NCBI GenBank assembly: GCA_963723235.1
Contig: CAVRPV010000017.1
Span: 17,084-81,083, forward strand
Direction: 5' to 3'
Length of the DNA stretch: 64,000 nt
Source of the DNA: an uncultured delta proteobacterium
GTDB taxonomy: Bacteria > Desulfobacterota > WTBG01 > CAIYCZ01 > CAIRTM01
Shown here: in pieces, positions 1 to 64,000 of the stretch
Numbering within the stretch: the first letter of the stretch is position 1
How the letters are laid out: each line of letters opens with the position of its first letter
The notes under the pieces: model-generated
The model's input: the letters and a program-made list of their open reading frames with translations, nothing else
Databases searched by the model: none
Told to the model about the DNA's origin: nothing
Program-made: the position numbers and the translations under genes

Positions 1-500
1 ACAAGCCTGTAGTGACTGTTATTCTAATCAACAAAAATGAAACCGAAATTGTGGTGGAACTGCCCGTCGGTACGCCCCAATCGTAAACGGCCAATCATCC
101 TGTACGGCCTGCTGATGCGACCCAATCAGCACTAAGCCGGACAGCCAACCCCTCTGCCTGCTGCGCTCCGCATGCAGGCGCCCCTACCACGAGCAATACG
201 AAACCTATCCTGCCGCCGAAACCAGGACACCATACACTAAGAAAATACTATCCTGCAAACACCAGAACAAAGAATCACAACGCCGAAAAACGTCAACGTG
301 ATGAAGAGTGCGGTGTCAAAGCATTCTCACAACCACAGATTTTCGATGAAGCCGGAGCCGCCGGTGTGAACTGCCCGGGTTTCGAACAATAAAACAAAAC
401 ACTGTGTGTGGATGAAGCGGAGCGAGTGGGTGGGTTGAAGTAGGGCGCGTACGCTTGATGCCCTTGCGCAACAGGCAGCTATGCACTTTCAAATTGCGCT

Positions 501-2141
501 CTAGCCCTTAAAAATATCGACAATTTTTCTGAATATTGATTTCTTCGGCACTCCGTAGTCTGCTGATATCGGAGGTTTACTCTGCCCCGCAGGGCCTTGA
601 GTCCGCGCACTGGTTTGTGCGGCAGATTTCCCGCGAATGGGGCGTTTTTTTCGCTTGGAGGGTTGCGCAGGCTGCCTGGCTGGGGTGCTCGTCTGTTTGG
701 CCGGAGTGCTCGTCTGCTTAGCAGAAGTGCTCACCTTATCAGACGGTGTAAACGACTCGCCATATTTACTGCGATAATGGGCCAGCCGCTCCTGCTCGTT
801 CATCTCGCTAAGGCTTTTACCGTTTTTGCTGTCTGTGCGTACACGCTGCGGAGCGGCCGCAGGGGCCCGACGCTCAGCGGATCCTCCGGTCGAGCGGGTT
901 CTTGCAGAGTCCCCGGTGCTTGTGCGCCCTTTGCGCCCGTCAGAACGGGAGCGGGTATCACGACGCGGTGAGCGCTCAATGTTGAGCCGCTGACCGGCGC
1001 TCTTATCCTCAACAAACAATTCACTCTCAGGCGACATGATCGGCAGTTTTCCCTTGATGTAGGTCTCAATCGCCTCCAGTCCGTACACAAAACGATCGCA
1101 GGCGAGCGATATGGCCTTGCCGGTTTTACCGGCGCGCGCGGTGCGGCCGATGCGATGCACATAACTCTCGGGATCAGAGGGCAGATCATAATTGACCACC
1201 ATGCTCAGATCGTCGATATGCAGACCGCGCGCAGCAACGTCGGTTGCTACCAGAAAGCGGATTTCTTTGTTCTTAACGCCCTCAATGACTTTCAGCCGTT
1301 GCTGCTGCGGCAGGTCTCCCATAATGTATTCACAGGGATATCCGTTAAGCTCAAGCCGCTTGGCTACTTCAACCGCCATGTGCTTGGTGTTGGTGAATAT
1401 AAGCGCGTTCTCGGGCATATCGCGCTGCAGCAGCCCCAGCAGCAGGCTCATTTTCTCATCGGATCCTACATGGTAGAGTTCATGGGTGACACCGTCAACC
1501 GTCACCTGCTCCGACTGGATTTCTATCTCAGCCGGATTATTCATGTATTCCCAGGCGAGCTCGCGAACGCGATAATCAAGCGTCGCGCTGTACAGCATGG
1601 TCATGCGCTGTTCGCGGGGCGGCATCTTTTTCAAAATCCGGCGCAGATCCGGCAGAAAGCCCATGTCAAACAGACGGTCAGCCTCGTCAATCACCAGCAT
1701 GTTGATTTCATGAAGATTGATTTTGCCCTGCTGATTAAAATCAATCAACCGTCCCGGAGTGCCGATAAAAATGTCCAGACCGGCCTGCAGCATTTTTTCC
1801 TGCTTGGCGTAGGGCACGCCGCCGTAAAAACAACCTATGCGTACATCAAGGTAGCGCCCGAGAAGATTAGCTTCGGTTTCAATCTGCACGGCCAGTTCGC
1901 GGGTAGGCGCAATGATAAGCGCCTTGGACCGATGCCCCGGTTCCTCATGTGCCATCCGTTGAAAAATGGTTACCAGGAAGGCGGCTGTTTTGCCCGTGCC
2001 GGTCTGGGACTGCACAAACACGTCGCGCCCCTCAAGCGAATGGACGAACGTCTCGGTCTGGACCGGCATGCAGTGCGAAAAACCGGCCTCAACAATACCT
2101 TGAAGCAACTTTTCGTGGAGCTGAAGTGTGGTGAATTGCAA
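501..2141 (-). CDS. DEAD-box ATP-dependent RNA helicase (RhlE/DeaD-like) with a basic low-complexity C-terminal tail
   Basis: 546-aa ORF with 'SQTGTGKTAAF' (Walker A), 'PTRELA', 'DEADRLFD', 'SAT' and 'HRIGRTARAG'. The C-terminus is rich in Arg/Ser/Lys/Thr. Confidence 0.93.
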   Translation of the reverse strand: MQFTTLQLHEKLLQGIVEAGFSHCMPVQTETFVHSLEGRDVFVQSQTGTGKTAAFLVTIFQRMAHEEPGHRSKALIIAPTRELAVQIETEANLLGRYLDVRIGCFYGGVPYAKQEKMLQAGLDIFIGTPGRLIDFNQQGKINLHEINMLVIDEADRLFDMGFLPDLRRILKKMPPREQRMTMLYSATLDYRVRELAWEYMNNPAEIEIQSEQVTVDGVTHELYHVGSDEKMSLLLGLLQRDMPENALIFTNTKHMAVEVAKRLELNGYPCEYIMGDLPQQQRLKVIEGVKNKEIRFLVATDVAARGLHIDDLSMVVNYDLPSDPESYVHRIGRTARAGKTGKAISLACDRFVYGLEAIETYIKGKLPIMSPESELFVEDKSAGQRLNIERSPRRDTRSRSDGRKGRTSTGDSARTRSTGGSAERRAPAAAPQRVRTDSKNGKSLSEMNEQERLAHYRSKYGESFTPSDKVSTSAKQTSTPAKQTSTPARQPAQPSKRKKRPIRGKSAAQTSARTQGPAGQSKPPISADYGVPKKSIFRKIVDIFKG

Positions 2142-2476
2142 CGTGTGGTCTCTTTTCAGTAGCGAGGGAGCAGCATCAGTTCTCAGTACCCGTCCGCCGG
2201 GATATGATACCTGACGTTAAAATGCGCTGTAAATATCTGCTGTTCGTCAATACTATAAAATTGTTTACCCTGTGCGGAAACCTTCTCTCTTTGTGCCCTT
2301 TACTTTCGGAACACTATATAGCATATCCTGCTGAAATACAAACATTAAATAGTTGTGGCCTGCCTGCTTGTTCTCGATCTAAAAATATCGTATAGTGGGG
2401 ATGAGAATACAATGCGCGACCAATGTGCGGTTTGTACATTGACTGAACGTGAAACCCCTGCAAATATAAGCTGATT

Positions 2477-4573
2477 ATGGAACACACATCGCAGCACACC
2501 GGAAAGAATGAAACCATCCGCCTGCTCAGCACGAGCCAAAGTGCGGGCCATATCAAGCCGGAGACCTGCGCCAATGCCAGCGCCTGGCTGGCTGATTCGT
2601 TTGCCGGCGTTGCAATCGAGGGCGAAAAGGTCGGCGCCTATATCACCCGGCTTGTGCAGGCCCAGGACTGGCAAACGCTCAATGACTGTTTTTTTAAAGT
2701 TAATAAATTCGGGACAGCAGGCGTGCGCGGACGTCTTGCAATCGGAACAGCGCATTTCAACACGATCGTACTTGGCCTGGGGGTTGAGGCGCATGCGCGC
2801 TATATTATTGAGGCCTATGCACGCAACGGCCTTGCGTTAGAGCGCGAAAAGGCCGTTATTCTGGCCTATGATTCCCGACGCGGGTCCTATGATCCCGCAA
2901 GCGGCGGCCCGGGCTTTCTGGTGCGGGAGGCTGCTGAAATTTATGCCGCACATGGCATCAGGGTATACCTGTTCGACACGGTGGCCCCCACGCCGGAACT
3001 GTCCTTTGCCGTGACGGAATGCGGTGACATACGCCCCTATGCCGGGGGCGTGTTCACCGCGTCGCACAACCCGGCATCGGATAACGGCTTTAAGCCCTAT
3101 GACTTTTACGGCGGTCAGGTGGTTCATGGACGCGTTCAGGAAATAGCCGACACCATCCGCGATTACGCCCAGGTACAGCGCACGGATTATGACGACGCGC
3201 GCGCACGCGGCCTGATCATGACAGTCGGCCCGGGCATTGATAGGGCCTACATTGCTAAAGAAAATCAACTGGCAATCTGGGTGGATTCACACGGGCATTT
3301 CCTGCCCGGGAAAATCACTACCGATCTGCGCGTGGTTTTCTCCGCACTGAACGGAACATCCCAGCGCCTTGTGCCGGCAGTGCTTGCGCGCCGGGGATTT
3401 GACATTAAACACAACCTGCTGCCGGTGACCGAACAATGCCGGCCCGACGGTCTGTTTGCGACCTGCCCCAGGCCTAACCCGGAAGAAAAGCAGGCTCTCA
3501 ACGAAGCGGTCACTCTGGCCATTCGCGAGAAAGCCGACATGCTTGTGGCGACCGATCCGGACGGCGACCGCCTTGGCGTAGGCGTACGCCTGACAGAAAC
3601 ACAGCTGTGTACCTGCGCAGAAGATCCGGCTGTGCAGGACGGCTATTATCTTTTAAGCGGGAATCAACAACTGGTTCTGCTTACTGATTATATTTTGAGC
3701 CAGCTTACAGAGCGCGACGGCGCTCTGCCGCGCAACAGCCTGATTTCAAAAACGCTCGTTTCCACCGATCTTGCCAAAACAATCGCGGATGCCTACGGCG
3801 TTATCACCGTCGAGCCGCATGTCGGCTTCAAATACATCGGGGAGAAAATTGATCTCTATGCCCGCGCCGCATGTGACGCTGCCCGCGCGGATGCTTCAAC
3901 GAACAATGCACCTGACTACCGGGAACTGTCCCGTTGCGACCGGGTACGCCTGCTTGAGCGCTCTTCACTGTGCGTACTGTTCGGCGGTGAGGAATCCTAC
4001 GGATCACTCATCGGTGATTATGTCAAAGACAAGGATGCTGTCAGCGTAACCGCCATGTTCGTAGAGATGGCCGGGTTCTGGAAAAAACAGGGCCGCAACC
4101 TTCTTGAGCGTCTTGAGGAGATCGGACGGCTGTACGGCTATGCCCGCGAAGAAACGATCTCAATCAGTTACAGCGGTTCGACCGGCAGCGATGCAATTGC
4201 CGCGATCATGGCCGATTTCAGGCACAACACGCCTGCAGAAATCGCAGGCCGCCCTGTCATCGCGGCGCTTGATTACCGTGCACCCGGACCCGGCAAAACC
4301 CGCAAGGCCCTGCGCCCGGACGGCAGCATTGTGTTTGAAGATACGGAGCCGACCGATCCTCAGGCGCATACCGGCTACTTCCCTGTCAAGGGCATTGACG
4401 TTCCCATGTTCTGGCATGCCGATTACCGCATCATCGGTTCCAGCTCCCGGCTTCCGGAAGCAGACATGCTGATGTATGTACTTGAAGATGGATCGAAAAT
4501 TGTTGTCAGGCCTTCCGGCACAGAGCCGAAAATCAAACTGTACGTTCTGGCCAGGGGCACACACGGTCACTGA
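2477..4573 (+). CDS. Phosphoglucomutase/phosphomannomutase family (alpha-D-phosphohexomutase)
   Basis: 698-aa ORF with the phosphoserine loop 'TASHNP', metal loop 'DPDGDR' and sugar loop 'GGEESYG'. Confidence 0.88.
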   Translation: MEHTSQHTGKNETIRLLSTSQSAGHIKPETCANASAWLADSFAGVAIEGEKVGAYITRLVQAQDWQTLNDCFFKVNKFGTAGVRGRLAIGTAHFNTIVLGLGVEAHARYIIEAYARNGLALEREKAVILAYDSRRGSYDPASGGPGFLVREAAEIYAAHGIRVYLFDTVAPTPELSFAVTECGDIRPYAGGVFTASHNPASDNGFKPYDFYGGQVVHGRVQEIADTIRDYAQVQRTDYDDARARGLIMTVGPGIDRAYIAKENQLAIWVDSHGHFLPGKITTDLRVVFSALNGTSQRLVPAVLARRGFDIKHNLLPVTEQCRPDGLFATCPRPNPEEKQALNEAVTLAIREKADMLVATDPDGDRLGVGVRLTETQLCTCAEDPAVQDGYYLLSGNQQLVLLTDYILSQLTERDGALPRNSLISKTLVSTDLAKTIADAYGVITVEPHVGFKYIGEKIDLYARAACDAARADASTNNAPDYRELSRCDRVRLLERSSLCVLFGGEESYGSLIGDYVKDKDAVSVTAMFVEMAGFWKKQGRNLLERLEEIGRLYGYAREETISISYSGSTGSDAIAAIMADFRHNTPAEIAGRPVIAALDYRAPGPGKTRKALRPDGSIVFEDTEPTDPQAHTGYFPVKGIDVPMFWHADYRIIGSSSRLPEADMLMYVLEDGSKIVVRPSGTEPKIKLYVLARGTHGH

Positions 4574-4698
4574 GCGCGCGGACGCGGAAGATAAACGACG
4601 GGTTAATGATTTTTTTCTGCAGGCCCGCCGCGAGCTTACCTCACGCCTTGATGCTGTTGCCCGACCGGTCCTTTCATCCGCTTCTACACGCACCTAAC

Positions 4699-4870
4699 AG
4701 GCTGTTGAAAAAGTCTTTTTACACAGGCTGTTCAAAAACGCACAGATGCAAGATGAGCGCTGTCTGTGACACCTGCTTGCAGGCAATCATGAGGAATGAG
4801 GCGTACTTTTCGTACGCCGCAGTGACAAATGATGAGCTCAACGCAGCAGATGGGCGTTTTTCAACAGCCT
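4699..4870 (+). repeat. REP/MITE-like element, family R, copy 1. Termini are AGGCTGTTCAAAAA...TTTTTCAACAGCCT, with an extra half-site at 4699-4713.
   Basis: Inverted termini at 4725-4740 and 4855-4870. It shares the core GGCGTAC-N-GTACGCCGCAGTGACnAATGATGAG with copies at 16104, 53542 and 59037. Confidence 0.75.
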
Positions 4871-4947
4871 GATAAACACTCAGCCCCCGGAGACACACCG
4901 CACCTGGTTCCCCATGCGTGTCGGCTCCGCAGACAGGAGATCCTTCA

Positions 4948-5341
4948 ATGCTGATACGCTGTCTTGAAGACTGCGCCGAATTTACAGCCGGGGACCATAC
5001 CCGTTTAAGAGAATTACTGCATCCTGAACGGCAGCAGGCAGCAATCCGCTACAGCCTTGCACATGCGCTTTTGGCACCCGGCGAATCATCGACAAAACAT
5101 TGCCTGAAACAGCAGCGAAGTATATTATATCCTCTCAGGCCGTGGACGGATGAGAATTGATAATGAGCAATGCGAGGTAGCACCGGGTGCGGCTGTGTAC
5201 ATTCCCCCGAATACCGTACAGTCGATTGAAAATATTGGCAGCGAACCGCTTGCCTTTTTATGCATTGTTGACCCGGCCTGGCAACCTGAAAATGAAATCG
5301 TTCTGGAGAAAGCCTCAAGCAATCAGGGAAGAACGTTATGA
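4948..5341 (+). pseudogene. Cupin-domain protein, interrupted by an apparent +1 frameshift near 5105-5117
   Basis: AGGAGA lies 7-12 nt before the ATG at 4948. Frame 1 reads '...GESSTKHCLKQQ'. Frame 2 continues 'SSEVYYILSGRGRMRIDNEQCEVAPGAAVYIPPNTVQSIENIGSEPLAFLCIV', the cupin beta-barrel core. Span is 394 nt (3n+1). Confidence 0.75.
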
Positions 5342-5396
5342 AAGAAAATCCTGACAACCCTCGGCCACACAACGGGACCCCGCGCTCCTGACGACC

Positions 5397-6779
5397 ATGC
5401 GCAACACAATTGAGCGCTACATGATGTTTGCGGCCGGCGACCATGTGGTGGTCGCGGTTTCCGGCGGTGCTGATTCGATTGCCCTGCTGCATGCCCTGTA
5501 CGAGATAAAGGATGAGCTGGAACTGCGCCTGACCGTTGCACATCTCAACCATGGCCTGCGCGGGGAAGCGGCCCAAAGGGAATCAGATTTTGTGCAAAAA
5601 ATAGCGCACACGCTTGCGGTGCCGTGCATATGCGAACTGAGGGATGTGCGCGCTGACAAACACACAACGGGTGAGTGCCTGCAGGAAGCGGCCCGCACTG
5701 TTCGCTATTGCTTTTTCACTGACGTGCTTGAGCGCTGTCATGCGCAGAAACTTGCCCTGGGGCACACCATGGATGACCAGGCCGAAACCGTGCTTATCCG
5801 TCTGCTGCGCGGTGCTTCAACCCGTGGCCTGGGCGGCATACCGCCCGTGCGCAGCGGCACGATTGTGCGTCCTCTTATTAATGTGCGCCGCTCGTCAATT
5901 GAGCATTTCTTACAAGAACGCGGCATTGCATTTGTGCCCGATACGTCTGCTGATGAGCCGCAGTACCTGCGCAACAAAATACGCCATGAACTGTTGCCCC
6001 TGCTCACCCGGCAGTATAATCCCCGCGTGGTGGAGGCGCTCTGCACAACCGCTGCCCTGGCCCGCGACGATGAAGAACTCCTGCAGGAAGCGGCCGCACG
6101 CGTTGCCGATGAAGCGCTGCTGCCCGGAGACGGCTGCGTGCGCATCCCGATCAGCCTTCTTAAGGGCCATCCGCGCCTGGCCGGACGAATCGTTCGACGC
6201 GCACTTGAACTGCTGTGCGGGTCCTGCCGCGGACTGACATCCGTGCATGCGGATGCCGTGCTGTCACTATGCGGCTGTCAGGGCTCAAACAAAAAGATCT
6301 CCATTCCCGGCGGCATTATCGTGCGACGTGAATACAACGAACTGGTCATGGGTCCCGCATGCAGCCCTGCGGCTTTTCATATACTGGTTGATCAATTGCC
6401 GGCCGATATCCTGCTGCCGCAGAGTAACGCCCGGGTGCGCATACAGAAACTTGCCCGTAACGATGTTGCCGCGTTGCAGCGCACGGCTGCCTCTGATACA
6501 GTACACTTGGCCGCAGAGAGCATGAGCCTGCCGATTGTCATCCGTTCATGGAAACCCGGTGATCGCATCCACCCGTTCGGTTTTAATGCCGAGAAAAAGG
6601 TCAAAGCTGTTTTTGCCGAAGAGAAAATTCCCGTACGCCTGCGCGAATGCATCCCCCTGATTGAATCCGGCGGCCGGATTGTAAGCGTGGGCACCCTGCG
6701 CATGGCCGAGCACTGCCGCGTTACTCCATCCTGCCGCGAGGTAATTGCTGTTACAGTCACCGGCACCGACACACGCTGA
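5397..6779 (+). CDS. tilS: tRNA(Ile)-lysidine synthetase
   Basis: 460-aa ORF with the PP-loop 'AVSGGADSIALL'. Its position directly upstream of ftsH is typical. Confidence 0.9.
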   Translation: MRNTIERYMMFAAGDHVVVAVSGGADSIALLHALYEIKDELELRLTVAHLNHGLRGEAAQRESDFVQKIAHTLAVPCICELRDVRADKHTTGECLQEAARTVRYCFFTDVLERCHAQKLALGHTMDDQAETVLIRLLRGASTRGLGGIPPVRSGTIVRPLINVRRSSIEHFLQERGIAFVPDTSADEPQYLRNKIRHELLPLLTRQYNPRVVEALCTTAALARDDEELLQEAAARVADEALLPGDGCVRIPISLLKGHPRLAGRIVRRALELLCGSCRGLTSVHADAVLSLCGCQGSNKKISIPGGIIVRREYNELVMGPACSPAAFHILVDQLPADILLPQSNARVRIQKLARNDVAALQRTAASDTVHLAAESMSLPIVIRSWKPGDRIHPFGFNAEKKVKAVFAEEKIPVRLRECIPLIESGGRIVSVGTLRMAEHCRVTPSCREVIAVTVTGTDTR

Positions 6780-6905
6780 AGGGCTGCAGGGCTTAATTTT
6801 CCGGCACGCACGCTTTTACGGTTGTGAGGAGTACAGCGTTGTGATATAGTTTAACATTAAACACTGAACACTCACTCACTGCCGAAAAGGGTCTCTATCG
6901 CAGCT

Positions 6906-8828
6906 ATGAATCCAACCTACAAAAATCTGGCCATCTGGCTTACGCTCGTACTCGTAATCGTACTGCTGTTCAATCTGTTTAATCAGCCGATTGCCCAAAG
7001 TAAAAAAATACTCTACAGCGAGTTTAAAATCGCCGCTGATCAGGGCAGCGTCCGGAAAGCGGTTCTGCAGGGCAATACCATTCAAGGCGAATTCACAAAC
7101 GGTGAAGAATTCAGTGTCAATTCCATCAATGATTCCGAACTGATTCGCGAGCTGATCGCCAAAGGCGTTGTCGTTGATATCAAGCCCGATGAGCAGCAGT
7201 CATGGCTGATGCAGATAATTATCGGCTGGTTCCCGATGCTGCTGCTGATTGGCGTATGGATATTTTTTATGCGGCAGATGCAGGGCGGCGGCGGCAAGGC
7301 CATGTCGTTCGGCAAAAGCCGGGCACGCCTGCTCAATGAGAACCAGCAGAGAATAACCTTTGAGGACGTTGCCGGCATTGACGAAGCAAAACATGAAGTT
7401 GAAGAGATTATCGACTTTTTGAAGGACCCCAAAAAATTCACGCGCCTGGGAGGCAAAATCCCCAAGGGCGCTATCCTGATCGGATCTCCCGGCACCGGTA
7501 AAACCCTGCTGGCCCGCGCCATAGCCGGTGAGGCTGAAGTTCCATTTTTCAGTATCAGCGGTTCTGATTTTGTAGAAATGTTTGTTGGCGTAGGAGCCGC
7601 GCGCGTGCGCGATCTATTCATTCAAGGCAAGAAAAATGCGCCCTGCATCATCTTCGTTGATGAAATCGACGCGGTCGGACGGCATCGCGGCGCCGGCCTT
7701 GGCGGCGGTCATGACGAGCGCGAACAGACACTCAATCAGCTGCTGGTTGAAATGGACGGTTTTGAGTCAAACGAAGGCGTTATTATCGTGGCCGCCACCA
7801 ACCGCCCCGATGTTCTTGATCCGGCCCTGCTGCGGCCCGGCCGCTTTGACCGCCGCATCGTAGTGCCGCTGCCGGACGTGCGTGGCAGGCAGGGAATTTT
7901 AAAGGTCCACGCCAGCAAAACACCCCTGAGCGCGGATGTTGATCTGCAGGTAATTGCACGCGGAACCCCGGGGTTCTGCGGTGCCGACCTGGCTAATCTT
8001 GTCAATGAGGCCGCGCTGCTGGCAGCCCGTGAGAACCAGGATTCCCTTGCCATGCGGCACTTTGACATGGCAAAAGATAAGGTGCTCATGGGTGCTGAAC
8101 GCAGAAGCATGATCATCAGCCAGCAGGAGAAAAAACTGACCGCCTACCATGAGGCCGGACACACTCTGGTTGCAAGAAAACTGCCGGGAACAGATCCAAT
8201 TCATAAAGTTACGATCATTCCGCGCGGCATGGCCCTGGGACTAACCCAGCAGCTGCCGATTGATGAAAAACATACCTATGCCCGCGATTTTCTCAATAAC
8301 AACATCGCGATTTTGCTGGGCGGGAGGGTTGCCGAGGAAATTATTTTCAATGAAGTCACCACCGGCGCCGGCAACGATATTGAACGCGCCACTGATCTTG
8401 CCCGCAAAATGGTTTGCAACTGGGGCATGAGCGACAAGCTTGGACCCCTCTCCTACGGCAAAAAGGAAGAACAGATTTTCCTTGGCCGTGAAATCGCGCA
8501 GCATCGCGATTACAGTGAAGCCACCGCGGTCGCCATCGATGCGGAAGTCAAAAGCATTGTTGATGAAAATCATGCCAGAGTTACTGAGCTTCTGAGCGGT
8601 TGCCGGGAATTGCTTGTGGTTCTGGCTGAAAAGCTCCTGGAGCGCGAATCCCTGGATGCCGATGAAATTGATCTGGTCTTGAACGGCGAGGAACTTCCAC
8701 CGGTCAAAATCAACGGGTCCGGCACTGCTGTGAAAGCTGCTGCCGGCACACAGACGGAAGGCGGCAATACTCCTGCGGACGCTGCTGAAAACACCGCAGG
8801 GAAAAAGAGTGCTGAGCAGCCACTGTAA
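6906..8828 (+). CDS. ftsH: ATP-dependent zinc metalloprotease FtsH
   Basis: 640 aa with an N-terminal TM segment, '[13 protein letters not shown]', 'IIFVDEIDA' and the zinc motif 'HEAGH'. Confidence 0.97.
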
Positions 8829-8911
8829 CCCTGCGTAGGCTGCTCCTGCAGCATGAATCGGCATTGACGGACGCTTTGCACACGTAATCGCCCAACAGCG
8901 CAGATGCCGCA

Positions 8912-9778
8912 ATGAACCCTTCGAAGACTCTCACGCATTCGCTTACCTGCAACGCGCATGTTTTTGATCTGAACGCGCGACCCTGCCTGATGGGCATTCT
9001 GAACGTTACACCTGATTCATTTTCCGATGGCGGTCTCTATTTGGATCAGCGGCTGGCAATTGAACACGGCCTTAACCTGGCGGCCCAGGGCGCCGATATC
9101 ATAGACGTAGGCGGTGAATCCACACGGCCGGGCAGCCGGCCTGTTGAGGCTGACGAGGAACTGCGCCGCGTTCTGCCGGTAGTGCGGGAACTCGCCGGGC
9201 GCGCCGGTCTTGCGGTTTCAATCGATACCATGAAAGCCGCTGTTGCCCGCCGGGCACTTGAGGCCGGAGCGTGCATGGTTAATGATGTCAGCGCTCTGAA
9301 AGACCCCGACATGGCAGCGGTTGTTGCAGATGCGGGTGTGCCGGTCGTGCTGATGCATATGTCTGCGCTGCCGGGCGAAATGCAGCAGCATACCGCCTAT
9401 GATGATATTATCGCCGATATCCGCCGCTTTCTTGAAGCACGCATTGCCGCAGCCGTCGCTTCCGGCATCGCACCACACAATATTGTTATTGACCCCGGCA
9501 TCGGATTCGGCAAGTCGCTTGACGAGGGCAACTTTACGCTTCTGGCCCGTTTGCGCGAATTCGCCTCGCTGGGGCATCCGATACTTATTGGTGCCTCGCG
9601 CAAGGCTTTTATCGGAAAAATTGTTGGCGACAACACGCACGCGCGGGACGCGGGCACTGCCGCAGCGGTTACTGCGGCAGTGCTGGGCGGTGCCCATATC
9701 ATACGGGCACACAATGTAGCCATGATGCGCGCGGTCGCACTTGTCGCGTACAGGATCGCCCGCTTTCAGAGCAGCTGA
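8912..9778 (+). CDS. folP: Dihydropteroate synthase
   Basis: 'GILNVTPDSFSDGG' and 'DVGGESTRPG'. Synteny ftsH-folP is typical. Confidence 0.93.
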   Translation: MNPSKTLTHSLTCNAHVFDLNARPCLMGILNVTPDSFSDGGLYLDQRLAIEHGLNLAAQGADIIDVGGESTRPGSRPVEADEELRRVLPVVRELAGRAGLAVSIDTMKAAVARRALEAGACMVNDVSALKDPDMAAVVADAGVPVVLMHMSALPGEMQQHTAYDDIIADIRRFLEARIAAAVASGIAPHNIVIDPGIGFGKSLDEGNFTLLARLREFASLGHPILIGASRKAFIGKIVGDNTHARDAGTAAAVTAAVLGGAHIIRAHNVAMMRAVALVAYRIARFQSS

Positions 9779-9899
9779 GAAATTTTCAAAATAATGCCTT
9801 GAAACAGGACCGTTTAAAAATGCCAGAAATACAGAATGGGCGCAATGCGGACGATTGGCATTTTCCAACTCTCCGCTCACCCTCGGAAAGGAATTCGCC

Positions 9900-10616
9900 A
9901 TGCATACTCTCGCGGTTAATGTCGACCATGTTGCAACCGTGCGGCAGGCACGCCTGATCAATGAACCGGACCCGGTTATTGCTGCCGCGCTTGCCGAGCT
10001 GGCAGGCTGCCATGCTATCATTGTGCATCTGCGCGAGGATCGCCGCCATATTCAGGATCGCGACGTTGAGGTTCTCAAGCGCACGGTCAAAACACGGCTC
10101 AACCTTGAAATGGCTGCAACCGATGCCATGATCGCTATTGCCTGCCGTATCCGTCCGCACATGGCCTGCCTGGTTCCTGAAAAACGCGAAGAGCTCACAA
10201 CCGAGGGCGGTCTGGATGTTGCCGGCCAGGCAGCACATATGCGCCGCAGCGTAAAAACCCTGCAGGAAGCCGGATGCATGGTCAGCCTGTTCATTGATGC
10301 CGCTCCGGATCAAATCAAGGCAGCCTGCGACAGCGGTGCCGAGTTTATCGAAATCCATACCGGTCATTACGCTGATGCGAAGCTTTCATCAGACATCGAC
10401 CGCGAGTTCAACACGATTGTTGAAGCAATCGAACAGGCTCGTACGCTTGGCCTGCGCGTCAATGCCGGTCACGGGCTCAATTATCACAATACCCAGCGAC
10501 TAGTGCCGATTGCGGCAATTGAGGAGTTCAGTATCGGGCACAGCATTATCGCGCGGGCCGTGCTGGTCGGAATCGAGCGCGCCGTTCGCGAAATGCTCGA
10601 CATCATTCGAGGATAA
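9900..10616 (+). CDS. pdxJ: Pyridoxine 5'-phosphate synthase
   Basis: 'LAVNVDHVATVRQAR', 'HLREDRRHI', 'EIHTG' and 'NAGHGL'. GGAAAGGA RBS lies before the ATG at 9900; the ORF is open from 9855. Confidence 0.92.
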   Translation: MHTLAVNVDHVATVRQARLINEPDPVIAAALAELAGCHAIIVHLREDRRHIQDRDVEVLKRTVKTRLNLEMAATDAMIAIACRIRPHMACLVPEKREELTTEGGLDVAGQAAHMRRSVKTLQEAGCMVSLFIDAAPDQIKAACDSGAEFIEIHTGHYADAKLSSDIDREFNTIVEAIEQARTLGLRVNAGHGLNYHNTQRLVPIAAIEEFSIGHSIIARAVLVGIERAVREMLDIIRG

Positions 10617-10690
10617 CACACAAGAACAGTCTTCGCAGCGAAAGCTGAACGCTTTCAGCCTTCCGGCTGCACGCAAAGGAGGATCATGGC

Positions 10691-12241
10691 ATGCATATCG
10701 TAAACGCCGCGCAGATGCGTGAACTTGATCGTGCTACAATTGAAACAATCGGCATTCCCGGCATCGTGCTCATGGAAAATGCCGGCCGCGGCACAGCCGA
10801 ATACATCCTGCGGACATTTCCTGAATCTGCCCTGCGCCGGGTCGTCGTGCTGTGCGGCTGCGGTAACAACGGCGGTGACGGGTTCGTTATAGCACGCTGT
10901 CTTCTGGCTGCCGGTGCCCGGGTGTGCGCGATCCTGCCGGCTGACAGCACGCGTGTTCAAGGCGATGCCCGCATCAACCTCGATGCTTTTCGCGCTATCG
11001 GCGGAAATATCCTTGAAGTTCCTACCGAAGATGACTTCAAACACATACAATCTGAACTGGCCCATGCCTCTCTGTTTGTCGACGCATTGCTTGGAACCGG
11101 ACTTACAAGCGAAGTAACCGGACTCTATTGCCGCGTGATTGAAACCGTCGGCGCTGCTGTGCACGTGCCGGTTGTCGCGGTTGACATCCCCTCCGGCATT
11201 GACGCTTCAACCGGCCATGTTCTGGGCTGCGCTCTGCGCGCACACAGCACCTGCACCTTCGGCCTGCCCAAATACGGCCATGTGCTCTATCCCGGTGCTG
11301 CCTTTACCGGCAAACTTATTGTTATCGACATCGGTATTCCCGCAACTCTGATCAACGAAGCACAACTGCCGGGCAGCCTGCAGGATGCATCTGATTTTGC
11401 CGCAGCGCTGAACACCCGTGCTGCGGATACGCACAAGGGCAACTGCGGGCATGTGCTGCTGCTGGCCGGCAGCGTCGGTAAGACCGGGGCTGCGGTCCTG
11501 AGCGCACGCGCGGCCATGCGCAGCGGAGCCGGACTGGTAACAGTCGCTGCCCCGGAAAAAGCGCAATCCCAGATTGCCTCCCATCTGCTCGAATGCATGA
11601 GCGTACCGCTTGAGGACTGTGACAGCGGTCTCAGCCGAACAGCCTTGCAGCAGATCCTTGATTTGTGCGCGGGCAAAACCGTTCTGGCCATGGGGCCGGG
11701 CCTTGGTGACACGGACGCGGTTGCCGCCATCGTGAGAGCCCTGATTGCAAACGTGCAGCTGCCGATGGTGCTTGACGCTGATGCCCTGAATGCTCTGGCC
11801 CGCGATCCGCAGGTGCTCACACAGGCTACAGGTCCGGTTATACTTACGCCGCACCCCGGCGAAATGGCCCGCCTGACCGGAAAGAGTACTGAGCAGATTC
11901 AGTCCGACCGGGTCGGCGCGGCCTGCACTCTGGCAAACAGGCTTGGCGCTATCATCGTGCTGAAAGGTGCTCATAGCGTGATTGCCGCTCCGGACGGGCG
12001 CCACTGGATCAACACCAGCGGCAACCCGTCCATGGCTACAGCAGGCATGGGAGACGCACTGACGGGCATCATTGCCGGCCTGCTTGCGCAAAAGATTCCC
12101 GCACTGACAGCCACGCGCCTGGCCGTGTTTATGCACGGCCATATCGCAGACAGACTGATTCAGGAACGCGGATCCGCCCCGATCCTGGCATCTGAAATCA
12201 TTGAACGCATTCCGGAAGGCCTGCGGGAATGCACAGCATGA
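10691..12241 (+). CDS. nnr: Bifunctional NAD(P)H-hydrate repair enzyme (epimerase/ADP-dependent dehydratase)
   Basis: N-terminal YjeF_N motif 'CGCGNNGGDGF'. C-terminal kinase-like 'GHVLLLAGS' and 'GMGDALTGIIAGL'. Confidence 0.9.
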   Translation: MHIVNAAQMRELDRATIETIGIPGIVLMENAGRGTAEYILRTFPESALRRVVVLCGCGNNGGDGFVIARCLLAAGARVCAILPADSTRVQGDARINLDAFRAIGGNILEVPTEDDFKHIQSELAHASLFVDALLGTGLTSEVTGLYCRVIETVGAAVHVPVVAVDIPSGIDASTGHVLGCALRAHSTCTFGLPKYGHVLYPGAAFTGKLIVIDIGIPATLINEAQLPGSLQDASDFAAALNTRAADTHKGNCGHVLLLAGSVGKTGAAVLSARAAMRSGAGLVTVAAPEKAQSQIASHLLECMSVPLEDCDSGLSRTALQQILDLCAGKTVLAMGPGLGDTDAVAAIVRALIANVQLPMVLDADALNALARDPQVLTQATGPVILTPHPGEMARLTGKSTEQIQSDRVGAACTLANRLGAIIVLKGAHSVIAAPDGRHWINTSGNPSMATAGMGDALTGIIAGLLAQKIPALTATRLAVFMHGHIADRLIQERGSAPILASEIIERIPEGLRECTA

Positions 12242-12732
12242 ACGTCACAATTGAATCCGCAACGCATGCGGACACCGTGCGCCTGGGCCGCCTGCTCGCC
12301 GGTCTGCTGCAACCCGGTATGGTTATCGCGCTGATAGGCGATCTTGGCGCCGGTAAAACCACGCTGGTCAAAGGGATTGCATCCGGGCTGCTGAACATTG
12401 ATGAACGCGAGGTAACCAGCCCTACGTTTACCATCGTGCAGGAGTACAGCGGTGCCATGCCGCTCTATCATGTTGATGCCTACCGGCTGGACAGCGCGCT
12501 TGATCTTGAAGCCGTCGGTTTTGAAGATTATATTGACGGCTGCGGCGTAACCGTGATTGAATGGGCCGACCGTATCATAGAGGCGCTCCCCCGTGAGACG
12601 CTGACGATCTCAATTGAGCAGCACGGGGAGCAGCAGCGCTGTTTTCGCCTGCAGGCCGCAACGCCGCAACAGGCCCTGGGCCTTGCCCGCATCGCTGAGC
12701 ACATGAAAGACTCAAACGCACAACAGGTATAA
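12229..12732 (+). CDS. tsaE: tRNA t6A37 biosynthesis ATPase TsaE
   Basis: 'GDLGAGKTTLVKGI' and 'SPTFTIV..Y'. It overlaps the nnr stop by 13 nt. Confidence 0.88.
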   Translation: MHSMNVTIESATHADTVRLGRLLAGLLQPGMVIALIGDLGAGKTTLVKGIASGLLNIDEREVTSPTFTIVQEYSGAMPLYHVDAYRLDSALDLEAVGFEDYIDGCGVTVIEWADRIIEALPRETLTISIEQHGEQQRCFRLQAATPQQALGLARIAEHMKDSNAQQV

Positions 12733-12798
12733 ATACAGGGAATCGTAAAACGCAGCCATACTACGCATGGATTGTCGTGCACACATAACAGGCCTGCA

Positions 12799-14376
12799 AT
12801 GAAAACCATAACACTGTATGATGCAACACTGCGCGAGGGGAGCCAGGCCGAGGATATTTCCTTCTCAATTGAGGACAAGCTGCGCATAACAGTCCGCCTG
12901 GACAATCTCGGCCTGCACTATATCGAAGGGGGCTGGCCGGGCGCAAATCCAAAAGACAACAGCTATTTCAAAGAGATTCAATCCTACAGCCTCAAAAACT
13001 CTACTGTGGTTGCCTTCGGCAGCACGGCCCGGTCCGGCAAACCGGTTGCGAAGGATAAAAACCTGCAGGAACTCCTGCAGGCCCGCACCAGCGCGGTGAC
13101 TATTTTCGGCAAGGTCTGGGATGTGCATGTGCGCGAAGTGTTAAAAATATCCCCGGCTGATAATCTCACGCTGATTGAGGAATCAATCGCATTTTTAAAG
13201 CAGCATGTCAGGGAAGTTTTTTTCGATGCCGAACATTTTTTCGACGGCTATAAAGCCAGCCCGGAGTATGCCGAACAGGTGCTCGCGGCTGCAACGCGCG
13301 CCGGCGCGGACTGCCTGGTCCTCTGTGATACGAACGGAGGCTGCCTGCCGCATGAAGTACAGCACATCGTGCGGCAGATCAAAAAACAGCACACAACCCG
13401 GCTGGGAATACATGCTCATAATGACGGTGACGTGGCCGTGGCCAACACCCTTGCAGCGGTACAGGCCGGATGTACGCATGTGCAGGGCACGATCAACGGT
13501 TTCGGAGAGCGCTGCGGAAACGCGAACCTGTGCTCAATCATTCCGAATCTGCAGCTCAAGATGGGCCTGAACTGCACGAGCGCTGAGCAGCTCAAAGGCC
13601 TGACCGATGTCTCGCGCTTTGTGAATGAAATGGCCAACTTCGCCCCGAACAAGCATCAGCCGTTCGTCGGCACCAGTGCGTTCGCACACAAGGCCGGCGT
13701 GCATGTCAGTGCCGTGAAACGAAAACCGGAAACATACGAACACCTCACTCCTGAGCTGGTCGGCAACACCCAGCGTATTCTGATTTCAGACCAGGCCGGG
13801 CGCGCCAACATTATCCAAAAAGCCCGCGAGTTCAAGCTTGATATCGAAACGCATGAACCGCTCGTGCAGGAACTGCTCGTCGAACTCAAGGAACTTGAAC
13901 TGCAGGGTTTTCAGTTCGAAGGCGCTGAAGCCTCGTTTCAGCTGCGCATGCGGCGGGCACTGGGCGTGAGCAAACGCTATTTTGACCTTGTCGGCTTCCG
14001 CGTGATTATAGAAAAACGCTCCGATGACGAATTGATTTCAGAAGCGACGATTATGGTGCGTGTTGGCGGCAGCATTGAACATACTGCGGCGGTTGGCAAC
14101 GGCCCGGTCAATGCGCTTGACAATGCCCTGCGCAAAGCCCTGGAAACATTCTATCCTACCCTGCGCGATGTCTCCCTGCTGGACTATAAAGTGCGCGTTT
14201 TCTCCACAGGCGCAGGCACGGGCTCACGCGTGCGGGTTCTGGTTGAATCCGGCGACCGGCATGACCGCTGGGGAACCGTAGGCGTATCTGAAAATATCAT
14301 CGAAGCCAGCTGGCAGGCGCTGACCGACAGCATCACCTATAAACTGCTCAAGGATGAACTGTACCGGGAAACATAG
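12799..14376 (+). CDS. cimA: (R)-citramalate synthase (LeuA-family, CimA-type)
   Basis: '[13 protein letters not shown]', '[19 protein letters not shown]' and a C-terminal LeuA-dimerisation-like region. Length about 525 aa. Confidence 0.85.
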
Positions 14377-14378
14377 TC

Positions 14379-14927
14379 ATGCGGACAAACGGAGGGGCAA
14401 CTCATGCGTGCAAAACGCATCGGCTTGTGGTAGTATTGTTGCTGTGCGCAATCCCCGCAACCATACAGTACTGCAGGCATGCGCACACGCAGGAACCGGC
14501 CCGGATAGTCCGGCCGCAGCGCATTGTCTATGAACTGCTGGGCAAGGTCAGACATCCCGGCATATACCGCTTCGGAGAAGAACAGACCATAGCGGCGCTT
14601 GCCAGTGTTTGCGGAGCAGAACACGCGACAGAATATGCTGGTGGCGAAGTGGTTGCCACGGGTACACGGCTGCTGTTTAACGACACAGGAACAGCAACCG
14701 GTAACTTGAACGCGGCAGTAATGCTGTCATACCATCTGCCGATATCGCTGGCAACGGCATCCGCCCGGGACCTTGAACTGATACCTGGCATCGGACCGAA
14801 AACCGCGCGCGCGCTGATTGACTTCCGTGAACAGGCAGGCCCGATTCAGCGCATTGAACAACTGCTTGAGGTCCGGGGCATCGGCCCTAAAACGCTTGAA
14901 AAAATCACGCGCTATCTCAGGCCCTGA
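14379..14927 (+). CDS. ComEA-like helix-hairpin-helix DNA-binding protein
   Basis: N-terminal hydrophobic segment. The C-terminus has tandem HhH motifs 'LELIPGIGPKTARALIDFRE' and 'LLEVRGIGPKTLEKI'. Confidence 0.8.
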   Translation: MRTNGGATHACKTHRLVVVLLLCAIPATIQYCRHAHTQEPARIVRPQRIVYELLGKVRHPGIYRFGEEQTIAALASVCGAEHATEYAGGEVVATGTRLLFNDTGTATGNLNAAVMLSYHLPISLATASARDLELIPGIGPKTARALIDFREQAGPIQRIEQLLEVRGIGPKTLEKITRYLRP

Positions 14928-15010
14928 GACCATAGCCGCAACAGCCGGATGAGCCCGGACAGGCAGACATACTACTAACCCGACACCGTATTCACATAAG
15001 GGGAACATCA

Positions 15011-15697
15011 ATGGCAGCAAAGCAGAAAGTGGTTACCAAAGATCTTCTTGGTTTTGAAAACATTGTCGATTTCAACGAAAAGCTCAAGGCATATCTTGAG
15101 GAAAATGCCCGACAGATTATCGCCATTGCCCTGATAGTCTGCCTGACCGTCGGCGCTGTCACGTACTGGATGATCAGCAGCAGAGCATCCGCGCAGACTG
15201 CCCAGAGCATACTGAACCAGGCCCTGACCACGATGAGCGCTCCCGCCCCGACAGAGGCAGAGCAAACGGCCGCGCTGTCCTCGGCAATAACGGCATTGAG
15301 TATGGCGGTTGATACCTACAGCCGGACAGAGGCGGGACGGGCCGCATTGTTTTATCGGGCCCAGTGCAAACTTCGTCAAAAAAACTACAGCGATGCGATT
15401 GCCGACTATACGAACTTTGTACAGTACAACGGCTTAATGGTTGACCAATTGCGTCCCGTTGCCTTTGAAAATATCGGGTACGCTCATGAAGCCCTGGGGG
15501 ATTCAGCCGAAGCGCTGAAATGGTTTGAAAAGGCCGTGCAGGCTGGCTGCAGTGCGGCGCTTGTCGGCATGGCGCGGATACATGAAGCTGCCGGTTCATC
15601 AAAGCTTGCATGTGAATGTTACCAGAAATACCTTGCTGGTACTGACACGGTCTATCGGGACATAGTTGAAATGAAAATCGGGGAAGTGTGCCGCTGA
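15011..15697 (+). CDS. Membrane-anchored tetratricopeptide-repeat protein (YfgM-like)
   Basis: 228 aa with one TM segment ('IIAIALIVCLTVGAVTYWMI') followed by TPR-like helices. Confidence 0.7.
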   Translation: MAAKQKVVTKDLLGFENIVDFNEKLKAYLEENARQIIAIALIVCLTVGAVTYWMISSRASAQTAQSILNQALTTMSAPAPTEAEQTAALSSAITALSMAVDTYSRTEAGRAALFYRAQCKLRQKNYSDAIADYTNFVQYNGLMVDQLRPVAFENIGYAHEALGDSAEALKWFEKAVQAGCSAALVGMARIHEAAGSSKLACECYQKYLAGTDTVYRDIVEMKIGEVCR

Positions 15698-15826
15698 CAG
15701 TTTCTGCGGCAGCGGGCTCACAAGACCTGCCCTGAGAAGGTAAGGCCTGAAGCGGCTTCAGGGCTGGGCAGATCAGGACAAACGGACATGCCATCCGGCC
15801 GACATGCCGGAGCATTGAACAGCTTA

Positions 15827-15925
15827 TTATGCCTTGGCGGCTTCTTTCTGCCGTTCTTTCCTCTGTTTGAGCTTAACGGTGCGAATGTTCTGTTTGCGGA
15901 TGTGCTTTCTCTTTGATCGAGCCAT
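15827..15925 (-). CDS. Small, highly basic 32-aa protein (MARSKRKHIRKQNIRTVKLKQRKERQKEAAKA)
   Basis: This ORF is below the track's size cut-off. GGAGA lies 9 nt upstream of the ATG. 15 of 32 residues are Lys/Arg. It is convergent with the TPR gene. Confidence 0.4.
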   Translation of the reverse strand: MARSKRKHIRKQNIRTVKLKQRKERQKEAAKA

Positions 15926-16103
15926 GTTCTGGGGTCTCCCTATACCGGTTTGCTGCAATCGTGTCTTTGTTCTTCTGTATCCGGAGAAGTCTATCAAACT
16001 TTCTCTTTATTTTCAACCTATTCTTGCGGGCCTGATTGACAAAATTATTGAAATGATTAACGTTGATGGAGTCGTAAAAGTTAGAAAATACCTGTTTTTA
16101 TGA

Positions 16104-16222
16104 CGCGCTCGAAAAAAGTTCGTAGACAAGGCGCGCGAATTCGAAGGAATGAGACGTACTTGCCGTACGCCGCAATGACTGAGGATGAAGCGCAACGCAG
16201 TATCCGGACTTTTTACGAGTGT
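16104..16222 (+). repeat. REP/MITE-like element, family R, diverged copy (CGCTCGAAAAAAG...ACTTTTTACGAGTG)
   Basis: It shares the core '...AAGGCGCGCG...GAATGAGACGTAC-N-GTACGCCGCAATGAC..GATGA' with copies R1-R3. Confidence 0.55.
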
Positions 16223-16268
16223 GTCAAAGTTGTAACGATATCTGAAACACAGTTCGTGGAGGAGATAC

Positions 16269-17202
16269 ATGGCTGCAAAGGACTATTACAAGGTTTTGGG
16301 TGTTGAAAAAACAGCGACTGTGGCTGAAATAAAAAAAGCCTATAAGGAACTGGCGTTCAAATACCATCCCGACAAAAACCCGGGAAACGCTAAAGCAGAA
16401 GACCGCTTTAAAGAAATCAGCGCAGCATATGCTGTTTTGAGCGACAAGAGTAAGCGCGCACAATATGATCAATTCGGCTCAAGCGGATTTCATCAACGCT
16501 ACAGCCAGGAGGACATCTTCAGGGGCGCGGACCTGAACGATATATTCAGGGAGATGGGATTCAGCAGCAACAACGATATATTCGGTCAGATTTTTCGGAG
16601 GCGGGCGCGGCCGCAGACAACAGACATACAGAATGGATGATATATTCGGTGGCAACAGCGGCGGATTCGCATCCGGCCCCAAGGCGGCCCGCGGTCAGGA
16701 CCTGAGCCTTGAGCTTACAATTGATTTCATGGACGCTTTCAACGGCTGTGAAAAAACCGTCGAATATGTCCATGGCGGCAAAAAACATGGCGTTAAGGTC
16801 AAAGTGCCGGCAGGCATAGCCTCGGGTCAAAAGCTGCGACTGGCCGGCAAGGGTGGGTCGGGTCAGGGTGGATCGGGCGACATGTTTTTTACCATCACAG
16901 TTGCCGCCCACCCCGTTTTCAAGCGCGAGGGCTATGATGTTATTATTGATCAGGAAATAAAAATAAGCGAAGCAGTGTTCGGAACCAGCCTTGAAGTGCC
17001 GACCCCGCACGGCAACCGCACAATCAAAATACCCGCAGGCATCCAGAACGGCACAAAACTGCGCTTAAAAGGAATGGGCATGCCCCATTTCGACAAAAGC
17101 GATCAGGGCCATGCCTATGTCCGGATCTCAGTTACAATCCCGAAACACCTGAGCGAGGCCCAGAAAAAACTCTTCAAGCAGCTCTCAGAAGAAGGCTGCT
17201 GA
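16269..17202 (+). pseudogene. cbpA: CbpA-type DnaJ-family co-chaperone (J-domain plus DnaJ C-terminal domains, no zinc finger), with an apparent +1 frameshift in a T5 run
   Basis: J-domain 'DYYKVLGV...YHPDKN'. Frame 3 ends '...[14 protein letters not shown]'. Frame 1 reads '[21 protein letters not shown]...' and then the DnaJ_C beta domains. The junction is at TTTTT 16591-16595. Span is 934 nt (3n+1). Confidence 0.85.
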
Positions 17203-17288
17203 GCGCACAGCTCTGACCCCCACGCCATGCGGGCATATCCCCGGCCTGACAAAAAGTTGTTGCAAAGAGCACATAAGGATGACACCGA

Positions 17289-17618
17289 ATGAACTACACA
17301 TCAAAAGCTTTGCTCGTGGTATCGTTGCTCCTGGTGGCGCTCACGACAGCTGCCTGTGAAAAAGAAGGCCGGGAAATTGACAAAACGCTGAACGCCTCAA
17401 AAGAAAAAATTTTGGCATTCACGACAGCTGCCTGCGCACCAAAAGACACCGCTGAAAAAATAGGCCGGGAGATTGACAACGCGGTTACCACCATAAAAAA
17501 AATAGCGGCATTCACGGAAGCAGCCCGCCAGAAAGAAGGCAGCGCTGAAAAAGCGGGGAAGTACATTGACAAAACGTTGAATTCGGCAAAAGAAACAATC
17601 AACGAAGCCACACGCTAG
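17289..17618 (+). CDS. Small lipoprotein with three ~31-aa internal repeats
   Basis: Signal peptide plus lipobox 'LTTAAC'. The repeats are 'TTAAC-EKEGREIDKTLNASKEKILAF', 'TTAACAPKDTAEKIGREIDNAVTTIKKIAAF' and 'TEAARQKEGSAEKAGKYIDKTLNSAKETINEA'. Confidence 0.7.
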   Translation: MNYTSKALLVVSLLLVALTTAACEKEGREIDKTLNASKEKILAFTTAACAPKDTAEKIGREIDNAVTTIKKIAAFTEAARQKEGSAEKAGKYIDKTLNSAKETINEATR

Positions 17619-17797
17619 AGCATTTATCTAAATACTATAGCCTGCGATACAACACCGTCCGTTCGCCCTGAGCCTGTCGAAGGGTGAACGGACAAGGTAT
17701 TTAATACTGAAACCCGTTCATGGTTCGACAAGCTCACCACGAACGGGTGAACATCTTCTTTTTAAAAAGGCTACAAAAAAAAGATAACTACGCTAGA
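17616..17797 (+). mobile_element. Miniature TIR element (MITE-like), copy A, at the left boundary of the accessory island
   Basis: It is the reverse complement of 27259-27438; about 165 of 180 positions are identical in a hand alignment. Termini are TAGAGCATTTATCT / AGATAA..GCT.. It starts on the TAG stop of the lipoprotein gene. Confidence 0.8.
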
Positions 17798-18035
17798 GCA
17801 AATTAATTTTGAGATGTCCGGTCTCGGATTGAAAAACGGAGGCGCCGATCGGCACGTGCCATCTCTCGCGCAGAAAACTTATTTACTTAATTAAGGGCGT
17901 CCCGCTGATGGCCTCAGTGCCCTTCCCTTCGGCAAAACAATTCAACTAATTCAACAACGTCCCCGTAACCTCCCCCGCAGTGTTCACGATTACAAACTGA
18001 AACAAATCAACGAGTTTCTTTGGGGTAGGGGCATT

Positions 18036-18336
18036 TCAGCTTTTGGATGCTTGGGCGTGCAGCTTCAGTCCCAGGGCGTGTACAACCTTGAGGATGGTAT
18101 CAAAGCCGGGGCTTCGATCACCTGAAAGGGCCTTGTACAGGCTTTCACGCGACAGGCCGGTATCACGGGGCTACCTGCGACATGCCGCGGCTGCGGGCAA
18201 TATCGCCCAACGCTTTCGCAATAAAGGCGGCATCGCCGTCGGCCTCTTCAATGCAGGCTTCGAGATAGGCGGCCATTTCTTCAGGCGTGCGAAGATGCTC
18301 TGCAACATCGTAACGGACTAGTTTTTGTTTTTTCAT
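18036..18336 (-). pseudogene. HTH antitoxin ('addiction module antidote' type), frameshifted
   Basis: 'MKKQKLVRYDVAEHLRTPEEMAAYLEACIEEADGDAAFIAKALGDIARSRGMSQVA' is followed, after a +1 shift, by 'RDTGLSRESLYKALSGDRSPGFDTILKVVHALGLKLHA'. The extra base is in the GGGG run at 18167-18170. Span is 301 nt. Confidence 0.75.
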
Positions 18337-18397
18337 CGATTCTTACAAGTTTGCTACCAAAGCAATGGAGCTTTCTTAATAATCACAAACTTAAGCG

Positions 18398-18654
18398 TTA
18401 AGTGTTATTACAAACCTCCATCAAGTGGCGCACCGTGACGCCTTTATCAAGCATGCGCGTCGTTATGCTGTCTGAGCACCCTGAATAGTGACGAGCTCAT
18501 AGACGTACCCCTTCAGAATCGTGCCCGACGATTGGGAATGCCGCTATAGCCGGACTGCTCGAAACGCATGGCCGATCTTTCTCGCGAAAGCTTTCTATGC
18601 CGCCAGAGCAGAAAGAGTACGAAAACTAGTTGTCGTGTCGAATTTGACGTACAT
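18398..18654 (-). pseudogene. Decayed RelE/ParE-superfamily toxin remnant, partner of the antitoxin at 18036-18336
   Basis: It reads 'MYVKFDTTTSFRTLSALAA*KAFARKIGHAFRAVRL*...SGTILKGYVYELVTIQ...' and, in another frame, '...DKGVTVRHLMEVCNNT*'. It has two in-frame stops and at least one frameshift. It sits where a toxin-first module would place its toxin. Confidence 0.35.
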
Positions 18655-19401
18655 TCGTCACTGATTGTGAGCCGAATTGGCTAAACACCTGTCAAGGTTA
18701 ATCTCGAAGAAATCCTGTACTGCTGTCAGCACTGTATTGTCGCCGGGTTTTCAAGTTTCTTCCCTGTAGCTTTTTAACCCCCATCGTTTCGTAGTTAGAT
18801 TTGATACCACCTTTCTTTGCTCGGCAAAGAAAGGTGATACCCCCAAGAAAGCCGCCCCGTGGCACCTTGGCGTCCGCCCAAGGTCGGGATTGCTCTCGCC
18901 GGGACACACGATCGCGGGAACGGCACGAACTCGCACATTCGGGCGCTCAGACAGCGTGTCGTTCGTATCCGCGCTCATGCACCTGTCCTCCGCAGTAGCC
19001 TGCTACGGAGGGTGGACCCGGCTCGGCTGCGCTCCGATGGGGTTTGAAACCCCTGAACCTTGGACTTTTAACCTTCTTGTGACTTTGGACCTTCGACTTT
19101 GGTTTTTGGTCTTCGGTCCTTGTTCCTCCCCCTACCACGATAACGCCAAGGCCTGTCAGCGCTGTTTTCATACCCACCACTTTCATCAATAGATTCACCC
19201 AACGCTTACCCCATAAACCTCTGTACTGGTTACAGTTTCCGTTTGCACATTGAAATAAATAATTATAAGATCATTTGAAATTAACAAGATTAAACCAAAA
19301 CCGCATTGAGGATAACACCGCAATGGCATAGGTTTTATAAGGGGCTTAGACGATAAATTTTAATGAGCGTATTTGGCAGAAATGGGCATGGGTGATTACA
19401 A

Positions 19402-19746
19402 ATGACAATCAATGAATTGACTGAAAAACTCAGGATGTTTGCCAAAGAGCGTGATTGGGAGCAGTTCCACTCGCCTAAAAATCTTTCTATGGCTCTCGCG
19501 GTTGAAACAGCTAAGCTCATGGAACACTTTCAATGGCTTACAAAAGACCAAAGCCTAAATCTTGAAAAGACAACATTAGAAAAGGTTAAACAAGAAATCG
19601 GCGATACTCCAGATTTATCTGCACGTCTTGCTGACCAACTTGGTATTGATCCTCTACAAGCAGCAGAAGAAAAATTGAAAATGAATGCCGCAAAATACCC
19701 GGTTGATAAGGCAAAGGGATCGGCTAAAAAATATACCGACTTGTAA
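19402..19746 (+). CDS. MazG-like all-alpha nucleoside triphosphate pyrophosphohydrolase (dCTPase-like)
   Basis: 114 aa with 'FAKERDWEQFHSPKNLSMALAVETAKLMEHFQW', 'EIGD', 'RLADQLGID' and 'KNAAKYP'. Confidence 0.8.
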   Translation: MTINELTEKLRMFAKERDWEQFHSPKNLSMALAVETAKLMEHFQWLTKDQSLNLEKTTLEKVKQEIGDTPDLSARLADQLGIDPLQAAEEKLKMNAAKYPVDKAKGSAKKYTDL

Positions 19747-19809
19747 GGGCATAAGGCAAACTTGCACCTTTAACAGTAACTTCATTTCCATGCCATAAGA
19801 GTTAATCCA

Positions 19810-21778
19810 GTGATTGTTTACTCTGCTACAAAAGAAAAATTTCAGAACGATATCATGACAAATGATATCGAAAATATCATTTTAGATGCTTTTAAAACCA
19901 CAACGGGCAGACGCACAATATCTTCAGAGATAATGTCATGGAAAAACTCGTTACCATGTATGGGGCGGATTTTACAAGACAATGCAATTCCGAAGGATAC
20001 AGGCGTTGCAATTGAATATCATATTCCGCAATCATCCAAACGCATCGATTTTATTTTGACAGGTAAAGATCATCAAAATAAAGAAGCTGCCGTACTCATA
20101 GAACTTAAACAATGGGACAAAGCCTACCTGACAGATAAAGATGCAATCGTAAGCACACGGTTCAAGCACGGCGAAGTAGAGACACCGCACCCCTCCTACC
20201 AAGTCTGGTCATATAAATGTCTTTTAGAAGATTTTAATCAGACTGTACAGGAAGAAAAAATCGGGCTCTTCCCTTGCGCATATCTTCATAATTATGACCC
20301 TGATGATGTTATTACAAACAAACGCTATAGCAAATATATTCAAAATGCCCCGATTTTTTTAAAAAAAGATGCCCTGAAGTTGCAGCGGTTTATAAAAGAG
20401 TACATCAAATATGGTGACCGCAATCAAATCATGTACCGGATTGAGCATGGCAGGATAAGACCATCAAAAAACCTTGCCGATCAGCTTGTATCAATGCTTC
20501 AGGGCAATCAAGAGTTTGTGATGATTGATGATCAAAAGGTTGTCTATGAAACTGCTCTTAAGCTTACAGGGAAGGCATCTACCACTAAAAAACAGGTATT
20601 GATTGTTGAAGGTGGCCCAGGGACCGGAAAATCTGTTATTGCAATTAACCTTCTTGTTGAACTAACAAAGCAAAAGCTGCTTGCACAATATGTTACGCGA
20701 AATTCTGCACCTCGCTTAGTTTATGAAGCGATGTTAGCAGGTACTTTAACAAGAACGAATATATCTAACATGTTTAAGAGTTCGGGTTCTTATCATGCCA
20801 TAGAAGATAATGTTTTTGATTATTTGATCGTTGATGAAGCGCATAGGCTTAATGAAAAATCAGGTATGTTTAATAACCTTGGTGAAAATCAAATCAAAGA
20901 AATAATCAAGTCAAGTAAATGCAGTATTTTTTTTCTTTGATGAAGACCAGCGGGTAACCCTTAAGAGATATTGGTAATAAAGAACAAATTCGCCAGTTTA
21001 CAAAAGAATCTAATGCGGATGTTTTGGAGTGTGGACTCGAATCTCAGTTTCGTTGTAATGGTTCAGACGGGTATCTTGCCTGGCTTGACAATACATTACA
21101 AATAAGAGAAACGGCGAATGAAAAACTTAGTACGGATTAATATGATTTTCGTATTATTGATAGTCCTTTGAAATTACATAGTTTGATCCGTGAAAAAAAT
21201 AGAGAAAACAATAAGGCACGTATCTGGTGGCGGGGTACTGTTGGAAGTGGGTTAGCAAAAAGAATCCGGTTCTTAAAGATATTGTTATTGGTGATTACAA
21301 GGCGACTTGGAATCTTGATAGCGACGGGCAGGTATGGATAATTAAGCCGGATTCAGTGAATGAAGTGGGCTGTATTCATACTTGCCAAGGGTTGGAAGTT
21401 GACTATATCGGAGTTATAGTAGGCCCGGATTTGATTGTGCGTAACAATGAAGTCATTACCCAGCCCCTTGAGCGTGCATCTTATGATAAGTCAGTTCATG
21501 GGTGGAAGAAAAGGATGAAAGAAAAACCCCATGAAACAAAGAAGATGCTCGATGATATTATTAAGAACACCTATCGCACACTTATGACCCGTGGGCAAAA
21601 GGGTTGTTATGTTTATTTTGTCGATCAAGAAACGCGGCAATATTTCGAAGCACGCCTTAAGTTAAATGCAGAGAGCATGGATGCTGTTTTGCAAGAAGCA
21701 TGTTGCAATCAACAGCCTTTTAGACAGCTACCAGTTGAAGAAATAAGGCCTTACGAGAATTGTGTGCCCTTGTGTTGA
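19810..21778 (+). pseudogene. DUF2075-type protein with a nuclease-like N-domain and a P-loop ATPase/helicase core, multiply disrupted
   Basis: N-domain 'AIEYHIPQSSKRIDFILTG...AVLIELKQW'. Walker A is 'EGGPGTGKSVIA' and Walker B is 'LIVDEAHRL'. Motifs then continue across frames: 'IFF|DEDQRVTLK|DIGNKEQ...ESQFRCNGSDGYLAWLDNTL...STD*YDFRIIDSP...KARI|VAGYCWKW...CQGLEVDYIGVIVGPD...TRGQKGCYVYF'. Frame changes are at ~20927-20938 (T8 run), ~20963-20967 and ~21224-21227. An in-frame TAA is at 21138-21140. Confidence 0.8.
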
Positions 21779-22236
21779 CTTTAGAGCAGCAGCCGGACAT
21801 TTTAGTGATGAGCAACAGGTAACATCATGGATCAATGGTCAGGACGAAACGGAGATATCAGGAAACGACTTGGGTTGAGTTGCCGGATGTTTTTCGACCT
21901 CAACGAGATTTGTTTGTTGCCCAAGTTGTCGGTGAATCCATGAACCGTCGCATACCAAACGGCTCATGGTGTCTGTTTCGTTTGAATCCTGCAGGTTCTC
22001 GCCAAGGGAAGATAGTTTTGGTTCAGCATCGGGATATTGCAGATACTGATACAGGTGGGCATTACACCGTCAAGCTGTATGAAAGCAGAAAACAGGAAAA
22101 GGTGGACGGTAGTTGGCTCCATTCATCGATTGTTTTGCGACCTGATACTACAGCATCGGGGTATGAACCAATCATATTAAGCGAGGATCAGTGCGATTAT
22201 TTAAGGGTAATCGCAGAATTTATTGCAGTTTTGTGA
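21774..22236 (+). pseudogene. LexA/S24-type serine peptidase domain. It apparently continues the DUF2075 reading frame as a C-terminal fusion, and is frameshifted.
   Basis: One extra base at 21773 joins '...PYENCVPL' to 'VDFRAAAGHFSDEQQVTSW...', which contains a LexA-like AAG cleavage-site motif. After another shift (21835-21876) it reads 'WVELPDVF...FVAQVVGESMNRRIPNGSWCLFR...GKIVLV...YTVKLY', with the catalytic Ser in 'GESM' and Lys in 'VKL'. Confidence 0.7.
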
Positions 22237-22277
22237 GCGGCTGTGATTTTTGGTGGAATTTTGGGTAATTCGAAATG

Positions 22278-22297
22278 CGGGGACACCATACTAATTT
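22278..22297 (+). repeat. 20-nt direct repeat CGGGGACACCATACTAATTT, the left flank of the EEP/PD-(D/E)xK gene pair
   Basis: 19 of 20 positions are identical to 23755-23774. Confidence 0.7.
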
Positions 22298-22436
22298 TAA
22301 CTGTCCTTCGGTTCAAGAATGGGTATGCCCCCACTGATTTCCACCATTGTGCAGGCGCGGTGAAATATCAAAATTAACAGGCATATCAAATGCGGGGAAT
22401 AAAGGGGCGCAGCCCCCTATTGCCGAAGGATTGCCA

Positions 22437-23193
22437 GTGAGAATCGTTTCTTGGAACTGCAACGGTGCTTTTCGGAAGAAATTTTCGCAGCTTGCAGCAA
22501 TTGACGCTGACGTCTACATCATTCAAGAATGTGAAAACCCTCAATTGCTAGTCAACAAGAGTAAGGAGTTTCTCGAATTCTCCTCGAATCACCTTTGGCA
22601 TGGCGAAAACAAGAACAAAGGTCTCGCAGTTTTTGCGAAACCTGATCTTGGGCTTAAAAAAGTGACGCTTAACCATGATTGGCATGGTAGATCTCTCAAG
22701 TGGTTTCTTCCTTTTTACCTTTCTAAAAGCAATCAAATATTTAAGTTCTTGGGGCTTTGGAATCATAGTGCTGGCGCAAAGGCGTTTGCCTATATTGGTC
22801 AGTCCTGGCTATTCTTCCAGAACAACAGAGAATTCTTTAGGAATGCCATTATCGCTGGCGATTTCAACAGCAACAAGATATGGGATTCGTGGGATAGATG
22901 GTGGAATCACACAGACTATGTAAATGAACTCTCAAATCTTGGTCTATGCAGTCTTTATCATTTCATTTATGGCCAAGAACAGGGGACGGAAACTCAACCA
23001 ACTTTCCTTTTGCAGAGAAACGAAAGAGAAGAAATACCACATCGACTACATTTTTACCGATGCGGAAAAAGCACAGCGGACTACAGAGTTCAAGATCCAT
23101 GATTTCAAGGACTGGATAGAACTAAGTGACCATGTGCCAATCGAATGGAATTTTAGTGAGCGGTCTGAAGGGAAGCTGAATGGACAACGATGA
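22437..23193 (+). pseudogene. Endonuclease/exonuclease/phosphatase (EEP) family protein, with an apparent +1 frameshift near 23010-23040
   Basis: GTG start at 22437 with AAGGA 8 nt upstream. Motifs are 'RIVSWNCNGAFR', 'DVYIIQECE' and 'IIAGDFNS'. In frame 1 it continues 'KEKKYHIDYIF...ELSDHVPIEW'. Span is 757 nt (3n+1). Confidence 0.8.
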
Positions 23194-23705
23194 AGATTAT
23201 GTACTTGATAAATGCAAAGGAAGCATCTAGAAAAAAATCACTCGGTGAACTGGGTGAGCTCTTTGCGATAAAGACTCTCGTTGACAATGAATTCGACAAG
23301 ATCAGAAACCTAAATGACGACCATAGGAATGAGGCCTTTGCAGACATAGTTTGTGAAAAGAATGGCGTGAGGTATGTGGTCAGCGTAAAGGCAAGAAACA
23401 AATTTCAACTGGACGGCAAACTGAATAGTCGGTACAACTTGGGAACCAATGCGTATGAAAAGGCGCGATCAGCGGAGTACAAACATGGTGGAATTGCTCA
23501 TTGGATGGCGATCCAGTTCGACCTTCATGAATATTCAGTCTATTTTGGGTCGTTGAGCGAGTTGAATTCGGCCAAAGCGATACCGATTGACAAGTGTGAA
23601 GCTGGTATCATTGGCAAAAAACTAGTTGACAGGAAAAGGCACTATTTTGATTTTGGATACTACAAGAACAAAATGAGGAGAAATCTAATATCAAAATCAA
23701 CTTGA
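23190..23705 (+). CDS. Small PD-(D/E)xK-like (restriction-endonuclease fold) protein
   Basis: 171 aa with 'GELGELFAIKTLVDNEFDKIRNLN...FADIVCEKNGVRYVVSVKARN', which resembles the G-E...D...(E/S)-x-K pattern of YraN/Hjc-like nucleases. Its ATG overlaps the EEP stop (ATGA). Confidence 0.55.
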   Translation: MKIMYLINAKEASRKKSLGELGELFAIKTLVDNEFDKIRNLNDDHRNEAFADIVCEKNGVRYVVSVKARNKFQLDGKLNSRYNLGTNAYEKARSAEYKHGGIAHWMAIQFDLHEYSVYFGSLSELNSAKAIPIDKCEAGIIGKKLVDRKRHYFDFGYYKNKMRRNLISKST

Positions 23706-23754
23706 CTCAGGCCGTTCGTCCTCCGTAGGTAACTTTTCAATGGAGGGGGAAATC

Positions 23755-23774
23755 CGGGGACACCATACTGATTT
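23755..23774 (+). repeat. 20-nt direct repeat CGGGGACACCATACTGATTT, the right flank of the EEP/PD-(D/E)xK gene pair
   Basis: 19 of 20 positions are identical to 22278-22297. Confidence 0.7.
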
Positions 23775-23786
23775 ATCCAAATCTTA

Positions 23787-23900
23787 CCGGGGTCGGACCT
23801 TGCCCGGCGGTGTTAAGCTGTTGAATCTGCTGATGTGTTCATTGCCGCACGGCACGTTTTTAGTGCTTAGAAGCCCTTTTTCAGTATCAAAACCCGCGCT
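23787..23900 (+). repeat. Island repeat family T, copy 1 (CCGGGGTCGGACCTTGCCCGGCGGTGTTAAGCTGTTGAATCTGCTGATG...)
   Basis: It is near-identical over about 110 nt to 24781-24890 and shares its first ~65 nt with 25829-25895. Confidence 0.8.
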
Positions 23901-23946
23901 TCGCAGGACCACACTACAACTGCATTCGATATGGGGCCGTTGCTGA

Positions 23947-24348
23947 TCAGTGCGGAAGGGTTTGTAAACCGCAGTATTTTTCGATCGGGATAAAGTCCTT
24001 ATCGTTGTGGAGAAGCGCCACATCGTGCTCAATGGCCGTGGCAGCGATCATGCAGTCAACGGGTGTTCGTATCGTGATGCCCCTGCGGCGTAGATCGCGA
24101 TATATCTCCGCTGACCGCACATACACCGCATAGTCCATGGGAAGAAAAATCAGGTTGGCAAGCATGTCGCGCGTTTGCCGAAATTCGAAATCATCCCTGA
24201 TACCCTGAAGCAGTTCAGTGAGAATCACGCCGCACAGGCAGATGTCCTCCCTGTCCTTAATGAGCTTTTCAAGGGTCCCTACATGCTGCCCGGCAGGGTG
24301 TGGCGAAAAAAAATCTATCCAGACCGTGGTATCAACCAGAACCATCAT
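23947..24348 (-). CDS. vapC: PIN-domain toxin VapC
   Basis: 'MVLVDTTVWIDFF', 'TELLQG', 'VDCMIAATA' and 'LLHNDKDF' supply the PIN acidic residues. It overlaps the vapB stop by 4 nt. Confidence 0.92.
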   Translation of the reverse strand: MMVLVDTTVWIDFFSPHPAGQHVGTLEKLIKDREDICLCGVILTELLQGIRDDFEFRQTRDMLANLIFLPMDYAVYVRSAEIYRDLRRRGITIRTPVDCMIAATAIEHDVALLHNDKDFIPIEKYCGLQTLPH

Positions 24349-24548
24349 CCAGTACGTCCCCGCCGCAATTCATCCAGATCTCCGTCCCAGTGAATCCTGC
24401 CTTTGAGCTGTAGCAACTTTGTCTGCCGTTCATGGCGGAGCAGTTCCCGCAGGGCATGGTCTATAAGGCCCTTTTGGGTTTTAATACCCGTGGCTTTTAT
24501 GCAATCGCCGATAAGTTTTTCGTCAAGCACTATGTTAGTTCGTTTCAT
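24345..24548 (-). CDS. vapB: VapB-family antitoxin
   Basis: 67 aa: 'MKRTNIVLDEKLIGDCIKATGIKTQKGLIDHALRELL...'. It lies immediately upstream of vapC. Confidence 0.88.
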   Translation of the reverse strand: MKRTNIVLDEKLIGDCIKATGIKTQKGLIDHALRELLRHERQTKLLQLKGRIHWDGDLDELRRGRTG

Positions 24549-24571
24549 CCCAGTCCTCCTTTGATGTTTGT

Positions 24572-24605
24572 ATACACATTATATTATAATTTATGTGTAT
24601 GTCAA
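24572..24605 (-). promoter_or_regulatory. Putative vapBC promoter with an overlapping operator palindrome
   Basis: On the minus strand the pattern is TTGACA (24600-24605), a 16-nt spacer, then TATAAT (24578-24583). A perfect 8-bp inverted repeat ATACACAT (24572-24579) / ATGTGTAT (24593-24600) spans the spacer and -10. GGAGG RBS precedes the ATG. Confidence 0.6.
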
Positions 24606-24780
24606 TGGGTAAGACCGGATAAATAATCACCGTTGATTCGGCTGCATGTTCGATTGATGGTTTTTAGAGCTTTTAACTGTCTTTATCTAGTCGCAGGACG
24701 CGGCGTATTCTTCCAGGTTTGTGTTGATTTTTGTGGTGAGGCAGGCTCGTTCTGAAAAGTATTGGAGAGGGATAGGTTGA

Positions 24781-24890
24781 CTGGGTCGGACCTTGCCCGG
24801 CGGTGTTAAGCTTTGAATCTGTGAGTGTTCATTGCCGCATGGCATGTTTTTAGTGCTTAGAAGCCCCTTTTCAGTATCAAAATCCGCGCT
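24781..24890 (+). repeat. Island repeat family T, copy 2
   Basis: 'CTGGGTCGGACCTTGCCCGGCGGTGTTAAGCTTTGAATCTGTGAGTGTTCATTGCCGCATGGCATGTTTTTAGTGCTTAGAAGCCCC...' is in the same orientation as copy 1. Confidence 0.8.
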
Positions 24891-25188
24891 GTAAAATCCA
24901 CACCTTTTGCCTGCCTGCTTTCGCCCTTGTTTCTGCCGAACATTGTGTGCTATTCCTTTTGATGCCTGCCGAGAAACGTATTTAAAAAGAAAGGGTTGCA
25001 ACCGTTTTCAGACGAACTATGTCACGATGTTTCACCCGTCTAAGATTCATGGAATTTTTCCCGCCGGTAAGCGACTATCCTTGGTAATGGCACCATAAAG
25101 ATTGGCAATAATAAGTGACAGCGCCCTTTGTTTTTACTATCCATGCCATGCAGCAGCATACACGGGCAATTATAATGTAATAAACTGC

Positions 25189-25217
25189 TTGTAACGCATT
25201 AGGTTACATGTTATATA
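25189..25217 (+). promoter_or_regulatory. Possible higBA promoter/operator
   Basis: TTGTAA (25189-25194), a 17-nt spacer, then TATATA (25212-25217). The inverted repeat TGTAAC-N7-GTTACA lies inside. The ATG at 25225 has no obvious SD, so the transcript could be near-leaderless. Confidence 0.35.
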
Positions 25218-25224
25218 TGTAGAC

Positions 25225-25503
25225 ATGATTAAATCATTCAGGCATAAAGGGCTGGAAAAGTTTTTCCACCATGATGACCGCAGTAAAATAATTCCAGACC
25301 ATGCCCCCAGGCTGGCCCGCATACTTGACCGCCTGGACGCATCAGCAGGCCCCGATGACATGAATCTGCCCGGCTTTAAACTGCACCGGCTTTCGGGCAA
25401 AGAGAAGGACACCTGGTCGGTCTGGGTAAACGGCAATTGGCGTGTTACCTTTCAATTTGAAGGAGCCGATGCTGTGATCGTCGATTACAGGGATTATCAC
25501 TGA
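25225..25503 (+). CDS. higB: HigB-type toxin ('plasmid maintenance system killer', RelE/ParE superfamily)
   Basis: 92 aa: 'MIKSFRHKGLEKFF...NGNWRVTFQFEGADAVIVDYRDYH'. Confidence 0.9.
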   Translation: MIKSFRHKGLEKFFHHDDRSKIIPDHAPRLARILDRLDASAGPDDMNLPGFKLHRLSGKEKDTWSVWVNGNWRVTFQFEGADAVIVDYRDYH

Positions 25504-25525
25504 CTATTTTTAAGGAGCACACATC

Positions 25526-25819
25526 ATGATTAACAAACGCAAACCCACACATCCCGGAGAAGTTTTGCGGGAGGATGTTTTGGTCCCTCTGCAAATTACG
25601 ATAACGGAAGCTGCAAAACGTTTGCGCACGTCGCGGAAAACACTGTCTGCAATTTTAAACGGCAGGGGGCCTGTGACACCGGACATGGCCGTAAAAATCG
25701 CCCTTGCAACAGGCACTACGCCGGAAAGCTGGCTGTATATGCAGTCAAAACTCGACCTCTGGCATGCCGGGCAAAAGAAAATTAACGTTGGAGAATTGCG
25801 CGCCGCAGTTGGCGCATAG
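25526..25819 (+). CDS. higA: HigA-type HTH (XRE) antitoxin
   Basis: 97 aa: 'THPGEVLREDVLVPLQITITEAAKRLRTSRKTLSAILNGRGPVTPDMAVKIA'. Confidence 0.9.
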   Translation: MINKRKPTHPGEVLREDVLVPLQITITEAAKRLRTSRKTLSAILNGRGPVTPDMAVKIALATGTTPESWLYMQSKLDLWHAGQKKINVGELRAAVGA

Positions 25820-25828
25820 TGTGTCTGA

Positions 25829-25895
25829 CCGGGGTCGGACCTTGCCCGGCGGTGTTACGCTGTTGAATCGGTTGATGCGTACATTGCCGCACGCA
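25829..25895 (+). repeat. Island repeat family T, copy 3 (5' part only)
   Basis: 'CCGGGGTCGGACCTTGCCCGGCGGTGTTACGCTGTTGAATCGGTTGATGCGTACATTGCCGCAC' begins 10 nt after the higA stop. Confidence 0.75.
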
Positions 25896-25909
25896 GGGTA
25901 CTTTTCAAG

Positions 25910-25984
25910 CCCCCTTTGGCAAAGGGGGTTGGGGGATTTGTCGGAAGCATGAAATCCCCCTGTATCCCCCTTTATAAAAGGGGG
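25910..25984. repeat. Three consecutive G5/C5-A3/T3 stem-loops ('KGG'-type REP cluster)
   Basis: The stem-loops are CCCCCTTT-GGC-AAAGGGGG (25910-25928), GGGGGATTT-N12-AAATCCCCC (25931-25960) and CCCCCTTT-ATA-AAAGGGGG (25966-25984). Confidence 0.7.
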
Positions 25985-26172
25985 AAATCGCCTCATGGCG
26001 CACCTACACACTGAGGAAGTTTACCGGCCGGAAAGCGGCTATGATATACGCCTTTGTTATCGGGCTCTGTTTTGATCGAGATAATAAGGAACAGGAGGTA
26101 TAGGGGACATCCTTTAAAGGCCAGGCCTTAGTGATGAACAGCCGTGTCAAGGTGGCGTAAGGTGCAGTTGAA

Positions 26173-26802
26173 TTACCAGAAAACAGGTTTTTCAATCCAG
26201 CCGTTTTCTGTGCTGCGAAGCTTTGCCGGGAATTGAGCTTTTTGCAATAGTATGTTCGGAAGGGTTTTAGCTTTATCTGCGGCTGCACGAATTTCCACAG
26301 CCGCCCCTCTTGTTGGATCGTTAGCCGGAACGTAAACAATAACCTCACGGTCCGGCCTGTTTCGCTTCAGCTCCCTGATAGCAGGAACAAGATCAGAATC
26401 ACCACTTACCACTACAAGCCTTTCACAGCTATCGTTGAAAGCATCCGCAAGCATATGCACAGCGATATTAACGTCTGTTCTTTTTTCCTCCTGCATTCTG
26501 AAAAACCTGCTGCCGATATGCCTGCATGCCGGCACAAGGCATTTGACTGATTTTGTTTTAAATTTGCCGAGGTAAATGTGGACCAGGGGAAGTGTTGCAA
26601 GGGCTAAGAGGTATGTTTCCTGATTGCTCCGGTGAGAGCCATCGATGAGCGCCGTAAAATATTTTATTGCCTGAATGTCATCATCCTGCCTTAAAAGCGT
26701 AAAAAAGCGCCCCAGGTTCAACCATTTATAAGGGGTTCCTTTGACGGCGCCATAATACAGATTAAACCCATCGATATAAATAATGCTCCGCTTTTTTTTC
26801 AT
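26173..26802 (-). CDS. NYN-domain (LabA-like) protein
   Basis: 209 aa with 'IIYIDGFNLYYG', 'RTDVNIAVHMLADA' and 'LVVVSGDSDLVPAIREL'. Confidence 0.8.
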   Translation of the reverse strand: MKKKRSIIYIDGFNLYYGAVKGTPYKWLNLGRFFTLLRQDDDIQAIKYFTALIDGSHRSNQETYLLALATLPLVHIYLGKFKTKSVKCLVPACRHIGSRFFRMQEEKRTDVNIAVHMLADAFNDSCERLVVVSGDSDLVPAIRELKRNRPDREVIVYVPANDPTRGAAVEIRAAADKAKTLPNILLQKAQFPAKLRSTENGWIEKPVFW

Positions 26803-26896
26803 AGCCCCTCATAAAAAAAATGCACCCGTGTAGGGTGCACAACCGACATTACGTCGGGGAGTCGTCTTTTTTGCCCCGTTTCTTTATATAGGCATT

Positions 26897-27256
26897 TTAC
26901 AATCGTTTGTCAACAGCATTCTTTTCACAGGCCTGCGCGTGGTTATGGCTGCCAATGCGACGATGGTCATTTTGTATTGGGACATAGGTCGGATGATTCT
27001 TGACCGTCAGAAAAACGAAGGCTGGGGAGCCAGAGTTATTGATCGTCTTTCGGCTGACTTGCGTGAAACTTTTCCCGATATGCAAGGGCTTTCACCGCGA
27101 AATCTTAAATACATGCGTGCCTTTGCAGCAGCCTGGCCGTCAAAAGAAATTGTGCAAGAGCCTCTTGCACAATTTCCCTGGTATCACCAGATAGCACTGC
27201 TTGAAAAATGCCGCACCCCCGAAGAGAGGCTGTGGGAAGTTACAGGACGTTGTTGA
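26897..27256 (+). pseudogene. DUF1016/YhcG-family (PDDEXK-type) N-terminal fragment, truncated
   Basis: 'AANATMVILYWDIGRMILDRQKNEGWGARVIDRLSADLRETFPDMQGLSPRNLKYMRAF...PWYHQIALLEK..TPEERLW'. There is no credible start. It ends after ~105 aa, 2 nt before MITE copy B; the family is usually more than 300 aa. Confidence 0.65.
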
Positions 27257-27258
27257 AT

Positions 27259-27438
27259 TAGAGCATTTATCTTTTTTCTGTAGCCTTTTTAAAAAGAAGA
27301 TGTTCACCCGTTCGTGGTGAGCTTGTCGAACCATGGACGGATTGCAGCGTCAAATACGTTGTCCGTTAACCCTTCGCCAGGCTCAGGGCGAACGGACGGT
27401 GTTGTATCGCAGGCTATAGTATTTAGATACATGCTCTA
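27259..27438 (-). mobile_element. Miniature TIR element (MITE-like), copy B, at the right boundary of the accessory island
   Basis: It is the reverse complement of copy A. Termini are TAGAGCATTTATCT ... AGATACATGCTCTA (14-bp TIR with 1 mismatch). Confidence 0.8.
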
Positions 27439-27474
27439 AAAAAATAAGGGGGCATCCTGTACGAGCGATGCCCC
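27438..27474 (-). terminator. Intrinsic terminator of the nfeD-SPFH operon
   Basis: The minus strand reads GGGGCATC-N10-GATGCCCC followed by CTTATTTTTTT. It lies 26 nt after the SPFH stop and abuts MITE copy B. Confidence 0.7.
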
Positions 27475-27499
27475 TGCAATCAAAGCAGTGCTGCCAGAC

Positions 27500-28447
27500 T
27501 TATGGCTTTGCAGAGCCTGCACCGAAGCCCTGCTCAGTGCCCTTCATGACCGTGAGGGCGGAAGCCACCATCGTGGAAATATCGGTAAGGTTCGATGGCA
27601 CGATCATGGTGTTGTTGGTTTTGGCGAGGTTGCCGAACTGCTGGAGGTAGAGCTCGGCCACGCGCAGGTTTACGGCTTGCATGCCGTTGGGCTGGCCGAT
27701 GGATTTAGATATTTCGCCAATGCCGGCGGCGGTGGCCTCGGCCACCAGCAGAATCTCCCGGGCACGGCCTTCGGCCTCATTGATGCGCCGCTGTTTTTCA
27801 CCCTCAGAGCGCAGGATGAACTCCTGTTTTTCGCCCTCGGAGCGGTTGATCTTGGATTGGCGGTCACCTTCCGATTCAAGAATCAGCGCCCGTTTTTCAC
27901 GCTCGGCGCGCATCTGCTTTTCCATGGCCTCGCGGATCGACTGCGGGGGCTCGATGTTCTTCACCTCATAGCGCATGACCTTGACACCCCAGGGATCCGA
28001 GGCTTTGTCAACGGCCTCAACGATGGAACCGTTAATGGTGTCACGTTCCTCGAAGGTCTTGTCAAGGTCGAGCTTGCCGATGACTGAGCGCATTGTGGTC
28101 TGCGCCATCTGCATGGAAGCGAACTGATAGTTATTGATGCCATAGCTGGCGTTTTTGGGGTCCACGACCTGCAGGTACAGTATGCCGTCAACCTCGACGG
28201 GGATATTGTCCCTGGTGATACAGGTCTGCGGTGGCACGTCTATGGCCTGTTCCTTCAGGTTGAGCTTATAGGACACACGGTCGATAAAGGGAATGAGGAT
28301 ATGGAAGCCCGCTTCGAGCGTTGATGAGTATTTGCCCAGCCGCTCTACGATGAATGCGCTTTTCTGCGGCACGATCATAACGGTTTTGAGAAAGGCGGTT
28401 ATGATAAAAATGACCAGACCGGCAAGTATTATTGTTGTAATCGACAT
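27500..28447 (-). CDS. SPFH/band-7 (stomatin/prohibitin-like) membrane protein
   Basis: 315 aa with an N-terminal TM segment, an SPFH core ('IVPQKSAFIVERLGKY...') and a Glu/Arg-rich coiled coil. Confidence 0.9.
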   Translation of the reverse strand: MSITTIILAGLVIFIITAFLKTVMIVPQKSAFIVERLGKYSSTLEAGFHILIPFIDRVSYKLNLKEQAIDVPPQTCITRDNIPVEVDGILYLQVVDPKNASYGINNYQFASMQMAQTTMRSVIGKLDLDKTFEERDTINGSIVEAVDKASDPWGVKVMRYEVKNIEPPQSIREAMEKQMRAEREKRALILESEGDRQSKINRSEGEKQEFILRSEGEKQRRINEAEGRAREILLVAEATAAGIGEISKSIGQPNGMQAVNLRVAELYLQQFGNLAKTNNTMIVPSNLTDISTMVASALTVMKGTEQGFGAGSAKP

Positions 28448-28503
28448 AGTGAAGGAACTCCTTGTATGTGTGGTGTTTGGAAGTAAGTGCTGCGCCAGGC
28501 TGT

Positions 28504-28962
28504 TTACAGGCGCGTAACTTTGAAGCGCAGTCCGTTTCTGTCAATGATTTTTACGCGAGTATCAACTTCGATACTGTCATCGGCCTCGGCATCCCAGGCA
28601 ACTCCGTTGAATTCAACCTTGCCGGGCCGGGCGGGCTCTATGCGGATTGTTACGAGTGCCTCACGTCCGAAAATATCCTCTATATTTTTGCCCGCCGCCT
28701 CCTGCCGTGAGGTTACGTTGCCCAGAAACACGGTCTTGAGCTTTCTGCGGAGCAGTACCAGCAACAGCAGGGATGATACCCCGAAAACCATGAGCTGCGC
28801 AGGCAGTCCGATACCGAATACCAGATAGAACACGGTTACGACCCAGGCACCCAGTCCGAAAAACATCAAAATGAGCGCTGGAGCAAACAACTCGGTTAGC
28901 AGCATGGCAAGCCCTGCGATAAACCAGAGCAATCCAGGATTGGTCACAAGATTTAAAAACAT
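28504..28962 (-). CDS. NfeD-family membrane protein
   Basis: 152 aa with three to four TM helices and a C-terminal OB-like segment 'GKVEFNGVAWDAEADD'. It lies upstream of the SPFH gene, the classic pairing. Confidence 0.85.
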   Translation of the reverse strand: MFLNLVTNPGLLWFIAGLAMLLTELFAPALILMFFGLGAWVVTVFYLVFGIGLPAQLMVFGVSSLLLLVLLRRKLKTVFLGNVTSRQEAAGKNIEDIFGREALVTIRIEPARPGKVEFNGVAWDAEADDSIEVDTRVKIIDRNGLRFKVTRL

Positions 28963-29193
28963 TGTTTCCCCCTCTTTTCAAGGCTTTGCACCCGCCCTGT
29001 TTGACCGGGCATCACCTTCGCTGTTAAGAAGTTTTTTGAGATGGTGCAAGTATAGGCAGGACGCCCGTGCATGTCAATCAAATTAAACAATTCAGCGCCC
29101 GGATGTATGGGTGTGACGGGTCCGACGGTTGTGTATATCGAGTTGGCCAAAGGCAATAACCCGCACAAAAGAATACCGGCATGCCCTTCCCTG

Positions 29194-30210
29194 CTAACAG
29201 ATACGCGGGAGCTGGTCTGACACGAGAGAATCGAGAATGCGCTTGCCGCGCGAGCGCGTCTGAAGATACACCCGGGGCTGATCACCCTTCGCCTCAGATA
29301 TCTCGCCAATCACGGCGGCATTGTTCCCCAGCGGATGAGAACGCAGCCGGCTGAGCACCGCAGAGGCTGCCTCACGGGCAACAATGAGAACAATCGTTCC
29401 CTCATTGGCAAGATACCATGGACTCATCCCGAGCATCTCACACAGCCCCTCCACGGGCGGTTTCACCGGCATGTCTTGTTCCACCAGCAGCACATCGTGA
29501 CCTGATTTCAAGGAGATTTCATTCATCACCGTTGCCACGCCGCCGCGGGTTGCATCCCGCATGAATTTAACCTCTCCAGGGAACTGCTCAAGAATCGGCA
29601 AAACCAAGTCATGCAGTGATGCACAGTCGCTTGTAATATCGGCCTGTATGTTAAGCTCGCCGCGCGCAAGCACAATGGCCGCACCGTGATCCCCGATGTC
29701 ACCTGACACGATGACAACATCACCTTCTGAAATACGCCCCGTCCCGAGGTCTGTTCCGGGATACAGGCTGCCGATACCGGCAACCGTAATAAAAACACCG
29801 TCCCCTTTGCCGCGCTCCACTACCTTGGTATCCGCTGCAACCACCTCAACGCGGGCAGCCCGACATTCGCGTGAGAAACTTTGGACAATCAGGGAGAGTT
29901 TTTCAATCTCAAAGCCCTCTTCGATGATAAATCCAACCGTCAAATATTTTGGAACAGCGCCGCATACCACCAGATCATTGACCGTACCGCATACGGCGAG
30001 TTTCCCAATGTCGCCTCCGGGGAAAAACAGCGGGCGCACCGTAAACCCGTCTGTTGTGGCTACTAAGCGCTCGCTGCCAAGGGTGACCACTGCCGCGTCG
30101 TCGGCCTCATCAAGCGCGTTACTGCGCAGATGCGGCTTAAAAACCTCATCAATCAGGCGCTGTGTCAGCTTTCCGCCCGAGCCATGTCCTAACGTAATTT
30201 TCGCGCTCAT
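29194..30210 (-). CDS. hypE: Hydrogenase maturation protein HypE
   Basis: 338 aa, AIR-synthase-like, with the C-terminal 'PRIC'. Confidence 0.93.
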   Translation of the reverse strand: MSAKITLGHGSGGKLTQRLIDEVFKPHLRSNALDEADDAAVVTLGSERLVATTDGFTVRPLFFPGGDIGKLAVCGTVNDLVVCGAVPKYLTVGFIIEEGFEIEKLSLIVQSFSRECRAARVEVVAADTKVVERGKGDGVFITVAGIGSLYPGTDLGTGRISEGDVVIVSGDIGDHGAAIVLARGELNIQADITSDCASLHDLVLPILEQFPGEVKFMRDATRGGVATVMNEISLKSGHDVLLVEQDMPVKPPVEGLCEMLGMSPWYLANEGTIVLIVAREAASAVLSRLRSHPLGNNAAVIGEISEAKGDQPRVYLQTRSRGKRILDSLVSDQLPRIC

Positions 30211-30434
30211 GTCAGCCTGTTCACCTCGTCCAGAAGCTCAAGCGTGTCGCGCGCTGAATCCTCATCAAGCTTGGCGATTGCAGAACCGATGTGAATCATC
30301 AGCCAGTCACCGACCTTCAGGTCTTCGTCCGCAATCAGCGCTATCGAAACCGCCCTGCGCACCCCCTGGGTTTCAACCGTAGCCCTGAAAGGGGGCATAA
30401 TTTCCACGATCTGCATTGGAATTCCAAGACACAT
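30207..30434 (-). CDS. hypC: Hydrogenase assembly chaperone HypC
   Basis: It starts 'MCLGIPMQIVEI' with AAGGAGG upstream. The track ORF extends to 30509, but the conserved N-terminal Met-Cys fixes the start. Confidence 0.9.
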   Translation of the reverse strand: MCLGIPMQIVEIMPPFRATVETQGVRRAVSIALIADEDLKVGDWLMIHIGSAIAKLDEDSARDTLELLDEVNRLT

Positions 30435-30436
30435 AG

Positions 30437-31544
30437 CTACGACCTCCTTGTGACTGCGGCGCCGAACCGGCTCCAGATATGACAGGCCCCCTCTTCGGAA
30501 ACCATGCACGGCCCGACAGGATCCATCATTGTACAGTTTTTTTCAAATAAAGCACAGTCACTCGGATAGGACTGCCCGAGAACGACCGTGTGACAAAGAC
30601 ATCCCGTGGGCACATCTGAGCCCGCTGTGTCCTCCAGGCTCACACCATACTTTGCACGGGCATCAAAGGTCCGATAGGCGTCGGTCAAAAAAAGTCCCGA
30701 GTCCTCGACCCAGCCAATGGCACGCCAGAACGCCCGTTCCACCCGAAAAACCTTGTCCATCCATGACTGTGCCGACCTGTTGCCCCCGGGTTTCACGTAG
30801 CGGGCGTATTCATTCGCAAGCTCCGCCCTGCCCCGCTCCAGCATTCGCATGATCATCTCCAGGGCCGTAAGTATATCCACCGGTTCAAACCCTGCAACCG
30901 CGACCGGAAGATTGTACTTCGCAGGAAACCGCTCCCAATCCTGCGCGCCCGTGATCACCGCAACATGGCCGGGTGCAAGCAGACCATCCAGAGTATGTAC
31001 CACCCCGGCCTCCCAGCACCAAAGCCTCCACCGCAGGCGCAGTCAGTTTAAGGGCTGTCAGCAGCGAAAAATTGGACGGCACCGGCTGGCTGAACAGTGC
31101 CGCCATGGGAGCCGCTGTTGTTTCAAATCCAACGGCAAACAGGACAAATTCGCGCCCGGGTTCTTTCTTCGCCGCCTCAACAGCATCGTCGGGACTGTAA
31201 ATGATTCGCACATCAGCGCCTTCGGATCTCGCGTCCATCAATGCGCCGTATTTCGTGCGGACGCGCAGCATGTCCCCGAAACTCAAAATGGTCACGCCCC
31301 GTTTTGCAATTTCAATCGCTTCACCGATATCATGTTCCGCGCACACACATACAGGGCATCCGGGCCCAGGTATCAGCTCGAGCTGCTCCGGCAGCAGGTC
31401 GCGCAGGCCCCATTCGGCAATCGAGCGCTCGTGGGAACCGCAGACATTCATGACCTTTATCCTGCGGTTAATGGCAGCGCACCGCCTGTGTATGGACGCT
31501 GCCAGCAAGTCCATGGATTTTTGATCGCGGTATTTGTTCTCCAT
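30437..31544 (-). pseudogene. hypD: Hydrogenase maturation protein HypD, with an apparent +1 frameshift at 31012-31014
   Basis: The N-part has 'NVCGSHE' and 'GPGCPVCV'. The C-part has 'PGHVAVITG', 'AGFEPVDIL' and 'CMVSEEGAC'. The join is '...AVEALVL|EAGVVHTLDGLLAPGHV' at a G3 run on the coding strand. Span is 1108 nt (3n+1). Confidence 0.88.
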
Positions 31545-31548
31545 TATC

Positions 31549-33810
31549 TCAGGCCCTCTTTTCCTGATGTGCGGCTACAAGAATCTGCCCCAGCGCAATC
31601 CCGCCATCGTTAGGCGGAATCAGCTGGTGAGAATATACCTCAAACCCGTCATTCAGCAATGCCTTTCTGGTATGGCTGAGAAGCAGCGAGTTTTGAAACA
31701 CGCCGCCTGAAAGCACAACCCTTTTGTGCCCGGCCGCGCGGGCCACGGAGCGGATCATCTCCACAAGGGTTGCGTGAAAACGCCGGGCAACACTGCGGGC
31801 GTCTTTTTCCTGCACAATCAGGGCAATCGCGGGCCGCCAGTCAATCACTGACACCCCGCCCGTGTTGCGAAGTTCGAAGGGATACGGTGTACCCAGCTCC
31901 CCATCGGCCGCGTGTTCCAGCATCATCGCAGCCTGGCCCTCAAAGGTCGAACGGCGGCATATACCCGATATCGCCGAGACAGCGTCAAAAAGCCGGCCTG
32001 CACTTGTCGTGCGCACTGTATTCATGCCCGTCGCAAGCATCGACGTCATGACCTTCAACTCATCCGGCGTAAACATCTCCTGAAGGCATGCGCTCTCAGC
32101 CGCGCCCTGAGTTTCTGTAAGAACCCCGAGGGCGGAGCGCCGCGGCTCGCGCACAGCAGCATCTGCGCCGGCAAGCCCGAAAGGCAGCAAATGCGCTACG
32201 CGCTTACAGGATGCGTAGGAACCGGCCAGGAACTCGCCGCCCCAGACCGTTCCGTCCGTGCCATAGCCTGTTCCATCCCATGTCACGGCAAGGACATCAC
32301 CTTCAAGATGGTTTTCAAACATGCATGCGGCCATATGAGCATGGTGATGCTGCACCTCGACCAGCGGAATATTGGCAGCCTGCGCGAACGAATGCGCATA
32401 GCGATGTGAAAAATAGGACGGATGCATATCAGTTGCAACCATGTCCGGGGCCCAGGAAAAAAGTTTCTTGAAATCGGCGATGACGCGCTGAAAGGCCTCA
32501 AACGCTTCACCGGTTTCCAGATCGCCGATGTGCTGACTCATGACGATAAAATCATGCTGGGAAATGGCGATCGCATTTTTCAGATCACCTCCGGTTGCAA
32601 GCATGCGGGGAAGACGGCGGCCTGCTGGAAAGGGAAGCGGGGCGTATCCGCGCGCACGGCGCAGCATAATGATCTGACCGTCAACCACGCGTGCAATGGA
32701 GTCATCCGCATGCCGCACAATCGGGCGGTCATGCACAAGAAACGCGTCTGCGAATGCAAGACGTTTGACAGCTTCGTTTTCATCCGTGCACATGGGTTCA
32801 TCGGCAAGGTTGCCGCTGGTTGCCACCACCGGGTTGCCGAGCTTTGAGAGCATCAGAAAATGAAGCGGCGTATAAGGAAGCATGCATCCAAGGCAGGGAT
32901 TTCCCGGCGCAATCACGTCAGGGAGGTTAGACTCCGGGCGCTTCTTTAAAAGAACAATCGGCGCCTCCGGGCCTGAGAGCAAAACCTCCTCGGCATCATC
33001 CACGAAGCAATGTTTTTTCACAGCTGCAATGTCAGGAAACATCAGCGCAAAGGGCTTGTACTCGCGCGTCTTCAGGCTGCGCAGGCGCTCAAGCGCTGCG
33101 ATGTTGAAGGCGTCCGCCATGATATGAAAACCGCCCAGGCCTTTTACCGCTACAATCTCTCCGGCGCGAATATCTGCAACCGCACGCTCAAGGGGATCCG
33201 CACCGTCAAAAGAAGCACCGCCCGGAAGCAGATATCTCAGCTGCGGACCGCAGCAAGGGCATGCCAGAGGCTGTGCGTGAAAACGCCTGTCCTGAGGATT
33301 TTCATATTCCTCCTTACAGGCTGGACAAAGGGGGAAACCCTGCATGGACGTGTTGGGCCGGTCATAGGGTATATCCGTCATGATGGTAAAACGCGGTCCG
33401 CACTGCGTACAGTTGGTAAACGGGTAGGAAAAACGCCGCTCGGATGGCTCCTGTATTTCCGCAAGGCACTCCGGACACGTCGCAATATCAGACAGGAGCG
33501 TAAACATCTTCTCACCGCCGGCATCGCTGTGGCATATCTGAAAATCAGCAAAACCAGCAAGCTGGTGGAAGGAAAATTCAAAGGAGAAGATACGGGCGGC
33601 TGCGGGTGCCTCGGCGCGCAGTCGTTTTAAAAAGGCCTCAAGCGTTTGGCGGTCTGCTTCGGCTTCCACGCAAACGCCGGCGGAGTTGTTCAAAACCCGG
33701 CCGCATATCCCAAGCTCAACAGCCAGCCGATACACAAAAGGTCGAAACCCAACCCCCTGCACAACGCCTCTAATCTGACAGACAAGCCGGGTTTTTTCGT
33801 CCTTAATCAT
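31549..33810 (-). CDS. hypF: Carbamoyltransferase HypF
   Basis: 753 aa with an acylphosphatase N-domain ('VRGVVQGVGFRPFV'), two CxxC-CxxC zinc fingers, and YrdC-like and Kae1-like domains. Confidence 0.95.
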   Translation of the reverse strand: MIKDEKTRLVCQIRGVVQGVGFRPFVYRLAVELGICGRVLNNSAGVCVEAEADRQTLEAFLKRLRAEAPAAARIFSFEFSFHQLAGFADFQICHSDAGGEKMFTLLSDIATCPECLAEIQEPSERRFSYPFTNCTQCGPRFTIMTDIPYDRPNTSMQGFPLCPACKEEYENPQDRRFHAQPLACPCCGPQLRYLLPGGASFDGADPLERAVADIRAGEIVAVKGLGGFHIMADAFNIAALERLRSLKTREYKPFALMFPDIAAVKKHCFVDDAEEVLLSGPEAPIVLLKKRPESNLPDVIAPGNPCLGCMLPYTPLHFLMLSKLGNPVVATSGNLADEPMCTDENEAVKRLAFADAFLVHDRPIVRHADDSIARVVDGQIIMLRRARGYAPLPFPAGRRLPRMLATGGDLKNAIAISQHDFIVMSQHIGDLETGEAFEAFQRVIADFKKLFSWAPDMVATDMHPSYFSHRYAHSFAQAANIPLVEVQHHHAHMAACMFENHLEGDVLAVTWDGTGYGTDGTVWGGEFLAGSYASCKRVAHLLPFGLAGADAAVREPRRSALGVLTETQGAAESACLQEMFTPDELKVMTSMLATGMNTVRTTSAGRLFDAVSAISGICRRSTFEGQAAMMLEHAADGELGTPYPFELRNTGGVSVIDWRPAIALIVQEKDARSVARRFHATLVEMIRSVARAAGHKRVVLSGGVFQNSLLLSHTRKALLNDGFEVYSHQLIPPNDGGIALGQILVAAHQEKRA

Positions 33811-34624
33811 GCCGCTTCATGGTGTGCAGATAATCAAGCCACGCGTCCATACCCTCACCGGTGCGCGCACTCAGCTCGATGATGCGCGCCCGGGAGCCGG
33901 ACTTGCGGATATAGGAATGGCACAGCTCCATGTCCCAGTCCAGGTGAGGGATCAGATCCGTCTTTGTGATCAGCACCACATCGGCGCGATTGAACAGAAC
34001 GGGATACTTAACCGGTTTGTCCTCACCTTCGGCCACTGAAAGCACCGCTACCCGAACATGTTCCCCCAGGTCAAACGATGCCGGACACACCAGGTTTCCA
34101 ATGTTTTCAATCAACAGAATATTGATATGCGCATCCTCATAGCTCCCGAGTTCCCGGGAGATCATGGCCGCATCCAGGTGGCAGCTCCGGTAGGTGTTGA
34201 TCTGCTTGACCATACTCCCCCTGCCCTGAAGCCTTTGGGCATCAAGATCCGTTTCCTGGTCCCCCACAAGTATTGCCACCGTGCAATCCTGCGGCAGACG
34301 CTCCAGGGTTTTCTCAAGCAATGTCGTCTTACCGGCACCGGGCGAACTCATCAGATTCAGCGCTGTAATATGATGCCTGTCCAGCCATTGGCGGTTTTCA
34401 ATTGCGATGTCGTTATTCTTACTCAGGACATCCTGCTCGACCCTGATCTTCCGTCCATGCTCGTGTTGGGGCTGATCATTATCGTGCGAATGCCAGTATT
34501 CCCTGCCATCAGGGCCACAATGGCTGTGACCGTGATCATGACTATGATCATGATCATGCTTGTGTCCGTGTGTATTGGCTGCATCTCCACAGCCGCAATC
34601 AATGCACATACTACTCAACCTCAA
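33803..34624 (-). CDS. hypB: Hydrogenase nickel-incorporation GTPase HypB
   Basis: It has a His-rich stretch 'HGHKHDHDHSHDHGHSH' and the P-loop 'SSPGAGKTTLL'. The start is probably the 'MCIDCGC' ATG at 34609. Confidence 0.93.
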   Translation of the reverse strand: MRLSSMCIDCGCGDAANTHGHKHDHDHSHDHGHSHCGPDGREYWHSHDNDQPQHEHGRKIRVEQDVLSKNNDIAIENRQWLDRHHITALNLMSSPGAGKTTLLEKTLERLPQDCTVAILVGDQETDLDAQRLQGRGSMVKQINTYRSCHLDAAMISRELGSYEDAHINILLIENIGNLVCPASFDLGEHVRVAVLSVAEGEDKPVKYPVLFNRADVVLITKTDLIPHLDWDMELCHSYIRKSGSRARIIELSARTGEGMDAWLDYLHTMKRHD

Positions 34625-34952
34625 AGCTGATAAGTTTAAAGTCCCTGCCTTTAGTTACCATAAGATTCATTGACCCGCAATGGCAACACTCAATCTCAAA
34701 GGGCTCAGGATTGGATATGCCTCGGCAGTCACCGCACTCGGCCGTCAAAGGTACCTCCTCAACATTCAGTACAGCGCCATCTAATGCGGTACCATGTGCG
34801 ACCATAGGGAAACAAAATTCAAGAGACTCACGCATCACACCGCTGAGTGCCCCGATACTGACGTCAACGCTCAGGATCTTCCGGCAGCCGTTCTGCTCCG
34901 CCAGTTCAGTAACCTGATCGACAAGTGCCTGTGCGAGGGACAACTCATGCAT
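34611..34952 (-). CDS. hypA: Hydrogenase nickel insertion protein HypA
   Basis: 113 aa with 'MHELSLAQALV' and the zinc site 'CGDC...CCHCGS'. Confidence 0.93.
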   Translation of the reverse strand: MHELSLAQALVDQVTELAEQNGCRKILSVDVSIGALSGVMRESLEFCFPMVAHGTALDGAVLNVEEVPLTAECGDCRGISNPEPFEIECCHCGSMNLMVTKGRDFKLISFEVE

Positions 34953-34961
34953 GGAATAGCC

Positions 34962-35462
34962 TTAGCTCCGGGCTCGCTTCGACTCCAGCGCAATACCGGA
35001 GGCCTCCAGCTCATCTCGAAGCAGCCCGACAAGAACGTCAACCTTGGGCTGAATGGTGGCAGTCATTTCCAAACCGGTGTCAAGAGACTCGGGTACGATC
35101 CCCAGAAGCACAATATGTTCTGGAAGTTGAGAGCCAACAGCGGTACACGTGAGGAGATCGGAAAGCCCGATTTGATGCGGAGATATTCGCTCACCGAGCA
35201 TGGTCATAACATCGCTGCCGGAAAAGCGCCGGATCGTTCCCGGCGCCTGCCCGTCTGCACACATGGCATCCACGACGATAACGTGTGTCTTGCCCTCAAA
35301 ATAGGGAACGAGGTCAAGGCCCATCGTGCCGCCGTCAATAACCTCCACCCCGTCGGGTATGGTAAAAGTTTGCTGAAAGCGGTTAATGACATGCACCCCC
35401 ACGCCCTCGTCGCTCAGCAGGATATTGCCGATTCCAAGCACGAGAACGCGGGGCGCGGACAT
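34962..35462 (-). CDS. hybD: [NiFe] hydrogenase maturation endopeptidase (HybD/HyaD family)
   Basis: 'VLVLGIGNILLSDEGVGVHV' and 'VDAM'. It lies directly downstream of the large subunit. Confidence 0.9.
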   Translation of the reverse strand: MSAPRVLVLGIGNILLSDEGVGVHVINRFQQTFTIPDGVEVIDGGTMGLDLVPYFEGKTHVIVVDAMCADGQAPGTIRRFSGSDVMTMLGERISPHQIGLSDLLTCTAVGSQLPEHIVLLGIVPESLDTGLEMTATIQPKVDVLVGLLRDELEASGIALESKRARS

Positions 35463-35464
35463 AC

Positions 35465-37166
35465 TCAGAGCGCCTGTACCTTGACCCGGCGTCCCGTCTT
35501 AGGATCATGCATGTGAATCGCACATGCAAGGCAGGGATCAAACGAATGGATCGTGCGAATGACTTCCAAGGGCCTGTCGGGGTCGGCAACGGGAGTTCCA
35601 ATAAGAGATGCCTCGTAGGGACCGAGTTCATCATGCTCGTTGCGCGGGCCCGCGTTCCACGTTGACGGGACAACGCACTGGTAGTTCTTGAGCTTGCCAT
35701 TTTTAATGACACACCAGTGCGACAGCACGCCGCGGGGAGCCTCATGCATTCCCACGCCCTGCTGCTCACCTTTCGGAAACACCGGCGGATTAAACGTGTC
35801 CGTATCGCCCTTGCCGATATTTTCTATGAGCAGGTTATACTGATTATTGAGTGATTCATAGAGCACGCCCGCCCGTACAGCGCGCGCTGCGTGCCGCCCG
35901 ATGGTCGAATGAAGCGCTTCAAGCGGAATTTTGGTTCCGGCGAGACTTTCGACAATGGAGATCAAACGTCCGAGATGTTTCTTCGTGGGCGCATGTCCGG
36001 CTGCATACATGCAGAGCACATGCGCAAGCGGACCAACCTGGGCAGGCTTGCCTTTAAACGTCGGAGCTTTTACCCACGAGTATTTTCCATTATCCTGAAA
36101 ATCAGTGTAATCAGGCTCCGTCTCACCTTTATAAGGATGCAGGTTCGCATCACCCTTGTACCAGGCATGTTTGACGCTCTCGCTGACATTCTCTGCGAAA
36201 GCCGGATCATTAAAGCCGCTAATCGGCGTAAACGTACTGAGATCACCGTTGCTGATATAGCCGCCGGGAAGCTCAAACTTTGTCCCTTTGGTGTCAAGCG
36301 GCAGTTCCGGCACGCACAGATAGTTCGTCACGCCCTTGCCGTAGGCAGTCCAATCAGCGTAGAACGCTCCGATTGCCGCAACGTCGACCATGTAGACTTC
36401 GTTCACGAACGTGCCGAGCTCATCGATCAGCGTCTTGATTTGCGTGAGCTGGGTCATTGTCAGCGTGTTCGGCTCATTCAGGTTGATCGGGTTGGCAACG
36501 CCGCCCACCGCGAGATTCTGAATATGCGGGTGTTTTGCTGCCAAGTATTGTTACAATCTGATTGGCCTTGCGCTGAATCTGCAAAGCCTGCAGGTAATGG
36601 GCGGCCGCCAGAAGGTTCACTTCCGGTGAGAGCTTCATCGCCGGATGCCCCCAGTAGCCGTTGGCGTATATGCCGAGCTGCCCGCTGCCCACGAATGTCT
36701 TCAGGCGCTCCTGCACGGCAGCCATCTCCTTGCGGCTGTTGCCGGTCCAGCTTGAAAGGCTCTCGCCGATCCTGGATGCCTCGTTGGGGTCGGCCTTCAG
36801 GGCGGACACGAGGTCAACCCAGTCAAGTGCGGACAGGTGATAGAAATGGACGATGTGGTCATGCATCGCGTGCGCGGTCATGATCAGGTTGCGGATGTAC
36901 TGCGCGTTCAGGGGAATTTCCAGCTGCAGCGCATTCTCAACGGAACGAACCGAGGCCATCGCATGCACCGTGGTGCACACACCGCAGATGCGCTGGGCAA
37001 ACAGCCAGGCCTCACGCGGGTCGCGGCCCTTCAGGATTACCTCAATTCCGCGCCACATCTGCCCGGATGACCATGCATTTGTCACCTTACCCTGGTCGAT
37101 GTCGCAATCCACCCGCAAGTGACCTTCAATTCGTGTAACCGGATCAATTGTAATTCTCTTGGCCAT
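35465..37166 (-). pseudogene. hybC: [NiFe] hydrogenase large subunit, with an apparent +1 frameshift at 36533-36536
   Basis: The N-terminus has 'RIEGH' and 'RICGVCTTVH'. The C-terminus has 'DPCLACAIH', with Cys rather than Sec. The join is '...ANQIVTILGSK|HPHIQNLAVGGV' at an A4 run on the coding strand. Span is 1702 nt (3n+1). Confidence 0.92.
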
Positions 37167-37189
37167 GAACGCCTCTCCTTCTTTGTAAG

Positions 37190-38331
37190 TTACGCATGCT
37201 CCGCTTTAGGAAGCACTGACAGAAATTTCACGAGAAAAAGATATCCCATTATTTCGAATGAAATTAAGCCGAACGTTATCAGCAACTCAGACGCTGAAGG
37301 GAAATACCTCCAGCCAAAACCGGGGTACAGCCCGACAAGGTACACGTTAAACCGGTAGATGCTGCCGGCAAACAGCGCGGACATGGCGCTGAGGAAAAGC
37401 GTCCGAGGCTCGCTGCGGCGCTTTGCGGACGCCAGCACTACGATTGGGATGATATAGAGTATGTTCTCGATCCAGAACATGATGCCGCAAAGATCAAACT
37501 GCATCGCAAGTCCCAATACCCCGCGTGACGCCAGTTCAATGAACCGCCCTGCAAGGTAAAGGCCGAGCAGCCAGGGAATGATACCGGCAAGTTTAGCCAG
37601 CATCGGCGTTTCCAGCGGACGCCCGAACCCGACCGATGACCACAGGGATTCAAACACCACCATGGCATATCCCATGGAATACAGGTGATCAGGAAAAACG
37701 CCGGAAGCCAGGTCGTCTGCCACAGCGGATACAGCTTATGCCCGGAGATGATCATCAGGGAGCCCAGCGATGACTGATGCATCGTGGGCAGCAACATGCC
37801 CAGACCGATAAAAACAAACATCCATCTGTTTAAGGGCCGGAGCCATTCGGGCTTGAACTTTTCGATAATTGCCGGCGAAAATTCGATCCACAGCACTGTG
37901 GTGTATGCCATCACGCACATGGCGATTTCAAACAGCGCCGAATTGAAATTCATGCGCCAGGGCAGGAAGAGATTATACGTATTCCAGTAGCGTCCGAGAT
38001 CGATCATCACGGACGTGCCGGCGAGCGTGTAGCCGAACGCGCCCGTCAGAAGTGCCGAGCGCACCAGCGGATGGTACTGGCCGCGGTTGAGGGCGTATAC
38101 CAGCAGGGCCACAGCGTAGCCGCCGCAGCCGATTGCGGTTCCGACCACCACGTCGTAGGCGATCCAGATACCCAGCGCGAAGCCGTCGTTCATGCCGCTC
38201 ACCGGCCCCAGACCGACGAAGAAGCGTTTCAGGATCAGCACGGCTCCGAGAATAAAAATTACAGCCGCAGCCACAAAGGGGCGGGTCAGGATTTTTCCAC
38301 CCATTGGCTGGAACTCGTCATGATGGCTCAT
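37190..38331 (-). pseudogene. hybB: Hydrogenase membrane subunit (HybB/NrfD-family), with an apparent -1 frameshift near 37675-37682
   Basis: Both pieces are polytopic hydrophobic ORFs. The join is '...LWQTTWLPAFFLITCI|SMGYAMVVFESLW'. Span is 1142 nt (3n+2). Confidence 0.85.
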
Positions 38332-39306
38332 TGTTTGTTACTCCTGTACGCCGCCGCCAACAGTCCCGCAAACAGGACAAGGGGCGCGATCATTCCTTTG
38401 TACAGCGTATGCTGCAGACCTTCGCTGATCGCCGAATTCGGCACATCTCCCACCGTGGGAAGCCCGAGCTTTTCAAACGGCACGTTGCCCAGTATCATCA
38501 CCTGCGTGCCGCCCAGCTCTTTTTCACCGTATACGCTCGCGTTATACGCTTTGATTACCTGCTTGGCCGAGGAGTGCCTGCTCTCAATGTGGCCGATCGG
38601 GTAGTCGTGCCAGTCTCCGGGCTTCAGCGCCAGGCGCCTGTGGGCCTCATCCAGCAGCTTGTCGCGCGGGCCGAAAAGCGCCGCCCCGGTCGGGCAGCTC
38701 TGGCAGCAGGCCGCATAGCAGTCAACGCCCGTGTAGGTGCTTTTGCACAGTTCGCATTTCGTGATCCGGGGGAATGCCTTGTTCCACTCGAAGCGGGGAA
38801 CGACGAACGGGCAGGCGACAAAACAGTACCGGCAGCCGATGCATGCGTACTTGTTCCAGCTCACGATGCCCGTGTCCGGATCCTTCGTAAAGGCCGACAC
38901 CGGGCATGCCGACACGCATGCCGGATCGATGCAGTGCATGCACTGTTTTTTCATCAAACCGGGCGTGCCGTTTGCGTCCTTATGAATCTGAATAACAGTG
39001 TAGTTTTCAGGCGACAGGTCCTCCTGCTTGTCCCATATGCCGGGAGCCGTTTCTGAAGGCTGTCCGCCTCCTCCCGGCGCTCCGGCGTTCGTGGTGTCGG
39101 CCTCGATGCCGTTGCGCACCTTACAGGCGGCGCTGCAAGCCCGGCAGCCGATGCAGAGGGTAGAGTCGTACAGGATACCGATGGCCTCTTCAGGCACGTT
39201 TCTTGGTTTCGCGGGGTCCGAACGCATGACATGGCTTGGCGCCGGCCGCGATCAGAGTTCCGCCCGCTACAACTTTCATAAATCCCCGTCGTGAGGTATT
39301 ATCCAT
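38328..39306 (-). pseudogene. hybA: Hydrogenase 4Fe-4S ferredoxin-type subunit (HybA-like) with a Tat signal, apparent +1 frameshift near 39228-39245
   Basis: The ATG at 39306 has AAGGAG 8 nt upstream and encodes 'MDNTSRRGFMKVVAGGTLIAAGA' (Tat signal). The main ORF continues '...MRSDPAKP...CIGCRACSAACK' in another frame, with several CxxCxxC clusters and a C-terminal TM segment. Span is 979 nt (3n+1). Confidence 0.85.
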
Positions 39307-39327
39307 GAGACTTTCTCCTTACCACGA

Positions 39328-40440
39328 TCATTCGGGATGCTTTTCCGCCGTCGTATCGGCGGAAGCTTTTTTAAGGTTTTTTGCAACCACCGCGCTCGCT
39401 CCAAGTATCGCACCCACACCGGCGCCAAGAACCGCCGCCGCGCCGAGGGTCACCGGGGTGCCCTTTGCGGCATCCACTGCGGGGTAACCCGGACCGGCGG
39501 TCGGCTGCTGAACCTTGGCCTGCGTGAAGAGCGGAATGTTAAAGCCGACATGCTGCTCGGAGCAGCCGAAACAGGGATGCCCCGTACCCACAGGCCATGA
39601 ACTGGATCCGGCGTCGCCGTAGTGCTGTGTCGGACAGTTATTGTACGTCTCGGGACCTTTGCAGCCGATCTGGTAGAGACAATAGCCCTTGCGGTGGCCC
39701 TCATCCCCGAACTCATAGGCAAAGCGCCCTGCATCAAAATGCGGGCGGCGCTCGCAGTTCTCGTGTATGAGCCGGCCATAGGCGAATTTCGGGCGGAGCT
39801 TAGCGTCCAGCTCGGGAAGCTTGTTAAAGGTCAGATAATACATGACCGTCGAGACAAAATTATACGGGTTGGCAGGACAGCCGGGGAGATTGATCACAGG
39901 AACCTTCATGTCCTTGAGGACTACGTAAGCCGGCGTAGCGCCGGTCGGATTCGGTTCGGCCGAAGCCACCCCGCCCCACGAGGCGCAGGATCCGATGGCG
40001 ATAACTGCCGCCGCGTGCTGAGCGGTATCTTTCACGATGTCCACAAAGGTTTTACCGCCAATCTTGCAGTAAATGCCGCCGTCCTTCAAAGGAATCGCAC
40101 CCTCTACGACCAGCAGAAACTTCCCCTTGTTCTGCTCAATCGCCGCTTGCATGGCTTCTTCGGCCAGATAGCCGGAAGGCGTACTGAGCGTCTCGGAGTA
40201 GTCAAGCGATATTTTTTCAAGAATCAATGTTTCAAGCGTGGGAGAGTTCAGGCGCAGCAGGGACTCCACACAGCCTGTGCATTCCTGACCTGAAATCCAG
40301 ATCACACTGGGCCGCCTGGCGGATTCGGCCGCCTCAGCGATCTTCACGCCCAGGGCAGCCGGAAGTCCCATGTAAACGGCCATCGCCGAACAGTACTTCA
40401 GAAAATCCCTTCGGTTAATTCCCAATGCATCGATGTTCAC
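39328..40440 (-). CDS. hybO: [NiFe] hydrogenase small subunit with a Tat signal peptide
   Basis: GTG start with a GAGGAG RBS. It has 'INRRDFLKYC' (twin-arginine), conserved FeS cysteines and a C-terminal TM anchor. Confidence 0.93.
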   Translation of the reverse strand: MNIDALGINRRDFLKYCSAMAVYMGLPAALGVKIAEAAESARRPSVIWISGQECTGCVESLLRLNSPTLETLILEKISLDYSETLSTPSGYLAEEAMQAAIEQNKGKFLLVVEGAIPLKDGGIYCKIGGKTFVDIVKDTAQHAAAVIAIGSCASWGGVASAEPNPTGATPAYVVLKDMKVPVINLPGCPANPYNFVSTVMYYLTFNKLPELDAKLRPKFAYGRLIHENCERRPHFDAGRFAYEFGDEGHRKGYCLYQIGCKGPETYNNCPTQHYGDAGSSSWPVGTGHPCFGCSEQHVGFNIPLFTQAKVQQPTAGPGYPAVDAAKGTPVTLGAAAVLGAGVGAILGASAVVAKNLKKASADTTAEKHPE

Positions 40441-40569
40441 TGGCTTCTCCTCACCGTTAGAGTGGTTACATTAGGGCTGTTGTTTTGCGTCATGTATAGG
40501 GCAGGGTTTTAGCAGGGGGTTTAGTGGTTTATATTGTCTTGCGCGCTTGTGCTTTGCACGCTTTTCACA

Positions 40570-40598
40570 ATTATAAAAACAATCTGCTTGTGTGTCAA
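40570..40598 (-). promoter_or_regulatory. Consensus sigma70-type promoter of the hydrogenase operon
   Basis: The minus strand reads TTGACA (40593-40598), exactly 17 nt, then TATAAT (40570-40575). This implies a leader of about 120 nt before the GTG at 40440. Confidence 0.65.
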
Positions 40599-40642
40599 CA
40601 AAAAAACACAAAAGAATTGCCCGGAATGCGGGTCCGGGACTG

Positions 40643-41677
40643 CTAGTGTCCCTGAGCATCAGTCAAAAGCATCACAGTACTCTGGCAGGCGGCAAGGGCG
40701 TCAACCACGCTGGGATCAAACTGCGTTCCGCGGCCCTTCAAAATTCGGCGCATGGCCTCATCGTGCGGCAGTGCCGCACGGTACACCCGGTTCGTGGTAA
40801 TGGCATCATAGGTATCTGCCACGGCAACAATGCGGGCTGACAGGGGTATGGCATCACCGCTGAGTCCACTGGGGTAGCCTTTGCCGTCCCAGCGCTCATG
40901 ATGACTGTAGGCGATCTGCTTGCCCAGGGTAAAGAACGACCGTCCGTCCATGCGCTTCTCGACAGACTCAAGGGCATCGCCCCCCAGCAGGGTATGCGCC
41001 TTGACAGACTGAAATTCCTCCTCGGTGAGTCGCTCCGGCTTGAGCAGAATCGCATCGGATACGCCCACCTTGCCGATGTCGTGCAGCACCGATGACAGGA
41101 CAAGGTCTTCAACATATTCATCGGTAATATAGCTATCCATGGGCGGGGTGCGGCGGAGTTCCTCGGCCAGGATCCTGCACAGCTGGCTGACCCGCTGCAG
41201 ATGCAGCCCGGTGTCACGGTCGCGATATTCTGAAAGGGTTGCCATGCCAAGCACGGTCTCAGTGCGGGCTTTCTGCAGTTTTTCATTGGCTGCGCTTATT
41301 TCAGCATTGAGCTTCACAAGCCGTGCCTGCTCAATCTGGATTTTTCCATGTTGCTTGCCGACCAGCGCACCGGCAAGAATCAGAAAGCAACCCCAGGTAA
41401 GCACATAATGAATGATCTGCACGATGCCCTGAGGAGTCTGAAACTGCGCAGGGGAAAGAACGGCGTACAACACAACCACGCACACGCAGAATACGGCACC
41501 GGGCACGGACAACCGCACACCGACATAATAACCAGCCAGGATGACCGGAAGGAAAAAGAAGTTCAGGAAGGAAATACTATTGGGCGCATAATAGGTGATA
41601 AGAGCAGCTGCAATGACGCTGGTCAGGATAAAAATCTTTTCAAAGTTGCCGCGCAGTAATTGGACTGGTTTTGCCAA
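40643..41677 (-). CDS. Membrane-anchored HD-GYP domain protein (putative c-di-GMP phosphodiesterase)
   Basis: N-terminal TM helices and a coiled coil, then 'HDIGKVGV' and 'HHERWDGKGYP'. Confidence 0.88.
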   Translation of the reverse strand: MAKPVQLLRGNFEKIFILTSVIAAALITYYAPNSISFLNFFFLPVILAGYYVGVRLSVPGAVFCVCVVVLYAVLSPAQFQTPQGIVQIIHYVLTWGCFLILAGALVGKQHGKIQIEQARLVKLNAEISAANEKLQKARTETVLGMATLSEYRDRDTGLHLQRVSQLCRILAEELRRTPPMDSYITDEYVEDLVLSSVLHDIGKVGVSDAILLKPERLTEEEFQSVKAHTLLGGDALESVEKRMDGRSFFTLGKQIAYSHHERWDGKGYPSGLSGDAIPLSARIVAVADTYDAITTNRVYRAALPHDEAMRRILKGRGTQFDPSVVDALAACQSTVMLLTDAQGH

Positions 41678-41905
41678 ACAGCACCTCGCCTTTCACGTCG
41701 TACGTCTCTACACAGTTGGGCCCGCTCGGAGCCTCATCATTTTCAAAGCGATCACCGCCCTATCTACTGAACCGCCGCAAAGCCCGGCGCATAATGTAAT
41801 AATCTTAAGTCGCGGTATGCCCTTCAGTCAAATAAAAAAAAACCGCGGCAGGACAATACTCCCGGCCTTTCCAGCCACGAATGAGAAGCACTTCTGCAAC
41901 GCACG

Positions 41906-43180
41906 TTAATTGGTCCGCTGCAGATTCGAAACAGTGAACATGTCCTCATTAATGGTTGGAACCGAGATAGCAGGCGCTGTCGTCTTCTGCTGATTAGAGA
42001 TGCCGGAATGCACACGCTGAAGATCAAAAAAATGCGTGCCCACAATCACCGGTTTCATAACACCGGTTTCGGTCTTCAGCGGCTGTGTGCTGTTAAAACA
42101 AAATCTCCAGTAGCGGCCCTGTTTGTCGTACATCTCGCTCCACATGATATAGTATGTTTCAGGGTCAAGGTACCAGACGCGCTTGCCATATACGTATTCG
42201 GAGTCTTTACTGACTGCATCGACAACCAGCAGGTTGCAGCGCTCAAAGCTCATGCCGTTTGCAAACGACTGGCCGGACTCTTGTTTGGTCTGCCCCATCC
42301 CGTCATGCCGGGCGGTCAACATATCTTTTTTACCCCGATACGCATAGGTATTGCGCAGCAATTGGCCGTCCCACAGGTATTCATCATCGTAGATAAGGTT
42401 TGAGCCGTCAATCGCGTCTGTTCTCTGCGAGGTTGACACGCGCCGGATACGGCGAAACTGGTTGTACCACAGATACGAATCATCTTCCTTCGTCTGGTCA
42501 ATATAGCGCAGCGTGTACATGCGCGTATTCAAAAATTCCGGGGGAAGGTACATGTGCAAAAACATGCCGCGTCGGTATCCTTTGGGGTTATTCCCAATCG
42601 CCGGCTTGGGGTCAAGCTCAGTGCGGTTAACAAAATAGAACTCCCAGTATTCCTGGTCGGATACGCGCTCGCTTTTGTTTTTCGGGTTAATATTAGGAGA
42701 ATATCTTCGATAATGGTAGGTATCTCCCCGGTTCTGCATTTCAAAGTTCCAGGCTATTTTCATGGCGTCCTGACCGGGGTCCATGAACAGCCGGCCGGCA
42801 AGTTCGCCGATATTGGCAATAGTGCCGTCCGGGGCAAGCTGGGCCTTGCCTGCATTCGCCCGGCTGGCAGCAACAAAGCCGGGGGTTTCCGGAACAAACT
42901 CATACGGCCTGATCATAAAATAATAGCCTTCAGACGGAGCGCCCCACTGCGCAGGGTTTTTCATGATCCCAACCAGCGCATCCGGCAGGAACTGGGCAAC
43001 CTGATCGACATTGTTCTGGTCGATCTTTTTACCAGCCCAGATTTTCTCCCACTCGCGCACTCCGGCAAGCTCGGCATCAGTATAAGCCCGCTGCATGTCC
43101 TGAGCCTGCGCATGGGCTGACAGTGCAAAAAAGAGCAGACAGGCACATGCCATTATTATTGTAGTAACTCTTTTGCTCAT
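41906..43180 (-). CDS. Secreted protein, tentatively DUF1329/LolA-like ('outer-membrane lipoprotein-sorting' family)
   Basis: 424 aa with a signal peptide 'ACACLLFFALSAHAQAQ'. The family call comes from recalled overall resemblance only. Confidence 0.45.
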   Translation of the reverse strand: MSKRVTTIIMACACLLFFALSAHAQAQDMQRAYTDAELAGVREWEKIWAGKKIDQNNVDQVAQFLPDALVGIMKNPAQWGAPSEGYYFMIRPYEFVPETPGFVAASRANAGKAQLAPDGTIANIGELAGRLFMDPGQDAMKIAWNFEMQNRGDTYHYRRYSPNINPKNKSERVSDQEYWEFYFVNRTELDPKPAIGNNPKGYRRGMFLHMYLPPEFLNTRMYTLRYIDQTKEDDSYLWYNQFRRIRRVSTSQRTDAIDGSNLIYDDEYLWDGQLLRNTYAYRGKKDMLTARHDGMGQTKQESGQSFANGMSFERCNLLVVDAVSKDSEYVYGKRVWYLDPETYYIMWSEMYDKQGRYWRFCFNSTQPLKTETGVMKPVIVGTHFFDLQRVHSGISNQQKTTAPAISVPTINEDMFTVSNLQRTN

Positions 43181-43273
43181 AGTCCTTTACTCCCCTAGAG
43201 GCTAATCTTTAAAAATAATACCCTATACAATCGGAATCCACAAGTCGACCGCAACCACCAAGGAAACAGCCTG

Positions 43274-44656
43274 TCAAAAAATCTTTCCGGGATTGAGCGT
43301 TCCGCGCGGATCAAAGGCCTGCTTGATGCGCCGGTACAGCTCTATTTCCTCCGGGCTCTTGGCCATGCCAAGGTACTCCCGCCGGATGCAGCCGATACCA
43401 TGCTCGCCGGTAATGGTCCCTCCGTGGGCGATGGCCTGGCTGTATATTTCGCGCTTCAGCTCAGGCAGCATTGCATGCCATTGATCGTCAGGCATGCTGT
43501 CCTTCAATACATCTATATGCACGTTACCGTCACCGGCATGACCGAACATGACTGAGCGCAGCGAGCGGGTGCGCAAATAATCTTTGAGATTCCCGAGAAA
43601 CTCAGCGATCTCACCGCGCGGCACAACGCAGTCCTCGGCCAGAAACACCGGGCTTTCCGCGCGCAGGGCCTCGCGGATCGAGCGCCGCCCCTTCCACAGA
43701 CGCTCCTGCTGCAGCGCGGTCTGGGCGACAAAAACACTCTCGCCCTCAATGCCGCAGGCAGAGGCAATCGCCTCAAGGGTTTCATGGCAGGCCTGCTGAG
43801 TTGAGCCTTCAACCTGCAGCAAAAGATGCGCCCCGGCATCAGCGCAGGGCATGGCCTGCCCCAGATGCGCGGCAACCAGACGAATGGCGTCCTGCTCCAT
43901 AAATTCTATCGTCGCCGGAATGATGCCGTGCTGCAAAAGCGCGCTCACCGCGGCAACCGCGCCATCAAGGTCAACGAACGGCAGCAGCAGATCAACGCTG
44001 CAGGCGGGCGCGGGCACAAGCCGCAGAAAAATTTTCGTAATAACGGCCAGGGTGCCTTCCGAGCCCGTCAGAATGCCGCAGATATTATAGCCGGTCGCGT
44101 TTTTTACGTATTTGCCGCCGCTGGTAATAATACTGCCGTCAGCCAGGACAAACTCGAGGCCGGTCACATAATGACCGGTAATGCCATACTTGACCGCGCG
44201 CGGCCCGCCCGCATTTTCGGCCACATTACCGCCGATTGAGCAGGTATCAAGGCTGGCCGGATCAGGCGGATATAAAAGCTGATGCTCACTCGCGGCTTTT
44301 TGAATGTCAGCGGTAATGGCGCCGGGCTCCACAACCGCGATCAAATTGCGCGCGTCGATTTCAAGTATACGGTTCAACCGCTCCATTGACAGCACAATGC
44401 CGCCATTGACTGCAACAGAGCCGCCGGTCACACCGGTACCGGCACCGCGCGGTGTTACCGGAACATTGTGCTGATTGCAGATTTTTAAAACCGCGGCAAC
44501 GTCCTCTGCCGACTGCGCGCGCACGACACAATCGGGCCGGGCAACAAGATTGATAGTCTCATCCCGGGCATAGCTCTCAAGCACGTCAGGATCAATTGCG
44601 ACCCGTCCGGGCAAGGCCGTTTGCAGCATGTTAATAACAACAGCAATTGGTTTCAT
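43274..44656 (-). CDS. FAD-linked oxidase (GlcD-like glycolate/D-lactate dehydrogenase family)
   Basis: 460 aa with the FAD_binding_4 motif 'PRGAGTGVTGGS' and the C-terminal 'GEHGIG...LNPGKI'. Confidence 0.88.
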   Translation of the reverse strand: MKPIAVVINMLQTALPGRVAIDPDVLESYARDETINLVARPDCVVRAQSAEDVAAVLKICNQHNVPVTPRGAGTGVTGGSVAVNGGIVLSMERLNRILEIDARNLIAVVEPGAITADIQKAASEHQLLYPPDPASLDTCSIGGNVAENAGGPRAVKYGITGHYVTGLEFVLADGSIITSGGKYVKNATGYNICGILTGSEGTLAVITKIFLRLVPAPACSVDLLLPFVDLDGAVAAVSALLQHGIIPATIEFMEQDAIRLVAAHLGQAMPCADAGAHLLLQVEGSTQQACHETLEAIASACGIEGESVFVAQTALQQERLWKGRRSIREALRAESPVFLAEDCVVPRGEIAEFLGNLKDYLRTRSLRSVMFGHAGDGNVHIDVLKDSMPDDQWHAMLPELKREIYSQAIAHGGTITGEHGIGCIRREYLGMAKSPEEIELYRRIKQAFDPRGTLNPGKIF

Positions 44657-44789
44657 GTCAGCGTATCTTTAAGTTCCCTTATATACATCTCCGCCCTGAC
44701 CGGGCACCAAGCGTACAATTTTAAAATTGCTTAAAGTATATCATCTATGCTTATAATAGGAAAATACAATTGTGCTCGCAGGGATATGT

Positions 44790-45827
44790 ATGGCAGCGAT
44801 GACAACAATCTCACCAGCAGCACTTGCGGCTTTCCGGCGCGCTGTTCCCCAGCTGCTTGTTTTTACCAATGAGAAATTCAAGCTGGAAAGCACGTACGCC
44901 CGGGAAGAGGCAAGCGCGGTCAATGCGGCCCATATTGAGCAGTTCAACCGCGACCTGGCCGGTTTACTCAACGGGGTGTATGCATTTGACCTGTTCGGCA
45001 ATCTGGACGGTGAATTCGTGCGCCTGGCAGGTATCCTGACTGCACACGGGGCAGGCAGAGGCATTGTCGAAGCCGGACTCAAGGCCTGGATCATGGCGCT
45101 GCAGACCCTGATCAAACGGCCTGAATCCGAAGAGCTCAGCGCACCCCTCATCAGTTTGTTCCAGCGTATCACCAGCCTGTGGGCCCGCGCTGAAGTCACG
45201 CCCCCGCAGCTTGAGGGCCCGGCCCTGCGCCTGCATGACTACCTGCTCGACCGCAACCGCAAATTTGCAGCAGAAACAGTGCTTGAACTGCTGCGCAACG
45301 GAGCAAGCATTGAGCAGGCCTATCAGGGCACGCTGCTGCCGGCCCTGCTGAACATTCAGCTCAAGCAGCGTCAGGGCAGCATCAGCACTGCACAGGAACA
45401 GGCGGCCGCTGATATCTGCCGCTACATCATGTACCGGGTGCTTGACAGCATTTTCAATGAGCGCCGCCTGCCGTTTAAAATTCTGGCAGTCTGCATGCCT
45501 GCCGATCAGGACCCCGGCGCGGAGCTCTTTGCCAATTACCTTGAAATGCAGGGCTGGTCAATGCTGTGCATGCGCGAATCACATGCGCACGATGAGATTG
45601 TCCGGGCGGCCGCGTCATTTGAGCCGCACATCATAGTGCTCTCAGCCGCGTCAATCCAGAGCCTGCCCGCAGCCGTTGAACTGGCCGCAATCATCAGGCA
45701 GACATACCCGCAGACACGTATTGCCTTTGAAGGCCGGGCGGCACTGCTGGCCCGCGAACGACTCGGCCCCTATGCCGATGCGATCGTCATCGGCTTTGAA
45801 AATGGCCAACGCAAATCAGAGGAGTAG
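44790..45827 (+). CDS. Protein with B12-binding_2 plus B12-binding-like domains that lack the canonical His ligand motif
   Basis: The C-terminal Rossmann-like segment is 'KILAVCMPADQDPGAELFANYLEMQGWSMLCM...PHIIVLSA'. Where DxHxxG is expected it reads 'DQDPG', and 'EQAAAD' sits where 'EH.A' is usual. Confidence 0.45.
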   Translation: MAAMTTISPAALAAFRRAVPQLLVFTNEKFKLESTYAREEASAVNAAHIEQFNRDLAGLLNGVYAFDLFGNLDGEFVRLAGILTAHGAGRGIVEAGLKAWIMALQTLIKRPESEELSAPLISLFQRITSLWARAEVTPPQLEGPALRLHDYLLDRNRKFAAETVLELLRNGASIEQAYQGTLLPALLNIQLKQRQGSISTAQEQAAADICRYIMYRVLDSIFNERRLPFKILAVCMPADQDPGAELFANYLEMQGWSMLCMRESHAHDEIVRAAASFEPHIIVLSAASIQSLPAAVELAAIIRQTYPQTRIAFEGRAALLARERLGPYADAIVIGFENGQRKSEE

Positions 45828-45878
45828 GCGTTTCCGTACGCTGATTGAGATACTTCGCTGCAGAGGAACAGGCATAAC

Positions 45879-47000
45879 ATGCGCAGCATCGTCGCTTTAA
45901 AAATTCTCCTGTATGACAAGGCAACCACGGCCGGCTCCCTGATCGGTGTTATCGCCATCGTGTTCCTGGTCGGCCAGCAACTGGCGGTATTGTTCGGACT
46001 ATTTTCCTACATGTCCGTGCTGGTTGACCACAGCGCTGCTGATATCTGGATCTGCAGTAAAAACACCAACAACATCAATGCCACCGACACCCTGCCGGAG
46101 CGCTATGCCGACCGCATCAGCGGCCTGGCGTTTATTGCATGGGCCGAACCTGTTCTGTTCGGCAACGCAACGTTTATCACCCGTGACGGAAAGGCCGAAT
46201 CGCTGCAGGTTGTAGGCCTGCAGCCATCCAGCCGCGCGCTGTGGCCCTGGCGCTTTCATGAGGGCAGTGTCGATGACATGCTCCAGAATGAGGGCCTGAC
46301 CCTGGAAAAGCTTGACCTTAACATATACGGCAACCCTGCGGTCGGCGACGTGTTCGAGGTCAACGATATGCGCGTACGCATCAGCGCAATCACCCAGAGC
46401 ATCAAGGGCTTTTCCGGCAGGCTGGCCTTTACCAACGTGGTTAAAGCCCGCAAAATTCTCAAGGCAACGCCCGGGCGCTGCAAAGCGGTCGTGGTTAAGC
46501 TGAAGCCGGGCATACCGATTGAAGAGGCGATTGCCGGCATACAGGCTGTGCTGCCGGACACGGAAGTCATGTCAAGCGCCCAGCTCTCGGCCCGCACGCG
46601 TATCTATTACCTCAAAAATACCGGCATGGGAGGCAGCTTCGGCTTTTCAACCCTGATCGGCGCTTTGGTCGGCATCATTATCATCACGCTCACGATGTAT
46701 ACCGGGGTGCTGCAGCGCCAGAAGGACTTTGCCGTGCTGCGTGCCCTGGGCGCCCGCAAAAGCGATATTTTCGTCATTGTACTGTGCCAGTCGCTGATCA
46801 TCGCCCTGGTGGGGATTTTTATCGGATTTTTGCTGCTGGGCTCGTTTCTCAACGGCACGGTTGACACAAACCTGCCGGTATACATGCCGCGCCAGATTGC
46901 GCCGATGCTGGCCCTGGGAACGCTGCTGCTGTGCATGCTGGGTTCCGTTCTGGCTGTGCGCAAAGCCATCAGCGTTGAACCGGCATCGGTATTCAGATAA
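45879..47000 (+). CDS. ABC exporter permease (FtsX/DevC-like)
   Basis: 373 aa with an N-terminal TM segment, a large periplasmic loop and a C-terminal FtsX-type 3-TM bundle. Confidence 0.85.
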   Translation: MRSIVALKILLYDKATTAGSLIGVIAIVFLVGQQLAVLFGLFSYMSVLVDHSAADIWICSKNTNNINATDTLPERYADRISGLAFIAWAEPVLFGNATFITRDGKAESLQVVGLQPSSRALWPWRFHEGSVDDMLQNEGLTLEKLDLNIYGNPAVGDVFEVNDMRVRISAITQSIKGFSGRLAFTNVVKARKILKATPGRCKAVVVKLKPGIPIEEAIAGIQAVLPDTEVMSSAQLSARTRIYYLKNTGMGGSFGFSTLIGALVGIIIITLTMYTGVLQRQKDFAVLRALGARKSDIFVIVLCQSLIIALVGIFIGFLLLGSFLNGTVDTNLPVYMPRQIAPMLALGTLLLCMLGSVLAVRKAISVEPASVFR

Positions 47001-47060
47001 GCGGCTGCTACAGCGTTACAAAACGTACGATACACAACTGCACGTAGGAATAAACTGAAA

Positions 47061-47784
47061 ATGCCTGAGCCCATTTTAAAACTGTCCGGGATTGCGCGCG
47101 ACTTCTACGACGGCCGCTCCTTGCGCCGCGTGCTTGAAAAAACCGATCTGGATATTTATCCGGGCGAGTTCACCATTCTGGCCGGCCCGTCGGGCAGCGG
47201 CAAAACAACGCTGCTGACCATCATGGGCCTGATACTCAAGCCCTCTGAAGGCACCATCGCCATCCGCGGCAAAACGGTCAGCGGCATTTCCGAGAGCGGC
47301 CTGGCATCCATCAGGCTGCACAACTACGGCTTTGTGTTTCAGCTGGCTGAACTGCTGCCCGCACTGAGCGTGATGGAAAACATTATTGTTGCAAGCGGCA
47401 TACAGGGCCGCCGTGTTCCAGCCAGCCTGCGCAAGCGCGCCCAGGACCTGCTTGACGGATTCGGACTCGCCGACATGCATGCATCTGCGCCCTTTGCAGC
47501 TTTCCGGCGGCCAGAAACAGCGTGTTGCCATCGTACGCGCCCTTGTCAATGAACCGGCCGTGCTGCTGTGCGATGAGCCGACCTCGGCCCTGGACTCAGA
47601 ATCAAGCAGCATCGTGCTGGATTCACTGAAAAAACTTTCCCGCGACACAACCCGCGCCATGATCATGGTAACCCATGACCCGCGCGTGTTTCCCTTTGCC
47701 GACCGGCTGATAAAAATTGAAAACGGAACAATCGTCTCCGACACGCGCGCAATCGACCAACCCATATCTGGAGAGCCGCACTGA
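47061..47784 (+). pseudogene. ABC transporter ATP-binding protein (DevA/LolD-like), with a frameshift at a GCAT tandem duplication (47475-47484)
   Basis: Walker A is 'GPSGSGKTTLL' in frame 3. 'LSGGQKQRVAIVRAL' and 'LLCDEPTSALD' are in frame 1. Removing one GCAT unit from 'GACATGCATGCATCTG' restores '...GLADMHLRPLQLSGGQ'. Span is 724 nt (3n+1). Confidence 0.88.
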
Positions 47785-48656
47785 TGAAAAAACTGCTTAA
47801 ACTGGGAATCCTGTTCGCTGTCGTGCTTGCGGGCAGCGCTTTTATCGTCTCAAGTTTCTTAAAAGCATCACGCCCTCCCCAGGCTGCCGAGCCGCCGGTC
47901 ATCTCCGCAGCACCGGTTAAAGTGTTCGGCGTCATTGAACCGGCAGGCCGGGAGGTTTTTGTCGGTCCGCCGCTTTCGCGCAGGATTATCAGCGTGCATG
48001 CCGTCGAAGGCGACACGGTCGTGCGCGGGCAGTTGCTTGCCGAGTTGGAAAACAGCGTTGAGCGCGCACAGGTCGCGCTCAACGAAACAAAAATCGAGCT
48101 TGCCCGCAAGGCCATAGAGCTCGAAGAAGACAGCATGAAACGCTCCCAGCAGCTGTACAAGAAAAACATCGACTCGGAATACACCTACACTCAGACGCGC
48201 CTGCGCAAGGAATTGGAAGAAAAACGGCTTGCCGTCTCCAGCGAGGAGCTCAAACACGCTCAGGCCCAGCTTGAGCAGACAATGCTGCGCTCACCCATTG
48301 ACGGCATGATCTACAAATTTGACGTGCGTCTTGGAGAGACCCTGCAATCCGGTGACAACAGCCGTATTATTCTGGGAGAAAAAGGATACTGGGCGCGCAT
48401 GTGGGTTGAATCGTTCTGGCGCGAGCGCATACACCCTGAATCAGTATACACCCTCTACGACAGCGAAACCCGCCAGCAAATCGGCACCGGAAAATTTTTA
48501 AAACGGATCCCCTACATGGGCCGCCGCGATTTTCGCACGGAGGATTTGCAGGAACGCTTCGATACCAAGTTTCAGGAAGTCATTCTGGAAGTCGAACCTA
48601 TTGCTGGAGAAACCCTGCCGATCGGGATTACGGTCATGGCCGAGCTTGCGCAGTAA
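47784..48656 (+). CDS. HlyD-family membrane-fusion (periplasmic adaptor) protein, DevB-like
   Basis: 290 aa with an N-terminal TM segment, a coiled-coil hairpin and beta-barrel segments. Its start overlaps the ATPase stop (TGATG). Confidence 0.85.
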   Translation: MKKLLKLGILFAVVLAGSAFIVSSFLKASRPPQAAEPPVISAAPVKVFGVIEPAGREVFVGPPLSRRIISVHAVEGDTVVRGQLLAELENSVERAQVALNETKIELARKAIELEEDSMKRSQQLYKKNIDSEYTYTQTRLRKELEEKRLAVSSEELKHAQAQLEQTMLRSPIDGMIYKFDVRLGETLQSGDNSRIILGEKGYWARMWVESFWRERIHPESVYTLYDSETRQQIGTGKFLKRIPYMGRRDFRTEDLQERFDTKFQEVILEVEPIAGETLPIGITVMAELAQ

Positions 48657-48681
48657 CGGACGCACATAAACATCCCTCCAC

Positions 48682-48713
48682 AAAAAAAGGCAGGGCCATG
48701 TGCTGACCCTGCC
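48682..48713 (-). terminator. Intrinsic terminator downstream of the DUF1566/TSP3 gene
   Basis: The minus strand reads GGCAGGG-N11-CCCTGCC followed by TTTTTTT. Confidence 0.6.
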
Positions 48714-48744
48714 TGTACCTAGCCATTATTTAAAATAGCACTTA

Positions 48745-50099
48745 CTACGGTGTACAAACCGCCTCACAGACTGTCTGGCCGCAACCGCCGCAACCCGGTG
48801 CTGTGTCGCAGACATCGCCAATCCCGTCGCCATCTGCGTCCTTTTGCTGAGTGTTGCAGGTGGCTGGGCAGTTATCTACGCCATCAGCAATACCGTCATT
48901 GTCCGAATCGCACTGGCCCTGAACTTCGCAAGCTGTCTGGCCGCACCCGCCGCAGCCCGGTGCTGTGTCGCAGACATCGCCGATGCCGTCGCCATCTGCA
49001 TCTTTTTGCTGGGGATTGCACTTGCTCGGGCAGTTATCCTGACTATCAACAAACCCATCAAGGTCTGTATCAGTATCCTCAACCTGGTACGCACGCACCG
49101 TTGATGCATTCATCGCCCTCTAAGCAGTCGCTGTCATCTATACACCAATCACCATTGGATCTGCACGGCCCGCCGCGCACCGCACGCACATAAGCATGGT
49201 CGCTCGTATAGCTGTAGTCCACGTTGCCGGTGTAGAAATTCATGCCCCACGCATCGTCGGTACCGAGTGCGTAGGTAGTAGACGACCAGTAATACCACCC
49301 CACCGTTTTGGGAAATGTTGTAGCCGGGCCATATCGTCCGTAATCTATTAGGGTTTGCAGCTCATTTCGTGTAGGCAGCCGCCAGTCGTTGTGGTCGAGA
49401 TAGTTGCTGGTGTTGAGGCCCTGCACATGATCCAGCGCCTGTTGCCAGGTTGGGTCTGTGGCGTAGCCCGTGCAAGCAGCTTCCGTTCCATACCTGCCCG
49501 TAGTTGCACTGCTGCCACATCAGGCCTGTAGTTAGGGTCGGACACCGTACCATCGCCATTAATGGCCAAAGGATCAAATGACCGATACGGTCCGCCCCGC
49601 ACGGCGAGCACGTAATCGTAATCTGACTCTTATAGTAGTTGTCCACGCCGCCGCCGTTGAACACCACGTACCACGCGCGGTCGGTACCGTTAGCGCGGGT
49701 AGTCGACGACCAACAAGAAGACGCCACCGAGTCTAAATATCGGGTCTATTGCTAGGATCGGGACGACCCGCATCGATAAGGCGTTGAGAGTTCGTCTATG
49801 CTCGGCAAACGCCAGTCAGTATATCCATAGTTTTCATTGATGCCTGCGTTCATTTCCGCCACGTAACCCAAGGCCAGCTGCCAGGTATAGGTGCCCGGGT
49901 GGTTGCCTGCTGCCACTCCAGCCCCGTCACATTATCCCGCACAATGCCGTTGCCAAGGTCGGTGTAGGATTTCGGGTTGCAGACCCGCTCATTGTCGAGG
50001 TGCCCCCGTGTCGAGCACATAGTTGGTCTGCGCCAACGAGTTTGTAACAGTCACCAGCAAAAAACAAACCGCCAGTCCGACAATACTTTTCTTAATCAT
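48745..50099 (-). pseudogene. Secreted protein with two DUF1566 (Lcl C-terminal-like) domains and thrombospondin type-3 repeats, with about eight reading-frame changes
   Basis: The ATG at 50099 has a GGTGGAG RBS and a signal peptide 'MIKKSIVGLAVCFLLVTVTNSLAQ'. Stitched across frames it reads '...DNVTGLEWQQ...YTDWRLPSIDELSTLID...CWSSTT...AWYVVF...YVLAVRGG...TGLMWQQ...NDWRLPTRNELQTLIDY...YWSSTT...AYVRAVRGG', then 'DNCPSKCNPQQKDADGDGIGDVCD' twice. Span is 1355 nt (3n+2). Confidence 0.75.
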
Positions 50100-50315
50100 G
50101 GTGCTCCACCCTTCAAATGTATTCTCTTGTAATAGCTATACCCTGTTTGGGTGTGCCCGTCCGCCGACCGGTCTGTCCGCAAGGGTTGTTCAGCCGGGTT
50201 GACGATGCAACCATCAGTTCACTCAACCGAAGAACCGTTACGAAATCGCATTAACAACTTCTATGTATATTGGCCAGTGCACATGGGTCTGGTCCCCACA
50301 GTGAACCAGTATTTA

Positions 50316-52314
50316 CTACGGTGTGCACACCACCTCACACACCGGCTGCCCGCATCCACCGCAGCCCGGGGCTGTATCGCAGACATCGCCAATCCCGTCG
50401 CTATCTGCGTCCTTCTGCTGAGTGTTGCATTTGGCCGGGCAGTTATCTGTGCTGTCAGCAATACCGTCGTGATCTGAATCGCACTGACCCTGAACTTCGC
50501 AAGCTGTCTGCGCAGCCGCCGCAACCCGGTGCTGTGTCGCAAACATCACCGATTCCGTCGCCATCTGCGTCCTTTTGCTGAGGATTGCAGATGCTCGGAC
50601 AGTTATCCTGACTATCAAAAAACCCATCAAAGTCACTATCAGTAAGCGATACGCATGCGCCTTCAACGCATTCAGACCCCTGTGAACAATCACCATTGAT
50701 AAGACATTCAACGCACACGTCAGCTGCTTCATCGCAGACCGGTGTTTTGTCAGTGCAGGGGTTGCCCGCAGACCCGCACATGCCTGCCGTGCATGTCTCT
50801 TCACCGTTGCAGAACTCACCGTCGTCTGGACAATCCGCGTTTTCAAAGCATTCCGGGGCAACTCTAAACACACGCCACCCTCAACGCATTCAAAGCCATC
50901 TACGCAGTCGTTGTCATTAACACATTCGGGCACCTCATAGCGCCATAGGTCATTAAGGCGTGTGGCGCTGTCGTCTCTTATGCCTCCGAACTGCCAGAAA
51001 TTACCATCACTGTCTATCCACGAAACGCCACGGCTACGAGCACCAGGGGTATTGGCCGCATCAGGTGTACCCTTGCTTCCGTAGACACCTGCCGTGTTGA
51101 TTATCGACGAACCGTCCATCCAAACCCACTGGTTTGCTGCTGGCGCATAGCGCCACAGGTCGTTTAGATAGCCAGAAGATGTGGTATCGCCGCATCCATA
51201 TCCCCCCCATAGCCAGACATTGCCGTTCTTGTCTATCCACGAAATGCTGTTCAGCCGAGTTCCCGGTACGTTGCCCGCATCCGGTATGCCCATTGTGCCA
51301 TAGACGCCGGACTGTTCTGTTGTGTCAGATCCGTTCATCCAGGTCCACATCCCTGTGGTAGGGTCATAGCGCCATAAGTCGTTAAAGGTGATATAGTCGG
51401 GATTAAAAAAATACCCCCCGCCGAACAACCACAGATTATCAGAGCTGTCAGTCCAAGCAACACTGTTCCCTCGCGCGCCCGGCACGTTGGCGGCAGCCGG
51501 TGTGCCCTTGGTTCCGTAGGTGCCAGCTTGCTTTATCCTATTCGAGCCGCTTGTCCATGTCCACTGATTGGTAACACAATCATAGCGCCACAAGTCGTTC
51601 AGCTCGCCTAAAGTTTCTAAACTTGCAGTTGCGTCGAAACCAAACCCACCGAAGATCCAGAAATTACCGTCATTGTCTATCCACCTACCACCGCGACTAC
51701 GACCGCCGGGGATATTGGCAGCATTAGGTGTGCCCTTAATCCCGTAGGTGCCAGCCTGGTTGATGTATTGTGTACCGCTCACCCACGTCCACATGTTGGT
51801 ATCAGGATTATAACGCCACAAGTCGTTTAGATAGCCTTTAGCATTGTTAGTCGTGCAGCCATATCCACCGAACAGCCAGAAGTTACCGTTTTTGTCTATC
51901 CAGCAAGTACCGCCATTACGAGCACCGGGTTCAGTGTCTGTGCGAGGAAAACCCTTGGTTCCGTAGGTGCCAGCCTGGTCTTACCGTTTTCGAGCCTCTC
52001 ATCCATGTCCACTCATTGGTTATAGGATCATAGCGCCACAGATCATTTAGGTGGCCGCTAGTTGTAGTGGTGCCATAACCCAACCCCCCAAACAACCAGA
52101 AGTTACCATCGCTGTCTGTCCACGAGATGCTGCCTTGACGAGCGCCGGGCACATTGGCGGCAGCCGGTATGCCTTTGATACCATAAGCGCCAAGCTGAGC
52201 TGATGTATTAGACCCGCTCATCCAGGTCCACTCACCGACAGCCGCCAGTGACATACCCGGCATCATAAACAAGATCAAACAAACTGCCAGCCCCAAAAAA
52301 AATTTCTTAGCCAT
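50316..52314 (-). pseudogene. Secreted Kelch-repeat beta-propeller protein with a Cys-rich linker and thrombospondin type-3 repeats, with three frame disruptions
   Basis: Signal peptide 'MAKKFFLGLAVCLILFMMPGMSLAA'. About seven repeats fit '..W(T/V)WMSGS...GxYGxKG.P...PGxR....W.D..GN.WLFGG.G......LNDLWRY'. Frame changes are at ~51977, ~50866-50880 and 50510-50512. Span is 1999 nt (3n+1). Confidence 0.8.
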
Positions 52315-52488
52315 TAAACACTCCATGCATTAATAGTTCCCACCCGGTTTTGCCTTGAAATGAGCGTGTGAGTTCATTATATCGGTTAATTTTTTTACAA
52401 AATTAACATATTTTATTCTTACCTATCAAACTGAATTATACGATTTAATCATTTTCAAATTTATATGATTAAGGCAAATAAAACGAAC

Positions 52489-52518
52489 AAAAAAGCCCCT
52501 GATTTCTCAAGGGCTTTT
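52489..52518 (-). terminator. Intrinsic terminator between the tandem-HTH gene and the Kelch gene
   Basis: The minus strand reads AGCCC-N12-GGGCT followed by TTTTTT. The hairpin has A/T runs on both sides. Confidence 0.5.
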
Positions 52519-52779
52519 ATATGTTCCGTGAGTACCCCGGTTTATGTTTTGAAGAAGATCAGCTCCATCGAACAGGAGCTATAAAACACTGCGCATGTCG
52601 AGGGCGATTCTTTTAATTTTCACCCCATTCGTTTTCAATCGTCCGATCGCGTGAACTTAACCGGCGGAGTTATGCTTTTTGCCCACCTGCCCGACAAAAT
52701 CTCAATATACCTGCTGGCGCTTCTCTTCCGTATGTCCCACACCCCGCATGACAAACATGTGACCACAGCGCAACCGGCC

Positions 52780-53493
52780 CTACCCCAAACGCCGCTTCGC
52801 CTCAGCCTTACTCATTTTCACTACACCCTGCAGCTGCCGGGCGGTAGCGGCCCGCAGTTTCAATGTCCCCTTTTTGCGTTCCCAGACGGATACGATCTGA
52901 TTGCTGACCCCGACAAGCGTGGCAAGCTCCTGCTGAGAAACCCCCAATCGCGTCCGAAGCTTTACAACCCCGGCACCATCCATGCTCATCACAGGACCGC
53001 TGATTGTGGATGCGGACTGTGCCCCGGCCTTAGCGGATTTCTTTGTTTTCAAATCTTTTCCCAGCCGCACACATACGGCATCCTTCTTTTCCTGTTTCAA
53101 TGCGGCCAGAGCTGTGCGAACTTTTTCTTTTCTGATCTGCACGCGTCCCTTTTTAGTTTCCCAAACCGAGACCACCTGCATGCTCACTCCCAGCAGTTTG
53201 GCCAGCTCGGTCTGCGTGATGCCGAGGCGCTTGCGCATGCTTTTGAGCGCCTTTGCCGTAACGCGAACATCATCAGGCGCACCAGCATCAGGTGCTTCAG
53301 CACCGGCAGTACGCAGCGCAACTGAGGCCTGATGTTTTGCTTGCTTTTCAAGCACTGCAATGCGCCGTTTATATTCGGCACTCGCTTTTTTCAAAACAGC
53401 CAGCCCCTGTTTCTGGGCAGCAGCCATCTGGGCGATCTCGCGATGAACAATACGCTGAATTTCAGCCTTTAACACTTTTGCAATGCTGGACAT
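52780..53493 (-). CDS. Protein with an N-terminal coiled coil and two tandem XRE-type HTH domains
   Basis: The ATG at 53493 has a GGAGA RBS. The two HTH domains are 'LGITQTELAKLLGVSMQVVSVWETKKG' and 'LGVSQQELATLVGVSNQIVSVWERKKG'. Confidence 0.75.
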   Translation of the reverse strand: MSSIAKVLKAEIQRIVHREIAQMAAAQKQGLAVLKKASAEYKRRIAVLEKQAKHQASVALRTAGAEAPDAGAPDDVRVTAKALKSMRKRLGITQTELAKLLGVSMQVVSVWETKKGRVQIRKEKVRTALAALKQEKKDAVCVRLGKDLKTKKSAKAGAQSASTISGPVMSMDGAGVVKLRTRLGVSQQELATLVGVSNQIVSVWERKKGTLKLRAATARQLQGVVKMSKAEAKRRLG

Positions 53494-53541
53494 ATTCTGG
53501 TCTCCTCTCTGTTGCGAGGTGAGTATTTGAAACTCTTTAGC

Positions 53542-53679
53542 AGGCTGTTCAAAAAAACCCGGATGCAAGGCGCTCTGATATCATGATTTGTAGGGGCACG
53601 GTATGCCGATGCCCCTACGCTACGCCGCAATGACGAATGATGAGTACATACGCAGCAGATGGGTATTTTTCAACAGCCT
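53542..53679 (+). repeat. REP/MITE-like element, family R, copy 2
   Basis: Termini are AGGCTGTTCAAAAAAA...ATTTTTCAACAGCCT, with the core '...GCTACGCCGCAATGACGAATGATGAG'. It ends 2 nt before the surA-like stop codon. Confidence 0.75.
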
Positions 53680-53680
53680 G

Positions 53681-54637
53681 CTAATACATGATCTCAATGT
53701 GTGACTGCTCGCGCAAAGCTGTATACCACTTCGTGTATAGCTTCTCAAAAGCCTGGCCATAGAGAGCGCGCTTGATGTCGCTCGCATACGTTTTCCAGGT
53801 TTGCGGTGTATCGCCGGAATCACGGAACGTGACCTTGATAATATGAAAACCGACCGGGGTTTTGATCACCGGGCTCACCGTATCGACGGGTATGCTGAAA
53901 GCTGCCTGCTCAATCTCCGGCAGCAGCTGGTTCTTATAGAAAAAACCAAGATCACCTTCTCCCGGTTCCGAGGGCCACTGAGAATACGCCGACGCCAGCT
54001 CTCCAAAAGAAGCTCCGGCTTCAAGCTGCGCACGAAGCGATTCAGCCCTGGTTTTCAACGCGCTGATCTGCTCTTCGGTGAAATCCTCCTTGACCAGCAG
54101 CAGAATCTGGCTCAGGCGCACGCGCGCACCCGGTTTCACGCTGGGCGCAATATTCTCATTATAATATTTTTCCATTTCAGCATCGCTGATGGTAACTTTC
54201 GCATGAACCTCGCGCCCGATCAGCTCCGAGGTTGTCAATTCTGTGCGCATAGCAGAGCGGACATCCTCAATCATGAGACCCGCGCCCTCAAGCTGACTCT
54301 GCATAGCTTTAAAGCTCATATTATTGCGTACGAGCATGTTCTGCATCCCCTGATCAAGATCCTTGTCCTTGACCGTAATTTTCAAACGTTTTGCCTCCTG
54401 CAAGAGCAGTTTGCGCTCGACAAGCTGGTCAAGGATGCCGCGTTTTGTCGCCTGATCAGGTTTCTGCTTCTGATCAGCGCCCACCATGATAAGCACAAGA
54501 TAGCGGTCGAATTCAGACTGGGTTATGATCTCGTCGTTCACAACGGCGATAATCCGGTCAAACGTCTCAACAGCATCGACTCTCGGCGGGGCGATCAGCA
54601 ACCCGAACAGGCACAGTATGGAAACAACTCTCAGCAT
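53681..54637 (-). CDS. SurA-like periplasmic chaperone / parvulin-type peptidyl-prolyl isomerase
   Basis: Signal peptide 'MLRVVSILCLFGLLIAPP', a SurA_N-like region and a PpiC domain ('GDLGFF...VGFHIIKV'). Confidence 0.82.
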   Translation of the reverse strand: MLRVVSILCLFGLLIAPPRVDAVETFDRIIAVVNDEIITQSEFDRYLVLIMVGADQKQKPDQATKRGILDQLVERKLLLQEAKRLKITVKDKDLDQGMQNMLVRNNMSFKAMQSQLEGAGLMIEDVRSAMRTELTTSELIGREVHAKVTISDAEMEKYYNENIAPSVKPGARVRLSQILLLVKEDFTEEQISALKTRAESLRAQLEAGASFGELASAYSQWPSEPGEGDLGFFYKNQLLPEIEQAAFSIPVDTVSPVIKTPVGFHIIKVTFRDSGDTPQTWKTYASDIKRALYGQAFEKLYTKWYTALREQSHIEIMY

Positions 54638-54703
54638 GCACACACCCTTTAGAAAAAAAACAACGGCATACACCGCTTCAATCAATTTCGGCAGTATAGC
54701 GCT

Positions 54704-57700
54704 TTAACCACGACTTTGCAACTGCTTCAATATGGCACGGACCTCTGCCGGCATGTCAGCATCAGGGGCAACCCTGACATGCAGTTTCAATTCGGGCGTA
54801 AACTTGAAACGCCCCGGATCAGCGCTGACAATTCGCAGGATATGATCAAGCTGCTCGGAGGCATCATCGTGAAAGCTTAACACCAGGCAGCCCTTATAGT
54901 AATCAATAGAGGTGATCAATAGAGCGCGCAGCACAATGCGCAGGCGTGCGACCTCCAGCAGCAACTCGACCTGCTCCGGCAGAACACCGTAGCGGTCGCG
55001 CATTTCCTCTTCAATATCGCGGGATTCATCATCAGTAAGCGTTGACGCTATGCGGCGATACAGCACCAGGCGCTGATTCACGTCCGGAACATAATCCTTC
55101 GGAATATAGGCCTGCAGCTGCAGGTTGACTGCCGGGTCGATTTTGGGGCGCGCCTGCTCGCCTTTAAACTCGGCGATGGTCTCGGCAAGCAGCTCCAGAT
55201 ACATATCCATGCCGACCGAGGCCATGTGGCCCGACTGCGCATGCCCCAGTATATTGCCGGCCCCCCGGATCTGAAGATCACGGGTCGCCAGCCGGTAGCC
55301 GGAACCAAGCTCGCTGAATTCACTGAGCGCTTCAAGGCGCTTGGCAGCCTCCCGGCTGACAATGCTTGTGCCCGGAACCAGCATGCAGGCATAGGCACGA
55401 ACTTTGCCGCGGCCAACGCGCCCGCGCAGCTGATACATCTGGGCCAGTCCCAGACGATGCGCATTATTGATGATGATTGTATTCGCGCTGGGGAAATCAA
55501 GGCCGGATTCGATAATCGTGGTGCACAACAGCACATTGATTTCCCCGCGCACAAAACGCAGCATGACATCCTCAAGCTCATGCTCGTTCATCTGACCGTG
55601 AGCGATTCCCAGCTGCATTTCCGGCACCAGACGGCGCAAATACACTGCCATTGATTCAATTGATCGCACGCGGTCATGCACAAAGAATACCTGCCCGCCG
55701 CGCTTAAGTTCGCGCATGATCGCCTCCCGGATAAGCGCTTCATCGAAATGGGCGATAACGGTGCGGATCGACATGCGGTCCTGCGGCGGTGTTTCAATGG
55801 TTGAAAAATCGCGCACACCGAACAGCGACAGCTGCAGGGTGCGCGGAATCGGGGTTGCGGTCAGGGTCAACACATCAACCATGCGTTTGATCTGCTTGAT
55901 TTTTTCCTTCTGCTTAACGCCGAAACGATGCTCCTCATCAATTACCAGCAGGCCCAGGTCCTTGAAAACAACATCCCGGCTGACCAGCCTGTGCGTACCG
56001 ATGATAATATCAATGGTGCCCTGCCCCAACTCAGCAATAATCCGGCGCTGATCCTTCGGGCTGCGGAACCGGCTGATAATATCAACCCGCACGGGATAGG
56101 GAGCAAGCCGGGCCCGAAAGGTCTGATAGTGCTGCTGGGCAAGTATTGTGGTCGGCACGAACACGGCTGTCTGCTTACCCTGCATGGCCGCGCGAAAAGC
56201 GGCCCGCAGGGCCACTTCAGTTTTTCCGTAGCCGACATCACCGCAGACAAGCCGGTCCATCGGACGCTCGGAGGTCATGTCCTGCATGACATCCTGAATG
56301 GCGGCAGCCTGATCGGGGGTTTCCTCAAACGGAAACGCCGCCTCAAACTCGCGGTAATAATGGTCAGGCGGGGTAAATGCATGTCCGCGATACACCTTGC
56401 GCGCGGAATAAAGTTCAATCAGCTCGTGGGCGATTTTCTCGACCGACTCCTTGACCTTGCGCTTGGTGCTCTGCCAGCCCATGCCGCCGAGCCTGTCGAG
56501 CTTCGGGGGAGAATCCTCGGCACATTCGTATTTATTGATAAGCGTGATGCGGTCAACCGGCAAAAAAAGACGGTCGCCGCCCAGGTATTCCAGGCGCAGA
56601 TAATCAGCCTGCACCCCGCCGGCATTCAGCGTTTCAAGCCCGCGATATATCCCGATGCCGTTATCACGATGCACGATATAGTCACCGGGCAAAAGATCAC
56701 TGAAATCAGACAGCGCGGTTCCGGAGCGCAGGCGCGCACTGCGAGTGCGATGTTTCTTCTCGCCGAAAATCTCCTGTTCGGTCAACAGCACGAAGCGACC
56801 CGCATCGGTGCGAAATCCCCGCGCAATTGCACCCGTGAAAATTTCAACTGAGCCCGGCAAGGGTCGCTCAAGCAGCGCAGCGCAGGACGTATCAGCTATA
56901 AAATCGGCCCTCAGGCCGTAATCAGCAAACAAACCGCACAGGCGCTCGCACTGGCTTTTGGTGTGACAGGCCACAAGCACGCGATATCCGTCCTCAAGCC
57001 AGTTCTCCATGCGCGCTGCCAGCGCTGTCAGCACCCCGTCACTGCTGTCTACGGCCAGCAGTTCCTGCCTGATATCATCATTTGCCTGCGTAGCGAAGAG
57101 AACCTGCGGCAGCGTACGCCGGGCTGTCCAGCTTTCAAAACAAAGCGTCTGTGTGCATATCTGCGCATCAGACGGGTCTATAAAGGGCAGAAACATCTCC
57201 GTTGGTTCGGATGCGGCGCGGCGCTCTTCGCAGGTCGCCTGAAAACCGGAGAGAACATCCTGCTCAAGGGCGGCGATCTGCCGGGCGGATTCATCCGGAT
57301 CGCACCAGATCGCCAGGGTATCGGACGAAAGATAATCAATCAGCGACGCGGTGTGCGCATACACCAGTGACAGGCAGTAATCTGATCCTGCCGGAAGAAA
57401 CCCGCTGTGCAGATTTTCAACAAACGCCTGCCTCCGTGAACCTTCAAACGCCTGGGGATTTTCGGCAACACGCGCGGACAGGCCCGCCTGAACCTCGGGG
57501 CTGAGAATCAGCTCGCGCACCGGTGTAATATGCACGCAGGCAAGGTCGGTGTGCGAGCGCTGGGTGCGTGGATCAAACAGGCGCATTGATTCAACCGTAT
57601 CGCCAAACAGATCAATGCGCACAGGGCAGACGTAGCCCGGCGGAAAGATATCAAGAATTTCGCCGCGCACGCTTATATCGCCGCGATCCTCGGCCAGATT

Positions 57701-58291
57701 GACGCGCGTGTAACCGCAGGCAATCAGTGTGCGCAGCAGGGCGTCGCGGTCAAGCATGTCGCCGACCGCAATATCACAGCAGGCGTCAATCAAAATCTCC
57801 GGCGGCACAACACGCTGCTGCAAAGCCCGGCTGCAGGTGACCGTAATCAGGGGTCTGGTGGAAGCGCATAAACGATAGAGCGCCCACAATCGCCGGGCGC
57901 TCACGTCGCAGTGGATCAGCACCTGCTCATAGGGACGGGTATCGGGCGGCGGGAAAAAACACACATCACTTTCGGGGCCATCATCCTGATTGCGAAAAAA
58001 CAGCAGTTCGGAATACAGTTCAAGCGCATCATCGCGCGTGGGAGCGATAATGCAGAGCGGGCGCTTGAGTGCGTCAAACAGCAGGGACGCTGCCAGGGCG
58101 CCGGCTGAGCCCCGGATGCCGGAGGCATACAGCAACGGCGCGCTCTGACTCAGCGCGTCCAGCAGCGCGCGGCCTGATGTTTTTTCACTGAAAAATGCGG
58201 AACCGGCTATGGTCATACGGCGTGGAGAGTACTCGGCATTGGGAAAACTGATTGGATGCGGATCGACACGCAAGCGCACCGGCCTTTTCAA
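54704..58291 (-). CDS. mfd: Transcription-repair coupling factor
   Basis: 1195-aa ORF with 'GDVGYGKTEVA', 'DEEHRFGV', a CarD-like/RID region and a TRCF C-terminal domain. The true start may be the ATG at 58216. Confidence 0.95.
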   Translation of the reverse strand: MKRPVRLRVDPHPISFPNAEYSPRRMTIAGSAFFSEKTSGRALLDALSQSAPLLYASGIRGSAGALAASLLFDALKRPLCIIAPTRDDALELYSELLFFRNQDDGPESDVCFFPPPDTRPYEQVLIHCDVSARRLWALYRLCASTRPLITVTCSRALQQRVVPPEILIDACCDIAVGDMLDRDALLRTLIACGYTRVNLAEDRGDISVRGEILDIFPPGYVCPVRIDLFGDTVESMRLFDPRTQRSHTDLACVHITPVRELILSPEVQAGLSARVAENPQAFEGSRRQAFVENLHSGFLPAGSDYCLSLVYAHTASLIDYLSSDTLAIWCDPDESARQIAALEQDVLSGFQATCEERRAASEPTEMFLPFIDPSDAQICTQTLCFESWTARRTLPQVLFATQANDDIRQELLAVDSSDGVLTALAARMENWLEDGYRVLVACHTKSQCERLCGLFADYGLRADFIADTSCAALLERPLPGSVEIFTGAIARGFRTDAGRFVLLTEQEIFGEKKHRTRSARLRSGTALSDFSDLLPGDYIVHRDNGIGIYRGLETLNAGGVQADYLRLEYLGGDRLFLPVDRITLINKYECAEDSPPKLDRLGGMGWQSTKRKVKESVEKIAHELIELYSARKVYRGHAFTPPDHYYREFEAAFPFEETPDQAAAIQDVMQDMTSERPMDRLVCGDVGYGKTEVALRAAFRAAMQGKQTAVFVPTTILAQQHYQTFRARLAPYPVRVDIISRFRSPKDQRRIIAELGQGTIDIIIGTHRLVSRDVVFKDLGLLVIDEEHRFGVKQKEKIKQIKRMVDVLTLTATPIPRTLQLSLFGVRDFSTIETPPQDRMSIRTVIAHFDEALIREAIMRELKRGGQVFFVHDRVRSIESMAVYLRRLVPEMQLGIAHGQMNEHELEDVMLRFVRGEINVLLCTTIIESGLDFPSANTIIINNAHRLGLAQMYQLRGRVGRGKVRAYACMLVPGTSIVSREAAKRLEALSEFSELGSGYRLATRDLQIRGAGNILGHAQSGHMASVGMDMYLELLAETIAEFKGEQARPKIDPAVNLQLQAYIPKDYVPDVNQRLVLYRRIASTLTDDESRDIEEEMRDRYGVLPEQVELLLEVARLRIVLRALLITSIDYYKGCLVLSFHDDASEQLDHILRIVSADPGRFKFTPELKLHVRVAPDADMPAEVRAILKQLQSRG

Positions 58292-58297
58292 ACACGG

Positions 58298-58963
58298 CTA
58301 CAGTTGCGGCGGTTCGAAAATATCGACACCGCTCGGCGGCGTAAAGGTAAACAGCGAATCGGACAGGCCCTGGTCTACCTTGATATCATCGAACCTCAAC
58401 TCGGTGCGGTTACCGAACGCATCAAGAAGCGACGTTTTGCGAATCATATAACTCGCCGGGTCAAGCCACAAAACAAGCTTGCTGAGCGTCGGGTCAGGCT
58501 CAATCGGCACAAGCTCAAGCATGACCTGATCGCTTGTGTCTTCGGGTGTGCGCTGCACGAAAGTTGCCCTGAATTTAGACAGAACATCCATCCTCCCGCG
58601 AAACAGATCAGCAACGATATGCTGCGGAAGCGTGGTATAATTATTTTTCATGGCCTGCTTCTCAGCCGGCAGATAGAACCACAGGGTTTTGCCGTCCAGA
58701 ACGATAAGCTGTTCCTCCGGCGTTTCATATTTCCAGAGCATCTTGCCGACTTTCTTGAAATAAACACGGCCCTCAGCCCGCTGCACAACCGCGATAGCGC
58801 CCGACCTGGTCTCCTGCTGAAAAGCGGCCTGCATGTCTTTCAGCGATTCATACGCCTGCTCCAGCTTCTTGACTTCCTGCGCAATGTCGCCAGTAGCACC
58901 GACAGCGTTCATCGGCAAAACTGACAGCAGCAGAGCTGCACACGCGGTGATTATCAGCTTCAT
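58298..58963 (-). CDS. lolA: Outer-membrane lipoprotein carrier protein LolA
   Basis: 221 aa with signal peptide 'MKLIITACAALLLSVLPMNAVGA'. LolA-like length and the ftsK-lolA synteny support the call. Confidence 0.78.
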   Translation of the reverse strand: MKLIITACAALLLSVLPMNAVGATGDIAQEVKKLEQAYESLKDMQAAFQQETRSGAIAVVQRAEGRVYFKKVGKMLWKYETPEEQLIVLDGKTLWFYLPAEKQAMKNNYTTLPQHIVADLFRGRMDVLSKFRATFVQRTPEDTSDQVMLELVPIEPDPTLSKLVLWLDPASYMIRKTSLLDAFGNRTELRFDDIKVDQGLSDSLFTFTPPSGVDIFEPPQL

Positions 58964-59036
58964 ATAATTATCTTCCCTGCATACACCCGGCAGACATGAG
59001 CGGGTTCGTGAAAAGTAATCTTTGACGGGCTGTTCA

Positions 59037-59163
59037 AAAATATCCGGATGCAAGGCGCGCGTAACAGTCATGAGGAATGAGGCGTACTTTTGCGTACGCC
59101 GCAGTGACGAATGATGAGCGCAATCCCGCTGTAGCGGGACAGACGGATGTTTTTCAACAGCCC
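59037..59163 (+). repeat. REP/MITE-like element, family R, copy 3
   Basis: Termini are GGGCTGTTCAAAAATATCCGGATGCAAGGCGCG...GATGTTTTTCAACAGCCC, with the core hairpin GGCGTAC-TTTTGC-GTACGCC. It ends 2 nt before the ftsK stop codon. Confidence 0.78.
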
Positions 59164-59164
59164 T

Positions 59165-61468
59165 CTACAATTTGTTAACCAGCACCTCTCTGGGCTTAAC
59201 CCCGTCACTCTGGCCGACAACACCGTCGCGCTCCATGCGCTCAATCATGCGCGCGGCCCGGTTATATCCTATGCGCATGCGACGCTGCAGATTGGATATG
59301 GATGCAGCCCGTGTTTCAGTCACCAGCGCTACCGCCTTGTCATAGAGCTCATCATAGTCATCCTCTTCTTCAACCGCGGATTCGTCTGCACGCGCGGCAA
59401 GAATCGTTTCATCATAGGTGGGCTGCGCCTGTTTCTTAATAAACTCGGTCACCCGGGTTATCTCCTGCTCGGAAATAAACGCACCGTGTATGCGCTGCAG
59501 GCGCGAGGTGCCGGGCGGGAGAAACAGCATGTCACCGTTTCCAAGCAGCTTCTCCGAGCCCATCGTATCAAGGATGGTGCGCGAGTCGACCTTGGATGAA
59601 ACCTTGAATGAAATCCGGCTGGGGAAATTGGCCTTGATCACACCGGTCAGGATATCAACCGAGGGGCGCTGGGTTGCGATCAGCAAATGTATTCCCGAGG
59701 CGCGTGCCATCTGGGCCAGACGGGCGATGAACAGCTCAACATCGCGCGCGGCTATCATCATCAGATCGGCAAGCTCGTCAATCACGACCACGATATAGGG
59801 CATCAAGGCCGGCTGCGGCTCAGATGAGCCGGGTTTCCAGGTCTCGCGTTCATGCTCGATTTTCTTATTGTACTGCACGATGTCACGGGTGCCCTTCTCG
59901 GCCAGCATGCGGTAGCGACGGTCCATTTCCTCAACAGCCCACTGCAGCGCGACCGCGGCTTTTTTTGGATTGACCACGACCGGATGCAGAAGATGCGGTA
60001 TGCCGTCATAGGGAAACAGCTCCAGACGCTTGGGATCGATCATCAGAAAGCGGACCTGATCAGGCGTGGCCTTGAACAGAATACTGCAGATAACCGTATT
60101 CACAAAAACGCTTTTGCCCGATCCGGTCGTTCCTGCCACCAGAAGATGGGGCATACGCGCCAGATCATTGATGACCGTACCGCCGCCGATATCCTTGCCC
60201 AGCCCGAGGGTAAGAAGCGACTTGGACTGCAGGAATTCATCGCGCGCCACGATTTCCCTGAAGGAAACGGTTTTGCGTTTCTTGCTGGGCAGCTCAATAC
60301 CCACGACCGATTTGCCCGGAATGGGTGCAATGCGCACGCTGATGGCCTTCAGGGCCAGGGCCAGATCATCGGCAAGGTTCACAATCTTGTTGAGCTTCAC
60401 CCCGGAGGCAGGCTCAAATTCAAAACGGGTTATCACCGGCCCCGGGCCGATTTCAACCACGCGGCCGCGAACACCGAAATCCGCCAACGTCTGCAAAAGA
60501 ACTTCGGCGTCATCGCGCAGACGCTCACGGTCTACTTCAATGCCGGCATCATCAGCCAAATCAAGCAGGGAAAGCGGGGGCAGCATATAGGTGGCATAGT
60601 TTGCAGCCTTTTTGGGTGCAAAATCTTCCGCGCCATCAGGCGCATTCTTCGCATGCTCTTTTTCAAGGTAAATATGGATCGGGATGTCATCCGGCACGCT
60701 GAAATCTTCGGTTGGCTTATCATCCGATGGCTTATCATCCGGGACAAACACCTGTTCCAAAGTCGCGCTCTCCTGCGGAATGATGCGTGCAGGACGAACC
60801 TGCCGCTCAGATGCGGCTCTGGCAGCACGGCGTTCCCAGATGAGCACCAGCATATCAACACAAGGCTTCAGCACGCGCTCGCGCAACCCGTCAACTATTC
60901 TGCCCGAGAGCACCACAAAGGATACGCGGGTCAAAACCATAATGTTGATCAGGGCCAGCAAAAGGACAAGAAGATATGCGCCGACACGACCGATCGTGCT
61001 GTCCAGTAACCGGGCAAACAGACCCCCGAAAAGCTCTCCGCCTGCATTGAAGCGATAGCGCTGCAGTTCAAGATCGCCGAATGCCAGGCTGAGGAACACC
61101 TCGATGATAATGAACAGCACACAGGCACAGCACACTGCGAAACCAGAACCAGCGGTCAAAACAGGGCCTGAAAAGCAGCTTGATATGCCAGCCACAGCAT
61201 GAATACCGGAACGATAAAAGCGCCAAAACCCAACAGGACTTCAAACAAAAATCCGGCGCAGTAGGAACCGATCAGACCGCCAAGGTTGACAATAAGCTCG
61301 GGACGCTCGCTGTATTGTACGGTAAACGAGGGGTCATTCAGGAGCGTAGCTAAAAAGACAGACACCTACAAAAAAGGCAAGTGCGATCAGAATAATTCCG
61401 GAAAACTCCCTGCCCGGATGCATGCGCGGCACACGCACAGCGCCTTTCTTTTTCCTTGCCTTAGCCAT
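59165..61468 (-). pseudogene. ftsK: DNA translocase FtsK, with the N-terminal membrane domain interrupted by two compensating frameshifts
   Basis: Walker A is 'GTTGSGKSVFVN' and the gamma-domain is 'SISNLQRRMRIGYNRAARMIERME'. The ATG at 61468 ('MAKARKKKG...IILIALAFFVGVCLFSYAP') is in the same frame as the main ORF. 'NDPSFTVQYSERPELIVNLGGLIGSYCAGFLFEVLLGFGAFIVPVFMLWL' (61156-61365) is in another frame. The total of 2304 nt is divisible by 3. Confidence 0.9.
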
Positions 61469-61563
61469 ATAAATCCATAACTCCCGCTACCATGCTGCAC
61501 TACGGCGCATTGTATGCAGATTAAAGATCAGCCTCAAAGGGTCACTGTTCTTTTGACCAGACA

Positions 61564-61911
61564 TCATTGTGCACAGCACTTTTTGTATTTCTTGCCGCTG
61601 CCGCACGGGCAGGCCTCATTACGACCGGGCCGGCTGTCGCTGACGACCGGCCGGGGCGGGTTCAGCAGACGCTCAAGTTCGCTGATATCCTCTGCTGCAT
61701 CCGGGTCGACATCTATGGAACATGCCCAGCCATGTTCGTCGCAAACAGCCCTGATCTCGGCTTCACGTTCAGGACTTGCCACGCTCAGCTGCGCGGGATT
61801 TTTCCCGGTCCCGAGCTTTGCTTCCCTGAGGCCGTCAAAAATTGTGCCCTCATGCTCGCGGCTCACCCGCGGCGCTTTCCGGGGGTTAAATACTCGTTTT
61901 CCCATATACAA
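61564..61911 (-). CDS. SEC-C metal-binding motif protein
   Basis: 115 aa ending '[19 protein letters not shown]'. Confidence 0.8.
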
Positions 61912-62169
61912 TCCCTTCGTAACAACTACGCGGCTGCCAGGTGCAGCTAACCTGCAACTTCACTGCCGCTCATCTATTGCAGCTCCTTAGTAATCAAGGT
62001 ATCATAATAGCAGCAGTTTTTTTGTCAAGATTAATCGCCATGCGCAGGGGCCATCACAAGAAAGGCTTTGACTCCGCAGGCCTGATACAGTACAACCGTA
62101 GCGGCTGAAACCAAACCATACAGACCAGAATCCGGGCACTCATCGAATCACACATCATCGACCTTCACC

Positions 62170-62859
62170 ATGAAACTATACCTGCTTTTTGATATTGACG
62201 GCACCTTGATCAACACAGGCGGGGCCGGCCTGCGCGCGATGAAAACCGCGGCAGCTGAATGTCTCGGAGATGAACGCCTGCTTGAGGGCTGCTCGTTTGC
62301 CGGTAAAACCGACCGGAGTATTATTCGGGATCTCATTCGCCGAGCAGATATTCAATCAGACATTGAACAAAAAACCCTCGCGATGTACGCATGCTATATC
62401 AAACTGCTTGGGAAATATCTGGCAGGAGCCGAAAGCTTTTTTGTCTATCCGCATGTTGCGAGTTTACTGCAGCAATTAAACTGTGAACCGGATCTGGAAC
62501 TGGCGCTGCTGACCGGCAACCTCGAACAGGGCGCCCGCCTGAAACTTGAGCACGCTGCCCTGTGGCACTACTTTCGCTGGGGTGTATACGGTGAAGTTTC
62601 TGAGGACCGCAATGATCTTTCCCGCAAGGCGCTGGAGATTATCACTAAAAAGGACGGGCAGATTGATCCGCAAAGGGTGGTTGTTATCGGCGATACTGTA
62701 AGCGACATTCGCTGCGGGCAGGCAATTGGAGCCACCACCATTGCCTATTCAGCCGGATTTGAACCTGCTGAAAAACTGCGCCCCATCAACCCCGATCATC
62801 TCATCGATGATTTCAGGCACATACCCGCCATCATAGCGCAACTGCGCGAGCGCCTTTAG
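62170..62859 (+). CDS. HAD-superfamily hydrolase (phosphoglycolate-phosphatase-like)
   Basis: 'LLFDIDGTLINTGGAG' (DxDGT), 'LLTGN' and 'VIGDTVSDI'. Confidence 0.85.
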   Translation: MKLYLLFDIDGTLINTGGAGLRAMKTAAAECLGDERLLEGCSFAGKTDRSIIRDLIRRADIQSDIEQKTLAMYACYIKLLGKYLAGAESFFVYPHVASLLQQLNCEPDLELALLTGNLEQGARLKLEHAALWHYFRWGVYGEVSEDRNDLSRKALEIITKKDGQIDPQRVVVIGDTVSDIRCGQAIGATTIAYSAGFEPAEKLRPINPDHLIDDFRHIPAIIAQLRERL

Positions 62860-62979
62860 CGCATTTCACAAACAAACATAACCGTTTGTAATGTGCCTGT
62901 TATCTCGACCAACGGGAGAGATCTTGCCGTTTTGGATATAAAATATATAAGAGGAGACGCCCTTAAATAAGTAACTATC

Positions 62980-63146
62980 TTAAACCCCAAGCCTGTACTT
63001 GTTGCGTTTGGCAATTTCCGCGCCTCGCTTTACTGCGTAGCTCACAGCCGAAACCGTCAGAGAAAATAATCCGTGCCAGTTCGGTAAACGGCACTTTCAA
63101 TTCGCGGGCTGCCCAGAAGCACAACTGACTGCGCGCACATTCGCAT
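62980..63146 (-). pseudogene. Fragment of an HTH domain of the kind found at the C-terminus of IS200/RAYT-like transposases (tentative)
   Basis: '...SQLCFWAARELKVPFTELARIIF' is followed, after a frameshift, by 'SLTVSAVSYAVKRGAEIAKRNKYRLGV*'. It has no start codon and abuts the cytochrome c stop. Confidence 0.3.
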
Positions 63147-63608
63147 CTACTTGGTGTGCTTTATCTGCTCAAAAGCCTTTTTGAAATCAAATCCTTTGTA
63201 ATGCGGGCTGTCACTGTTATGGCATCGTATGCAGTTCGCCTCTCCGGTTAACAGCCCACTCTCAATTTTGATCTTCCGCTGAACATCAGGCGGCGCTTTT
63301 CTGTTTTCCTTTTTTTGAAAAAAAGCGCTTGTTAAACAGCCACCAGCACCATGACATGCTTCGCATTGCACATTGGGCACATCAGGGCTGTTATTGGTCG
63401 TATGGCACTTGATGCACCCGGGGTCTTTCTTCTCCGCCGGACTCAGCCTGTCAAATGTTGTCGCGTGCTTTGTCTGCTGCCACATTCCGTATATTTTTTC
63501 ATGACAGTTCGCACACTTTTCAGCGCCCTTGTATTTGCCGGGTTCAGCGCCTGCACAAAGCGGATAAAGGAGAAAGCACAGCGCCAGCAGCATAATTATT
63601 TTTTTCAT
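63147..63608 (-). CDS. Tetraheme c-type cytochrome (cytochrome c554-like family)
   Basis: Signal peptide, then four CxxCH motifs: CANCH, CIKCH, CEACH and CIRCH. Confidence 0.9.
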   Translation of the reverse strand: MKKIIMLLALCFLLYPLCAGAEPGKYKGAEKCANCHEKIYGMWQQTKHATTFDRLSPAEKKDPGCIKCHTTNNSPDVPNVQCEACHGAGGCLTSAFFQKKENRKAPPDVQRKIKIESGLLTGEANCIRCHNSDSPHYKGFDFKKAFEQIKHTK

Positions 63609-63628
63609 CGCTTAGATCCTTACAAATG

Positions 63629-63937
63629 TTATCCAGTCTTCTCAATTGTAACACTTTCAAAATCTTCGTCAAACAGCATTAAGTCCGGGGGCAATCTATA
63701 CCGTTTTTTCAATCCAGGAAACTTATTCCCTTGGGCTTTCCGCTCCGCCATTCTTTCTTTACCAAACTGCAGTTCTTCTTTGAATCTTTTAAGACCCTTG
63801 TTTTCAGGCGCGATCTTTATTGCCTTATTGATATCGGAAATCGCGTCATCGTATAAAAACAACCGTTCCTTTAATTCAGCGCGCTCTTTATAAAACAGGG
63901 CATTTCGGGGATCCTTATCTATCTCTAGTACTAACAT
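63629..63937 (-). CDS. Small TPR-like protein (hypothetical)
   Basis: 102-aa ORF with 'ALFYKERAELKERLFLYDDAISDINKAIKIAPEN', which resembles a TPR unit. It is close to the window edge. Confidence 0.4.
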   Translation of the reverse strand: MLVLEIDKDPRNALFYKERAELKERLFLYDDAISDINKAIKIAPENKGLKRFKEELQFGKERMAERKAQGNKFPGLKKRYRLPPDLMLFDEDFESVTIEKTG

Positions 63938-64000
63938 CCTGAATTTTTCTGTTTAGTGTATATTTCCTGTCATAATTAAGGTTTTTGCCGCCATCGAGGT

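Follow-up and report, generated by a model that had tools for sequence, protein, structure and literature searches.

Two copies of a 180-bp MITE border a strain-variable accessory island in an uncultured deltaproteobacterium

Results

A 180-bp repeat that occurs twice in a 64-kb stretch of deltaproteobacterial DNA (the window, meaning the whole stretch analysed) is a MITE, a non-autonomous and non-coding element. We give a probability of roughly three in four to the reading that the two copies, A and B, are separate insertions of one MITE family and that the island between them was assembled in place and not carried by the MITEs. The TIR-bearing miniature element proposed in the initial annotation is borne out by filled and empty sites in near-identical relatives, by TA flanks and by dispersed copies.

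An inverted-repeat search found only one long inverted pair in the window (17616-17795 and 27259-27438), with arms of 180 nt each that are 92% complementary and separated by 9463 nt. Without gaps, 166 of 180 positions are identical, including runs of 57 and 52 nt. The annotation had placed this pair at 17616-17797 and 27259-27438 with about 165 of 180 positions alike; the repeat stands, while the end of copy A moves to 17795. As it had also described, the same element end, the A-rich 'right' one, faces the island on both sides. Copy A begins on the TAG stop codon of the lipoprotein gene, its first three bases being the stop of ORF 17289-17618, and copy B starts 2 nt past the TGA of the DUF1016_N fragment ORF 26939-27256. 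The other end of copy B touches the likely nfeD-SPFH terminator, a minus-strand hairpin and T-run at 27439-27474 that we read directly; a simple terminator scan missed this hairpin because its loop is 10 nt (Table 1).

Table 1. Features of the island, its borders and the flanking genes (window coordinates)
Feature	Position	Strand	Remarks
DnaJ-family gene	16269..17202	+	two ORFs in window; intact 310 aa in L014
Lipoprotein gene (predicted, 109 aa)	17289..17618	+	three internal ~31-aa repeats; TA target of copy A lies in the stop codon
MITE copy A	17616..17795	+	TA at 17616-17617 and 17794-17795; right TIR degenerate
Palindromic core of copy A	17657..17748	+	pair of ~35-nt hairpin units in inverted orientation, GTCCGTTCGCCCTGAGCCTGTCGAAGGGTGAACGGAC and CCCGTTCATGGTTCGACAAGCTCACCACGAACGGG, variable spacer between
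Native spacer inside copy A	17796..17946	+	contiguous with lipoprotein gene in MITE-free L014
Short motif TAATTCAACAACGTCCCCGTAAC	17947..17974	+	L014 and window diverge directly after motif
Remnant toxin-antitoxin module	18035..18716	-	frameshifted HigA-like 'addiction module antidote' gene; ~90-nt trace of Gp49-type toxin gene
MazG-like gene	19402..19746	+	
Schlafen group 3/DUF2075-type helicase	19810..21778	+	split: ORFs 19810-20940, 21227-21778
S24-peptidase-like ORF and endonuclease/exonuclease/phosphatase (EEP)-family ORF	21835..23102	+	21835-22236; 22347-23102
R repeat copy 1	23782..23900	-	
VapBC module	23947..24548	-	PIN toxin 23947-24348; VapB 24345-24548
R repeat copy 2	24778..24963	-	
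HigBA module	25225..25819	+	HigB-like toxin 25225-25503; HTH antitoxin 25526-25819
R repeat copy 3 (short form)	25824..25893	-	
NYN-domain nuclease	26173..26802	-	PADLOC HEC-09, E 6e-46
DUF1016_N fragment, truncated	26939..27256	+	profile positions 14-111 of 137; PADLOC PDC-S02
Second copy of short motif TAATTCAACAACGTCCCCGTAAC, inverted	27234..27258	-	abuts copy B; begins where DUF1016 homology ends
MITE copy B	27259..27438	-	both TIRs intact; between SPFH terminator T-run and DUF1016 fragment
Hairpin GGGGCATC-N10-GATGCCCC and CTTATTTTTT	27439..27474	-	likely SPFH terminator; conserved in L013
SPFH/stomatin-like and NfeD, conserved pair	27500..28962	-	SPFH 27500-28447; NfeD 28504-28962

The TIRs are about 27 bp long and follow the pattern TAGAGCATNTATCT-N8-TAGCC, with TA at both ends of the element, within YTAR sites. 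This pattern is exact at three of the four ends of copies A and B, against a chance expectation of about 0.04 matches. The fourth, island-facing end of copy A has three mismatches and reads TAGCGTAGTTATCT..., or AGATAACTACGCTA on the plus strand; the left TIR of this copy is TAGAGCATTTATCTAAATACTATAGCC and its degenerate right TIR GGCTACAAAAAAAAGATAACTACGCTA. The terminus AGATA[A/C]ATGCTCTA given earlier is right for copy B and, owing to these mismatches, slightly off for copy A. The element holds no ORF with a known domain (a single overlapping 64-aa ORF has no Pfam match), and no promoter-like site was detected in it.

We compared copy A with its orthologous site in other samples. A contig that is 96.4% identical over 1425 nt (L014, Logan ERR9118890) has an empty site, ...CCACACGCTAGAGCAAATT..., at which the inner and outer flanks meet at one TA: it reads ...GAAGCCACACGC-TA-GAGCAAATTAATTTT... 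and continues with the equivalent of window 17790-17976 (L014 1414-1599, 95.7%). Because the lipoprotein stop codon in L014 runs straight into the DNA that lies just inside copy A in the window (17796-17976), copy A inserted alone into pre-existing DNA. The same site is filled in L015, and site A is polymorphic for the insertion. L014 could in principle represent precise excision rather than a site that was never occupied; either way, the element moved alone. The annotation had called for a search for target-site duplications, and TA is indeed present at both ends; since TA also forms the ends of the TIRs, duplication of 2 bp is readable only from this single empty site, at which the insertion boundary is ambiguous within the 11-nt repeat ACGCTAGAGCA.

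Site B is filled in L013, a contig of 95.5% identity from another sample that has the same SPFH-copy B junction and breaks 59 nt into the element; no empty site for copy B was found among the relatives. A different fragment of the same family lies right at the SPFH stop codon in L044 (92.6% relative), in the opposite orientation, and in L010 (78% relative) a 140-bp member that shares the TIRs but has another core lies between HD_5 and DnaJ (L010 positions 12696-12835).

These sites bear on the composite-transposon symmetry seen in the initial annotation, under which the island was brought in, or is movable, as a MITE-bounded unit by a transposase acting on the two outer TIRs. The geometry, with inverted copies, intact outer TIRs, TA flanks and enclosed low-G+C accessory DNA, would suit such a unit, and MITE-bounded composites are documented elsewhere (PMC13367494, PMC3934969). 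However, the inner flank of copy A is native to the site, because L014 has the lipoprotein gene joined to the first 180 nt of that flank with the MITE absent. Nor are A and B a duplicated pair, because each is 91% identical to the copy in another genome (L023) and the two are 92% identical to each other. In addition, the inner TIR of copy A has decayed, and a TA flank carries no information on joint insertion. No second occurrence of the unit came to light when the island was compared by megablast with plasmids and phages, which returned no hits. We therefore regard a composite origin as very unlikely.

Identical runs of 57 and 52 nt are long enough for RecA-dependent recombination, and recombination between the inverted copies might turn the 9.5-kb segment around, so that both orientations coexist in the population. 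A precedent is the inversion of Correia-enclosed elements in Neisseria, in a report as cited by a review (PMC10969869). Against such flipping, no isomer was seen, the A-side orientation in the window is that of MITE-free L014, and the outer parts of both copies agree with the orthologous sites in L015 and L013, down to a diagnostic T/G at position 9. A HigA-like gene beside SPFH in L039 hinted at an inverted arrangement, but this hint collapsed because antitoxins of that family are 85-95% conserved between unrelated lineages and are present at other places too. Such flipping seems unlikely.

An assembly artefact, in which a misjoin at a repeat put low-G+C DNA of foreign origin between MITE copies that are themselves real, was considered as well. 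The assembly is error-prone, as frameshifts split several conserved genes of the window, and relatives' contigs built from short reads end within the MITE (L013, L015, L038). However, these frameshifts point to indel errors and not to misjoins, and three of the four junctions occur independently in other samples (lipoprotein-MITE A in L015, lipoprotein-inner flank of A in L014, SPFH-MITE B in L013), which makes a misjoin extremely improbable.

The copy-number check in relatives suggested earlier yielded about ten further copies in related freshwater deltaproteobacterial MAGs and metagenomes. They lie mostly between core genes, for example those for DnaK, isocitrate/isopropylmalate dehydrogenase, CheR and MscS, in mixed orientation relative to the neighbouring genes, and their flanks read C/T-TA-A/G in eight of nine cases. 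Full copies of 78-91% identity are present in L004/L023, L005/L034 (two), L022, L025, L030, L032 and L036. Beyond a preference for AT-rich gene ends, these copies gave no sign of enrichment at island borders. A profile search detected only copies A and B in the 64-kb window, and four related or associated contigs, about 60 kb in all, contained no copy, so two copies 9.5 kb apart are somewhat more clustered than random scatter. An autonomous element with matching TIRs was found neither in the window nor at nine genome loci or 23 metagenome loci, and for this reason we infer the transposase family from the TA flanks alone.

Conservation along the element is 90% in the left TIR, 88-92% in the hairpin units and 57% in the spacer. 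The core, a REPIN-like doublet of inverted hairpins, is the best-conserved part; its predicted fold is much stronger than that of shuffled sequence (z -5 to -6), and related cores that lack these TIRs occur in Comamonas, Moraxella and Sphingobium plasmids. Together with a weak, sub-threshold match of the core to an Aggregatibacter sRNA family (Rfam RF02901) and the position of both window copies at gene 3' ends, this would agree with a REP/REPIN-type or RNA-level repeat, spread as hairpin doublets by a RAYT-like enzyme or kept for terminator function or mRNA stability, with incidental TIRs. Yet what varies between samples at site A is the complete element, from one TIR to the other, with its TA flank, and because members with quite different cores share the TIRs (L010, L037, L007, L002), the mobile unit is defined by the TIRs and not by the core. 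Covariation was uninformative (2 of 42 pairs; the covariation term was positive, which is unfavourable), no Rfam family reached its gathering score, and the mixed orientation relative to neighbour genes also speaks against this reading, which we consider quite improbable.

The island itself carries toxin-antitoxin and defence-type genes and differs from strain to strain. The reported drop in G+C is real (16 of 60 nt at 20281-20340, 37 of 60 at 12001-12060) and extends to the island as a whole, at 45.0% versus 54.9% in the rest of the window and 40.8% in its core (19300-23750). This low G+C and the other content carried by relatives confirm the DNA between the copies as accessory and compositionally atypical. 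The DnaJ-to-SPFH interval holds different DNA in every relative examined: the order in L010 is DnaJ-MITE variant-HD_5-SPFH, L039 has other toxin-antitoxin genes after SPFH, and the contig that carries P0011 has unrelated genes in the interval. The DUF2075-type helicase matches the PADLOC models PDC-S41, Nhi and AbiO weakly. We also observed that short R repeats set the toxin-antitoxin modules apart and that several island genes are truncated or frameshifted.

Discussion

In the history that we favour, of separate insertions and an island assembled in place, a transposase supplied in trans would cleave at the TIRs and insert the element at TA dinucleotides; judged from the TA flanks, a TA-duplicating enzyme of the IS630/Tc1-mariner type would be the most likely candidate. 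In this G+C-rich genome, such sites are mostly found at gene ends, in stop codons and terminator T-runs. Copy A entered a CTAG including the lipoprotein stop codon, and copy B would have entered a TA after the SPFH terminator T-run. The 9.5-kb patch would have been built module by module in the DnaJ-to-SPFH interval, the MITEs not being its carriers. The inverted orientation would be one of two equally likely outcomes and could allow occasional inversion by homologous recombination. Transposase type, independence of copy B and mode of island growth are the parts of this history that we infer.

Miniature copies also bracket accessory genes in the Tn3-derived TIME-COMPs and in the 439-bp MITE pair around class 1 integrons of Acinetobacter (PMC13367494, PMC4133298, PMC3934969); in those cases, the whole structure lies within a target duplication or its mobilisation was shown. 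Here, in contrast, an empty site shows that copy A came in by itself, A and B differ by 8%, one of the inner ends has decayed and the flanking TA tells nothing. As in the RAYT-associated REP/REPIN doublets, the core is an inverted pair of ~35-nt hairpins around a variable spacer and is more strongly conserved than the sequence next to it, but the mobile unit is bounded by TIRs and TA, and no RAYT gene was seen. Moreover, near-identical core units span classes of Proteobacteria, which is atypical of lineage-specific REPs. The island resembles defence and toxin-antitoxin islands at variable hotspots in its low G+C, its place between conserved core genes, its different content in each relative and its density of toxin-antitoxin modules and of nuclease and helicase genes matching PADLOC candidate families. 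It differs in that no integrase, transposase, tRNA or direct att repeats were found in it, in its truncated or frameshifted genes and in the R repeats between modules.

Correia/NEMIS of Neisseria, RUP of pneumococcus and Nezha of cyanobacteria are TA-flanked bacterial MITEs, and to our knowledge no transposase has been found for Correia. Like the element described here, they are non-coding and 100-200 bp long, begin and end with TA and carry ~26-bp TIRs. They are scattered through intergenic regions, frequently next to gene ends, are present in some strains and not in others, and form a long hairpin when transcribed (PMC10969869 and general knowledge). The present element differs in its unrelated TIR sequence, in a hairpin-doublet core that also occurs without TIRs in other Proteobacteria, in the lack of a detected promoter-like site and in a copy number that appears low, with a few exact-TIR matches per MAG versus more than 100 copies of Correia. 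It belongs to a known kind of mobile element, of which it is an ordinary case, and its family is present in a different host clade, that of uncultured freshwater 'Deltaproteobacteria' (Syntrophaceae-like).

Anatomy of the inverted repeat pair

A repeat search found a single long inverted repeat in the window, whose two 180-nt arms (copies A and B, see table) are 92% complementary; in an ungapped comparison, 166 of 180 positions were identical, among them unbroken stretches of 57 and 52 nt. The terminal inverted repeat (TIR) pattern TAGAGCATNTATCT-N8-TAGCC was present at all four ends, at three of them exactly, against a chance expectation of 0.04 matches, and was kept in about ten further copies. 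The outer TIRs of both copies match the pattern exactly, and the island-facing end of copy A carries three mismatches, reads AGATAACTACGCTA and terminates at 17795. These results bear out the long inverted repeat with TIRs described in the initial annotation, including the inner terminus proposed for copy B, while that of copy A had to be corrected slightly. The positions claimed relative to the neighbouring genes hold as well: the TAG at 17616-17618, with which copy A begins, is the stop codon of the adjacent ORF, and copy B starts 2 nt past the stop of a DUF1016_N fragment, a junction known from the window assembly alone, and abuts at its other end a hairpin and T-run read from the sequence behind the SPFH gene.

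The element is a long imperfect palindrome, in which two TIRs of ~27 bp surround two inverted hairpin units of ~35 nt and a variable spacer. Conservation is 90% in the left TIR, 88-92% in the hairpin units, 78% in the right TIR and 57% in the spacer. Both as DNA and as RNA, the element folds far better than shuffled sequence. We rejected an RNA-structure reading, since an Rfam search of the element returned no family at gathering score and alifold covariation across ten copies was uninformative. The sole ORF overlapping the element (27140-27334, 64 aa) had no Pfam match. The TIRs, the lack of coding capacity and a TA site found both filled and empty confirm that this is a TIR-bearing miniature transposable element.

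Features discussed in the text, with window positions unless a relative is named
Feature	Position	Detail
Copy A	17616-17795 (+)	
Copy B	27259-27438 (-)	
ORF ending on copy A	17289-17618	
Lipoprotein gene repeats	17357-17599	three, ~93 nt, tandem-like
26-nt motif	17947-17974 (+)	
26-nt motif, inverted second copy	27234-27258 (-)	abuts copy B
Native spacer	first inside copy A	150 nt
Frameshifted HigA-like antidote gene	after native spacer; 18035-18336	split; trace of its Gp49-type toxin
Low-G+C block		MazG-like gene, split Schlafen-g3/DUF2075 helicase (19810-21778), S24-like ORF, EEP-family nuclease
VapBC and HigBA modules		each with a direct R repeat (~70-190 nt) at its boundaries
NYN nuclease		PADLOC HEC-09 match
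Truncated DUF1016 gene	last before copy B	PADLOC PDC-S02
R repeat	23782-23900, 24778-24963, 25824-25893; L042 5686-5752, 8241-8429	
Second MITE subfamily, core ..TCATCTCGACCAAAGGGAGAGATCTTG..	62855-62930; L010 12696-12835; L037 ~520-630	
Short dispersed repeat ..GGCTGTTCAAAAA..CCGGATGCAAGGCGC..	4709-4759, 16095-16134, 53534-53573, 59011-59061	
Neighbours of L005/L034 copies		isocitrate/isopropylmalate dehydrogenase | CheR ... MoaE | sugar transferase
Neighbours of L023 copy		sulfatase; DUF169
Neighbours of L036 copy		DnaK; DUF1844-IspE
Neighbour of L025 copy		arginyl-tRNA-protein transferase
Neighbour of L030 copy		MscS
Split DnaJ	16269-17202	
Split HypD	30437-31544	
Split NiFe large subunit	35465-37166	
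NiFe hydrogenase operon and hypB/D/E/F	29416-40651	between NfeD and HD_5 gene
Periodic repeat families D1-D4	48737-52203	periods ~162 and ~220 nt

A filled and an empty TA site

A search for SPFH homologues assigned the window to a Syntrophaceae-like deltaproteobacterial lineage and supplied near relatives, and a search with the small lipoprotein gave two near-identical matches and no homologues beyond these. Exact-protein look-ups with the SPFH and lipoprotein ORFs of the window found none on record, and it was the homologue searches that led to the relatives. The relative contig L014, which shares 96.4% identity with the window across DnaJ and the lipoprotein gene, reads ...CCACACGC-TA-GAGCAAATTAATTTT... 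at site A and continues into window positions 17790-17976 at 95.7%. This means that L014 has no element at site A and that its lipoprotein gene is followed directly by the DNA which in the window lies just inside copy A. The same site is filled in a further relative, L015; in L013, with 95.5% identity across NfeD-SPFH, copy B is inserted at the same base and the contig ends after 59 nt of it. Within the lipoprotein gene, repeats of 72-76% identity give three ~31-aa protein repeats. In L015/L024 (1417-1843), a response-regulator ORF runs into the final 48 lipoprotein codons at a 14-nt microhomology, with MITE copy A after them; either this rearrangement is genuine or the metagenome contig is chimeric.

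L014 has a single TA in place of the TA-element-TA of the window, a target-site duplication seen at this one site, where the boundary can be placed only to within 11 nt. Of nine full copies, eight are flanked by TA within YTAR. TA duplication is a hallmark of IS630/Tc1-mariner-type transposition and is known in Correia elements too. Because of this hallmark, we infer from the sequence comparison that the element probably moved by a mechanism of the IS630/Tc1-mariner type.

The autonomous partner envisaged in the initial annotation did not turn up: an element with the same TIRs and a transposase was absent from the window and from 32 loci with the TIR pattern, a set that diverged TIRs would escape. 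Among these loci, L028 has two TIR-like ends 1.24 kb apart, resembling an IS of ~1.27 kb, and was rejected as it encloses rpsU and an RRM protein gene. We also rejected L001, L008, L009/L027 and L035, which have ordinary genes alongside TIR-only matches, and L018, L019 and L026, in which chance TIR matches lie inside ORFs. The TIR alone gave only chance-level matches in the plasmid collection. Correia, an accepted MITE family, is likewise not known to have a cognate autonomous element.

Relation of the two copies to the island

A MITE-bounded composite transposon carrying the island, as the symmetry of the two copies had suggested, is a reasonable idea because such composites are documented, examples being TIME-COMPs and a 439-bp MITE pair around an integron (PMC13367494, PMC3934969). 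Copies A and B have the functional-type outer ends that such a unit needs, with an exact outer TIR pattern in both. However, block-wise presence or absence, which defines the documented composites, was not found for them: in L014 copy A alone is missing and the DNA next to it on the island side is retained, so that copy A inserted into DNA that already adjoined the lipoprotein gene, and a duplication around the whole was likewise not seen, the TA flank being uninformative in this respect. Moreover, copies A and B, at 92% identity, are no closer to each other than either is to the copy in L023 (91%), the inner TIR of copy A has decayed, and the island as a unit had no match in plasmid and phage collections, its modules occurring elsewhere piecemeal only, for instance in the contig L042. 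A composite transposon bounded by the MITEs is thus not supported by the sequences compared, and we infer that copies A and B are two independent insertions that happen to bracket the island.

Inversion of the island by recombination between the two copies is possible in principle, and nothing supports it. The orientation on the A side is the same as in the MITE-free L014, and the outer parts of copies A and B agree with the orthologous sites in L015 and L013. In the relative L039, a HigA-like gene adjoins SPFH in the opposite relative orientation. We dropped this as evidence for inversion because the antitoxin family, whose members from unrelated lineages share 85-95% identity and which has different surroundings in L042, is too conserved and mobile to serve as a synteny marker. 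What stands of the initial annotation is its observation, with the MITE and the accessory island; its composite-transposon reading is not supported.

Further copies and their neighbours

Collection scans required exact TIR matches throughout. With one genome per species, the scan gave nine loci, and it returned full-length copies from the Lake Tanganyika 'Deltaproteobacteria' MAG VGSH01 (L004, 91%; L005 with two, 86% and 78%), which carries three full copies on two contigs and a TIR-only match on a third, as well as partial relatives of the element in other deltaproteobacterial MAGs. The same scan of JGI metagenomes gave full copies at 85-89% (L022, L025, L030, L032 and L036) and an end fragment (L038). 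A profile built from ten copies found none in the window beyond A and B. Full copies outside the window lie next to core genes, and the orientation of the element relative to them is mixed, which argues for an intergenic, gene-end MITE and not for an element that marks the borders of islands. In L005, a TAG stop codon is again where the element starts. Another short dispersed repeat is common to the window and the VGSH01 MAG (L004/L023).

The DnaJ-SPFH interval is a repeated target of this TIR family. L044, a 92.6% relative, has a different fragment of the family in opposite orientation right at the SPFH stop codon, and in L010, a 78% relative, a 140-bp member that shares the TIRs but has a different core lies between HD_5 and DnaJ.

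Content and boundaries of the island

The G+C content of the island is 45.0%, against 54.9% for the rest of the window, and falls to 40.8% at 19.3-23.75 kb; the counts of 16 and 37 G+C reported earlier for two 60-mers are exact. In L010, the MITE variant and the HD_5 gene stand alone between DnaJ and SPFH, in L039 other TA genes flank NfeD-SPFH on both sides, and the contig with P0011 has unrelated genes in the DnaJ-SPFH interval. This differing content identifies the segment as a variable toxin-antitoxin/defence hotspot and, together with the G+C content, bears out the accessory, compositionally atypical DNA claimed between the copies. The segment combines the atypical composition and the absence from relatives expected of a genomic island. 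The other marks of an integrase-type island did not turn up: no integrase, recombinase or transposase domains were present in the island ORFs scanned and no tRNA in the whole window, and the bounding repeats are inverted rather than direct as att-type repeats are.

L014 and the window diverge immediately 3' of a 26-nt motif, TAATTCAACAACGTCC..GTAAC, and the inverted second copy of the motif lies at the exact end of DUF1016 homology, cutting that gene short. With three occurrences only, this is a hint that the variable segment is bounded by the motif rather than by the MITEs. The L014 tail past the motif showed no significant homology to either end of the island, as 21/300 and 91/300 shuffles reached scores as good.

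The R repeats sit between the VapBC and HigBA modules, resembling cassette boundaries, and share a conserved 3' core (GGCAA.GAACACATCA.C.GATTCAACAGC.TAACACCGCCGGGCAAGGTCCGACCC.GGTCAG). They also occur in L042, an unrelated 310-kb contig, beside a BrnT toxin gene and small ORFs. Inspected by eye, each R repeat has one GTTAAGC/GCTTAAC box and no partner within 130 nt, whereas integron attC sites pair R'' (RYYYAAC) with R' (GTTRRRY) around each cassette; we therefore rejected an attC/integron cassette array.

Modularity of TIRs and hairpin cores

The modularity of TIRs and cores is the least ordinary aspect of the element. Hairpin units without these TIRs are found, near-identical, in intergenic DNA of Comamonas, Moraxella and Sphingobium plasmids. 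The core scores 22.5 bits against Rfam RF02901 (Aggregatibacter sRNA41), below the gathering score of 97, and the RF02901 consensus has the same CUGAGCUUGcCGAAG/UUCGgCAAGcUCAg pairing as the hairpin units. Other stereotyped cores are in turn found within the same TIR family, in L037, L010, L007, L002 and a degenerate relic in the window. This relic, of the second subfamily, lies just before G+C falls to 45% at 63-64 kb. A literature search with the core DNA and its pseudo-peptides returned nothing relevant.

Because hairpin units occur without the TIRs and the same TIRs carry different cores, the element might be a chimera of a TA-targeting TIR 'chassis' and a captured ~90-nt double-hairpin module that circulates alone across Proteobacteria, although we consider this unlikely. 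In that case, the cores would amount to functional cargo, for instance a module for protein binding or RNA processing, that several mobilisation systems spread, and the MITE pair could also help to invert or mobilise the defence patch between its copies.

Split genes and other variable segments

Several conserved genes of the window, those for DnaJ, HypD, the NiFe hydrogenase large subunit, the DUF2075 helicase and the HigA-like protein, are split into overlapping or adjacent ORFs, and DnaJ is intact in L014 (310 aa). These are likely indel errors of long-read assembly rather than real pseudogenes, and 'fragment' calls inside the island are therefore to be read with care. The NiFe/hyp segment is missing in L013 and in L043, a relative that retains a 210-nt 3' remnant of hypE, which implies that these two relatives carry a deletion of ~11 kb. 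The D1-D4 segment, probably a gene for a repeat-domain protein, is absent from the syntenic L010.

Significance

The elements constitute a previously undescribed but conventional TA-flanked MITE family. They add a recently active family to a poorly studied, uncultured freshwater deltaproteobacterial clade and provide a clean pair of filled and empty sites from environmental populations. They also caution against reading a composite transposon from nothing more than inverted MITE copies on either side of an island. The practical value is modest: the element is a marker of variation between strains, and short-read assemblies break at its sites. Further study may be worthwhile only for the hairpin cores common to distant Proteobacteria and for the R repeats that separate TA modules. 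For the organism, the interval from DnaJ to SPFH is a variable hotspot of toxin-antitoxin and defence genes.

Follow-up and report, generated by a model that had tools for sequence, protein, structure and literature searches.

A question raised by this locus is whether four closely spaced plus-strand genes of an uncultured delta proteobacterium (positions 19402-23705 of the 64,000-nt stretch of DNA analysed here, hereafter the window) form one defence system that matches no named one, as the original prediction proposed, or merely lie side by side. The four units and their domains were recovered as predicted: Pfam profiles matched the MazG-like, DUF2075, S24 and EEP parts, and the fold of the 171-aa protein was called from an AlphaFold model with Foldseek (Table 1). 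The AT-rich core of the island was also evident, with a GC content of 0.37-0.44 vs about 0.52-0.60 in the flanks, and so was the defence-island company, which comprises VapBC, HigBA, a truncated third antidote (PF21716), a NYN protein and a DUF1016_N fragment. As shown below, the locus is probably not one four-gene system; instead, two nuclease modules (modules A and B), each independent and horizontally mobile, appear to lie side by side in a variable island.

Table 1. Features and lesions of the locus (positions in the window)
Feature	Position	Strand	Identification
MazG-like gene, 114 aa (module A)	19402..19746	+	PF12643
Composite nuclease-like/DUF2075/S24 protein (module A)	19810..22236	+	PF09848, PF00717
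Presumed PD-(D/E)xK N-terminal domain of the composite	19810..20514	+	RIDFILTG ... LIELKQW
DUF2075 / Schlafen-group-3 SF1 helicase core of the composite	20590..21626	+	PF09848
LexA-type S24 autoprotease domain, C-terminus of the composite	21761..22236	+	PF00717
Spacer between modules A and B	22237..22436	.	~200 nt
EEP-family (Exo_endo_phos) nuclease/phosphatase, about 251 aa (module B)	22437..23193	+	PF03372
171-aa Hjc/RecU-type PD-(D/E)xK-fold nuclease (module B)	23190..23705	+	AlphaFold model, Foldseek
Lesion: +1 in T-run (T8)	20927-20934		helicase core
Lesion: extra base	20966		helicase core
Lesion: TAA stop	21138-21140		helicase core
Lesion: extra AT	21222-21223		helicase core
Lesions: two indels	21773 and about 21872		S24 part
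Lesion: one extra A (AA to AAA)	near 23023		EEP frameshift

Gene neighbourhoods were compared in 80 species-level genome loci carrying the DUF2075 protein, and in 53 metagenome loci plus other contexts carrying the 171-aa protein. Of the 80 genome loci, 68 have a MazG-like gene next to the DUF2075 gene, and in 65 of these pairs it is the upstream one, with a gap of usually 0-76 nt. This partner is not obligatory, because no MazG-like match was obtained in 12 loci, 7 of which are not cut by a contig end. No homologue of the EEP or 171-aa protein was found in any of the 80 genome loci; likewise, MazG, DUF2075 and S24 were found in none of the 53 metagenome loci, nor in the other 171-aa contexts except a single contig (L100). 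An EEP homologue flanked the 171-aa gene, on either side, in about 10 of the 53 metagenome loci, and no third gene is conserved among the neighbours of module A. The conserved four-gene neighbourhood was thus not borne out. According to the original prediction, homologues that are never syntenic elsewhere would point to a chance juxtaposition and, because the four genes form no single conserved neighbourhood, this is largely what we observed.

The exception deserves attention, as L100 is the only related contig that repeats the four-gene order, with all four genes intact (including a 251-aa EEP counterpart). Its S24-EEP-171aa segment is 91.6% identical to that of the window at the nucleotide level, and its inter-module spacer 92%, despite a swapped helicase core that is only 35% identical. 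Together with the co-directional, close arrangement of the genes, this conservation speaks for all four acting as one defence system, in which the EEP and Hjc-like nucleases would work downstream of, or with, the MazG/DUF2075-S24 pair. Against it, the modules are parted by 200 nt and do not co-occur in the two surveys or the other contexts. L100 itself comes from the ENA assembly series (ERZ250395xx) in which most of the closest contexts were found, and since it also shares repeat families with the window, its quartet is explained by shared descent. We therefore regard a single four-gene system as very improbable, although the two modules may still be functionally linked to some extent within the window/L100 lineage, because L100 keeps both the intact quartet and the conserved spacer. 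A 26-nt motif occurs in this spacer (22272-22297), with a second copy after the 171-aa gene (23749-23774).

Module A is a widespread two-gene operon composed of a DCTPP1-like NTP pyrophosphatase and a Nhi-like nuclease-helicase, the latter ending in a LexA-type S24 tail in some loci but not in others; no description of it was found in the literature searched. Cultured strains with an intact copy include Geobacter sp. OR-1 (L034) and Halomonas sp. G11 (L089). The MazG-like protein of the window matched PF12643 with an E-value of 7.5e-12 (45.8 bits vs a cut-off of 27), and an intact homologue (L025) matched mammalian dCTP pyrophosphatase 1 (DCTPP1/RS21-C6) over its full length, including the C-terminal KYTDL tail (E 3.6e-25). 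DCTPP1 prefers dCTP and 5-modified dCTP. The EAxELxE and ExAD motifs are kept in the bacterial family, which differs from DCTPP1 in being the operon partner of a nuclease-helicase and whose dCTPase role is a prediction from these similarities. The window copy departs further from DCTPP1: a compensated double frameshift near 19605-19625 has scrambled one helix (DTPDLSA replacing DTQIYLA), and a conserved Glu is changed to Lys.

The second protein of module A is spread over three reading frames in the window and amounts to ~806 aa once frame-corrected. PF09848 (DUF2075/SLFN-g3 helicase) matched it at 1.2e-27 and 1e-39, and a tblastn search with an intact homologue (P0007) recovered four frame segments at 69-83% identity. 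The helicase Walker A motif GGPGTGKS and DEAH are invariant among 33 homologues. In the N-terminal domain, E69, D80 and E98-L-K100 are invariant in alignments of 33 and 19 homologues, and secondary-structure prediction places a helix ahead of a series of strands; this domain is thus presumed to be a PD-(D/E)xK nuclease. Its structural model was poor (pLDDT 65), a fold search with that model gave no confirmation of a nuclease fold, and searching PDB sequences with a profile of the family returned no match.

By architecture, this effector is Nhi-like. Nhi and 'Nhi-like' are defined by an N-terminal nuclease plus DUF2075 (bioRxiv 10.1101/776245; 10.1101/2022.05.11.491447), and the S. epidermidis Nhi (SERP2475; Bari et al. 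2022) and 'Nhi-like' proteins (Millman et al. 2022) likewise carry, on a single polypeptide, an N-terminal domain of nuclease type together with a DUF2075 SF1 helicase core. Nhi is, however, a single gene, whereas module A has a DCTPP1-like neighbour in 68/80 loci and, in 37/80, a C-terminal S24 domain. When window proteins and intact homologues were searched with PADLOC v2.0.0, the effector was matched in part by the models for Nhi, AbiO and PDC-S41. The Nhi and AbiO models hit the ATPase core (E 4e-12 for intact P0007), and the similarity to Nhi was confined to this core (model positions 179-332 of 470, 30-43 bits). The best match was PDC-S41, to which the effector aligned both at the N-terminus (model positions 5-276 of 657) and in the C-terminal helicase part (416-623). 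Membership in PDC-S41 was rejected, given a partial match of only 58-68 bits even on intact proteins of 617-813 aa; this single-gene candidate, unvalidated to our knowledge, probably shares the architecture as a distant relative. The MazG-like, EEP and 171-aa proteins had no match, so that, in line with the original prediction, none of the proteins has a strong PADLOC model. Such weak and partial matches do not tie the exact module A family to phage defence, nor does any experiment.

The S24 tail is an optional part of the operon. PF00717 matched the window composite at 1.7e-6 (28.1 bits vs a cut-off of 23.3), and 37 of the 80 genome loci, as well as L100, have intact counterparts of 769-818 aa in which S24 is fused in frame to the DUF2075 protein. 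According to a NJ tree of 77 helicase cores, S24 has been gained or lost at least 7 times. In the window domain, the region around the cleavage site (RAAAGHF) is still present, as are the Ser of GESM and the Lys of TVK. Conservation of GxSM and of the TVK Lys reaches at least 90% among the aligned S24 fusions, and an AAG-type site is present in nearly all of those shown. These three features align with the C-terminal domain of E. coli LexA, a peptidase S24 like UmuD and lambda CI, while a phmmer search with the domain matched no solved structure. In contrast to LexA, UmuD and lambda CI, in which S24 is joined to a DNA-binding or polymerase-accessory domain, the module A domain is joined to a nuclease-helicase. 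The same subtype also terminates Type I (HsdR-type), Type ISP, MmeI-like and SNF2/ResIII-type restriction proteins, which suggests that the tail may serve as a self-cleavage switch.

Module B pairs an EEP-family protein (PF03372, 26.2 bits vs a cut-off of 24.5) with the 171-aa protein, whose intact ORF starts at an ATG overlapping the EEP stop (ATGA). The 171-aa protein belongs to no Pfam family; its 847 homologues are 65-80% identical and come from different phyla. E20, E23, D52 and S65-x-K67 are invariant. Its AlphaFold (AF2) model (pLDDT 84.6) identifies it as a Hjc/RecU-type nuclease with a PD-(D/E)xK fold: the top Foldseek matches (E 1e-5) were archaeal Hjc and Hje, bacterial RecU and the DREN nuclease of SPARDA, which superpose with a TM to target of 0.6-0.7 (E 1e-5 to 1e-3) and with which the invariant E..D..SxK pattern agrees. 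However, sequence identity to these proteins is just 14-20%, and the 171-aa protein differs in an additional C-terminal beta-rich part and a Ser at the (D/E)xK position. Unlike resolvase genes, its gene keeps company with Mrr, HNH and EEP nucleases rather than recombination genes, an association looser than that of the MazG-like and DUF2075 genes. Because its gene elsewhere usually stands alone or beside Mrr/HNH restriction-type nucleases, the 171-aa protein most likely serves as a restriction-like nuclease with an accessory or effector role.

The window copy is non-functional as assembled, because its module A and its EEP gene are disrupted by frameshifts and a stop codon; five indels and one TAA fall in the DUF2075-S24 gene alone. 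The original prediction was right about the disruptions in this assembly and too low in its count, as three rather than two of the four units are affected. They reflect either recent inactivation or assembly error. The possibility that they are base-calling or assembly errors, and that the window genes are intact and functional, is a serious one to which we give slightly less than even chances. Related ERZ250395xx contigs also hold broken genes, including essential ones (L005 has mreB split in three, and L100 a fragmented nitrogenase-like gene), and one gene seen in an ENA and a Logan assembly of possibly one sample (L007 and L008) differs exactly at the frameshift site. Two of the window indels lie in homopolymers, namely the T8 run and the AA to AAA change, and the substitutions relative to L100 fall mostly at third codon positions (44/70, 44/77, 23/33 and 10/19), which argues against long neutral decay. 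On the other hand, most window indels are outside homopolymers, a nonsense substitution is atypical for indel-type error, and about 9 indels, the TAA and the Glu-to-Lys change are packed into 4.3 kb, whereas roughly 50 kb outside the island reads as long ORFs (judged without a homologue check), with one likely frameshift noticed (cbpA, 16269-17202).

What module A does for its host could also be read as housekeeping of damaged DNA and the nucleotide pool, in which modified dCTP would be cleaned up by the dCTPase-like enzyme, and damaged or stalled DNA would be processed by the nuclease-helicase, whose activity the LexA-type tail would couple to SOS. The complete set of LexA features in the S24 domain, cleavage-site region included, is consistent with this reading, as are the close homology of the MazG-like partner to a house-cleaning enzyme and the position of some loci (L005, L007) among ordinary metabolic genes. 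Such a role is nevertheless unlikely in view of the patchy distribution of the family, whose members are 55-86% identical between phyla and domains (Desulfobacterota, CPR, Bacteroidota, Proteobacteria, Verrucomicrobiota and archaea) and are also carried by plasmids and, in one instance, by a phage record. In addition, defence-type genes are over-represented right beside the module, whose neighbours include Fic/SoFic, RadC, nSTAND3, HNH, RhuM, Mrr, methylases, PDC-S05 and PDC-S23; the window locus sits in a low-GC island with TA modules, the S24 subtype is found on bona fide restriction enzymes, and the effector core has the architecture of Nhi.

Overall, we infer a role in defence for two separate nuclease modules. 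In module A, the effector would translocate on and degrade foreign or replicating DNA, and its S24 tail would cut itself off upon a DNA-damage or ssDNA signal (RecA*), switching the effector on or off. The dCTPase-like partner would remove dCTP or modified dCTP, which may either starve phage replication or force the phage DNA to be unmodified. In module B, the Hjc-like small nuclease is paired with the EEP nuclease.

The four plus-strand units that the original prediction placed in an AT-rich island were all recovered by Pfam searches, ORF analysis and GC content, and the VapBC and HigBA modules, the NYN protein, the DUF1016_N fragment and a truncated third antidote were found beside them. Tblastn resolved the DUF2075-S24 gene into four frame segments showing 69-83% identity to P0007, an intact 617-aa homologue, and the protein rebuilt by reading the DNA and reconstructing the frame is about 806 aa long. 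It consists, in order, of an N-domain (RIDFILTG...LIELKQW), a DUF2075/SLFN-g3 helicase (PF09848 at 1.2e-27 and 1e-39), a linker and a LexA-type S24 domain (PF00717, above the cut-off). The PADLOC and HMM searches that had been proposed as a check returned the expected Pfam domains but no strong PADLOC model for the locus proteins, and NCBIfam gave a family-level name for none of them. A look-up of the window's own protein P0001 found no entry. Scanning the window for tRNAs and Rfam families gave no matches, and the promoter/terminator scan of the locus gave signals no higher than shuffled expectation.

Positions of the locus genes, their lesions and surrounding features in the window
Feature	Position	Strand	Remark
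dnaJ/cbpA-like gene	16269-16640, 16633-17202		split into DnaJ ORF and DnaJ_C ORF, 8-nt overlap (16633-16640)
109-aa ORF	17289-17618		lipoprotein-like start; three tandem ~93-nt repeats (families D1, D5); no Pfam match
Inverted repeat, 180 nt	17616-17795 / 27259-27438		92% complementary; 9.46 kb between arms; translation includes FDKLTTNG
Truncated antidote gene	18163-18336		adjoins MITE-like repeat
MITE-like repeat	18408-19049		
Low-GC stretch	19-24 kb		0.37-0.44 vs about 0.52-0.60 in surroundings
MazG-like ORF, 114 aa	19402-19746	+	PF12643, E 7.5e-12, 45.8 bits vs cut-off 27
DUF2075-S24 gene	GTG start at 19810	+	product split over three frames
DUF2075-S24 lesion	20927-20934		+1 within T8 run
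DUF2075-S24 lesion	20966		surplus base
DUF2075-S24 lesion	21138-21140		TAA stop
DUF2075-S24 lesion	21222-21223		surplus AT
DUF2075-S24 lesions	21773 and ~21872 (two)		further indels
26-nt motif GAAATSCGGGGACACCATACTRATTT	22272-22297		~40 nt past S24 stop
EEP gene		+	PF03372 fragment above cut-off
EEP lesion	near 23023		one surplus A, frameshift
171-aa ORF		+	ATG overlapping EEP stop
26-nt motif GAAATSCGGGGACACCATACTRATTT	23749-23774		~40 nt past 171-aa stop
~110-120-nt repeat, core GGGTCGGACCTTGCCCGGCGGTGTTAAGCT	23782-23900, 24783-24890, 25824-25893		three same-strand copies

Although the domain content was borne out, the reading of the four genes as one conserved neighbourhood was not. Starting from DUF2075, more than 8000 relatives of the N-terminal fragment were found, with about 70% identity in the nearest, and a scan with one genome per species gave at least 595 confirmed loci, the best 80 of which were analysed. 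Among these 80, a MazG-like gene adjoins the DUF2075 gene in 68, lying upstream on the same strand in 65 (mostly 0-76 nt away) and downstream in 3; the 12 loci without a MazG-like gene include about five that are cut by a contig end. An in-frame S24 fusion is present in 37 of the 80 (ORFs of 769-813 aa), while EEP and 171-aa homologues were near the DUF2075 gene in none of these best 80 of the at least 595 loci. The flanks of the MazG-DUF2075 pair are diverse (Fic/SoFic, RadC, nSTAND3, HNH, RhuM, Mrr, methylases, PDC-S05 and PDC-S23), a typical defence-island setting, and the best 80 loci showed no conserved third gene around it. On the side of the 171-aa protein, 847 homologues were found with 65-80% identity across phyla and no Pfam family of their own; MazG, DUF2075 or S24 was near the homologue in none of 53 metagenome loci, nor in the contexts fetched singly. 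An EEP homologue adjoins the 171-aa gene in about ten loci, on either side and with 35-78% identity. Two further genes recur beside the 171-aa gene in separate loci, one for full-length Mrr (Mrr_N plus Mrr_cat) and one for a small, roughly 105-aa HNH protein; Mrr or HNH beside the Hjc-like nuclease was seen in the loci L110, L125, L128, L129, L133 and L010.

The sole repeat of the four-gene order is on a related contig, L100, which belongs to the ENA assembly series where most of the nearest contexts were found. All its genes are intact (MazG, 112 aa; DUF2075-S24, 818 aa; EEP, 251 aa; small nuclease, 174 aa) and follow the order of the window in a different genomic setting. Comparison of L100 6263-10525 with window 19402-23735 showed 91.6% nucleotide identity over S24-EEP-171aa and 82% over MazG, but only 35% protein identity in the nuclease-helicase core. 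The comparison shows a mosaic whose break falls where DUF2075 meets S24, a pattern that points to replacement of the effector core within flanks that stayed conserved. In our reading, L100 and the window inherited a local juxtaposition from a common source and the core was swapped; the quartet gives no support for a four-gene system, and we regard it as highly unlikely that the four genes act as one. The locus is two independent modules, broken in this assembly: the MazG-like gene with its DUF2075 effector (module A), and the EEP gene with the 171-aa nuclease gene (module B). These results also call for caution in genome scans, where clustered co-directional nucleases of an island are not to be called a system before their synteny has been examined starting from each side.

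Module A is a widespread variant of the Nhi-like design, a putative nuclease-helicase whose partner resembles a dCTPase and whose LexA-type tail is optional. A homologue of the partner matches mammalian dCTP pyrophosphatase 1 (DCTPP1) over its full length with an E-value of 3.6e-25; DCTPP1 is a human house-cleaning enzyme. When the PDB was searched by sequence, the MazG-like protein alone gave a match; the DUF2075 profile, the S24 part, EEP and the 171-aa profile yielded nothing significant. The Glu motifs EAxELxE ... ExAD are conserved across the MazG-like family, and the window copy departs from them, reading ETAKLME with Lys at a position where Glu is at least 85% conserved. In the effector, Walker A (GGPGTGKS) and DEAH of the helicase core are invariant among homologues, as are E69, D80 and E98-x-K100 of the N-domain; the AlphaFold2 (AF2) model of this N-domain is poor (pLDDT 65), with no Foldseek match below E 0.1 and no Pfam nuclease match. 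The combination of a nuclease with DUF2075 defines Nhi and 'Nhi-like' proteins (bioRxiv 10.1101/776245; 10.1101/2022.05.11.491447), and the module A effector resembles them in architecture, its putative nuclease N-domain being followed by DUF2075. However, its match to the PADLOC model of Nhi is not full-length, being limited to positions 179-332 of 470 at 30-43 bits, and the AbiO and PDC-S41 models are also matched partially and weakly. These partial, weak matches indicate that the effector is related to Nhi by design and lies outside the family.

At least 595 module A loci were confirmed in species-representative genomes; identity among members from different bacterial phyla and some archaea is 55-86%, and the pair is carried as well by plasmids and one Microcystis phage record. 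The latter (L155 3657-5863; Microcystis phage Mwe-JY31, PP438423.1, deposited as a phage) carries a MazG-like and a DUF2075 protein with 44% and 58% identity to those of the window. On the Hymenobacter canadensis plasmid NZ_CP114769.1 (L154 4001-7987), two tandem DUF2075 paralogues with 55% and 34% identity to the window protein adjoin genes for a DNA methyltransferase and a DUF4747 protein, and a MazG-like gene is absent. In another locus (L009 6947-7981), a 326-aa protein directly after an AbiEi/AbiEii pair comprises the C-terminal helicase part and S24 only, without the N-terminal half and without MazG, and may be a remnant. Cultured strains that carry an intact module A include, with the S24 tail, Geobacter sp. 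OR-1 (L034), Geomesophilobacter sediminis (L035), Halomonas sp. G11 (L089) and Caenimonas sedimenti (L094), and, without it, Pedobacter sp. CAN_A7 (L047) and Mucilaginibacter agri (L072). The literature search found no paper that has DUF2075 together with MazG and none describing the module A operon. Module A is a very widespread two-gene operon, unnamed and without a strong PADLOC model, in which one gene encodes a DCTPP1 homologue and the other a Schlafen-type helicase in fusion with a nuclease-like domain.

In module B, the confident AF2 model of the 171-aa protein (pLDDT 84.6) can be superposed on Hjc, Hje, RecU and the nuclease domain of SPARDA; Foldseek matched it to Hjc ST1444 (E 1.2e-5) and to Afu Hjc with a TM-score of 0.7. 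Throughout the family E20, E23, D52 and K67 are invariant, and Ser replaces the (D/E) before K. The EEP protein scores 26.2 bits as the window fragment and 29.2 bits as the intact L100 protein, against a Pfam cut-off of 24.5, and its catalytic motifs SWN, QE, GDFN and SDH are visible in the translations of L100 and L010. The company of Mrr, HNH and EEP points to a restriction-type role of module B.

The frame disruptions flagged at the outset in two of the four units are present in the sequence, but the damage extends further and the 171-aa gene alone is undamaged. Besides the lesions of the DUF2075-S24 and EEP genes, the window MazG has two frameshifts that compensate each other but leave five codons scrambled within a conserved helix, so that DTPDLSA instead of DVLIYL follows ExxD. 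We considered whether the DUF2075-S24 gene is naturally split or uses a programmed frameshift, an idea that arose from many matches of about 325 aa starting near the same point. It was ruled out by the differing sites and the intact ORFs: the window site (KAR|LVAG) is unlike that of the compared loci L007 and L008 (GYCW|TW), these two disagree with each other at the shift site itself, and the DUF2075-S24 ORF is uninterrupted in 37 genomes. Recent inactivation is the somewhat favoured explanation. The substitutions between the window and L100 are concentrated at third codon positions, which indicates that the genes were under purifying selection until recently. An assembly error has less than an even chance but deserves serious weight: the related ENA series is visibly error-prone, as mreB is broken into three pieces in the contig L005 and the mismatch between L007 and L008 is located exactly at the frameshift site. 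Outside the island, the dnaJ/cbpA-like split was the sole likely frameshift noticed, and in the ORF map the remaining window reads as long ORFs.

Several repeats accompany the island. The inverted repeat brackets the whole of it, and the ~110-120-nt repeat is restricted to it, with about 1 kb spacing and one copy after each cassette (EEP+171aa, vapBC and higBA). In attC sites, R'' (RYYYAAC) lies at the 5' end and R' (GTTRRRY) at the 3' end. The three island repeats have GTTAAGC near the 5' end and about 90 nt conserved downstream; an integron/CALIN cassette array was rejected, as this layout, read by eye, is the reverse of attC and an integrase-sized ORF is absent from the island. The 26-nt motif was likewise dropped as a cassette boundary, since L100 has one copy only (after S24). 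The MITE-like repeat of the window belongs to a family that recurs at several sites of L100, in either orientation (1693-1719, 3751-3948, 11752-12003, 14026-14136 and 15627-15784).

The S24 tail aligns with the whole C-terminal domain of LexA. The window copy keeps GESM and TVK, its Ser and Lys match LexA S119 and K156, and its RAAAGHF aligns with the LexA self-cleavage region VAAGEP. Conservation across the 37 fusions reaches at least 90% for GxSM, for the Lys and for one Ala column at the cleavage site, and an AAG-type site is present in nearly all aligned fusions shown, those of L024 and L027 being without it. In a tree of 77 helicase cores, the tail was gained or lost at least seven times. 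A profile of this S24 subtype found 2108 representative clusters, in which the domain is nearly always C-terminal in host proteins of many sizes. When nine long S24-subtype proteins were scanned with Pfam, N-terminal domains were identifiable in eight: SNF2/ResIII or Helicase_C in three, MmeI-like Type IIL in one, Type ISP in two and DUF2075 in two. HsdR C-terminal domains fused to S24 were also found. Carriers of the SNF2/ResIII, MmeI-like, Type ISP and HsdR types include the proteins P0407, P0440, P0414, P0433, P0474, P0480 and P0200 / L156 1-728. The literature search found no paper linking S24 to restriction enzymes.

From these sequences we infer a built-in, RecA*-responsive self-cleavage switch as an attractive candidate. 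It is possible, if doubtful, that the S24 tail is a portable proteolytic switch on DNA-translocating restriction and defence enzymes, triggered by RecA* and, in the DUF2075 family, accompanied by a DCTPP1-like partner. DNA damage or a replicating phage would supply the RecA*-ssDNA that prompts the tail to cut itself at the Ala-Gly site, and cleavage would switch the enzyme off as a built-in restriction alleviation; alternatively, it might unleash the enzyme. In the DUF2075 family, the putative switch would be coupled to DCTPP1-like action on the dCTP or modified-dCTP pool. To our knowledge, the mechanism of restriction alleviation has been worked out mainly for EcoKI. There, control of restriction after DNA damage is proteolytic and requires ClpXP (PMC11109961). 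The main interest of these findings lies in the S24 pattern, more than in this damaged locus. If the proposed switch is real, it would show how DNA-damage signalling gates dangerous DNA-degrading enzymes, the problem of autoimmunity and restriction alleviation.

Follow-up and report, generated by a model that had tools for sequence, protein, structure and literature searches.

Self-cleaving S24 domains are textbook sensors of DNA damage in bacteria and, to our knowledge, have so far been known to control only repressors and one polymerase subunit. In the 64,000-nucleotide stretch of DNA that was analysed here (the window), such a domain appears to end a nuclease-ATPase, which raises the question whether this fusion is real and, if so, what a self-cleaving tail would do for a DNA-cutting enzyme.

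Based on inspection of the open reading frames and tblastn we found a single gene at 19810-22236 on the forward strand, interrupted by five frame changes and one TAA, with a repaired product of 807 aa in three parts: an N-terminal PD-(D/E)xK-like motif, a DUF2075/Schlafen-type SF1 ATPase and a C-terminal S24 domain (Table 1). In the Pfam search, PF09848 (SLFN-g3_helicase, formerly DUF2075) matched at 19810-20940 (1.2e-27, profile positions 1-121), 21024-21140 (4.3e-6, 154-186) and 21227-21778 (1e-39, 220-354), which together with the Walker motifs places the ATPase in this family, and PF00717 (Peptidase_S24) matched at 21835-22236 (1.7e-6). The intact homologue P0002 aligned to the window in five collinear tblastn segments (frames 3/2/1/2/3), spanning its residues 1-811 in the same order with 51-78% identity. 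An earlier note on this DNA had listed the same five frame changes and TAA; all were recovered from the reading frames and the P0002 alignment, including the crowding of four of them into about 300 nt (20927-21227), and deletion of the base at 21773 indeed fused ...ENCVPL with VDFRAAAG. No uninterrupted reading frame is left in the present genome, and this copy of the gene is a decayed, non-functional pseudogene.

Table 1. Features of the nuclease-ATPase-S24 locus, with positions in the window.
Feature	Position	Strand	Basis or remark
MazG-like nucleotide pyrophosphohydrolase gene, conserved upstream partner	19402..19746	+	Pfam PF12643, 7.5e-12
Pseudogene, PD-(D/E)xK-like nuclease / DUF2075 (SLFN-type SF1) ATPase / S24 tail	19810..22236	+	Pfam, tblastn, homologues
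PD-(D/E)xK-like motif, RIDFILTG...LIELKQW	20047..20109	+	Asp80 20047-49, Glu98 20101-03, Lys100 20107-09
Walker A, GGPGTGKS	20611..20634	+	Read from sequence; invariant in homologue alignment
Walker B, LIVDEAH	20824..20844	+	Read from sequence
Frameshift 1, T8 run	20927..20934	+	Frame 1 to frame 2
Frameshift 2, outside homopolymers	~20963..20967	+	Frame 2 to frame 0
TAA stop, in frame	21138..21140	+	Asp/Glu/Asn at that position in homologues
Frameshift 3	~21224..21227	+	Frame 0 to frame 2
Frameshift 4, one surplus base	21773	+	Splits ...ENCVPL from VDFRAAAG
Predicted scissile Ala-Gly, in RAAAGHFS	21792..21797	+	Aligns with LexA Ala84-Gly85 (AAG = 21789-21797)
Frameshift 5	within 21835-21876, ~21866..21871	+	Frame 0 to frame 1; simplest: one surplus T before TGG (Trp)
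S24 catalytic core, unbroken	21871..22236	+	Pfam PF00717; profile match to LexA, UmuD
Ser nucleophile of GESM	21937..21939	+	Aligns with LexA Ser119
General-base Lys of TVK	22072..22074	+	Aligns with LexA Lys156
Endonuclease/exonuclease/phosphatase (EEP)-family gene, adjoining, frameshifted	22347..23193	+	Pfam PF03372, 8e-6

Alternatively, the gene might be intact in the organism, and the frame changes might be errors of sequencing or assembly where GC content, and possibly coverage, is low. One indel does lie in the T8 run, indels are also found in island neighbours (the MazG-like gene, the EEP-family gene and a split dnaJ-like gene), and an exact 44-mer from the nuclease-ATPase-S24 gene was not found in the metagenome contigs, which therefore offer no second copy for comparison. 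However, the TAA is a substitution-type lesion, and the indel density of the island, about two per kb by lesion count, predicts several indels in the flanking ORFs of 2-3.6 kb, which have no breaks (such as those of 1195 aa at 54704-58291 and of 753 aa at 31549-33810). Since only frameshift 1 of the five falls in a long homopolymer and the long flanking ORFs are unbroken, sequencing error is an unlikely cause of the lesions, and we give an intact gene little credence.

The decay extends to much of the low-GC island of about 9.7 kb around the gene, and for the present genome this is the practical meaning of the locus. The MazG-like gene is full length in the window, but it probably contains two compensating frameshifts (+1/-1) near 19610-19630, where its product reads 'DTPDLSA' in the alignment versus 'DTQIYLA' in the closest homologue. 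In 72 of 83 related loci, the gene immediately upstream of the DUF2075 gene encodes a homologue of this MazG-like protein. Together, the nuclease-ATPase-S24 enzyme and the MazG-like nucleotide pyrophosphohydrolase form a two-gene module, of which the window holds a decayed copy, and this upstream partnership is a new finding. The EEP-family gene, in which the C-terminal SDHVPIEW motif lies in a different frame (ORF 22924-23193), was rejected as a conserved partner, as the downstream genes vary among relatives. The DUF2075-S24 gene also has toxin-antitoxin genes, a PIN-domain gene and restriction-type enzymes nearby, surroundings that are consistent with a defence island and, as context, with a possible anti-phage role. 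Searches for tRNA, tmRNA and Rfam families found none in the 64-kb window, and a permissive Rfam scan of 17500-19500 returned a single match at chance level. NCBIfam holds no model for the DUF2075-S24 enzyme, the MazG-like protein or the neighbours, and PADLOC holds none for the MazG-like partner.

As the earlier note had proposed, we searched for intact full-length homologues, and these were found with the DUF2075 plus S24 architecture as a common arrangement. The repaired product is matched over 98-100% of its length, at 66-72% identity, by at least 120 intact proteins that are 785-846 aa long, and one of the intact homologues, P0117 from Geobacter sulfurreducens, encoded within 4470158-4488560 of CP010430.1, matches PF09848 at 2e-106 over positions 1-354. 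The ATPase and the S24 domain are encoded in single ORFs in these homologues, as the note had supposed; neither a stop and restart between the two parts nor a loss of the AAG motif or of the Ser/Lys dyad, which it had named as grounds for doubt, was observed. Because intact single-ORF homologues are common, the DUF2075-S24 fusion is confirmed, and a separate downstream gene for the S24 part is ruled out. Relatives of the DUF2075 enzyme number at least 595 in species-representative genomes and come from many phyla; only four phage records and few close plasmid matches were seen, so the family is not mainly phage-borne or plasmid-borne. An S24 tail was present in 57 of the 85 analysed sequences, and tail-less relatives are 615-640 aa long, one of them with an 88% identical core. 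The core tree shows about seven gains or losses of the tail, a turnover that is a new finding. The enzyme family is widespread in bacteria but unstudied. No published description of the DUF2075 plus S24 architecture was found in a literature search of incomplete coverage.

Structure prediction from 46 close homologues gave a pLDDT of 53.8 and generic helicase folds only, and a more diverse alignment raised the AF2 model to 84.3, with disorder confined to residues 619-636 in the linker and 662-675 in the loop of the cleavage site. In a fold search with this model, the core matched the SF1B helicases SLFN11, RecD2, RecD and Dna2. The flexible linker between the ATPase core and the S24 domain is 40-60 residues long. 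Since Pfam gives no match for the N-terminal domain, and the whole-chain fold search returned helicases only, the assignment to PD-(D/E)xK is a tentative one, made by motif. Its residues E69, D80, E98 and K100 are invariant in the alignment of 46 homologues, and residues 65-70, 79-86 and 92-100 form beta strands in the model, at the places expected for a PD-(D/E)xK core.

The full LexA/CI signature that the note had seen in the tail was borne out. A full-length profile gave no match at 0.01 against PDB sequences, and the tail profile alone reached LexA (1.3e-7) and UmuD (8e-5), with the cleavage site, Ser119 and Lys156 of LexA in register. The tail is thus a Peptidase S24 by homology, by its Ser/Lys dyad and by the Ala-Gly or Cys-Gly bond upstream of the core. 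All 93 tail sequences compared have the Gly and Ser of GxSM and the Lys, and conservation of the Ala/Cys and Gly at the scissile site is at least 90% on otherwise unrelated cargo proteins. This invariance of Ser and Lys, together with the near-invariance of the (A/C)-G site, argues for real self-cleavage. Some variation was observed at the site: tails from Bacteroidales and Elusimicrobia have AAC-G, similar to the Cys24-Gly25 site of UmuD, one clade has AA-Asp in place of AA-Gly, so that its tail may not cleave, and one locus (L018) has a degenerate site and dyad.

Additionally, an exhaustive search with the S24 piece of the window returned 713 representatives at E<=1e-10. Among the best 150 of these 713, with protein lengths of 89-1878 aa, the S24 domain is C-terminal in all but a few, and the Pfam census counted SLFN helicase (19), ResIII (10), HsdR C-terminal domain (5), DUF3427 (4), MZB (3), Type ISP (2), GIY-YIG (2), XhoI (1) and MmeI/Eco57I (1), with only four matches to each of two overlapping HTH models. 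Full-length HsdR proteins with an S24 tail exist, and a XhoI-S24 REase is encoded directly after its methylase. The tail of the window is nearer to tails on HsdR (61%) and on Type III Res (58%) than to those of the orthologous Bacteroidales DUF2075 proteins (40-44%), which indicates that the tail moves between cargo proteins. Judged from these comparisons, the tail subfamily is a mobile C-terminal module of restriction enzymes of Types I, II, IIG/ISP, III and IV; it also occurs on other helicase-nucleases and is rare on HTH repressors. Its presence at the end of HsdR, XhoI, IIG/ISP, III and IV enzymes is a new finding.

Our tentative preference is that cleavage would switch the enzyme off in response to DNA damage (RecA*) and so build restriction alleviation into it, a direction that we infer because constitutive restriction enzymes bear the same tail. 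In intact relatives the tail would cut its own chain at the (A/C)-Gly bond through the Ser/Lys dyad, stimulated upon DNA damage by RecA-ssDNA filaments as in LexA, CI and UmuD. Cleavage would remove the dimerising tail and leave an enzyme ending in ...K-x-A-A-COOH, and this new end would lead to inactivation or degradation, as might be expected because LexA cleavage likewise exposes latent ClpX signals in its fragments (PMC10584840). The damaged chromosome, rich in single strands and under-modified, would thereby be spared from the cell's own nuclease, and the need to relieve restriction while DNA is damaged is documented (PMC4231737). The AA-COOH end is inherited with the LexA-type site and therefore does not by itself separate an off-switch from activation, and as the DUF2075 family has no methylase partner, the logic of restriction alleviation is borrowed from the other cargo proteins. 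Cleavage without RecA in some S24 proteins, such as IrvR (PMC7101444), counts against a RecA* off-switch, as does the AA-Asp clade. A variant in which the enzyme's own RecA-fold motor on single-stranded DNA would be the co-protease in cis seems a very long shot.

The earlier note had proposed the opposite direction, in which an S24 tail keeps the nuclease-helicase inactive or tethered until RecA*-triggered cleavage frees the active enzyme, as in the conversion of UmuD to UmuD'. The conserved site and dyad would suit this equally, the cleaved product would resemble the natural tail-less relatives, which are presumably active, and the Millman 2022 preprint describes Nhi-type enzymes as acting on intermediates of phage replication. 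There is also a precedent, which counts against an off-switch, in AbpAB, a defence switched on by DNA damage or phage SSB (PMC10732053). As stated, however, RecA*-licensed activation is unsupported, because the same tail is found on constitutive restriction enzymes, including a Type II REase beside its methylase: a damage gate would delay first-line restriction, and a damage-opened lock makes no sense for enzymes that must act at once on incoming DNA. Moreover, unrelated folds are joined to the tail by a long, variable and disordered linker, a poor fit with a specific inhibitory interface, and its frequent loss would yield unlocked nucleases. Tail-less relatives with cores of up to 88% identity weaken activation further and fit a generic off-switch better than an autoinhibitory lock, since repeated loss implies that loss is tolerated, as expected of a safety switch. 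We consider activation doubtful. It seems rather improbable that the tail is mainly for dimerisation or RecA-filament docking, with self-cleavage slow, constitutive or lost and no regulatory signal: the C-terminal domains of LexA and UmuD are dimerisation modules (PMC10584840), many nucleases act as dimers, and the AA-Asp clade and the degenerate dyad at L018 agree with such a role, but a pure scaffold needs neither an invariant Ser/Lys pair nor an Ala/Cys-Gly site at least 90% conserved on unrelated cargo.

Returning to the off-switch, the same tail is found on every main class of restriction enzyme, and DNA damage may for this reason directly switch tail-bearing restriction enzymes, most likely off. 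It is quite possible that restriction and defence enzymes gated by DNA damage form a class that has so far gone unrecognised, in which a mobile LexA-type tail links restriction enzymes of Types I, II, IIG/ISP, III and IV, Nhi-like nuclease-helicases and other helicase-nucleases directly to RecA-ssDNA filaments and turns them off (or on). If true, this would link the SOS signal directly, without transcription, to restriction or anti-phage nucleases, would provide a concrete mechanism for restriction alleviation beyond EcoKI/ClpXP, and would offer protein engineering a portable damage-triggered module for self-destruction or release.

Among known systems, the Schlafen group III helicases (SLFN11, SLFN14) have PF09848 in common with the present family. 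SLFN11, which acts at damaged replication forks, was the best structural match (2e-10), at a sequence identity of about 11%. Unlike the Schlafens, which have an RNase core, the N-terminal domain here is PD-(D/E)xK-like, and the S24 tail is absent from the eukaryotic Schlafens. Nhi and Nhi-like proteins have the same domain order, with the nuclease at the N-terminus and the DUF2075 SF1 ATPase after it, whereas the S24 tail and the MazG-like partner are absent from the description of these proteins in the preprint of Millman et al. (10.1101/2022.05.11.491447). The PADLOC models of Nhi and AbiO match the ATPase part only, and weakly (~1e-9 to 1e-12); membership in Nhi was rejected, as its model matched at 9e-12 over only about 150 of 470 positions, in the ATPase part, although the architecture is alike. 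The best PADLOC match was partial, to the untested candidate system PDC-S41 (3.7e-18).

With LexA, lambda CI and UmuD (MEROPS S24) the enzyme shares a homologous C-terminal domain, a flexible site loop, a Lys general base and an Ala/Cys-Gly site about 35 residues ahead of the GxSM serine. Unlike in these proteins, the cargo is a nuclease-ATPase of about 660 aa, or a restriction enzyme in relatives, and not an HTH repressor or polymerase subunit; unlike LexA, the tail, for which cleavage is predicted, contains inserted residues around its Lys strand (HRDIxDxDTGGHYTVK...DGxWxH). All characterised members of the LexA-like superfamily are said to depend on RecA as coprotease and are described as transcription regulators (PMC7101444). 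The need to silence a DNA-cutting motor when damage makes host DNA unmodified or abnormal is also seen in EcoKI restriction alleviation, in which ClpXP degrades HsdR (PMC4231737). There the signal is a translocating state of long duration, whereas here a built-in self-cleavage stimulated by RecA* would take its place.

Based on Pfam searches, three-frame translation and tblastn with an intact homologue, we found that positions 19810-22236 (plus strand) of the window hold a single gene in fragments. Three ORF fragments together span the PF09848 model end to end and are followed by a Peptidase_S24 domain. The lesions were located by three-frame translation and by tblastn of the intact homologue against the window, and joining the frames gave an 807-aa protein. 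Five frame changes plus a stop codon leave the window copy of this putative nuclease-ATPase-S24 gene dead. The coordinates, motifs and lesion count that the earlier note had read from the sequence were all right. Its proposal that a DUF2075 ATPase is fused to a LexA-like S24 domain (hereafter the tail) also held, as the repaired protein matched at least 120 intact homologues (785-846 aa) at 66-72% identity over 98-100% of its length. Most intact homologues among the matches listed, which include proteins of Geobacter sulfurreducens and Geomesophilobacter sediminis, were already annotated with both PF09848 and PF00717. The ATPase and S24 domain lie within one ORF at every tail-bearing locus examined, and we encountered none of the findings named in the note as speaking against a fusion, i.e. 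separate ORFs, a missing AAG motif or a missing Ser/Lys dyad. At least 595 relatives were found in species-representative genomes, ranging over Desulfobacterota, Burkholderiales, Bacteroidales, Elusimicrobia, Verrucomicrobia, candidate-phyla bacteria and others.

Domains and lesions of the broken gene, and neighbouring genes, in window positions
Feature	Position	Strand	Evidence
MazG-like nucleotide pyrophosphohydrolase gene	19402-19746	+	PF12643
SLFN-g3_helicase PF09848 (formerly DUF2075)	19810-20940	+	Pfam 1.2e-27
+1 frameshift, T8 run	20927-20934	+	three-frame translation, tblastn
Second frameshift	~20963-67	+	three-frame translation, tblastn
SLFN-g3_helicase PF09848	21024-21140	+	Pfam 4.3e-6
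In-frame TAA stop	21138-40	+	three-frame translation, tblastn
Frameshift	~21224-27	+	three-frame translation, tblastn
SLFN-g3_helicase PF09848	21227-21778	+	Pfam 1e-39
Single extra base between ...NCVPL and VDFRAAAG	21773	+	three-frame translation, tblastn
Peptidase_S24 PF00717	21835-22236	+	Pfam 1.7e-6
Final frameshift directly 5' of TGG	~21866-71	+	three-frame translation, tblastn
PIN-domain gene	23947-24348	-	
NYN-domain gene	26173-26802	-	
DUF1016 (YhcG-like) gene, N-terminal fragment remaining	26939-27256	+	

The gene lies in an island with a GC content of 37-49%, compared to ~55% in the flanks. An EEP-family (endonuclease/exonuclease/phosphatase) gene at 22347-23193 is frameshifted, its C-terminal SDHVPIEW motif being found in the overlapping ORF 22924-23193. 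A dnaJ/cbpA-like gene (16269-17202), which precedes the GC drop at ~19000, falls into two ORFs with an 8-base overlap, one for the J-domain (16269-16640) and one for DnaJ_C (16633-17202); this is either a frameshift or a natural two-gene arrangement. The long genes flanking the island are without breaks, and we therefore read the island lesions as genuine decay of horizontally acquired DNA, a sequencing artefact being improbable. An imperfect direct repeat of 28 nt (82% identity; 17616-17643 and 27259-27286) with the sequence TAGAGCATTTATCT...TAGCCT flanks the low-GC stretch of ~9.7 kb, and its two copies may be the island ends; the 64-kb window yielded neither an integrase nor a tRNA gene. 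An intergenic element of ~110 nt occurs three times, 91-100% identical and ~1 kb apart (23782-23900, 24783-24890 and 25824-25893), in a spacing that looks like that of cassettes. A 26-nt piece of it, GAAATNCGGGGACACCATACTNATTT, repeats at 22272-22297 (3' of the S24 gene) and 23749-23774 (3' of ORF 23190-23705). Additionally, ORF 17289-17618 includes three tandem units of 93-96 nt (72-79% identical) and encodes a small repetitive protein with a signal-peptide-like start. The fairly GC-rich ~1.7 kb beside the island (17700-19400) gave no convincing ORF, tRNA gene or above-chance Rfam match. The PIN-domain, NYN-domain and truncated DUF1016 genes of the table are part of the island as well, and a DUF1016_N fragment was also observed near the homologous module at locus L002.

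The MazG-like gene was immediately upstream in 72 of 83 loci, tailed or tail-less, so the unit is a two-gene module. The genes downstream of it differ: the window has the EEP-family gene, Geobacter a PLD-helicase-DUF3427 enzyme and other loci a BsuBI/PstI-type REase. We suggest that the MazG-like partner may work on a nucleotide pool or on a signal tied to the target choice of the enzyme. At 19610-19630 the window reads DTPDLSARLAD, whereas the closest homologue has DTQIYLARLAD, probably reflecting +1 and -1 indels that compensate each other across five codons; the change breaks up a conserved hydrophobic helix.

In the intact protein, the N-terminal part (residues 1 to ~250) has an invariant E69...D80...E98-x-K100 pattern on predicted strands, which is, judged by the motif only, a putative PD-(D/E)xK-like nuclease signature. 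It is followed by the SF1 ATPase core (260-604; motifs GGPGTGKS and LIVDEAH), a disordered and variable linker (619-636), the conserved LPFRRL...PFxNCVPLYDLKxAAGxFS and the S24 core. The top structural matches of an AlphaFold model from a diverse alignment (pLDDT 84.3, pTM 0.68) were SLFN11, RecD2, RecD, Dna2 and SLFN14, and besides the linker only the loop with the predicted cleavage site (662-675) was disordered. A profile of diverse tails matched LexA crystal structures (1.3e-7) and UmuD (8e-5), and in the alignment with LexA the AAG fell on Ala84-Gly85, and the serine of GESM and the lysine of TVK on Ser119 and Lys156, respectively. Gly699, Ser701 and Lys746 were invariant in 93 sequences, with Ala664 and Gly666 conserved in at least 90%. 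The site reads AAC-G in the Bacteroidales and Elusimicrobia versions; the cleavage site of UmuD is Cys-Gly. Without true self-cleavage of the tail, conservation of site and dyad this strong would be difficult to account for. One tailed clade (loci L022, L023, L025 and L026, from Acidobacteria, Kiritimatiellia, Lentisphaerae and uncultured bacteria) retains Ser and Lys, but its predicted scissile bond is AA-Asp and not AA-Gly. The Gly85Asp substitution in LexA (lexA3) abolishes cleavage, and the tails of this clade may thus be non-cleavable or cut at another position.

The tail was present in 57 of 85 core sequences; 27 others, 615-640 aa long, stop right behind the ATPase (a contig end truncates one of these), and at the remaining locus (L018) the tail is degenerate. 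Tail presence changed ~7 times on a neighbour-joining core tree, and the core of one tail-less protein was 88% identical to that of a tailed one. Searched exhaustively with HMMER against 1.84 billion representatives, the window S24 piece gave 1417 matches, 713 of them at E<=1e-10. Among the best 150 of the 1417, lengths ran from 89 to 1878 aa, and the domain was C-terminal in all but a few. Their Pfam census gave SLFN helicase (19), ResIII (10), Type I HsdR C-terminal domain (5), DUF3427 (4), MZB (3), Type ISP and GIY-YIG (2 each), and XhoI, RE_endonuc, MmeI/Eco57I and AlbA_2 (1 each); two overlapping HTH models had only 4 members each. Individual scans and PADLOC confirmed the tail on a Type II REase (P0224), a Type III Res C-terminus (P0134), a Type IV DUF3427 enzyme (P0229), an MmeI-like enzyme (P0183), a DEAD-MZB-REase protein (P0269) and GIY-YIG-DUF2075 proteins (P0177, P0219). 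An N6-methylase gene directly precedes its tailed XhoI-type REase. Tailed full-length HsdR subunits (869-944 aa) were numerous, although the majority of HsdR proteins are without a tail. All tail-bearing combinations share the motif [LIV][YF][DS][LI]K-x-AA(G)/AAC(G)-x-F[SG]. HsdR tails (61% identity) and Type III Res tails (58%) were nearer to the window tail than those of orthologous Bacteroidales DUF2075 proteins (40-44%), which indicates that the tail module has moved between cargo proteins. Two homologues hint that lineages within one enzyme family exchange tails as well: P0121 has the tail nearest to that of the window (74% identity) and a more distant core (E 2.7e-121), whereas P0139 has a closer core (9.4e-221) and a more distant tail (56%).

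S24 domains cut their own Ala/Cys-Gly bond once RecA-ssDNA filaments have stabilised the conformation that can be cleaved, and LexA cleavage parts cargo and dimerising domain and unmasks latent ClpX signals (PMC10584840). As in LexA, the tail would self-cleave under RecA-ssDNA filaments and so detach from the attached enzyme. If this cleavage is real, it probably inactivates the enzyme in a way that is independent of the cargo, for instance by breaking up dimerisation or by exposing an ...AA-COOH end. Silencing of restriction during DNA damage is a documented need, with unmodified sites and single-stranded intermediates on the host chromosome (PMC4231737). The earlier note had proposed the opposite, that damage-triggered cleavage turns the enzyme on, which we consider rather unlikely even if the tail is cut. 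The same tail is found on constitutive restriction enzymes, which are needed immediately on incoming DNA and would gain nothing from a lock opened by damage. Similarly, a long, variable and disordered linker to unrelated folds suits a cargo-independent mechanism and fits poorly with a tailored inhibitory interface. Frequent loss of the tail and the persistence of close tail-less relatives are readily understood if the tail is a safety device, but less so if it locks a nuclease. However, damage-activated defence has precedent (PMC10732053), and two caveats apply to inactivation: the AA end after cleavage is an inheritance from LexA-type sites, and the DUF2075-S24 family is without a methylase.

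By sequence tests the enzyme belongs to both the S24 and PF09848 families, and its putative nuclease-helicase architecture is of the same kind as that of the anti-phage protein Nhi. The match to the PADLOC Nhi model was partial and weak, so the enzyme falls outside Nhi proper. Full-text literature searches found no earlier description of the DUF2075-S24 architecture. One source database uses the name 'DUF2075 family protein/SOS-response transcriptional repressor LexA' for a member, so the domain pair has been visible in annotation, though apparently not studied. We regard the architecture and its spread as solid and the function as inferred; the idea of a self-cleaving tail is open to direct testing. 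The S24 self-cleaving module, the DUF2075/Schlafen ATPase and the Nhi-type nuclease-helicase architecture are known parts; new are the domain combination, the MazG-like partner and, above all, the same tail across all main restriction enzyme classes.
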